Source of the DNA: a virus
Length of the DNA stretch: 20,783 nt
Virus genome (UHGV): UHGV-0270338
Direction: 5' to 3' (one strand)
The notes under the pieces were generated by a model that did no database searches, was not told where the DNA came from, and saw nothing but the letters and a program-made list of their open reading frames with translations. Shown here one piece after another: positions 1 through 20,783 of the stretch; the first letter of the stretch is position 1, and every line of letters begins with the position of its first letter. Both the position numbers and the translations under genes were made by a program.

Positions 1-244
1 CTGATGTCCGGCGGTGCTTTTGCCGTTACGCACCACCCCGTCAGTAGCTGAACAGGAGGGACAGCTGATAGAAACAGAAGCCACTGGAGCACCTCAAAAA
101 CACCATCATACACTAAATCAGTAAGTTGGCAGCATCACCCCCTGATTGTGTTCCCTTCAATTGATCTATTATTTTTATCAGTTATTTAGTATGCTTACCT
201 TATCAATTAAAGTTTCATAATTACAAAATTGGGTCAGTATATAA

Positions 245-1336
245 ATGAATAAAAGAAAAACGCTTTTCAATATACAAGCACTAAGGTTTATTGCTGCAGC
301 CATGGTGGTTTTGGCACATGCCGAACTTGGACAATATGGCATTGGGAATATCGAAATCCTTGCATCTCTGGGAGGATTTGGCGTTATTATATTTTTCATA
401 ATTAGTGGGTTTATTATACCTTACGTAGCATATGGTGGCTCTCAATCAGAAGGAGAATTCAAAATATCTGCAGGGAACTTTTTTATGCGAAGAGTAATAA
501 GAATAATCCCGGTATATGCTTTAATTACCGCCCTTTGCGTTCTATCAGCCTTCATAGTAAAACATTATATATCTTCCCCAACTCCACCTATTGCTTATTG
601 GTGGCCCGAAACAAAAATCAGTCTTCAATGGTATCTTGAGAGTATTACATTTACTCACTGGCATCGCGATGCAATTCTAAGTATAGGTTGGACATTACAA
701 CTTGAATTTTTGTTTTATACTTCTTTTGCATTTTTTATTGCTATCAAATTATCAAGGTTAGAGTATATAGAGATCTTATTTTTAACTATATCCATAGTAG
801 CTAATATTTTAACTTATCAAAATAACAGCATCATATTCGAAATTCTTCCGTTCATGAAAACACTGGCAAGACCAGAAATGGTCGTATTTGCTATGGGTAT
901 GTTTATGTATCGATTATACTTACTGGGCGCTATGTTAAAAAAAACAATTGCGCTTACAATATTAATTTTGTTTATTCCCACATTCTTATTATGTGAATAC
1001 TTTAATATTACAACAAACATGGGGGGGGAATGGCATCGTCCTTTGATATGGGGGTTTTTCGCTTTTTATGGTGTCTGGGCAGCGTTGAGCCTTGAAGGTA
1101 AAATAAAACCGGCTAAACTTATTATTTTCCTCGGTGATGCTTCATATAGTATATATTTGACGCATGGTTTGATTACAGCTTGGGTATCATATATGTTTGT
1201 GTCTTTCGGACTTATTGATTATTCCAATGTATTTCTATATATTGGAATATACTTTATAATAAGTTGTGCGCTTGGCAGCGTCATTCATATGTACATAGAA
1301 AAACCCATCGCAGAATTTTTAAAACGTTTTGTTTGA
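245..1336 (+). CDS. Acyltransferase family 3 integral membrane protein (O-antigen/LPS O-acetyltransferase-like cargo gene)
   Basis: 363 aa; N-terminus LRFIAAAMVVLAHA typical of acyltransferase-3; multiple hydrophobic segments; strongly AT-rich relative to flanking prophage DNA; sits distal to the tail-fibre genes where serotype-conversion cargo genes usually sit. Confidence 0.7.
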   Translation: MNKRKTLFNIQALRFIAAAMVVLAHAELGQYGIGNIEILASLGGFGVIIFFIISGFIIPYVAYGGSQSEGEFKISAGNFFMRRVIRIIPVYALITALCVLSAFIVKHYISSPTPPIAYWWPETKISLQWYLESITFTHWHRDAILSIGWTLQLEFLFYTSFAFFIAIKLSRLEYIEILFLTISIVANILTYQNNSIIFEILPFMKTLARPEMVVFAMGMFMYRLYLLGAMLKKTIALTILILFIPTFLLCEYFNITTNMGGEWHRPLIWGFFAFYGVWAALSLEGKIKPAKLIIFLGDASYSIYLTHGLITAWVSYMFVSFGLIDYSNVFLYIGIYFIISCALGSVIHMYIEKPIAEFLKRFV

Positions 1337-1388
1337 CCAAATGGTCATAACTACCCCCCTTAAAATACGAAAGTAAATAATTAGAACA

Positions 1389-1417
1389 TGTGCTTTGAGT
1401 TAAACACTCAAAGCACA
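1389..1417 (-). terminator. Perfect 11-bp stem hairpin (tgtgctttgag / ctcaaagcaca), probable terminator in convergent intergenic region
   Basis: Inverted repeat read directly; the T-rich run is on the minus-strand side, so more likely terminates the Tfa transcript than the acyltransferase. Confidence 0.35.
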
Positions 1418-1564
1418 AAATAAAAAGCGCTGCCATTGTCTATTTTGCCCCTTCTCACGCTCGTTTTTTATTTTATAATAATACACCTCCAGTTACACTT
1501 TTGTAATTAAAAGCATGAATCATCAATTAGTTCATCCCTTAATCTAACTCTTCCCCAAACGTTC

Positions 1565-2152
1565 CTATTCTGGTTCGGTGGGCCAGTTGATATTTGGCGC
1601 AGATGAAGTATCTATAGCCTGAATGGCTTTTATGTACTGCACCCACGCAATCAGACTTTCCTTATCCCCATCACTGATGATGTCCAGTCGCAATTCTGTC
1701 TGCCAGAGACTTATTTTCTCCTGCGCTTCAGCCAGTAACGCAGCCTTCTTCTGTTCAGCGGCTTCTACCTCGGCAACGTGCTGCGCGTCAGTATCTGTTA
1801 CCCACTTTTTGCCGTCCCACTTTTGATATGGTCCTGATGGCGCAACAGTTGTGTACCCCTTCCTGACTGGGCCGATATAATCTATAGTGGAAGATGAGGT
1901 ATCATCGGTAGAATATACCGTTTCACCACGATGATCTTCATCCTGTCGCCATCCGGTGCCCGTGAACATAAAAACCTTTCCAGCAACCATTTCACCTGGA
2001 TCAACATCTGTTGAATTACCCGGCATACTGACGCCAGCGTTAATATATTCATCTGACCAGCCAGCATATTCCATGGTCACTGCATCGTAATAAAAACAAC
2101 GAATATCACCGGCCTGCGTTGCCAGACCATTTTCATCAAAGACAGGTTTCAT
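1565..2152 (-). CDS. Phage tail fibre assembly protein (Tfa)
   Basis: 195 aa; EDHRGETVY, YQKWDGKKWV and C-terminal DTSSAPNINWPTEPE motifs match the Tfa family; start overlaps tail fibre stop by 1 nt. Confidence 0.7.
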   Translation of the reverse strand: MKPVFDENGLATQAGDIRCFYYDAVTMEYAGWSDEYINAGVSMPGNSTDVDPGEMVAGKVFMFTGTGWRQDEDHRGETVYSTDDTSSSTIDYIGPVRKGYTTVAPSGPYQKWDGKKWVTDTDAQHVAEVEAAEQKKAALLAEAQEKISLWQTELRLDIISDGDKESLIAWVQYIKAIQAIDTSSAPNINWPTEPE

Positions 2153-3234
2153 TACTTTGCCCTCACCAAGAAATTGAATGCGATGTTGCGCGGTCGGTTC
2201 TCGTTTGCAATTGATACCGATGGGTCTTTTCCAGCGCTGAAGAGAATACTTTGAGCAACAGTGCTTCCGCCTGGCTGGAGGTTCGTTAAGTTTTGTGCCC
2301 CCCCAGAATAAAGCGCACCAGAATTTGTAGTATTCCCAAAATATTGAACAAAACCGACTTCACCAGTGATATTTCGGATGGCATCCACCTGAGTACTCAG
2401 CAATGCCCTTCCTGAATCGACCCCACGACCATCATCCCAGATACGCGGGAATTCGCCTCGAGCTTCGGGAAGTGTAAGTCCAGGGAACACCTGTGCAAGT
2501 TTGGGGTATACCGCAGCAGAAAATGACGCGCCGTTAAATTTTAAAAACACCATGTCAGACCATTCGCTTATGACCGTATTCGGCATTGCTGCGGAGGGCC
2601 AGAAGAATGGGACACCGATAGCTGGCGCACCAGACCCCATCCCCACATCTGCTGGCGTTGGCTTATATTTTTCAGAAAAGAGCTTATACTTCCAAATCGT
2701 AGTGTTGCCGGTTACAGCACGAATGATTGGTGTTGCTCCAGCAGAATTTACTAGCGGAAGATAAATCTGCACTCGTTGTTTTGATACGGAATCATACAAC
2801 AACGTTAGCACCATTCCGTAATCAATCCCAAAATCCGGGTCTGTATTACCGCCGTATGCATAAAAACCAGAACTTGTTGCGCTCGAAAGCAAGTTAATGT
2901 TAGAACCAGCGATATTTATACCGATACCCAGGTCCGTTAAATCAAGGTTTTCGAGAGCCGTTTTCACCGTGCCATCCGATTTGATATCGCCAAATGGATT
3001 TTTGCGGCTTAACAGCAGAGCACGAAGCGCGGTAAGCAGCTGGTCGTGCCGCTCCTTCTCCAGGCTGGCACCGGATGCCTCCACCACGCTGCAAAGCTCT
3101 TCCTGCAACATGTCAAAGTAGTCATCATCCAGATCGGTGGCTGGCGTGCCGGTCTGGGGGTTACCACGGGTAAAACCGTTCTTACCCGCGCCGAACTTAT
3201 CCTTCTGCGCGGTTTTCGTGTCTATACGATGCAT
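2152..3234 (-). CDS. Phage tail fibre protein
   Basis: 360 aa; conserved tail-fibre N-terminal region and C-terminal ...[18 protein letters not shown] typical of side tail fibre tips; immediately upstream of Tfa. Confidence 0.65.
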
Positions 3235-3237
3235 GGA

Positions 3238-3822
3238 TTACTCCGGATATTTAAAAATTACGTAGGTATGCGACGGGCAGAGTTTGTTAAGCACACATTC
3301 GACAACGGTGTCGCCCCAGATACGCAGTGCGGAATCACAGGGATCGCCACATGTCATCCAGGTGGTGTTGGTGGCGGCTGGCATGTTGATCTGCCAGTAA
3401 TACCGCCATTCCGGCGCATTCACCGCGTCAGTACAGGCCGATGAGCAGGTGAACGTGCTTTTGTCGTATCGCGTGATGGTGGCATCTGGTCTGCCCAGGG
3501 CAGCAAGCTGTGCAAGATAAAAATCCTCGTTGATGCCACCCGACAGGTTAACCTTCGCATCCAGCCGTTGCTGGCGCTGGCGAAGGGTCTGTGTCCCTGT
3601 AGGAATACATTCATCCGGCAGGCCGCACAGACACTCCCAGCGGTTTATCAGTTCGGTGGTGGTGCGCGGATCCAGCTCCCGCATCAGGGCATCCGCACGC
3701 TGATGAACACGGGTTAATGACGGTGCCGCACCGGCAATCGCCGGATCGCTGGCTGACCACGCCGGACCGGGCGGCAGCAGTGCCGACAACAGACGGATGT
3801 AATCATCGTTTGTCACGTCCAT
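3238..3822 (-). CDS. YmfQ-like phage tail protein (DUF2313-type)
   Basis: 194 aa; position between baseplate J-like fragment and tail fibre as in e14/Mu-like tail modules. Confidence 0.55.
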
Positions 3823-4208
3823 GAAATCGTCCCCAGAACCGCCAGTTCATTTTTTGCAATGGAGATATTGTCCGCCGGTGCAAGCAACTGATGGCTGTAT
3901 TCCCCGTTCGCACCGGAAATCGCCTCACTGATACGCGATACCTTCAGTTCTCCCTGCGGATAACCATCACGCAGCAGGAACGAACGCAACTCCGCGGTAA
4001 TGGCAGCCCGTATTTCCGGTGTGTCCGGCGTCACGCGGATATGAAAATCCACTTTATGCGCCACCGGCCTGAATACATACAAATCAGAGCCTGCCACCGG
4101 GGCCAGTGGCTCAATGTGTTGTCTTGCCGCCGTTTCCGTTGATTCTTCCGGAATGGGATTAATCAGGTCACTGCTGGCAATCATCACACCGACAGTCCCC
4201 GTTCCCAT
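3813..4208 (-). pseudogene. Baseplate J-like protein, C-terminal fragment only (5'-truncated)
   Basis: 131 aa ORF resembling only the C-terminal part of baseplate J proteins; no upstream baseplate, tube or sheath genes; the upstream space is occupied by opposite-strand genes. Confidence 0.45.
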
Positions 4209-4258
4209 CCAGTGGCGGTAACCGACCTTGCAGGGTCGATATGATGAGGAGCAGCAAA

Positions 4259-4622
4259 ATGGCTAGCGAACGCAGTACTGATGTGCAGGCATTTATCGGG
4301 GAGCTGGACGGCGGCGTATTTGAAACCAAAAATCGGCGCAGTTCTCAGTGAAGTCGCTTCCGGTGTGATGAACACGAAAACCAAAGGTAAGGTCTCGCTC
4401 AACCTAGAAATCGAACCGTTTGATGAGAACCGAGTGAAAATCAAACACAAACTCTCATATGTTCGCCCGACTAACCGCGGGAAAATTTCCGAAGAAGACA
4501 CCACCGAAACGCCGATGTATGTCAATCGCGGTGGTCGCCTGACTATTCTGCAGGAAGACCAGGGACAGTTGCTGACTCTTGCCGGTGAACCTGACGGAAA
4601 ACTCCGCGCAGCAGGTCGTTAA
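4259..4622 (+). pseudogene. yfdP: yfdP-like gene interrupted by a frameshift in an A5 tract
   Basis: ATG at 4259 with strong SD (gaggag) opens a frame that stops after 30 codons; the 4281..4622 ORF continues in the adjacent frame; deleting one A from aaaaa (4328..4332) fuses them into about 120 aa. Confidence 0.45.
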
Positions 4623-4687
4623 TATCGTTTTTAATTAACTGATTATTTATCTCATCACTGAATATCTTTATATAGTGAGGACTTATT

Positions 4688-5512
4688 ATGTCTCAGAACT
4701 TAGACGCAACCGCAATTAATCAAATCCATGCCCTTATTTCTGCTCAGGGTGTTAATGAAATTATCAGTAAGATTGGTGCCGATGCTGTGGCATTGCCTGA
4801 GAATTTCCGCATTCATGATCTGGAAAAATTTAATTTAAATCGCTTCCGTTTCCGTGGTGCGCTTTCCACTGCCAGCATCGATGATTTTACCCGTTATTCT
4901 AAAGATCTTGCAGATGAAGGCACCCGCTGCTTTATCGATGCTGATAATATGCGTGCCGTCAGTGTGCTTAACCTAGGTACTATTGATGAACCAGGTCACG
5001 CAGATAACACCGCCACACTCAAACTGAAAAAGACAGCACCGTTCTCTGCTCTGTTGTCTGTTAACGGCGAGCGTAACTCCCAGAAGTCACTAGCAGAATG
5101 GATTGAAGACTGGGCCGACTATCTTGTGGGCTTTGATGCTAATGGTGACGCTATTCAGGCAACAAAAGCGGCTGCGGCTGTCCGTAAAATCACGATTGAA
5201 GCAAACCAGACCGCTGATTTTGAAGATAATGACTTCAGCGGCAAACGCTCCCTGATGGAGTCTGTCGAAGCGAAGACCAAAGACATTATGCCAGTGGCAT
5301 TTGAATTTAAATGCGTTCCGTTTGAAGGTCTGAAAGAACGTCCGTTTAAATTACGCCTCAGTATTATCACTGGCGATCGTCCTGTACTGGTTCTGCGCAT
5401 TATTCAGCTGGAGGCGGTGCAGGAAGAAATGGCTAACGAATTTCGTGATCTGCTTGTTGAGAAATTCAAGGACAGCAAAGTAGAAACCTTTATTGGTACT
5501 TTCACCGCCTGA
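4688..5512 (+). CDS. yfdQ: YfdQ-like DUF2303 prophage protein
   Basis: 274 aa, same length as KplE1 (CPS-53) YfdQ as I recall it; followed by yfdR/S/T-like genes in the same order. Confidence 0.65.
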
Positions 5513-5639
5513 TTTCATTACTGCAAATGCCCCTGCGGGGGCATTTATGGAAACGTAATTTACTCAATAATCGCCGGATGGTGAGGGATTCTTTTTACCA
5601 GAATTCAGCGCGGTGCAGCGCATATACGTGGAGAACAAA

Positions 5640-6176
5640 ATGTCATTTATTAAAACTTTTTCCGGGAAGCATTTTTATTATGACAGGATAAATAAAGACG
5701 ACATCGATATTAACGATATCGCGGTTTCCCTTTCAAATATCTGTCGCTTTGCCGGTCATCTTTCGCACTTCTACAGCGTCGCCCAACATGCGGTTCTTTG
5801 CAGCCAGCTGGTGCCGCAGGAATTTGCTTTTGAAGCGTTAATGCATGATGCAACAGAAGCGTATTGCCAGGACATTCCCGCACCACTGAAACGCCTTCTT
5901 CCTGACTATAAACAAATGGAAGAAAAAATAGACGCCGTAATCCGTGAGAAATACGGGTTACCCCCAGTTATGAGTACGCCCGTGAAATATGCCGATCTCA
6001 TCATGCTGGCAACCGAACGCCGCGATCTCGGGCTTGATGATGGCTCTTTCTGGCCTGTACTGGAAGGTATCCCGGCAACAGAGATGTTCAACGTGATTCC
6101 ACTGGCACCGGGCCATGCCTACGGGATGTTTATGGAACGCTTTAACGAGTTATCGGAGTTACGCAAATGCGCATGA
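5640..6176 (+). CDS. yfdR: YfdR-like HD-domain phosphohydrolase (5'-deoxynucleotidase family)
   Basis: Start moved to ATG 5640 (SD ggaga 5 nt upstream) giving 178 aa; HD-type motifs (HFYSVAQHA, LMHDATEAY). Confidence 0.65.
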   Translation: MSFIKTFSGKHFYYDRINKDDIDINDIAVSLSNICRFAGHLSHFYSVAQHAVLCSQLVPQEFAFEALMHDATEAYCQDIPAPLKRLLPDYKQMEEKIDAVIREKYGLPPVMSTPVKYADLIMLATERRDLGLDDGSFWPVLEGIPATEMFNVIPLAPGHAYGMFMERFNELSELRKCA

Positions 6177-6529
6177 ATGTTTTCGAAATGGAAGGGTTTC
6201 TTCGTGGGAGATGTGTACCGCGAGATCTGAAAGTAAATGAAACAGATGCTGAATACCTGGTGCGTAAATTCGATGCGCTTGAAGCTAAATGTGCAGCACA
6301 GGAAAACAAAGTAATACCAGTGTCAACTGAACTGCCACCAGCAAATGAAAGTGTTTTGTTATTCGATGCTAACGGAGAAGGCTGGCTAATTGGCTGGCGT
6401 TCTCTCTGGTACACCTGGGGACAAAAAGAAACCGGAGAATGGCAGTGGACATTTCAGGTCGGGGACCTTGAAAACGTCAATATCACTCACTGGGCAGTAA
6501 TGCCAAAAGCACCGGAGGCTGGAGCATAA
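6167..6529 (+). CDS. yfdS: YfdS-like (DUF551) prophage protein
   Basis: 120 aa; synteny after yfdR-like; start overlaps yfdR stop. Confidence 0.5.
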   Translation: MRMNVFEMEGFLRGRCVPRDLKVNETDAEYLVRKFDALEAKCAAQENKVIPVSTELPPANESVLLFDANGEGWLIGWRSLWYTWGQKETGEWQWTFQVGDLENVNITHWAVMPKAPEAGA

Positions 6530-6834
6530 TGACCACTTTTACCGACAAAGAACTGATTAAAGAAATTAAAGAGCGTATCAGCAGCCTTGACGTGCGAGAC
6601 GATATTGAGCGCCGTGCTTATGAAATCGCACTCCTATCTCTGGAAGTAGAACCAGATGAACGCGAAGCTTATGAATTATTCATGGAAAAGCGTTTCGGTG
6701 ACTTAGTAGATCGTCGGAGAGCAAAAAACGGCAATAACGAATACATGGCATGGGATATGACTCTCGGTTGGATCGTCTGGCAGCAACGAGCTGGTATCCA
6801 TTTTTCAACAATGTCACAGCAAGAGGTGAAATAA
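6529..6834 (+). CDS. yfdT: YfdT-like prophage protein
   Basis: 101 aa; synteny; overlaps neighbours by 1 nt on each side. Confidence 0.45.
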   Translation: MTTFTDKELIKEIKERISSLDVRDDIERRAYEIALLSLEVEPDEREAYELFMEKRFGDLVDRRRAKNGNNEYMAWDMTLGWIVWQQRAGIHFSTMSQQEVK

Positions 6835-7184
6835 TGGAGCCATACAGCCTCACACTCGATGAGGCCTGTCATTTTCTCAAGATATCCAGACCGACTGCCA
6901 TTAACTGGATACGCACAGGGCGTCTTCAGGCAACACGCAAAGATCCCACTAAGAATAAATCTCCTTACCTCACAACACGACAAGCCTGCATTGCGGCTCT
7001 TCAGTCTCCGCTGCATACTGTCCAGGTGAGCGCGGGTGATGGCATAACAGAGGAAAGAAAATGTCACTCTTCCGCAGAGGTGAAATATGGTACGCCAGTT
7101 TCACATTGCCGAACGGTAAAAGATTTAAACAGTCTCTTGGAACAAAGGACAAAAGGCAGGCGACAGAACTCCATGACAAGCTAA
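6834..7184 (+). CDS. xis: Excisionase (Xis), P22-type
   Basis: 116 aa from ATG 6834 (SD gaggtg upstream; TAATG overlap with yfdT stop); HTH-like [26 protein letters not shown]; 3' end overlaps int start as in lambdoid int-xis modules. Confidence 0.6.
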
Positions 7185-8224
7185 AGGCTGAAGCATGGCG
7201 GGTCAGCAAACTTGGTGAAATACCTGATATAACGTTCGAGGAAGCGTGTGTCAGGTGGCTTGAAGAGAAAGCACATAAAAAATCACTGGACGATGACAAA
7301 AGCCGGATCGGATTCTGGCTTCAACATTTCGCAGGAATGCAACTAAGAGACATTACTGAATCAAAAATTTATTCAGCAATGCAGAAAATGACGAACCGGC
7401 GTCATGAGGAAAACTGGAAACTCAGGGCAGAAGCATGCAGAAAAAAAGGGAAACCTGTTCCAGAATACACGCCAAAACCAGCGTCCGTTGCAACGAAGGC
7501 TACGCATCTTTCATTTATAAAGGCCCTACTAAGAGCCGCAGAGCGTGAATGGAAAATGCTGGATAAGGCACCAATTATTAAAGTGCCTCAACCAAAGAAT
7601 AAACGGATCCGCTGGCTGGAGCCCCATGAAGCACAAAGGCTGATTGATGAATGTCCGGAGCCATTAAAGTCTGTTGTTGAATTTGCACTGGCAACAGGCT
7701 TAAGACGCTCGAACATCATCAACCTTGAATGGCAACAAATAGATATGCAGCGCCGGGTGGCATGGATAAACCCGGAAGAGAGTAAATCAAACCGCGCAAT
7801 TGGCGTTGCGCTGAATGATACTGCATGTCGCGTATTGAAAAAACAAATCGGGAATCATCACCGTTGGGTATTTGTGTACAAGGAAAGCTGTACCAAACCA
7901 GACGGAACGAAAGCGCCAACAGTAAGGAAGATGCGGTATGACGCAAACACAGCCTGGAAAGCGGCGCTGAGACGGGCTGGTATTGATGATTTCAGATTTC
8001 ACGACTTGAGACACACCTGGGCAAGTTGGCTGGTTCAAGCCGGAGTCCCGTTGTCAGTTTTACAGGAAATGGGAGGCTGGGAGTCTATCGAAATGGTTCG
8101 TCGATATGCTCACCTTGCACCTAATCACCTTACCGAACACGCACGGCAAATAGACTCGATCCTGAATCCATCGGTCCCAAATTTGTCCCAGTCAAGAAAT
8201 AAGGAAGGTACTAATGATGTGTAA
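7061..8224 (+). CDS. int: Tyrosine integrase, P22-family-like
   Basis: 387 aa; catalytic signature ATGLRRSN (R), FHDLRHTWA (HxxR), VRRYAHL (Y); stop codon 2 nt before the tRNA-Thr-derived att repeat. Confidence 0.85.
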
Positions 8225-8225
8225 C

Positions 8226-8257
8226 TTATTGATTTTAATGGTGCCGATAATAGGAGT
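8226..8257. repeat. att repeat: displaced copy of the tRNA-Thr 3' end (19 nt) plus 11 nt of downstream flank
   Basis: ttattgatttt-aa-tggtgccgataataggagt matches 20628..20662 (ttattgatttt-cttga-tggtgccgataataggagt); the 19-nt part is the reverse complement of the tRNA 3' end ACTCCTATTATCGGCACCA. Confidence 0.85.
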
Positions 8258-8343
8258 AAAACACTCGATTAATCTCGTGTTAATGCCATCACCTACGACC
8301 ATTACTAATTGATTGAATCTTATAGAAAAAATTATCATTTTCT

Positions 8344-9678
8344 ATGCGTTACAATCAATTTTCACATTACAAACGCTCCGACACTTTAGCCGGGGAGTTT
8401 ATGAGATACAAGCCCAATCAATACATAATCTGTGATTCTTACGGTAACTACTATTTACGGATCACGCTGCCTGTGTATATGCAGCCCTTTTTTGAAGGAA
8501 AAAGGACGTTTGTCAGGAGTCTGCACACAAGTAATCTTCGTGTTGCACGTAGAAAGCGTGATCAGATTGCAGATGAATACCATTGCTTACGGGAGAGTGT
8601 TGCCCCTGTAAACAGCACAATAGAGAACACGCTGGAACTGTTACGCAGTAAGGCTAAATACGCCAAAACAGCTACCAGAATGCAAGATACAGCGTCTTCG
8701 TGTCCGTCATTGCTTAAAATTCTTGAAATCTACCTGACAATTAACAGCACGAAGAAGAAGCCAGCCACTTTAGCTAAGGCAAGAAAAGCGGTAGAGATGT
8801 TTCTCTCCTACCGTAAAAAGCCTGATATTGCATTGCAAGATGTAAGCCGCACCACTGTTACAGGCTGGATTGAACACATGCAAAAAACCCTTTCACAACA
8901 ATCAATTGCAAATTATATCAGCCCAATGGCCCAGCTATGGGAGTTAGCTTCATCACGTTACCACGATGCGCCAGAAAGGGCGCTCTCCCCCTGGCGAGGG
9001 CATAGGCTTGATGTGGCACAAAGTAGAGAGAGCTACGAGGCATTTTCTAACAAAGAGCTATTGCAGGTGTTGCAAGTATTTTCCGGTAATTCAGCAGAAA
9101 ACAAAGAAATGATGGCTTTGTGTCTTATCGGTGCTTATACAGGTATGCGGATCAATGAGATAGCAAGTCTCACAATAGACGATGTGAAAGAGATCGAAGG
9201 TGTGCTGTGTTTTGAAATCACACAGGGAAAAACGAAAGCTGCGGCGCGTGTTGTGCCTGTACATAGCCTTATCACTCCGTTGGTGTTGTCGCTGCGTGAA
9301 AAGCCTCATAATGGCTTTTTGTTCTATCACGCCAGCATCACAGAACGTGCTGATGGTAAACGTTCCACGTGGCACACGCAGAGATTTACAAGAGCTAAAC
9401 GAAAGGCTTTAGGGGAAAAGGGAACAGAAAGGAAAGTGTTTCATTCTCTGAGACACGGAGTAGCACAGCTTCTTGATCGAAATCAAATTCCAGAAGACAG
9501 GATCGCCCTTCTCCTGGGCCATACACGCGGCAATACAGAGACATTCCGCACATATAGCAAGAATGCAGCTTCTCCAGTAGAGCTTAAAAAATATATTGAG
9601 CTTCTACGCTACCCTGAAATAGAGAAAGGCTTATCAATCAATAAAAAATCAAATTTAAGGCGTAAAACAACGCCATAG
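8344..9678 (+). CDS. Tyrosine integrase of the second element
   Basis: 444 aa (alternative start ATG 8401 with ggggag SD gives 425 aa); motifs TGMRINEIASL (R), FHSLRHGVAQLL (HxxR), LLGHTRGN...FRTYSK (H, Y); unrelated in sequence to the upstream int. Confidence 0.8.
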   Translation: MRYNQFSHYKRSDTLAGEFMRYKPNQYIICDSYGNYYLRITLPVYMQPFFEGKRTFVRSLHTSNLRVARRKRDQIADEYHCLRESVAPVNSTIENTLELLRSKAKYAKTATRMQDTASSCPSLLKILEIYLTINSTKKKPATLAKARKAVEMFLSYRKKPDIALQDVSRTTVTGWIEHMQKTLSQQSIANYISPMAQLWELASSRYHDAPERALSPWRGHRLDVAQSRESYEAFSNKELLQVLQVFSGNSAENKEMMALCLIGAYTGMRINEIASLTIDDVKEIEGVLCFEITQGKTKAAARVVPVHSLITPLVLSLREKPHNGFLFYHASITERADGKRSTWHTQRFTRAKRKALGEKGTERKVFHSLRHGVAQLLDRNQIPEDRIALLLGHTRGNTETFRTYSKNAASPVELKKYIELLRYPEIEKGLSINKKSNLRRKTTP

Positions 9679-9686
9679 ACGCAATA

Positions 9687-9720
9687 AAGAGGCTTCAACA
9701 TAGATTGGTAGCCTCTTTTA
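9687..9720. terminator. Bidirectional hairpin terminator between int2 and the convergent minus-strand operon
   Basis: aagaggct ... agcctctt 8-bp stem followed by tttta on plus strand and preceded by aataaa. Confidence 0.45.
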
Positions 9721-9759
9721 TAATTACATCGTTACAGAGCGTTTTAGAGGCATTTACGG

Positions 9760-10473
9760 CTATTCCTGTTTAAAGGCAGGAGTAATAGTGTCTTCACCTT
9801 CACTACTTGATTTTTCAGTGTTAACACGTTTTTTCATATTAGCCCCGATGTTCTTAGATGGCTGTGTTTTGATAGCTACAGTGTTTACAGTGCCATAAGA
9901 AACGAGCCTGATCTGCTCAAAGCTAAGATCAAATACTAGGGATTCGCTTGCCTCTTCTGTGTATTCGATGCCTGTTAAAACAACGTTCTCAAAAGTTTTA
10001 TTTTCTGTAACAAGAAGAAAAGGCTGTCTACTGTCCATAATCTGATTCAGATAATCAATCGCTAATGATCTTCTGTTCCCGTTCACCCCTGCACTCTTTA
10101 ACAAGCCAGGATCGCTTTTAATCGGTGTTTCAGTGATCCTTCCTTTAAGAGAAAACTTATTGTTTTTAATTTGAACGTGATCCGATACATTAGCACCATT
10201 TTCTACGGGGTAGCTTGTAACATCTGCCGAACGTCTCACGTTCACATCGTCAACACTGTCAAAGGCCAGTGCCATATAATTTTCATAAACGTCATTACCA
10301 GAAGATGCCAGCCCACTGGTAACAATAGCAAATCCATTTTCTCCTTTTGTTTTATTGGCTTTGCTATTTTCGTTTTTTGTAGAGTTTATATCTTGTTCTG
10401 CTTTGTAAACAGCCTGAACGTGTTGTTCTGGAGTATTTGCTGCACGTATGGTTAAAATCCCGGCGGTCGCCAT
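9760..10473 (-). CDS. Hypothetical protein, last gene of the structural-like operon
   Basis: 237 aa ORF, Ser/Thr/Asn-rich; no recognisable motif. Confidence 0.45.
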   Translation of the reverse strand: MATAGILTIRAANTPEQHVQAVYKAEQDINSTKNENSKANKTKGENGFAIVTSGLASSGNDVYENYMALAFDSVDDVNVRRSADVTSYPVENGANVSDHVQIKNNKFSLKGRITETPIKSDPGLLKSAGVNGNRRSLAIDYLNQIMDSRQPFLLVTENKTFENVVLTGIEYTEEASESLVFDLSFEQIRLVSYGTVNTVAIKTQPSKNIGANMKKRVNTEKSSSEGEDTITPAFKQE

Positions 10474-10506
10474 AATAATAATTTCCTTGTAATGTTATGG
10501 CGGGAA

Positions 10507-12345
10507 TTACCCGCCGTTGGATTGTCCTGATAAGCTGGTTAATGTTAATGATTTCAAGAAGCTATCCCGACTTGCTCTCGCTGTAAAATCCACATAATCG
10601 CTTAATCTGGATGTGTCAGAATTAATAGTAAGAGGAACTTCTGTTACCACTTCAAATGTAGGATTCAGATTAAACACAGGAGATAAATTATAAGCCGGAG
10701 TTGTCATTGCAAGATTATTTAAAGCACCCTGTTTGAGATTGGTTATCGGTGCTTCGCTGACTGACATTTTTACATCTGACACAGAAGAAGCATTATCATC
10801 GAAAAGCAATCCCTTAAGAGTGTTAAAGAAAGAATGACTATTATCAGGTGTAGTTGTTGCAGTGCCAGCGCCTTTATATTGGTCAGGAACGAGCTTAGAA
10901 AGATGCTGTTTCATCCCTTCATTGCTTAATGGCGGTGCATCTCCCATATTTTTCTGAATAGCATCTGTCTTATCATCATTACGATTAAACCAGTTTACAA
11001 TCTTCATAATGGCTTCAAAAAGACTTCCTGACGCTTCTCCTAGCCTTGTAAAATACGGAGTGAGATTAGAAAGGTTTTTCATAAACTCTTCCGTTACTTT
11101 TGGATCGAGAGATTTCATAAAGCCGTCTACGAATGCTACTTGTCTTGCATCAGAAAGCTGTGAAAGCTGTCTGTTTAGTTCTCTGAATTTAACAATAGAG
11201 TCTTGCTGTGTTTCTGTTAGCCATTTTCCAGAGGCTTTTTGCTGATTAATACTTTCTTGTACATCTTTAACGGAACGTTGCCAATATTTTGACGTAAGCA
11301 TCAAATCATCGCCCAGGTCTTCTAAACGTTGTCCAATTTGGGAGTCTGAAAACCCTTTTTTCATCATTCCATTAACAGCCTTAGAAATTAATCCGGCTGG
11401 ATTATCAGCAAATTTTTTAAGGTCGCTCTTGTTAATAACACCGATGTTTAGAAGTTCATTAATAGCGTTATCACCGCCTTTCCATTCGCCGCCTTTACCA
11501 GTTTTTTTATCGACTACATATTCAGCTTCACTATAGGATTTTGCGGCACGTTCCCTAACATCTTTCATCTGATCCAGGTATTTCCTAGCCCCTTGATCAC
11601 CCATCATAGAGTCAACGCCGTTTCTATAGGCCCATTCTGTAATGTTGTACATCTGGTTAACGTCTACACCGCCAAGCCTTGCACGTTGAATTAGCTCACC
11701 TTGTGTCTCTGCGTTAGCGAAACTGTTACTAACAAACTCCGACGCTTTACTAACAGCCATCACGCCAGCAGCCGCTGTAGCGCCTCCAAATAACAGAGCA
11801 CCCATCGTGGCGGAATTCCCTGATCCTCCTCCCTTAACGGGGGCTAATTGAGCTTTTCTGTTGCCATTAATCTTACGTTGTTGCTGTTGTAGGCGTTTCA
11901 TCTGACTATTCATACGTGCAAGCGAGATAGCCCCTTGCTCATATTGTTTTGCTATCTCTCTAGCCTGTGCAATAGCTTTGTATTGTTCCGCTACAGAGAG
12001 GCGGTGCATTGCACTGATAGAGCTTGACACATCAAGGAGTTTTAATTCTGCTTTCTCTTTACGTGCTGCTATTTGTTGCTGTTGCCTTGCCTGTGCTCTT
12101 GCTGCGGCAGCTTGTGCTCTTTGATTTTGTTTTTCGGTTTTAGCTTTCTGTTGAGCAATCTTATCTACTTCACTTTGTGCTTTCTTATAGCCTTTAGTGA
12201 CATTATCAAACCTTAATTTAGCGGGCTTGATGTTTTCTGCGAATTCCTTTAAGCCTGTAATAGAGTCTTTCGCTTTTTTCAAGCTGTCTTTATCTACACT
12301 AAATGTTACTGTGTTCTTAATTTTAGAAGTGTTAATTTCTAACAT
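10507..12345 (-). CDS. Coiled-coil protein with Gly/Ala-rich hydrophobic segment (tape-measure-like or scaffold-like)
   Basis: 612 aa; N-terminal Q/A/K/R-rich helical region (AQAAAARAQARQQQQIAARKEKAELK), then GGGSGNSATMGALLFGGATAAAGVMAV; no Walker A or other catalytic motif seen. Confidence 0.5.
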   Translation of the reverse strand: MLEINTSKIKNTVTFSVDKDSLKKAKDSITGLKEFAENIKPAKLRFDNVTKGYKKAQSEVDKIAQQKAKTEKQNQRAQAAAARAQARQQQQIAARKEKAELKLLDVSSSISAMHRLSVAEQYKAIAQAREIAKQYEQGAISLARMNSQMKRLQQQQRKINGNRKAQLAPVKGGGSGNSATMGALLFGGATAAAGVMAVSKASEFVSNSFANAETQGELIQRARLGGVDVNQMYNITEWAYRNGVDSMMGDQGARKYLDQMKDVRERAAKSYSEAEYVVDKKTGKGGEWKGGDNAINELLNIGVINKSDLKKFADNPAGLISKAVNGMMKKGFSDSQIGQRLEDLGDDLMLTSKYWQRSVKDVQESINQQKASGKWLTETQQDSIVKFRELNRQLSQLSDARQVAFVDGFMKSLDPKVTEEFMKNLSNLTPYFTRLGEASGSLFEAIMKIVNWFNRNDDKTDAIQKNMGDAPPLSNEGMKQHLSKLVPDQYKGAGTATTTPDNSHSFFNTLKGLLFDDNASSVSDVKMSVSEAPITNLKQGALNNLAMTTPAYNLSPVFNLNPTFEVVTEVPLTINSDTSRLSDYVDFTARASRDSFLKSLTLTSLSGQSNGG

Positions 12346-12359
12346 TTAAAATCCCCTTA

Positions 12360-12563
12360 TTAATCATTTTTACCACCTTCTTTACTTAAGAAATGGTGTA
12401 GAGCCTGATCAATACTCTCGTTTAGTCTGAACATACGGGCTTTTACTCCTTCATATGGAACATCTAAGAGAGAACATAGATATTTCAGATTTAACAAGCC
12501 TCTTGAATCATTAGCATCTAAATGTACGTGTACACCATTTTTTGATTTCAAAATCACTTCCAT
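12360..12563 (-). CDS. Hypothetical small protein
   Basis: 67 aa; SD gaggtga upstream of ATG; directly follows an internal terminator. Confidence 0.4.
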   Translation of the reverse strand: MEVILKSKNGVHVHLDANDSRGLLNLKYLCSLLDVPYEGVKARMFRLNESIDQALHHFLSKEGGKND

Positions 12564-12587
12564 ATTTTAATCACCTCTCAAAATTTA

Positions 12588-12632
12588 AAAAATAAATAAA
12601 AAAAAGGCGAAGCGTGAATACACGCCACGCCT
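12588..12632 (-). terminator. Rho-independent terminator immediately after the capsid-like gene
   Basis: Minus-strand RNA forms aggcguggcgug-uauu-cacgcuucgccu followed by an 8-U run (plus-strand A-run 12590..12604). Confidence 0.6.
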
Positions 12633-12649
12633 CTATTACACGTTAAATA

Positions 12650-13678
12650 TTATTTAACAGTGATTTGAACGGAGAAGCCTACACCGTGGTTTACAACCAT
12701 CTGGCTATTCTCTGTAACAACGTTAACAGCATCACCACGAGAAGATTCATAGCTATAGCTGTACACCTCAGCAGGAGCGGCATTAATCAGTTCAAAGGTG
12801 CTGGAAGCAGCCCCGTAGATGTTCTGATATACATTAGAGCCTTTAGCAAACTTCGGAACCGCTACAGCGTCTGCGGTCATATGTGCAAGGTGTAGCGGAT
12901 CTACCAGTTTAATAACATCAATGTTAGTTCCTGGAATAGTGAACGCTGTCACCCCCGGTAGCAGGTCACGACGCTGGTACACAACATTTCCCTCTTCCAG
13001 TGGGCTTACATACTGGAATGCGTTTGCCATACCCGCAGAGAATCGAATTGCAGAGAAGGCTTCCGGCTTACAGAAAACAACAATACGCTCTACAGCAGCC
13101 GCCTGGCTTTGTGCTTTCTCGATAATGTCAGTAGCAATCTGATCAAATTCTTTAAAAATCTTCGTGGTGTCAGTGCTGGAGGCGTTAACAGTGGCTTTCA
13201 TAGGTGTCACATTAAACAGCTTGCCCCACTCGATAAGAACATCATCAGTTTTCGGGGTGTAGGTGCGACCACTAAACAGAGAAGCAGCCAATACGCTCTC
13301 TTTTGTACGCTGATACGCTACGTGGTGTTTAGCAACATAGTCAGCATAGATATCAGTGAGTGTTTCCTGAAAATCAGTGCCAGGCTTACGCTTGCCTTGC
13401 ACGTCCTGCGGTTTGATCAGGTCTTGCCTTAAAAAGTACGGGATTTCAATAAGATATTCTTTACCTTGTTCTCGCTTAGTAACGTTGTGTTCAGAAGAGA
13501 AACGAGAGGTTTCTTTGTTGAACAGAGATTCGTTGCTTTCGACAAGCTGGGAAACAGCTACTTTATGAGATGTAACCCCTACAGAATCCGTAAAATCAAG
13601 AGTAGAGAGCAGATAGTTTCTAGTGCTATGAGCCTGGAAAAGCGGAGCTAAATCAACGTAATCATTACCTAGAATCAT
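12650..13678 (-). CDS. Putative HK97-fold major capsid-like protein
   Basis: 342 aa; segment RIVVFCKPEAFSAI...MANAFQYVSPLEEGN resembles, from memory, the conserved region of podovirus T7 gp10-type capsid proteins; followed by a strong terminator as is typical for a major structural gene; no signal peptide. Confidence 0.45.
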   Translation of the reverse strand: MILGNDYVDLAPLFQAHSTRNYLLSTLDFTDSVGVTSHKVAVSQLVESNESLFNKETSRFSSEHNVTKREQGKEYLIEIPYFLRQDLIKPQDVQGKRKPGTDFQETLTDIYADYVAKHHVAYQRTKESVLAASLFSGRTYTPKTDDVLIEWGKLFNVTPMKATVNASSTDTTKIFKEFDQIATDIIEKAQSQAAAVERIVVFCKPEAFSAIRFSAGMANAFQYVSPLEEGNVVYQRRDLLPGVTAFTIPGTNIDVIKLVDPLHLAHMTADAVAVPKFAKGSNVYQNIYGAASSTFELINAAPAEVYSYSYESSRGDAVNVVTENSQMVVNHGVGFSVQITVK

Positions 13679-13696
13679 TTATTATTATTCCTTTTA

Positions 13697-14059
13697 TTAA
13701 GAAGTGAAAACAGAGTGGAACCCTTCAAGCTGGAAGCCTTTTTTAATTAATGCTGTTTTTGCTGCTTCACTTACAGCATTCAGCGCATCAGCTTTGATGC
13801 AGACAAGGCCAGCATTGCTACGTAGCACATCTACAGGCTTGTTGTCTCCAGCCGTTAAAAACTCACTCATAACAACATAGATATCATCTCCTGATACATA
13901 TTTAGCGCCAGTGCTGGTGATCAAGTCGCCGCATTCAACATCAGCAGGAAGAGAAGCAAAAACCTTGCTTTCTACAGAGGCAAACGGATCAGTACAATAA
14001 CTTACAATATCTGTGAAAGTCTTTCGAACTGGAAATAGAGTGTCTAAATCAATAATCAT
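13697..14059 (-). CDS. Hypothetical protein (possible head accessory, decoration or scaffold protein)
   Basis: 120 aa; immediately upstream of the capsid-like gene, start overlaps stop of preceding ORF. Confidence 0.35.
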   Translation of the reverse strand: MIIDLDTLFPVRKTFTDIVSYCTDPFASVESKVFASLPADVECGDLITSTGAKYVSGDDIYVVMSEFLTAGDNKPVDVLRSNAGLVCIKADALNAVSEAAKTALIKKGFQLEGFHSVFTS

Positions 14060-14268
14060 TTAGTAATCTCCTTAGCTTTTAATTTGATTAATTCATTAAG
14101 GGAAGGTGTAGACGGAGAAGAAGGAGAAAAATATTTTTCAACACAACGTTCCACTTCTTCGACAGAACACCCAGCGTATTTAGCTACCATTTCGGTAATT
14201 TGTGGATTGATCTTTAGCATTTCATCGCGATACTTGATGATTTGCTCTTTATCATTTAAAAACAACAT
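14056..14268 (-). CDS. Hypothetical small protein, first gene of operon B
   Basis: 70 aa; translationally coupled (ATGA overlap) with the next gene. Confidence 0.35.
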   Translation of the reverse strand: MLFLNDKEQIIKYRDEMLKINPQITEMVAKYAGCSVEEVERCVEKYFSPSSPSTPSLNELIKLKAKEITK

Positions 14269-14303
14269 TTATATAAACCTTGTTACCTTGTTTAAAGTAA
14301 GAA

Positions 14304-14323
14304 ATACAACTTTTAAGTTGTAT
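14304..14323. promoter_or_regulatory. Perfect palindrome ATACAACTT-TT-AAGTTGTAT, candidate operator at the operon B promoter
   Basis: 9-bp inverted repeat with 2-bp spacer between the upstream terminator and the first ORF of operon B. Confidence 0.4.
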
Positions 14324-14335
14324 AACGGGCAAAAT

Positions 14336-14365
14336 AAAAGGCAGCATTTAGAGCCGCCTTTTATT
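14336..14365. terminator. Bidirectional hairpin terminator separating operon A from operon B
   Basis: aaaaggcagc-atttaga-gccgcctttt, flanked by A-run and T-run. Confidence 0.5.
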
Positions 14366-14392
14366 AACTTGTACCTATGTAATTACCCTATG

Positions 14393-14420
14393 TTATGCAT
14401 ACTCCAAGATGTATGCATAA
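14393..14420. promoter_or_regulatory. Two copies of palindromic octamer TATGCATA (ttatgcatac ... gtatgcataa), candidate operator
   Basis: Inverted pair of 10-mers, each containing a self-complementary TATGCATA. Confidence 0.35.
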
Positions 14421-14611
14421 CAAAGGAAAAAAGAGGTAATAATGACACTTAAGGAGGAGGAGAAGCGGGGAGCGGAGATTTTACTCCCCTTTAACGACAA
14501 GAAGAATTTTTAATATCGAACCAATAAAGGAAAAATAATCACCCTATATAATTATATTAACATACAATAGATGAAATGTCAAGATATTTTACAACTTTTT
14601 TGTTGCTTTTT

Positions 14612-14974
14612 TTATTCTTCTGTGATAACGGCTAAGCGTTGAGCGAGTTCGATAAGGCCATCTCCCACATAGCGAACATCAGATTCAATATCTTCTATCC
14701 AGTTTGATAGCTCCCATATCTGATCGGCTGTCAGGTATGCGTTCTCACGCTTACAGAGCATCTCTACACGCTTAGAGAGGTGCTCAAAGGCATTTACAGC
14801 TAAATCCCAGTGTTTAAACGCCTCATTAAGTGCCGCTGGCGTATTTTCTTTATATGCATCAAGTTCAGCGCGGTTTAAAGGCAGGAGGTAATCATCCTCA
14901 TAATAATTAATTAGTGAGTAAATTGTATCATACGTGTTTTTGTTCATATTAAAAGTCTCCATAGTGATCATCAT
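14612..14974 (-). CDS. Hypothetical helical protein
   Basis: 120 aa ORF; likely true start at internal ATG (MNKNTYD..., ggag 9 nt upstream). Confidence 0.4.
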   Translation of the reverse strand: MMITMETFNMNKNTYDTIYSLINYYEDDYLLPLNRAELDAYKENTPAALNEAFKHWDLAVNAFEHLSKRVEMLCKRENAYLTADQIWELSNWIEDIESDVRYVGDGLIELAQRLAVITEE

Positions 14975-15356
14975 TATCTAAATGGAATTCAGGAACTAAA
15001 TTATTTAGGCCATTGGTGGCGAGATAACCAACGTAGTGGTTATAGTCTTCAAATCCTAAAATCTGGTATTTGCGTAAATCAGAGCTGTCAACGATATACT
15101 CTTTTCTTTTTCTAGGTTTCCAGAACACGCCAGGTGTTGAAGATAAGATTTCTTGTAATGCGATATATTCATCTCCACAAGGCACAGAGGGAGAATGTTC
15201 TATGATCTCTGTTTTCCATTCGCCAGGGGCGCTATTTTGCTTGGAGAGCGTAACTAGCTCTTTAAAGTCTTTGCGTCTTAGAATAGATTTAGGTTTACTT
15301 AGAAGAGAAGCTGAATCACCGATTTTCTTAACAACGTTGTTTTTTCTTTTTGCCAT
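14949..15356 (-). CDS. Hypothetical protein with basic N-terminus and acidic C-terminus
   Basis: 135 aa; MAKRKNNVVKK N-terminus; ends ...HLDNDDHYGDF. Confidence 0.4.
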   Translation of the reverse strand: MAKRKNNVVKKIGDSASLLSKPKSILRRKDFKELVTLSKQNSAPGEWKTEIIEHSPSVPCGDEYIALQEILSSTPGVFWKPRKRKEYIVDSSDLRKYQILGFEDYNHYVGYLATNGLNNLVPEFHLDNDDHYGDF

Positions 15357-15485
15357 TTATTTTTCCTTTTCTTTTAAAGGAAAACACCCCGAAGTATGTT
15401 TCTAACGTGAGAAAGAACAATAACCAATACATAGCTACTATCATAATAATGTTTTCCTTTTATATTTTAATTACATAGAGAGATT

Positions 15486-15761
15486 TTAGAGAGTGGAATA
15501 GATGAATTCTACTTTACCCAGTCTTTTGAGATTGAATGTAGAGAAAGATAATTCTTTAATCTCTATAACACCGAAATTTGATAGCTGTCTAAGCCAGAAT
15601 TTTAAACCATCTTCAGAGCAAGCTGCTCGATGTAACACATCGCTATATTTTAGCGGTGTTGGCTTTCCTTTATAGAGGTAAGCAAGTGTCTCGTAGATGC
15701 GTTTTCCTGTGTCATTACACTGAATTCTGTCTACTTGATTTTTTACTAAATATTGAATCAT
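15486..15761 (-). CDS. Hypothetical small protein
   Basis: 91 aa ORF in operon A. Confidence 0.4.
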   Translation of the reverse strand: MIQYLVKNQVDRIQCNDTGKRIYETLAYLYKGKPTPLKYSDVLHRAACSEDGLKFWLRQLSNFGVIEIKELSFSTFNLKRLGKVEFIYSTL

Positions 15762-15772
15762 AACCCTCCTTA

Positions 15773-16429
15773 TTAAAATGGAATATCAAAGTCATCATAC
15801 ACATTTGGGTAATGCTTAGAAAAATATGCCTCAATACCATTTGGTAGCTTTAACCTGTGCTTATAGGCTAACGATGTTGCAAATTCTATAAATGATGCTC
15901 CTCCTGTTCTTTTGTCTTTCTTCTGGATGATAAGAGAGGCAAAATTCTCTAACACATCCTCCTCATTATCATTAGCTACCTTTTCACTTGATGAAACAGG
16001 TGTTTCTTCCGTCTCCCACGGTAAAGGCGTATCCCAATCATCATCAAGAACATCAAAAGAAGACTCTTTATTATCTTCCGTAGGGGGAAGCTGATCAGGA
16101 ACAGCTTTAACAGTAGCTTCTTGTTGTGTCTGGGCTTCTTGTCTAGCTTCTTCTTGTGGAATATCTACCACTTGATAGACATTAGAACTTCCTGGTCGTG
16201 CATCTTTTATAATTAATCCCATTTCGAGCAATTTCTTAACCCTTTCCTCTGCTGCTCTTGGTGTTATGCCAAAAACATCGCCTATCTTAGCGTAAGAGGG
16301 AAATGCACGATCAAACCCTTTCAGATAGCAGTAAAGGTTTTTAGCACTATCTGTAAATTTATGCCCGTTTACTTGGCTTATTTTTAGAATCCACATAGGA
16401 ACTTTTACAAATTGTTCTTCATTAATCAT
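15773..16429 (-). CDS. Winged-helix DNA-binding protein with acidic linker and SSB-C-terminal-tip-like tail (candidate replication initiator / host replisome recruiter)
   Basis: 218 aa; N-terminal HTH-like segment (FPSYAKIGDVFGITPRAAEERVKKLLEMGLI); long D/E/Q-rich linker; C-terminus ...YDDFDIPF, close to the E. coli SSB tip DDDIPF. Confidence 0.55.
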   Translation of the reverse strand: MINEEQFVKVPMWILKISQVNGHKFTDSAKNLYCYLKGFDRAFPSYAKIGDVFGITPRAAEERVKKLLEMGLIIKDARPGSSNVYQVVDIPQEEARQEAQTQQEATVKAVPDQLPPTEDNKESSFDVLDDDWDTPLPWETEETPVSSSEKVANDNEEDVLENFASLIIQKKDKRTGGASFIEFATSLAYKHRLKLPNGIEAYFSKHYPNVYDDFDIPF

Positions 16430-16480
16430 TAAAAATCTCCTTATAAATCACGCTTAATGCGCTACTAAAGTGAATGAGGA

Positions 16481-16648
16481 TCACTTACCCTTTTTTTGTT
16501 TGATGTTCTCTGCTGCTTCAGTAATGATTTCTAACATCAAATCACTGACCATAATTTGCCTTTTCTTGGCTTCAGCAAATAAAACCTTGAAGATTTCAGG
16601 GTCAACGTGTAGGTAAGTGCGCGGAATTGGTTTCTTAGTTTCGCTCAT
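16481..16648 (-). CDS. Ribbon-helix-helix (RHH) DNA-binding protein
   Basis: 55 aa from ATG 16648 with excellent SD (aagaggaggag); beta-strand RTYLHV followed by two helices (PEIFKVLFAEAKKRQ, MVSDLMLEIITEA) typical of Arc/CopG/Omega fold. Confidence 0.55.
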   Translation of the reverse strand: MSETKKPIPRTYLHVDPEIFKVLFAEAKKRQIMVSDLMLEIITEAAENIKQKKGK

Positions 16649-16670
16649 AGTTTTCTCCTCCTCTTGTCTA

Positions 16671-16853
16671 TTATTCTTTCTCTGCTTCTTTCTTACGCAG
16701 TTCATCAATAATTTTCAGTGCATCGTCAAAACATTTTTCACGCTCTGGATAACCTCGACTCCTTGCCATATTACGGTTCATTACTACTTGGTGGCGTGTA
16801 AGCTCACCTTTTTTAAATGCCTGGACGACGTGCTCAGATGTAAACCATTTCAT
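16671..16853 (-). CDS. Small hypothetical protein, first gene of operon A (possible regulator or directionality factor)
   Basis: 60 aa; SD aaggag upstream; immediately upstream of the RHH gene. Confidence 0.4.
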   Translation of the reverse strand: MKWFTSEHVVQAFKKGELTRHQVVMNRNMARSRGYPEREKCFDDALKIIDELRKKEAEKE

Positions 16854-17616
16854 AAAAAACTCCTTATTCAGTTAAAAGAAATAAAACACCTTGCAAGCCT
16901 GACGGCTTCAAAGTGCATTGATTTTGATTATTTAGAGAAGAATGTTTTTCTGTCCCTCTAATACCTATTATTACATATAAAGAAACATTTGTCAATACCT
17001 TTTCATAAAAAATCTGATCTTTTTCATGCACTTACATTTTTTCTTAGCTATTCGTGCTCTTCTGTGTAGTGCTATTCTTCATTATCCGCTAAAACGCTCT
17101 AAAACGCGTTCTAACGAGATTTTGATAAAAGCAATACATTGCCTTATCTAATGGCTGTTTAGCTCGCCAGAGGCTTATTTAAGGGGCTTATTTTGTATTT
17201 GTTAGGTATATGAAAAGGTAATGGTAAATATAAAACAGAGAGTCACTTTATAAAACGCTCTGTAAAGACCTGTAGTGAGCTTATTATATGTAGGCAATGC
17301 GTTTCCATTCCCTACCCTGCTTAATGCTGTTAGAGAAGCATTTAGACCCCTTATTTTTAATTACCTAAAGTATCCTCTATACATCTCTGTTATGAAACAC
17401 CTCTGAATCCTTCATAAAACACATTATGACGCAAAGAACACTTTTCTAAGGTGATTCCCTTCCTGAACTCTGTTTCTTGCGTCAGAGAGCTACAGAGAGC
17501 TTATAAAGCTATTATTAATAATAAAGTAGATAAAGTAAGTAAGATAACTAAGATAGATAAGATTAATAAGATCAGAATTCTCTTTCGGTGTCGCCTCTGG
17601 CTTTTCCACCGAAAAC

Positions 17617-17740
17617 AATTACACGACTACAGAATGTGGAAGTGGAATTGTATTGAGGCTTAGTGAAATTACACGAGGAAAGCAGAGTGTAATTGAGCTT
17701 TAGCCGCTCTCTCTTCGAGTAATTACACAACTACAGAGAA
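17617..17740. repeat. Array of AATTACAC-containing repeats, including palindrome AATTACAC-N12-GTGTAATT (17667..17694)
   Basis: aattacacgactacaga (17617) and aattacacaactacaga (17721) are near-identical 17-mers; perfect 8-bp inverted repeat between them. Confidence 0.5.
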
Positions 17741-17995
17741 TAACGAGAGTTATTAAATGTAGGAGGGTAATTAAGAGTTAGAGAGAGTTAACACGTAAGC
17801 AATCAGTATGATTGGTTAGGTGATTACTCTTCTGCGCACAGCGCAATAGTATTTCTTCGTGGGCGTTACCGCCACGATAGTTACACGAAGAAAGTAACGC
17901 TTTGCTTTCGGTGTGAGCGGAACGGGCCAGCCAACGTAGCCCGAAAGGTAGCGGAGTAAGGCTGCTTGCCAGAGAGTGAAGCTAACGCCGGAAGG

Positions 17996-18180
17996 CAAAA
18001 GATCATATAAATAAATATATAATATTATAATTTAATAAGTAATTTAATAAATGATCTAATAGGTAACAGAATTCTGTGGGGGTGTCTAACAGAATTCTGT
18101 TAGGGTGGGGTAACAGAATTTTGTTAGGGTACAAATCTCTTTAAAAGTTAAGATTAACAGAATTCTGTGGGGGTAGCTCA
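17996..18180. promoter_or_regulatory. Origin-like region: roughly 65 bp of almost pure A/T followed by four iterons TAACAGAATT(C/T)TGTnnGGGT
   Basis: Iterons at 18064, 18087, 18111, 18155 (spacing 23, 24, 44 bp); each contains the palindrome ACAGAATTCTGT; no ORF support. Confidence 0.55.
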
Positions 18181-18224
18181 CAGTGACCTACCGTTACTAC
18201 CAATCATCACATAGCACTCACTCT

Positions 18225-18700
18225 GTGTAATGCCTTTCTATGTGTGTGCCATAATCCCCTATATTCCCTGTGTAAATCATAGAATAATGCTCTCTATTCC
18301 CTGTGTAATTCCCTACTAAAAAATCCAATGAAAAATGGCTTCAAAGTGCAATGTTAGCTTTCTTCACTTTTACATCACTTTCGCAAAGCCTTGTGTAATG
18401 CGGTTTACAGAGCACCATCAGAAATTGTTGGCTAAAAATTGTTCTGCTTGTTTCTGAACGAGTTTTCTCGTTTGTGCAAATTTTAAAATTTATTTTGTTT
18501 TTACAGCCTTATTTCGTGTAATGCGTGGCATAGCAAGCCCTTTTCTTGTGTTGTCAAGACATTTGGCAACGTTCAAACATCTGTTTAGAAATGCCAAATT
18601 GTTGATCTAACAAATAAACCTGTATAAACAGAACACCATTTAATCTATCCCCCTGTGTATCCATTAGGCATACCAAATGAATACATCTAAATCGTGTAAT
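18225..18700. repeat. Dispersed same-orientation GTGTAAT heptad motifs (about 6 copies) upstream of the serine recombinase gene
   Basis: Copies near 18225, 18269, 18302, 18392, 18517, 18694; two share the longer context tattccctgtgtaa(a)t; opposite orientation to the ATTACAC copies left of the iterons. Confidence 0.45.
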
Positions 18701-18793
18701 ATTCCGTACCCATAAGGCTTGAAACAGACCAAATGAATACGATATACTCATTTGCATTGAAGTAGTGCCAAATCGATACATTAAGAGGATTTT

Positions 18794-19333
18794 ATGAGCA
18801 ATATCGGCTATAAGCGTGTGAGCACTGTAGATCAGAACACTGATCGCCAGCTTGCAGGAGTAACGCTTGATAAAGTCTTTGAAGATAAGCTGTCAGGTAA
18901 AGACACTAACCGTCCAGGATTGCAGGCGTGTTTATCCTATCTGAGAGAAGGCGACACCTTACACGTGCACTCTCTCGACCGTTTAGGACGTAACACCTTA
19001 GACATCCTTGCTTTAGTTGAACAACTTAATAATCGAGGTGTGATTGTTCGATTTCACAAAGAAGGAATCATTGCAGACATTACAAGCGCGATGGGAAAAA
19101 TGATGCTTACTATGTTGTCGGCAGTTGCAACGTGTGAACGTGAACTGATGTTAGAGCGTAAACGAGAAGCGCAAGCCGTCAATCCTACAAAGCGTGGTAA
19201 AGGTAAAGCAGTAGATAGGGAAGGTATAAAGAAAGCCCTTTCCGCTGGCGTGTCAGTGCGTAAAACCGCCGAGAGCTTTAATGTTGCTCCTTCAACGGTG
19301 CAACGTATCAAGAAGGAAGAAGAGGAGGCGTAA
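18794..19333 (+). CDS. Small serine recombinase (resolvase/invertase family)
   Basis: 179 aa; N-terminal YKRVSTVDQNTDRQ with catalytic Ser; GKMMLTMLSAVATCERE resolvase core; C-terminal HTH (VSVRKTAESFNVAPSTVQRIKK). Confidence 0.8.
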   Translation: MSNIGYKRVSTVDQNTDRQLAGVTLDKVFEDKLSGKDTNRPGLQACLSYLREGDTLHVHSLDRLGRNTLDILALVEQLNNRGVIVRFHKEGIIADITSAMGKMMLTMLSAVATCERELMLERKREAQAVNPTKRGKGKAVDREGIKKALSAGVSVRKTAESFNVAPSTVQRIKKEEEEA

Positions 19334-19349
19334 TGCCTCCTTGATATTT
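19324..19349 (+). terminator. Hairpin terminator overlapping the recombinase stop codon
   Basis: ggaggc-gtaat-gcctcc followed by ttgatattt. Confidence 0.4.
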
Positions 19350-19660
19350 GGGGATTCTGGATTTTCCAGATCGGGGGGCGCTGATCTTCGCGTTAAACAT
19401 TGATCACGTTTGCGCCGATTTCAGATAAAAAGGCAGCTATTAAGCAATACGTAACTTTTACAATTAGTGAAATTATCTAAAACACAAGTTATATAGATGA
19501 GAAAATGAAATATTATCTTGAACAAATCAAACAAAACAACACATCATCTTGTTGACACCATGCAAAGTGAATAGTAAGCTATTATATGTGAAAATTTGCA
19601 CATTGCATGCAATAAAAAATAAATGATACCTTGTTGTTGTTAAATCAATAGGGGGTATCT

Positions 19661-19819
19661 ATGCGCTTTATCTTATCCATTTTAAAAACCTGCAGAACCA
19701 CAATTACTTTAGCTGTAATTGTTACCATCATATACCTCATCTATTTTACCCCTCGAGATAAAATCGATTCACTAGCGATCATCGTTCATGCAATGGCTAC
19801 ATTAACTAAAAAACTTTAA
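19661..19819 (+). CDS. Small hydrophobic single-TM peptide (candidate type I toxin-like or membrane peptide)
   Basis: 52 aa MRFILSILKTCRTTITLAVIVTIIYLIYFTPRDKIDSLAIIVHAMATLTKKL; SD ggggg 5 nt upstream; below the 60-aa cutoff of the ORF track. Confidence 0.4.
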   Translation: MRFILSILKTCRTTITLAVIVTIIYLIYFTPRDKIDSLAIIVHAMATLTKKL

Positions 19820-19885
19820 TAATTTCACTATCAGGCGCACAAACACATCTTTGATTGCTGGATGTGTTATGCGCCTACTGGTGAT

Positions 19886-20038
19886 TCAATCCTTAAGCCA
19901 TTTCAACTCACTAAGGAGTTTTCTTTCTTCGTTCTCTCGCTGTTTACGCTCTAGCCAGGCTTTTCCCTCTGGCGTAGACAGGAACTTACGAGCGTGAATC
20001 TTGCGGTTATTACGTTTTATAGCTGCAATGTTTTTCAT
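19886..20038 (-). CDS. Small basic protein, convergent with the hydrophobic peptide gene
   Basis: 51 aa MKNIAAIKRNNRKIHARKFLSTPEGKAWLERKQRENEERKLLSELKWLKD; SD agagg 7 nt upstream of ATG. Confidence 0.3.
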   Translation of the reverse strand: MKNIAAIKRNNRKIHARKFLSTPEGKAWLERKQRENEERKLLSELKWLKD

Positions 20039-20627
20039 CGTGTTGCCTCTGTATTCATATGAAAATTAACAAGTTACATACTACACAGGGAGACTACGCA
20101 TAAAACACAATACAAGTAAAGATACATTTTCAAGACAATAGGAGCCATAAAGCGCCTTTGATGGTTATACCAAAAAATAAGCGCCGTAGGCGTATCCACT
20201 AAAAGGGCTTTTTCACAAAAGCTATGAAGTCTTAGCAGTTCTTCTCTTATCAGGCACCCGTTGTACTCCGGTGGACGAAACCGTGCTAGAGCTTGATTCT
20301 TTCCCGATCAAGTTAGGTTTTGAAGAGGTGGGCTTTAATCCACTATTGCACTTAAAACTCTTCCCATCATTTAGCCTGTTTATCCTCTGCAACGTCTCAC
20401 GACGTGTGGCATCATTGGACACCGCGCCAGGTGTGGAACATCTTGCTAAGAGTTTTGGTAGAAGGTTTAGAGACGGTGGCACGTCTTCCAGCTTCAAAGG
20501 AACTTGTTACGAGGTTGAGCCTGGGAACTACTCGCCCATACGTGTTACACTACCAAAGCCCATAACAACGTATAGGCGTTTGTAAGTGATAACAGAAGAT
20601 ACAATTTCTTAGAGAAGTTAAGCTAAG

Positions 20628-20662
20628 TTATTGATTTTCTTGATGGTGCCGATAATAGGAGT
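20628..20662. repeat. att repeat at the intact tRNA-Thr 3' end (right boundary of the second element)
   Basis: Matches 8226..8257 apart from a 2 vs 5 nt spacer difference. Confidence 0.85.
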
Positions 20663-20719
20663 CGAACCTACGACCTTCGCATTACGAATGCGCTGCTCTA
20701 CCAACTGAGCTATATCGGC
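20644..20719 (-). tRNA. thrW: tRNA-Thr (anticodon CGU)
   Basis: Reverse complement reads GCCGATATAGCTCAGTTGGTAGAGCAGCGCATTCGTAATGCGAAGGTCGTAGGTTCGACTCCTATTATCGGCACCA: 76 nt, cloverleaf-compatible, anticodon loop CGT, encoded CCA. Confidence 0.9.
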
Positions 20720-20783
20720 CCTGAAAGGACATGTTCACGAACGTGAATCACGGTGGACAAGGTTAAAACTAACCGGGCGATGC

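Follow-up and report, generated by a model that had tools for sequence, protein, structure and literature searches.

We analysed a 20,783-nt stretch of DNA from the virus genome UHGV-0270338 (the window) and found that it carries an island of 12.4 kb, bounded by att repeats and integrated at a tRNA-Thr gene. The left end of the island, attL (8238-8257, no strand assigned), is the left copy of an exact 20-bp direct repeat, ATGGTGCCGATAATAGGAGT, that recurs at 20643-20662; the right end, attR, is the 3′ end of tRNA-Thr (CGT; 20643-20719, minus strand), identified by ARAGORN, Rfam and the direct repeat. The islands of relatives are inserted at various tRNA genes. A tyrosine integrase of 444 aa is encoded on the plus strand (8344-9678; Pfam Phage_integrase, E=2.9e-17, and DUF6538; PHROG 1 integrase), and three proteins of virion type on the minus strand: a Dit-like tail protein of 237 aa (9760-10473; Pfam Dit_like, E=1.5e-29), a tape-measure-like protein of 612 aa (10507-12345; PHROG 16051 tape measure, E=1.3e-53) and a major capsid protein of the lambda-E type, 342 aa (12650-13678; Pfam Phage_cap_E, E=2.3e-14). 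These have counterparts in Phapecoctavirus Mt1B1_P17, a 151-kb lytic myovirus of the Stephanstirmvirinae: the Dit-like protein is 56% identical to gp134, the tape-measure-like protein 29-42% identical to the tape measure gp135, and the capsid protein 22% identical to gp145 over its full length. Because of these homologies we read the island as a satellite of phAPEC8-/phi92-like lytic phages. That it is an integrative satellite of large lytic phages, with Stephanstirmvirinae as helpers, is a likely conclusion inferred from sequence alone.

Between these genes and the right end lie a candidate initiator, here called Rep (218 aa; 15773-16429, minus strand; PHROG 270 and PHROG 391), and a small serine recombinase of the resolvase/invertase type (179 aa; 18794-19333, plus strand; Pfam Resolvase, E=1.1e-33; PHROG 125, E=6.3e-55), which may resolve multimers. 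Repeats of CCAAATGAATAC at 18669-18740, directly upstream of the recombinase gene, are probably its recombination sites, again by inference from their sequence. A sigma-70-like promoter on the minus strand (16967-16995; TTGACA-17-AATAAT with an extended TG) matches the consensus at 11 of 12 positions; it rests on this match only, and possibly drives the leftward operon of Rep and the structural genes. The island also contains several small ORFs. No genes for a helicase, primase, polymerase or terminase were found in it.

Of 5,426 complete E. coli genomes, 719 carry all or part of the non-coding region described below, about 2 kb long, and 439, ATCC 8739 among them, carry its 446-nt central part, giving a carriage of ~8-13%; the copy in ATCC 8739 may be truncated. 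The family seems to be restricted to Escherichia, since a scan of species-representative genomes returned one relative, an Escherichia sp. Our search of the literature found no account of this satellite family; an account elsewhere is not excluded.

The AT-rich block, the iterons and the folding segment

Rep and the recombinase are separated by 1.94 kb (16854-18793) that contains only short ORFs of 52-75 aa, with mostly GTG or TTG starts, and the same stretch has no annotated gene in a RefSeq relative that is 99.3% identical. A preliminary description of the window had noted a 1.9-kb stretch without a credible ORF, and in it a block of about 65 bp of A and T followed by four palindromic iterons. 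The observation was confirmed. The 65 nt at 17996-18060 are 90.8% A+T, and the 55-nt stretch starting at 17997, at 94.5%, is the sole one of that length in the 20.8-kb window to reach at least 90%. We take 17997-18058 (A+T 91-94%, unique in the window, no strand assigned) as the presumed DNA unwinding element.

On its right side the block is followed by four 20-bp iterons, none assigned to a strand, with the consensus TAACAGAATT(C/T)TGTnnGGGT, all of what we call type A: iteron 1 (18064-18083, TAACAGAATTCTGTGGGGGT), iteron 2 (18087-18106, TAACAGAATTCTGTTAGGGT), iteron 3 (18111-18130, TAACAGAATTTTGTTAGGGT) and iteron 4 (18155-18174, TAACAGAATTCTGTGGGGGT). The palindrome claimed for each copy, ACAGAATTCTGT, is exact in three of the four; iteron 3 has one mismatch, a C>T change. 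The claimed spacing of two helical turns corresponds to start-to-start distances of 23 and 24 bp for the first gaps and 44 bp for the last. A scan of both strands of the window for the core TAACAGAATTCTGT with up to two mismatches gave eight strand-matches, all at the four iterons (chance expectation 0.28; 0 of 100 shuffles attained eight). Immediately to the right, 18174-18201 (no strand assigned) holds relic non-cognate iterons, one type-C unit, TAGCTCACAGTGACCTACC, and then a type-D-like half unit, CGTTACTACC, recognized by comparison with type-C and type-D arrays. Iteron 4 also persists, as a solitary relic copy, in loci of type B and in several of type C.

The surroundings of the array are poor in other recognizable signals. 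No sigma-70-like promoter was found at or beside it in a consensus scan, and the nearest genes begin 620 bp and 1.2 kb away. No DnaA box (TTATCCACA, at most one mismatch) was found within 16860-18790. Rfam, at gathering and permissive thresholds, returned the tRNA and otherwise chance microRNA matches on the palindromes. Phage records gave no meaningful match to the 2-kb region or to the iteron array, and plasmid records gave two partial matches to the region, one of them a mislabelled chromosome. A scan of IMG/VR for paired type-A palindromes recovered copies of this satellite and unrelated high-GC contigs, nothing else; in the latter, phage contigs with pairs of ACAGAATTCTGT beside genes, the palindrome resembles an operator.

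On its left the AT-rich block is abutted by a conserved, strongly folding segment of ~430 nt (17570-17995, plus strand), recognized by folding energy and conservation. The 446 nt at 17560-18005 fold with -163.9 kcal/mol as plus-strand RNA (z=-8.2) and with -130.1 as minus-strand RNA (z=-5.5); as single-stranded DNA the plus strand has z=-8.4. Neighbouring non-coding stretches fold more weakly (z=-2.3 and -1.4). The segment is 94-100% conserved across relatives, and no compensatory pairs were seen within the lineage of the window because its sequences are too similar; the few substitutions in stems there are compatible with wobble pairs on the plus strand. The counterpart in a sister lineage is diverged and also folds strongly (z=-6.1), with three compensatory pairs, which amount to one two-clade comparison, and with hairpins gained and lost in a modular way. 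In both lineages the consensus fold is better for the strand running toward the AT-rich block (-144.8 versus -118.9, and -66.3 versus -55.6), and 6-11% of the paired cells would mismatch on the other strand. As an RNA the segment may be structured and end at the origin; as DNA it may adopt a structure that serves priming. Both remain no more than possible, and we cannot decide between them. Set beside RNA-primed or transcription-activated origins (ColE1 RNA II, the T7 primary origin), it ends at the AT-rich block with the origin-ward strand favoured, and searches for a promoter, a terminator or an Rfam family gave nothing for it.

A further repeat, GTGTAAT, surrounds the region. Five copies lie within 18225-18700 on the plus strand, mirrored by four within 17618-17728, three of these on the minus strand, so that 9 of the 11 copies in the window fall inside 17618-18700 (whole-window expectation 2.8; 0 of 100 shuffles reached 11). 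As DnaA-like boxes these repeats were rejected on their sequence.

Rep and the co-variation of its N-terminal domain with the iterons

Rep matches PHROG 270 ('replication initiation protein', E=3.8e-11) and PHROG 391 ('O-like', E=2.4e-8). It consists of a type-A winged helix (approximately residues 1-95), a linker and a conserved C-terminal domain that ends in ...VYDDFDIPF. Pfam gave only matches under the curated cut-offs, to HTH domains (HTH_36, 19.9 bits against 25), and none to Phage_rep_O (PF04492) or to RepA_N. A profile search of solved structures returned only generic winged-helix regulators of the MarR/SlyA type (E ~0.02), RefSeq names the protein 'transcriptional regulator', and an AlphaFold model, built from a mixed-type alignment, was poor (pLDDT 50.6). 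An RHH protein put forward in the preliminary description alongside the winged-helix protein was not confirmed by Pfam.

The C-terminal domain of Rep is acidic and has the invariant end D-F-D-(I/L)-P-F; in the sister lineage the C-terminus is unrelated and also ends in IYDS(L/I)PF. The C-terminal hexapeptide of SSB, DDDIPF, is a contact for many replication proteins (PMC5872125), and the helper phage's own SSB contains PMDFDDDIPF. The tail of Rep, ...DDFDIPF, resembles the SSB tail, and recruitment of SSB-tail-binding proteins through it is conceivable, as a hypothesis resting on this resemblance.

Among Rep homologues the C-terminal half is near-invariant, and the N-terminal winged helices fall into discrete, mutually dissimilar types. 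Loci were fetched for every Rep type, and their DNA rightward of the AT-rich block was compared. Each type had its own cognate repeat core: TAACAGAATTCTGT for type A (that of the window), TATCAATATTGATA for type B, GTTCACAGTGAACT for type C, GTAACGTATCGTTAC for type D and GGAACTCATTTCC for type E. The cores are palindromic in all five types, followed in types A-C by a G-rich or C-rich spacer, and arrays in relatives hold 2-5 copies. In an automated pass the array type cognate to Rep was present in the 150 nt after the AT-rich block in 32 of 32 loci, ~22 of them distinct; many of the 32 are close relatives, so independent exchange events number well under 32. The block itself (50-91 bp, at least 90% A+T) occupies the same position in 28 of the loci, and in the other four (L046-L049) the DNA at that position is 88% A+T. 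For type E the protein type was identified first, and the new repeat that it predicted, GGAACTCATTTCCTAGGTAGGTA, was then found at the expected position; this type is present in two lineages that differ in their Rep C-termini and flanking DNA.

Column-wise conservation showed only three variable patches in this stretch: the Rep N-terminus (~16055-16400), the iteron array (18005-18200), and the recombinase gene together with the DNA immediately upstream. Conservation of the non-coding DNA that separates Rep from the array is 93-100%, above that of the coding genes. The window and its nearest relative show 13 differences over 2 kb, of which 11 fall inside 18093-18187. Many loci also retain one to several non-cognate units further to the right of the array, which are likely, by inference from their sequence, to be relics of earlier cassette exchanges. 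The pattern is what would be expected if a protein had coevolved with its binding sites, which we consider likely in the absence of binding data, and the Rep N-domain and the origin have probably been exchanged jointly between otherwise similar satellites, an inference from the compared sequences.

Taken with the AT-rich block and the initiator-like protein, this co-variation makes an origin the best reading of the array: 17997-18180 is likely to be an iteron-type vegetative replication origin of the satellite, bound by Rep, with binding, melting, recruitment and firing all inferred. The proposal of the preliminary description that the site is the iteron-type origin of a mobile element is thus strongly supported by comparison, through the five-type co-variation in 32 loci and the fusions of the same domains to a putative phage nuclease described below, and remains likely without replication data. 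Its further suggestion of autonomous replication after excision is not shown and is unlikely in a strict sense: the island encodes neither helicase nor primase nor polymerase and resembles a satellite of lytic phages, so its replication is probably host- or helper-dependent. We envisage that Rep dimers would bind the four palindromic 20-bp iterons through their N-terminal domains, that the resulting nucleoprotein complex would melt the adjoining 60-bp AT-rich block, and that the acidic C-terminal domain with its SSB-tail-like end would bring in replisome proteins of the host or the helper phage, an outside source being invoked because the element lacks its own helicase, primase and polymerase. 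Several points weigh against the origin reading. Replication, binding and cleavage are all without experimental evidence; Rep has only sub-threshold Pfam matches, generic regulators as solved-structure relatives, a RefSeq name that makes it a regulator and no usable structural model; there is no DnaA box; the iterons lie 1.6 kb from rep; and the support is lessened by the close kinship of many of the 32 loci and by the weak-to-moderate matches behind the nuclease assignment of the phage chimera.

The repeats could alternatively be operators only, with Rep a transcription factor and the array controlling a nearby promoter without any origin. In favour of this view are the MarR/SlyA-type regulators that are the solved-structure relatives of Rep, the sub-threshold HTH domains that are all Pfam offers for it, and the palindromic nature of the sites, which is typical of operators too and recurs beside genes in the high-GC phage contigs mentioned above. 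Against it, the array has no promoter-like site at or beside it and the genes are 620 bp and 1.2 kb off; phased copies adjoin the AT-rich block throughout the relatives; the PHROG matches of Rep are initiators; Rep has a conserved C-terminal domain that does not bind DNA, with an SSB-tail-like end; and it is easier to see why a phage would put a copy of the binding domain on a nuclease if the satellite cannot do without the target. We regard the operator-only view as unlikely, though not excluded.

Still less likely is that the array is a res site used by the serine recombinase, or a pac or cos site used by the helper's terminase. The recombinase gene does lie 620 bp to the right, and a satellite that encodes no terminase needs a packaging signal somewhere. 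However, the array type tracks the Rep N-terminus and not the recombinase, three type-C loci (L005-L007) keep their iteron arrays with no resolvase gene called, and the likely recombinase sites are different repeats, those of CCAAATGAATAC. A packaging signal, moreover, should match the helper, whereas the array has no phage match.

Phage proteins carrying Rep N-domains, and known counterparts

A phage contig of ~150 kb yielded one Rep homologue, P0013 (327 aa), with relatives in the lytic phages BI-EHEC, Mt1B1_P17, muut and inny, which all belong to the Stephanstirmvirinae. These proteins are chimeras, in which a Rep N-domain and linker are followed by a type-E-like winged helix and then by a MUG113/T5orf172 domain. 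The N-domain is of type A in Mt1B1_P17 and BI-EHEC, of type B in muut (muut_154) and of type D in inny (inny_184); no type-C chimera was found among the phages of the collection. In the metagenomic chimera P0013 the first ~118 residues are ~99% identical to type-A Rep, and Mt1B1_P17 gp053 is ~97% identical to it over residues 1-83 and 82% over 119 residues; the N-domains of types B and D align with those of the corresponding Rep proteins at near identity. All chimeras pass into the constant part at one junction, …QLPPTE|WKMFKKW…, and the second winged helix, within that part, is 81-93% identical to the type-E Rep N-domain. The C-terminus matches MUG113 (PF13455; 22.6 bits, cut-off 22.3), T5orf172 (E=0.025) and PHROG 681 'endonuclease' (E=1.6e-18). 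Its assignment as a GIY-YIG-like nuclease, made on these weak-to-moderate profile matches, is putative.

We searched the 150 kb of Mt1B1_P17, the one such phage genome examined, for iterons. With up to one mismatch it contained no type-A or type-E (GGAACTCATTTCC) iteron; it had two isolated one-mismatch matches to the E′ variant GGAAATCATTTCC, and no iteron clusters of any type. A full-length chimera gene was present in only 6 records (4 phages) of 50,697, which marks it as an accessory and not a core replication gene. In addition, the near-identical tracking of satellite types A, B and D by the N-domain alleles, at one junction, fits repeated capture from satellites. By analogy with the ICP1 nuclease discussed below, and without cleavage data, the chimeras are probably origin-directed nucleases aimed at the satellite origin. 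On the same analogy, their existence independently supports the array being essential to the satellite. The origin would then be the target of an arms race, in which Stephanstirmvirinae phages carry apparent origin-directed nucleases and satellites would escape by swapping the Rep N-domain and the iteron array together, leaving old arrays behind as relics.

Another explanation is that the chimera is the helper's own initiator or activator, whose domain the satellite copies so that its origin fires with, or is fired by, the helper; the site would still be an origin, and the arms race would be wrong. This explanation draws on the position of the phage gene at the head of an early rightward operon with helicase and nucleotide-metabolism genes, and on the presence of two O-like winged helices. 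It is at odds with the match of the C-terminus to GIY-YIG-type nuclease families, with the lack of a cognate array in the 150 kb of Mt1B1_P17, with the sporadic occurrence of the gene, and with N-domain alleles that follow the satellite types so closely through one fixed junction. We thus consider it unlikely and favour the chimeras as nucleases directed at the origin.

The closest parallel is with the PLE satellites of Vibrio cholerae and their phage ICP1. ICP1 encodes Odn, a nuclease whose N-terminus mimics the origin-binding domain of the PLE RepA; Odn was shown experimentally to cut the PLE origin in an iteron-dependent manner, and PLEs evade it by exchanging replicon modules or changing iterons (PMC8263062, Barth et al. 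2021, eLife). As with PLE, we see a satellite of a large lytic myovirus, an origin in a long non-coding region with semi-palindromic iterons, an initiator N-terminal domain and origin that appear to be exchanged as one module, iteron arrays that differ between otherwise near-identical elements, and a phage chimera of the initiator DNA-binding domain with a T5orf172/GIY-YIG-type nuclease. There are differences, too. The initiator has an O-like HTH_36 winged helix and no RepA_N match, in contrast to the RepA_N of PLE, and for this reason we regard the island as an analogue of PLE and not as a member of its family. There are five specificity types here and two in PLE; non-cognate arrays persist here as apparent relics; and the host is Escherichia, with Phapecoctavirus and Justusliebigvirus as the phages. 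Identity of the chimera with the satellite domain reaches ~99% in the metagenomic type-A chimera and ~97% over residues 1-83 in Mt1B1_P17, compared with 42% for Odn, and the chimera has two satellite-type binding domains in tandem, unlike Odn. The present system, unlike that of ICP1 and PLE, lacks experimental testing.

As an origin, the site also recalls that of phage lambda, where four phased palindromic iterons of ~19-20 bp lie beside an AT-rich block of ~40-60 bp. Here, too, four phased palindromic iterons of ~20 bp adjoin such a block, and Rep has remote PHROG similarity to O-like proteins. Lambda O has an N-terminal DNA-binding domain that varies between lambdoid phages, and it contacts other proteins through its C-terminal domain; Rep likewise varies at its N-terminus. 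In lambda, however, the iterons lie inside the O gene, whereas the array is ~1.6 kb from the start of rep; the island has no P-like helicase loader; and Rep does not match Pfam Phage_rep_O and has an unrelated C-terminus with an SSB-tail-like end. With iteron theta plasmids (pSC101, R6K, P1, RSF1010) the site shares direct initiator repeats beside an AT-rich unwinding element and an initiator encoded in cis. It differs in that no DnaA boxes were found and in that each repeat is itself palindromic, suggesting binding of a dimer. Moreover, this element is an integrated one that probably needs induction to replicate, and Rep, as far as this could be tested, falls outside the RepA/pi WH1-WH2 family.

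A bolder reading joins these observations into a single claim, that phages and satellites contend over this origin, and that the satellites form a family of which we found no account, which parasitizes phAPEC8-/phi92-like phages and cycles through at least five Rep/iteron cassettes, while the phages respond with origin-directed nucleases bearing two captured satellite DNA-binding domains in tandem. Taken jointly, we think this claim slightly more apt to fail than to hold. Two additions to it are possible: that the 430-nt segment is a new structured RNA, or a DNA structure for primosome assembly, with a part in origin firing, and that the SSB-tail mimic of Rep recruits PriA, DnaG or phage replisome proteins.

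The SSB-tail-like end of Rep and the folding segment each hint at how an element without a helicase or primase might start replication. The matched DNA-binding domains and 14-bp palindromes would constitute a natural library of orthogonal protein-DNA specificities. Phages of the Stephanstirmvirinae group are discussed as therapy candidates in the literature that we retrieved, and since the presumed helpers belong to this group and the islands occur in ~8-13% of complete E. coli genomes, island carriage could affect phage efficacy. As an origin, the site belongs with known iteron origins and has a PLE-like modular replicon; its context may be of wider interest, comprising an apparently undescribed family of E. 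coli satellites, five matched specificity cassettes, putative origin-directed phage nucleases with two binding heads, and a conserved, strongly structured segment beside the origin. If the interpretation is true, E. coli would have an equivalent of the PLE/ICP1 pair of Vibrio: a satellite that exploits virulent phages, whose origin is defined and whose initiator is modular, and phages armed against this origin. The family would then offer a second, richer and genetically tractable case of the arms race between ICP1 Odn and PLE.

Conserved folding and repeats around the proposed origin

We noted that a conserved segment of about 430 nt (17570-17995, + strand; 94-100% conservation among relatives) folds exceptionally strongly and has its right end exactly at the start of the AT-rich block of the proposed iteron-type origin. 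At -163.9 kcal/mol (z=-8.2), the RNA of the + strand was more stable than that of the - strand by 34 kcal/mol. An Rfam search of the segment returned no match. In the sister lineage, whose satellites have a different Rep C-terminus and flanks, a diverged counterpart also folds strongly and contains three compensatory pairs. The 5′ end of the segment is formed by GATCAGAATTCTCT (17570-17583), which differs from the type-A iteron by three mismatches. Despite this resemblance, GATCAGAATTCTCT is unlikely to be a site for Rep, the satellite's candidate initiator, because it is unchanged from locus to locus whatever the Rep type and belongs to the start of the folding segment.

GTGTAAT heptamers also surround the origin, nine of the window's eleven copies flanking it. 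The left group (17618-17728) has four copies, three of them on the - strand and all within predicted hairpins; the right group (18225-18700) has five, all on the + strand. Left-hand copies read TTACAC in the window's lineage versus TTGCAC in the sister lineage.

To the right of the AT-rich block, some relatives (L005, L030, L032, L022 and L042) carry the cognate array, then a second AT-rich block and, beyond it, arrays of as many as three further types. Such nested origins look like the trace of successive cassette insertions, a reading inferred from sequence alone.

Repeats of CCAAAT(G/C)(A/G)ATAC, one of them within an inverted repeat, occupy 18669-18790, just upstream of the gene for the serine recombinase, and are putative recombinase binding (res) sites. 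This stretch and the recombinase gene show 60-75% column identity between relatives, and are far more variable than the remainder of the non-coding region.

The Rep tail and phage proteins with Rep domains

The C-terminal residues of Rep, ...VYDDFDIPF (15773-15799), are similar to the SSB C-terminal tail MDFDDDIPF, and the motif is invariant in all Rep types. The sister-lineage Rep has an unrelated C-terminal domain, yet a similar end, IYDSLPF or IYDSIPF. The SSB of the helper phage, gp116, contains PMDFDDDIPF.

Rep N-domains were also found in phage chimeras, namely gp053 of phage Mt1B1_P17 (L014:20722-21708), muut_154 (L038:1399-2397), inny_184 (L039:1438-2541) and the Rep homologue P0013. 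In all four, a satellite Rep N-domain (A, B or D type) is joined to a second winged helix resembling type E and to a GIY-YIG-like (MUG113/T5orf172) domain. Such a combination suggests that the chimeras are origin-directed nucleases with two captured specificities, a role inferred from their domain make-up. The phage collection yielded no chimera allele of type C; P0118, a type-C Rep cluster, occurs on 518 contigs and is among the clusters with most contigs.

Neighbouring prophage and satellite structural genes

The satellite is preceded on its left by the remains of a prophage (1-8237) with genes for an acyltransferase, a tail-fibre assembly protein, a Mu Gp48-like protein, a truncated baseplate-J and a DUF2303 protein. 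Its own DUF6538-type integrase (7061-8224) ends 14 bp before the satellite attL, and the two elements thus appear to be tandem integrations at tRNA-Thr.

The structural genes of the satellite (9760-13678, - strand) encode diverged versions of three helper proteins (the Dit-like protein, the tape measure and the major capsid protein), a combination without a known counterpart in any described satellite family. Since the satellite has these genes of its own but none for portal, terminase, sheath or tube, its gene content suggests that it remodels head size together with the length or tip of the tail.

Follow-up and report, generated by a model that had tools for sequence, protein, structure and literature searches.

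The question raised by this locus is on which DNA its small serine recombinase acts. The window, by which we mean the whole stretch of DNA that was analysed (20,783 nt; UHGV virus genome UHGV-0270338), contains the recombinase gene at 18794..19333 on the + strand, and a preliminary description had found no compact res site by eye and had left the substrate unnamed. We identify a 123-bp cluster of three predicted recombinase-binding sites at 18657-18779, immediately upstream of the gene, as the candidate substrate. Gene and cluster together probably constitute a res/resolvase module of the Tn3/gamma-delta type, which would monomerise an excised, replicating genomic island and repress its own promoter.

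The recombinase (179 aa) comprises an N-terminal catalytic domain with the serine in a Y-x-R-V-S-T motif and conserved Arg/Asp residues, followed by an E-helix and a small C-terminal helix-turn-helix (HTH), in a total length close to the ~180-200 aa of small serine recombinases. Its recognition helix reads ...APSTVQRIKKE. The assignment as a typical small resolvase/invertase, already made in the preliminary description, is upheld by the match to Pfam Resolvase PF00239 (E=1.1e-33; 116.8 bits against a cut-off of 23.3) and by an end-to-end alignment with gamma-delta and Tn3 resolvase, which runs from residues 2-4 to residue 175, HTH included (E~1e-28); the C-terminus itself has weak Pfam matches to HTH_7 (21.2 bits, cut-off 23.8) and HTH_38, each just under its cut-off. 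Loss of catalytic residues had been raised as a reason to doubt the enzyme, and on alignment with gamma-delta all are kept: Y6, R8, S10, D31, R40, D62, R63, and R66, corresponding to gamma-delta Y6, R8, S10, D36, R45, D67, R68, and R71. They are also retained throughout the recombinase subfamily.

A ribosome-binding site (AAGAGGA, 18783..18789, + strand) can be read directly from the sequence 4 nt ahead of the ATG, and a GC-rich hairpin (AGGAGGC-GTAAT-GCCTCCT, 19323..19341), scored as terminator-like on the minus strand, spans the stop codon. The recombinase is intact in eight close relatives, which differ from the window by 14-24 nt but by only 1-5 aa (mostly synonymous changes), and of the 157 complete Escherichia coli genomes with this variant (variant 1), all but one (156) have it at full length. 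Judged by its sequence, the gene looks genuine, intact, and functional.

Two mobile elements lie in tandem in the window at a tRNA-Thr(CGT) gene (thrW; 20644-20719, - strand), the tRNA being the only feature returned by an Rfam scan of 16400-20783. The recombinase gene is situated in a 12.4-kb island (8258-20642) bounded by 20-bp direct repeats (ATGGTGCCGATAATAGGAGT) at 8238..8257 and 20643..20662, of which the right copy is the 3' end of the tRNA gene, and the left copy marks the end of a prophage remnant (1-8237). In E. coli LZHX12, the island alone is found between the pao genes and thrW. The pairing with a tyrosine integrase proposed in the preliminary description holds for the integrase of the island (8344..9678, also given as 8344-9675; + strand), whereas the other integrase (7061-8224) belongs to the prophage remnant. 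The island encodes a Dit-like tail protein, a 611-aa tape-measure-like protein, a lambda-gpE-type capsid protein, several small unknown proteins, and a Rep-like initiator (15773..16429, - strand) with an HTH_36 domain and matches to PHROG replication-initiation and O-like families. About 2 kb of island DNA is non-coding and includes an AT-rich stretch and four iterons (18000..18183), presumed to be the replication origin of the island. The iterons are four copies of TAACAGAATTCTGT(G/T)(G/T)GGGT at 18064-18183, each with a palindrome; no DnaA boxes were found near them. The recombinase ORF lies ~475 bp to the right of the iteron cluster. The earlier suggestion of multimer resolution beside an origin-like region holds up.

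Several other features of this region are recorded here. Iteron copy number appears to vary among islands, because alignments break at 18061-18174. The octamer YGTGTAAT occurs nine times in the window against 1.4 expected, with eight copies within 17618-18700 that flank the iterons (three on the minus strand, 17618-17729; five on the plus strand, 18224-18700), one of which (18693-18700) falls in the spacer between the proposed res sites I and II. To the right of the recombinase gene, a variable segment (19400-19888) is replaced in several related islands; it contains an ORF for a very hydrophobic 52-aa protein (19661-19819) and a near-palindrome, TGTGAAAATTTGCACA (19588-19603). A conserved ORF for a basic 50-aa protein (19886-20038, minus strand) is represented by WP_000788776.1 in related islands. 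None of the small ORFs, including these two and an antisense ORF at 18554-18781, has a Pfam hit.

The res-like cluster consists of three inverted-repeat, dimer-type sites within the 123 bp and ends 14 bp before the ATG. The half-site is a 12-mer, CCAAATGAATAC, two exact copies of which lie just upstream of the recombinase gene; with <=3 mismatches it occurs 26 times in the window, five times inside 18657-18779. When inverted pairs of half-sites were scanned with spacers of 2-15 bp and mismatches counted out of 24, only three sites with <=5/24 mismatches were present in the 20.8 kb, and these are the three adjacent sites of the cluster. The half-site consensus was built partly from sites that were later scored, and independent relatives back the geometry. 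Site I, the proposed crossover site (18657..18684; GTATCCATTAGG-CATA-CCAAATGAATAC), is 28 bp long with a 4-bp spacer, has AT as its central dinucleotide (18670-18671), and is the top dimer-type match in the window (2/24 mismatches). The proposed accessory sites are site II (18706..18740; GTACCCATAAGG-N11-CCAAATGAATAC; 35 bp, 4/24 mismatches) and site III (18744..18779; ATACTCATTTGC-N12-CCAAATCGATAC; 36 bp, 5/24 mismatches). The predicted crossover and accessory dimer sites thus lie in cis beside the gene, as in a res. A candidate recombinase promoter, TTGAAA-N18-TATACT (18719..18748, + strand; 10/12 match), is the top promoter-like match on the + strand within 18400-20783 and is embedded in sites II and III, with the -35 hexamer inside the site II spacer and the -10 hexamer overlapping the left end of site III.

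A 25-bp palindrome at 18730-18754 was considered as a single site, and is better described as the junction of the right half of site II with the left half of site III. The 8-mer ATGAAYAC, with one mismatch allowed, is found 46 times against 36 expected, which is uninformative, so that weight attaches solely to the local cluster and its geometry. Elsewhere in the window, an exact reverse copy of ATGAATAC is found within GTATTCATATGAAAAT (20051-20066), immediately upstream of the 50-aa ORF. It probably has nothing to do with the recombinase, because the DNA around it is 97-98% identical in islands that bear the other recombinase variant.

Homologs 45-69% identical to the recombinase were gathered from species-representative genomes, viral contigs, and metagenome contigs, and many of them reside on 2-6 kb plasmids, with inverted repeats at matching distances upstream of the gene. 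Across 80 non-redundant homolog loci, the centres of upstream inverted repeats peak in the bins at -130, -95, -70, and -65 relative to the ATG, with counts of 9, 17, 12, and 13, respectively, vs. ~2 to 2.5 per bin in shuffled sequences. The counterpart of site II is the peak centred near -66 in these 80 loci, and the equivalent of site I is an inverted repeat at about -143 to -110, for which a central AT was also read by eye in three loci (L015, L016, and L026). Relatives from Pseudomonas and Methylophaga (49-56% identical) have the motif TGAAYAC at ~-143 (reverse), -118, -105, -81 (reverse), -55, and -20. Relatives with other binding motifs have a TTGA/TTGT -35-like element at the equivalent position of the site II spacer.

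The nearest relatives outside the island are 66-69% identical, those at 69% being encoded on circular-looking contigs of ~4.4 kb, and the DNA upstream of these 66-69% relatives aligns to 18657-18779 without any gap. In this alignment, read by eye, the relatives on the 4.4-kb circular contigs have the identical 35-bp site II geometry, and in two loci (L003 and L004) the left half-site of site III is identical and the 36-bp geometry is also kept. When the window was compared with L003 and L009, 54% of half-site columns were invariant vs. 25% of spacer columns (Fisher p=0.002), as were six of the seven promoter-hexamer columns outside the half-sites. The minus-strand ORF at 19886-20038 was examined as a match for a 49-aa ORF in the equivalent position on the 4.4-kb contigs and rejected, as the two have no similarity.

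The upstream motif changes together with the recognition helix of the adjacent recombinase. TGAAYAC pairs with the helix STVQR in 10/10 loci checked; CACTACAC pairs with STQTV(Q/M), TCGCTACA with STNTISR, and TTACAACA with STRTVMN. No other evidence argues as strongly as this co-variation that the repeats represent the recombinase's own binding sites.

Small plasmids encode relatives that are 52-69% identical, with those at 52-57% on very small plasmids, a location that fits a role in multimer resolution. Among these, a complete 1985-bp E. coli plasmid (NZ_CP116175.1) has a 57%-identical subfamily recombinase as its sole annotated gene, with repeated GTAGTAAT-type motifs upstream; its annotation includes no evident means of plasmid replication.

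The resemblance to Tn3/gamma-delta extends to an end-to-end alignable small serine recombinase, a res immediately upstream of its gene, three dimer sites with motifs at their outer ends, a 28-bp site I with a central AT, and a promoter within the accessory sites. The centres of sites I and II are separated by 52.5 bp in the island and by ~53 bp in gamma-delta. Sites II and III are 34 and 25 bp long in Tn3/gamma-delta, vs. 35 and 36 bp here, and the half-site sequence and recognition helix are also different. Further differences are that the module is associated with neither a transposase nor transposon ends, and that it is housed in a tRNA-integrated island beside an iteron origin. The res of Tn3 measures 114 bp and has three dimer sites, each bearing its recognition motifs at the outer ends; crossover takes place at site I, where Ser10 acts as the nucleophile and the cuts are staggered by 2 nt (PMC9943657). 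The R-interface residues of gamma-delta (R2, R32, K54, and E56) are not conserved in the island recombinase, where they align to S2, K27, Y49, and R51 (counted on the alignment), and a different R-interface specificity has been described for a related resolvase (PMC9943657), so that the mismatch by itself argues neither for nor against an equivalent interface. Because of the 36-bp site III and these non-conserved residues, the synapse may differ from that of gamma-delta, or the main role of the accessory sites may be that of operators.

Serine resolvases that resolve plasmid multimers include RP4/RK2 ParA-res, Sin-resH, beta-six, F ResD-rfsF, and R46 Per. The island module is like these (only Sin was compared by sequence) in its predicted role of converting multimers to monomers, in having its site near an origin, and in its predicted autoregulation, and unlike them in that an integrated island serves as the host replicon. 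In the Sin and beta systems, two dimer sites are combined with a host bending protein (PMC9943657), whereas the island module has three dimer sites and no evident IHF/HU site. The recombinase is best filed as a further member of the res-dependent kind of resolvase, which is unsurprising in itself; the surrounding island is more unusual.

A local tblastn search set the island proteins against the lytic Phapecoctavirus Mt1B1_P17, covering 150 kb of its 151-kb genome. One phage protein shares 56% identity over 209 aa with the Dit-like protein, and the phage protein beside it shares 29-42% with the tape-measure-like protein, which in the island is likewise next to the Dit-like protein; a third matches the capsid-like protein at 22% identity over 355 aa. 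For the Rep-like protein, residues 1-118 share 82% identity with the N-terminal end of a 328-aa phage protein (Mt1B1_P17, BI-EHEC), and the corresponding DNA (~16076-16506, consisting of 118 codons and 77 bp upstream) is 87% identical to the start of the 328-aa hypothetical gene; no relationship extends to the C-terminal half. With its diverged copies of phage structural proteins and the shared Rep N-terminus, the island looks like a satellite or parasite of such phages, and if a satellite it would broadly resemble PLE, which in Vibrio cholerae is a satellite of the lytic phage ICP1. The literature collection that was searched contained no paper on the island and nothing specific on satellite-encoded resolvases.

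The recombinase and its predicted sites appear to be exchanged among islands as a unit. In many E. coli islands, an alternative recombinase, 63% identical, is present at the equivalent position between conserved flanks (78-98% identical), with the upstream motif GTGTAGTGAT / ATCACTACAC at equivalent positions and a different recognition helix; one example of this variant-2 cassette (7800-8516 of locus L092) corresponds to 18497-19294 of the window. The exchangeable specificity cassette, delimited from BLAST blocks at approximately 18497..19294, takes in res, most of the gene, and ~160 bp further upstream. A census of 5426 complete E. coli genomes gave 157 with variant 1 and 296 with variant 2, vs. 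510 with the thrW-proximal island end. On these counts, one or the other cassette appears to be retained in most islands, and we therefore argue that the module belongs to the core of the element.

Island relatives were also noted in other settings. One genome has two copies of the cassette, and the copy that was inspected lies in a degenerate island at tRNA-Gly; as a test of resolvase activity this genome was uninformative, since only the tRNA-Gly copy was located. In strain E16 (NZ_CP119726.1), a degenerate relative with an IS1 insertion and no annotated integrase has the same res and recombinase cassette and is situated at tRNA-Gly beside the ETT2 type III secretion locus; the island family therefore uses more than one tRNA site. 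Near-identical DNA was found in no phage record, and among plasmids only as a variant-2 island fragment in an IncF plasmid (NZ_CP126938.1, 36777-49830). This fragment is the rep-to-att part of the island, next to sopAB and interrupted by an IS3-family element, and MOB-suite assigns the plasmid an extra 'rep_cluster_2244', which could be the replicon of the island. As only part of the island is present, the fragment is uninformative as an instance of a portable res module. The island Rep was found in none of the PLSDB plasmids.

Small serine recombinases also include DNA invertases of the Hin/Gin/Cin/Pin type, which share the fold and the catalytic residues, and an enzyme of this type could flip an island segment or promoter as a phase-variation switch. 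Such a function was the alternative offered in the preliminary description, and it agrees with the 'DNA invertase' label of PHROG_125, the top phage-family match, with the phage tail genes in the window, and with a single-sequence search in which Gin invertase (3e-26) is nearly as close as gamma-delta resolvase (1e-28). A subfamily profile, however, scores the Tn3/gamma-delta resolvases at 147-148 bits and Sin at 132, vs. 124-128 for Gin, placing Tn3/gamma-delta ahead of the invertase by ~20 bits, and the segment before the HTH, KAVDREGI, resembles KIDRDAV of resolvases more than the invertase arm motif, GRPR. The comparison of resolvase and invertase subfamilies thus comes out for the resolvases by profile and by this segment, and prophage-borne invertase-like homologs are only 40-41% identical to the recombinase. 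Inversion would use a pair of inverted crossover sites, and the window has no second site-I-like sequence (the next candidate, at 7/24 mismatches, falls within an unrelated prophage gene); the three tandem dimer sites beside the gene are instead the arrangement of a resolvase. A 20-nt inverted repeat of 85% identity (18473-18492 / 19583-19602) does bracket the gene, but we reject it as a pair of inversion sites, as its right arm falls in the segment (~19400-19888) that several islands have exchanged for other DNA while retaining the recombinase, and neither arm has the half-site motif; the earlier observation that the gene has no long flanking inverted repeats stands to the extent that none brackets it in a conserved way. 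Neither an invertible segment nor an orientation polymorphism was seen: alignments of the island with ~20 related copies include no minus-strand HSPs (BLAST aligned segments), and 90 E. coli genomes cover >=80% of 17400-19700 in one same-strand match. An invertible switch has consequently lost support since it was first proposed, and we consider it very unlikely. Given that the res architecture is closest to that of Tn3/gamma-delta, the enzyme could instead resolve cointegrates of a Tn3-family transposon, or act on the genome of a helper phage. The island has neither the DDE transposase of ~1000 aa nor the terminal inverted repeats of such a transposon, no transposase is encoded beside the homologs examined, and the first 150 kb of the 151-kb genome of Mt1B1_P17, the candidate helper, contains neither a dimer-type site with <=6 mismatches nor a recombinase homolog; both targets are extremely improbable.

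The recombinase might otherwise be a passenger derived from a plasmid, which may bind its sites and repress itself and yet have no role in the life cycle of the island. The closest relatives outside the island are on small plasmids, the cassette can be exchanged among islands, and none of the data sets included the island in episomal or multimeric form, all of which speaks for a passenger. Against this, most islands appear to carry a cassette of one or the other variant, the gene is full length with a single exception and its differences are mostly synonymous, the catalytic residues are kept across the subfamily, and the non-coding DNA at 18470-18793 is more conserved than the island average. 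We regard a passenger status as unlikely, if deserving of some weight.

For the res/resolvase module that we favour, the following sequence of events is proposed. The tyrosine integrase would excise the island, and Rep would use the iteron origin to replicate the resulting circle. Dimers or larger multimers, which could arise by homologous recombination or from concatemers packaged and delivered to a new cell, would place two or more copies of res in direct repeat on one supercoiled circle. Recombinase dimers would then occupy sites I, II, and III, with six dimers per synapse of a res pair, and Ser10 in the subunits occupying site I would cut at the central AT, strand exchange deleting the intervening DNA to yield monomers. 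Occupancy of sites II and III would also cover the recombinase promoter, resulting in self-repression. We infer DNA binding, the position of cleavage, selectivity for direct repeats, autoregulation, and the island-monomerising role from sequence evidence. The island is without partition genes, and therefore is not a stably maintained plasmid. More tentatively, the island may be an undescribed Phapecoctavirus satellite that passes through a plasmid-like circle, in which res and resolvase would have the core function of producing single, integratable units out of replicated or transduced concatemers and the two cassettes, by their different helices and motifs, would prevent recombination between co-resident islands; we offer this as a speculative possibility, with the odds against it.

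With a named candidate substrate, an orphan recombinase becomes a testable module of a 123-bp site and a 179-aa protein. The pairs of helix and motif in the subfamily (STVQR-TGAAYAC, STQTVQ-CACTACAC, STNTISR-TCGCTACA, and STRTVMN-TTACAACA) could serve as orthogonal resolvase/res tools, and they represent a natural experiment in the change of DNA specificity. For the biology of E. coli, the predicted function of the module would imply that a widespread island has a circular, replicating phase.

Follow-up and report, generated by a model that had tools for sequence, protein, structure and literature searches.

Large structured non-coding RNAs are known from prophages, where ROOL and GOLLD are often encoded near tRNA genes. 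Large RNAs whose structure comprises many covarying helices are, to our knowledge, rare, and in E. coli and Klebsiella few are left undiscovered. Among the type I toxin-antitoxin (TA) systems, those built from two convergent RNAs include par/fst of pAD1 as well as bsrG/SR4 and txpA/RatA, both found on Bacillus prophage-like elements. Leaders that occlude the Shine-Dalgarno (SD) sequence of an mRNA are seen in many type I toxins and are not specific to toxins. Prophages and satellites also carry exclusion and defence genes in "moron" or cargo hotspots, such as the hotspots of P2/P4 and the accessory regions of PICIs.

The locus described here, which shares features with each of these systems, lies near the right end of a window of 20,783 nt (the window being the whole stretch of DNA that was analysed). 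The original prediction had pointed to a short hydrophobic ORF on the plus strand converging on a small basic ORF, and had read the two as a TA-like addiction or exclusion module, or the hydrophobic ORF as a holin-like or membrane-anchored factor of the element. Judged by sequence comparison across related loci, both small ORFs are conserved genes; conservation is the decisive test for both because ORFs of 50 aa arise by chance. Small membrane peptides are a known kind of prophage and satellite cargo, and this peptide family is an orphan. The more interesting object is the basic protein together with a predicted structured RNA upstream of its gene: neither of the two has a match in Rfam, Pfam, PHROGs, NCBIfam, PADLOC or the PDB.

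An integrative element at thrW

The window is a piece of E. coli chromosome that ends at the tRNA gene thrW. Core-genome homology picks up again at this tRNA in 5411 of 5426 E. coli genomes, and the DNA next to it belongs to an integrative element of ~12 kb (about 8344-20690) with a capsid gene of its own. To the left of 8344 lies a separate lambdoid remnant. The features of the element and its target, from left to right, are as follows.

8344-9678: tyrosine integrase, at the far end of the element
9760-10473: Dit-like protein
Between the Dit-like and capsid genes: tape-measure-like protein, 612 aa
12650-13678: lambda-E-type major capsid protein
Between the capsid and Rep-like genes: several orphan ORFs
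15773-16429: Rep-like HTH protein (Rep-like initiator)
Between the Rep-like gene and the serine recombinase: ORF-poor stretch with iteron-like repeats
18794-19333, plus strand: small serine recombinase (Resolvase + HTH), just left of the cargo cassette
20644-20719, minus strand: tRNA-Thr(CGU), thrW, the integration target of the element

Related copies of the element occupy thrW in other E. coli strains and in K. pneumoniae, and the family as a whole uses tRNA-Thr or tRNA-Leu as its target, depending on the copy. The segment 19775-20250 was present in 510 of 5426 complete E. coli genomes (about 9%). The region had no DNA match in the phage collection, where the capsid protein matched Pseudomonas phages, at no more than 23-26% identity. 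Searches of the literature, which were shallow and incomplete in coverage, returned no description of the element or of the RNA.

The serine recombinase gene is restricted to some versions of the element, L003 being without it. A 20-nt imperfect inverted repeat flanks the recombinase in the window (18473-18492 and 19583-19602). Its right arm lies just after the promoter of the peptide gene, and the repeat is absent from the other alleles.

A membrane peptide gene with its own predicted promoter and leader

The hydrophobic ORF, its putative control elements and the gene on which it converges are arranged as follows.

19552-19580, plus strand: sigma-70-like promoter of the peptide gene, read from sequence
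19587-19665, plus strand: 5' leader of the peptide mRNA, ~70 nt, its transcription start inferred from the promoter
19661-19819, plus strand: hydrophobic peptide gene, 52 aa, an accessory cargo gene of the element
19825-19884, both strands: extended inverted repeat between the two stop codons, found by folding
19886-20038, minus strand: basic protein gene (WP_000788776.1), 50 aa, a core gene of the element

The descriptive part of the original prediction largely holds. The 52-aa peptide (MRFILSILKTCRTTITLAVIVTIIYLIYFTPRDKIDSLAIIVHAMATLTKKL) has a GRAVY of 1.01 and its most hydrophobic 17-residue stretch (TITLAVIVTIIYLIYFT) a mean hydropathy of 2.22, in agreement with the single helix assigned to it, and the good SD claimed for the ORF is GGGGG at 19651-19655. 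The neighbouring ORF is indeed basic (15 K+R versus 7 D+E), at a length of 50 rather than 51 aa, the stop codon having been counted; likewise, the arrangement is convergent as described, with 66 rather than 67 bp from stop codon to stop codon. Conservation of the hydrophobic ORF in related elements, whose absence would have counted against the prediction, was found in the form of three peptide alleles at the same syntenic position.

These alleles, hosted by Escherichia, Klebsiella and Raoultella, are about 35% identical and 52, 52 and 56 aa long, the difference between 52 and 56 aa being an in-frame indel of 4 codons (12 nt). Common to all three are the start codon, the hydrophobic core, a TK(K/R)L end and a strong SD. 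The second E. coli allele (L004 type; MHLLSKHLHTIHFLVIDVFVVAISYRICIASSEEMDAVAIIAQAMAMLTKRL) is annotated by PGAP as WP_000550450.1, and the 56-aa Klebsiella/Raoultella-type allele was found on 310 contigs. The window allele is represented by one cluster in protein databases and carries no PGAP annotation. The pN/pS of the peptide gene was 0.54, from 9 alleles only, and the C-terminal conservation within E. coli is partly that of shared flanking DNA. The peptide matched no toxin, antitoxin, holin or defence family in Pfam, NCBIfam, PHROGs or PADLOC; in Pfam at E<=1, the window and L004 alleles matched no family, and the Klebsiella allele gave only a sub-threshold match to DUF5652. Comparison of the alleles shows that the gene is conserved, and its predicted product is a single-helix membrane peptide, which probably lies N-in, C-out because the tail of the Klebsiella allele is acidic.

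The putative promoter consists of TTGACA (19552-19557), a 17-nt spacer and TAAGCT (19575-19580); owing to its weak -10 element it was missed by a simple promoter scan. Its counterparts are TTGACG-17-TAGACT in the E. coli L004 type and TTGACG-17-TAAATT in Klebsiella, and a -35 GTTGAC and a -10 TAnnnT at equal spacing are kept in the L004-type, Klebsiella and Raoultella loci despite diverged surroundings. In the minimum-free-energy fold, the SD was sequestered in all 4 leaders (window, E. coli L004 type, Klebsiella and Raoultella). In the window, GAUACCU (19625-19631) pairs with the SD region GGGGUAUC (19652-19659), and in the leaders of the E. coli alleles the outer stem of the predicted fold covers the AUG as well. 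The occluding pairs differ by allele (GAUACCU/GGGGUAUC, CUUCC/GGAAG and AAUCCU/AGGAUU), and in every allele the predicted partner of the SD is an upstream segment containing CCU. Since this hairpin hides the SD and the AUG, we propose that the peptide is made at low or conditional levels. Promoter and leader together fit a tightly controlled, possibly toxic accessory membrane peptide, for which a role as membrane-active cargo is plausible.

The inverted repeat in the gap between the convergent genes folds with a dG of -30.1 and -28.8 kcal/mol (z -7.0 and -7.1) on the two strands, and in the window neither strand carries a canonical U-tract. At this place Klebsiella has a hairpin of different, unconserved sequence, followed by UUUUUAU on the strand of the basic ORF. 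The inter-ORF hairpin is probably a common 3' stem-loop or an insulator for the convergent transcripts.

An exchangeable cargo slot

The peptide gene was found in 45 of the 166 loci that bear the basic ORF and was absent from 110 of the 155 with enough downstream sequence to judge. Where present, it is convergent with the basic ORF without exception, and the two are 66, 30 or 12 nt apart. Among the 510 E. coli carriers, 53 have the window allele and 273 the L004-type allele; in this search for the two E. coli alleles, about 36% of E. coli copies had neither. At loci without the peptide, unrelated convergent genes fill the slot; those of Pantoea and Erwinia include a gene for a BsuBI/PstI-type (type II) restriction endonuclease, and several others encode unrelated proteins of 126-195 aa. 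Comparison of loci places the exchange of the cassette between conserved flanks, on the left at about 19400/19436 and on the right at 19775/19888.

Because cassettes are swapped and other genes take the slot, we regard the peptide gene as one of several alternative cargo genes, and this is how it behaves across the loci compared. By analogy with the comparable cargo that the slot holds elsewhere, the peptide would be a membrane-active accessory factor, most likely one of phage exclusion or abortive infection, or a toxin-like one. In K. pneumoniae the gene has the same convergent position, and the pair of peptide gene and basic ORF persists in Klebsiella remnants truncated by IS26. A functional link between the two, for example antisense overlap at the common hairpin, is possible, since the peptide always adjoins the basic ORF and the pair survives in these remnants.

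A narrow family of small basic proteins

A search of 5.8 billion protein clusters identified relatives of the basic protein in 57 clusters across Enterobacterales, including Escherichia, Klebsiella, Raoultella and Enterobacter, nearly all of them 49-61 aa long and sharing the invariant core KRNNRKIHARKFLxTPEGKxWLExK. An exhaustive profile search of 1.84 billion representatives returned only 43 clusters, almost all of small proteins; the family is therefore narrow and stands alone. Its pN/pS was 0.28 over 86 distinct alleles. The position of the gene is constant, 0.6-0.75 kb downstream of tRNA-Thr or tRNA-Leu.

AlphaFold (AF2) predicted a helical hairpin with helices at residues 4-21 and 23-49 (pLDDT 90). 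No match was found in Pfam, NCBIfam, PHROGs, PADLOC or PDB sequences, nor by Foldseek against the PDB. A likeness of KRNNRKIHARKF to ribosomal protein L34 or to arginine-rich motifs of the lambda N type was considered and dropped after the Pfam scan gave it no support.

A large structured RNA predicted upstream of the basic ORF

The interval between the basic ORF and the tRNA contains the following features.

20039-20158, minus strand: spacer or leader between the RNA core and the start of the basic ORF
20159-20581, minus strand: predicted structured RNA core, ~420 nt in E. coli, from block conservation and covariation
20227-20454, minus strand: central domain of the RNA, matched by covariance model R1
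20317-20358, minus strand: E. coli-specific inserted hairpin of 42 nt within the central domain

The region of ~0.6 kb from the tRNA to the basic ORF was aligned across nine genera, which revealed long near-invariant blocks broken by positions that change in pairs. The pattern of conserved blocks is identical at tRNA-Thr and tRNA-Leu loci. Viral and metagenome collections yielded a further 154 loci when searched with a conserved 25-nt pattern; in nearly all of them the pattern is preceded by a tRNA T-arm, at 285-380 nt, and followed by the basic-ORF motif, at 314-372 nt. From 54 non-redundant sequences RNAalifold predicted 45 pairs, 25 of which showed compensatory double changes, and an unbiased scan of column pairs added two long-range helices, one alternating between UUGG/CCAA and CAAG/CUUG and the other between UCUUAGC/GCUAAGA and CUUGUCA/UGACAAG. 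A pseudoknot-type pairing alternates between UGUUGG/CCAACA and UGAUGG/CCAUCA. The predicted core has at least 10 helices, including the two long-range helices and this pairing (UGAUGG/CCAUCA), and inserted hairpins occur that are specific to a lineage, such as the 42-nt one of E. coli.

To put numbers on this covariation, pairs were counted in a manual 51-pair structure, derived from the same MAFFT alignment on which it was counted, a test that leans towards structure. In this structure 96.9% of cells formed a standard pair, compared with 31-43% when partners were slid by 1-3 columns; 32 of the 51 pairs were changed on both sides (6-11 when slid), and double-change cells numbered 327 (10-35 when slid). 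None of 500 shuffles reached the observed number of paired cells, the number of pairs or cells changed on both sides, or the covariation score, while the observed value for "further pair types" was reached by 95 of 500. Model R1, which represents a 185-nt central domain, matched the window in a single copy with 181 bits (E 3e-44). With 65 distinct sequences in an alignment guided by the model, double changes were seen in 27 of 33 pairs, compared with 6-11 in controls, and 97.8% of cells were paired; this alignment, being fitted to the covariance model, leans towards structure as well. The margins over the controls are large despite the leaning of both tests. Within the pairs of the structure, G.U outnumbered A.C by 123 to 33, and the folded strand is therefore taken to be the minus strand, the sense of the tRNA and the basic ORF.

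At gathering thresholds, Rfam 15 identified the tRNA only and had no match for 20159-20581; at E<=10 with permissive filters, it gave weak matches only, far below the gathering scores of the families concerned. A protein-coding reading of the region, through ORFs of 91 and 104 aa, was rejected: neither ORF has a family, the first, second and third codon positions of the conserved blocks are all invariant, and the indel lengths are not divisible by three. Because compensatory base changes maintain the helices, we conclude from the aligned sequences that the window encodes a large structured RNA at 20159-20581 on the minus strand.

Linkage of the RNA and the basic protein

Essentially every copy of the element family has both the RNA and the basic protein, at either tRNA. 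Of 22 loci gathered solely by way of the protein, R1 matched 20, always upstream and on the same strand, and it had no match at the thrW locus of K-12, which is without this element.

The element subtypes have no sigma-70-like promoter in common at any one position in the 140 nt that precede the basic ORF: 17 of 28 distinct upstream sequences had no promoter match of >=8/12, and the other 11 had weak 8/12 matches that are common within a subtype. This lack of a recurring promoter is weak evidence for co-transcription with the RNA, which is plausible. There is no good, consistent sigma-70 promoter between the tRNA and the RNA either, and the RNA may be transcribed by read-through from the tRNA or from a non-canonical promoter.

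We favour, with a probability of roughly 0.6, a reading in which two units abut by chance: a core unit of RNA and basic protein, and a separate cargo unit holding the peptide. The core unit would comprise the RNA followed by the basic protein gene on the minus strand, reading away from the tRNA as one transcription unit. The arginine/lysine-rich N-terminal helix of the basic protein may bind the RNA, which would make the protein an RNP partner or the RNA an autoregulated leader; such binding is proposed because of their linkage and co-occurrence, the charge of the protein and its predicted helical hairpin. The unit may serve to control excision, replication or helper exploitation by the element. 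The cargo unit would be an exchangeable cassette just past the 3' end of the core unit, between conserved flanks, and in the window it would hold the membrane peptide gene, complete with a sigma-70-like promoter of its own and the leader hairpin in which SD and AUG are hidden. The inter-ORF hairpin would then form the common 3' end, or an insulator, of both convergent transcripts.

A more specific proposal for the basic ORF and the RNA is tentative. They may constitute an undescribed RNP or RNA-plus-chaperone module in which read-through from the tRNA reports integration and which acts in the control of the life cycle or of the helper. The elements that carry it would be capsid-encoding, tRNA-integrating and satellite-like, resident in Enterobacterales, and the RNA would be a new class with its own 50-aa partner.

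Alternative explanations

A dedicated TA module, as first proposed, is unsupported because the basic ORF is independent of the peptide and tied to the RNA: it stands without the peptide in 110 of the 155 judgeable loci, where unrelated cargo is found, and its tight linkage is to the structured RNA upstream rather than to a partner in a two-ORF addiction module. A type II TA operon was rejected on the same 110 loci and because the genes are convergent, not co-oriented. We also consider unlikely a type I-like arrangement, in which the peptide would be a membrane toxin and the mRNA of the basic ORF would double as an antisense RNA that pairs with the toxin mRNA, at its 3' end or the shared hairpin, and causes it to decay. 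The small size and hydrophobicity of the peptide agree with it, as does the SD-occluding leader, and the arrangement is always convergent with gaps of 12-66 nt, such that the 3' ends must share or overlap the inter-ORF hairpin. The pair is also kept in IS26-truncated Klebsiella remnants, but retention beside the tRNA is expected from position alone. The basic ORF, however, is under strong protein-level selection and lacks the peptide in most genera, the sequence of the hairpin differs between E. coli and Klebsiella, and none of the toxin families in Pfam (Hok, Ldr, TisB, Ibs, ShoB and others) matched the peptide. Visual inspection of a 4-sequence alignment covering the three peptide alleles showed no conserved antisense promoter, and the sole minus-strand promoter-like match at the peptide gene (19643-19616) is not conserved, the only antisense candidate being the 3' overlap of the basic-ORF mRNA at the common hairpin. 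A holin-like or lysis factor, likewise raised in the original prediction, is extremely improbable. The ORF does encode a small membrane protein with a charged C-terminal end in a phage-related element, but at 52 aa the protein has only a single helix, neither Pfam nor PHROGs has a holin family that matches it, there is no lysis cassette beside it (its neighbours are the serine recombinase and the basic ORF, with no endolysin or spanin adjacent), its promoter looks constitutive rather than late, and its absence from most element copies would be odd for a lysis function. What survives of the broader suggestion of a membrane factor of the element is a conserved membrane peptide with a promoter and an SD-occluding leader; its pairing with the basic ORF in one module does not.

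That the hydrophobic ORF is untranslated, and conserved through a non-coding transcript or by hitch-hiking with its flanks, is very unlikely. Its pN/pS of 0.54 is moderately below 1 and gene callers rarely call it (the window allele forms one cluster and is skipped by PGAP), but three alleles of ~35% identity keep the start, the frame and the length apart from an in-frame 12-nt indel, together with the hydrophobic core and a strong, properly spaced SD. An inversion switch of the peptide promoter by the serine recombinase was rejected, as the flanking repeat is not conserved and all 18 loci with the recombinase are colinear, with no inversion seen. The conserved 420-nt region might also be a feature of the DNA itself (an attP arm or regulatory sites, a folded single-strand origin or a packaging signal), with the basic ORF encoding a small DNA-binding recombination directionality factor or regulator; we judge this quite unlikely. 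Three points speak for it: the region is immediately internal to the att site and would, once the element has excised, lie across attP from the integrase gene; the search for a promoter of the RNA was negative; and directionality factors are small basic proteins. Double-stranded sites, however, would not give rise to 327 compensatory double changes, inserted hairpins and long-range pairings, and the predicted helical hairpin is unlike the winged-helix fold typical of Xis-type factors. The ratio of G.U to A.C (123 to 33) indicates that one strand is folded, which folded single-stranded DNA would fit as well. A DNA-level role is thus unlikely for duplex sites and possible for folded single-stranded DNA.

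Comparison with known systems

The predicted RNA sits where a host tRNA gene meets a capsid-encoding mobile element, always with a tiny orphan basic protein; about 9% of complete E. coli genomes carry it, as do many clinical Klebsiella. Its function, once worked out, could reveal new RNA-based control of phage satellites or integrative elements. The peptide adds to the cargo repertoire a conserved, largely unannotated family of small membrane proteins with built-in translational occlusion. The locus also indicates that a small hydrophobic ORF beside a small basic ORF should not be read as a TA pair without a check of co-occurrence.

The peptide gene resembles type I TA systems such as par/fst, bsrG/SR4 and txpA/RatA (and hok/sok in size) in encoding a hydrophobic, predicted single-helix peptide of ~50 aa on a mobile element, in its SD-occluding mRNA leader and in its convergent neighbour with a common 3' hairpin. 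It differs in that the convergent partner is a conserved protein-coding core gene that also occurs without the peptide, that no dedicated antisense RNA or promoter was found, and that there is no sequence relation to known toxins. The cargo hotspots of P2/P4 and PICIs are similar in offering a self-contained gene with its own promoter and 3' stem-loop between conserved flanks, with different genes in each copy, including a restriction endonuclease; the peptide here has no PADLOC or PHROGs match, and an anti-phage effect is proposed by inference. Hin/Gin switches share with the locus a serine recombinase immediately upstream of the outward-facing peptide promoter, with a flanking inverted repeat, whereas here the repeat is unconserved in other alleles, 18 of 18 recombinase loci are colinear, and in Klebsiella the recombinase has the opposite orientation with the promoter still beside the peptide ORF.

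For the core unit, Rop/Rom of ColE1 is alike in being a very small protein with a helix-turn-helix hairpin, the fold predicted here, on a mobile replicon with a structured RNA; the basic protein is far more basic, has no sequence or Foldseek similarity to it, and is a putative RNA binder. ROOL and GOLLD share with the predicted RNA a size of several hundred nt, many helices, long invariant stretches, variable inserted hairpins, a pseudoknot-type pairing and a place in a phage-related element beside a tRNA. The RNA described here does not match their Rfam models and is restricted to Enterobacterales, and it is invariably followed by a dedicated gene for a 50-aa basic protein, which ROOL and GOLLD lack.

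Organization of the thrW locus

The window carries two unrelated elements in tandem at thrW, the tRNA-Thr gene, with the following features:

1-8224: prophage remnant, in tandem with the integrative element
245-1336: O-antigen acetyltransferase-like gene of the prophage remnant
7061-8224: integrase of the prophage remnant
8344-20690: integrative element of ~12 kb at thrW
16961-18794: ORF-poor stretch of 1.8 kb, enclosing the repeats below
18064-18183 (also 18223-18318): iteron-like repeats

The prophage remnant also contains tail-fibre and assembly genes, baseplate genes and an excisionase, and its presence beside the ~12-kb element therefore makes thrW a locus of stacked elements. In the integrative element lie genes for a tyrosine integrase, for Dit-like and tape-measure-like proteins (the latter of 612 aa), for a capsid protein of the lambda-E type and for a Rep-like HTH protein, but no terminase, portal or lysis genes were recognisable in it. 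Within its ORF-poor stretch, whose counterpart in related genomes is likewise without annotation, a palindromic unit, TAACAGAATTCTGT(T/G)..GGGT, recurs in four iteron-like copies at spacings of 23–44 nt, close to repeats of CCCTGTGTAAT. This repeat region is likely an origin or operator region.

Exchangeable cargo beside the basic ORF

The position beyond the core gene for the 50-aa basic protein, held in E. coli by the gene for the 52-aa hydrophobic peptide, accommodates other genes:

L009:10287-10829 and L020:10291-10833: BsuBI/PstI-type restriction endonuclease domain protein, in the Pantoea and Erwinia copies
L003:14058-14418: AT-rich replacement cassette in an E. coli variant that lacks the peptide gene

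Because the endonuclease-type protein occupies this slot in Pantoea and Erwinia, our comparison suggests that it is a defence or cargo hotspot. The cassette in the E. coli variant includes a 47-aa polar convergent ORF overlapping the end of the basic-ORF variant, which is 52 aa long and terminates in ...WLREDF. Right where transcription of the peptide gene is predicted to begin lies a palindrome, TGTGAAAATTTGCACA (19587-19602), with one mismatch to the CRP consensus TGTGA-N6-TCACA; it is not kept in other alleles of the gene.

Truncated and probably rearranged or decayed copies

Three K. pneumoniae copies (L026, L027 and L030) have been cut down by IS26-type transposases to no more than the tRNA, the structured RNA and the ORFs for the basic protein and the hydrophobic peptide. 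One of these remnants adjoins a class 1 integron-like dfr/integrase region. In strain NT1N31 (L001:10876-12913), an IS5 copy abuts a truncated 612-aa gene and links it to rclR, which implies an IS5-associated deletion of the element's integrase end and flanking chromosome. L021 and L022 retain the basic-ORF motif 2.3–2.9 kb from the tRNA, without a match to the RNA covariance model, and the L022 basic ORF lacks a start codon; both are probably rearranged or decayed copies.

Host range and relationship to known phages

Copies of the element occur in Enterobacterales, E. coli and Klebsiella among them, and sit at either tRNA-Thr or tRNA-Leu. Three loci are labelled Chryseobacterium (L021) or Bacillota MAGs (L006, L007), yet their sequence is Enterobacterales-like, and contamination or mis-binning likely accounts for these labels. 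Compared with deposited phages, the capsid protein reaches at most 23–26% identity, with matches confined to Pseudomonas myophages, and the element looks like a member of an uncharacterised phage-satellite-like family.
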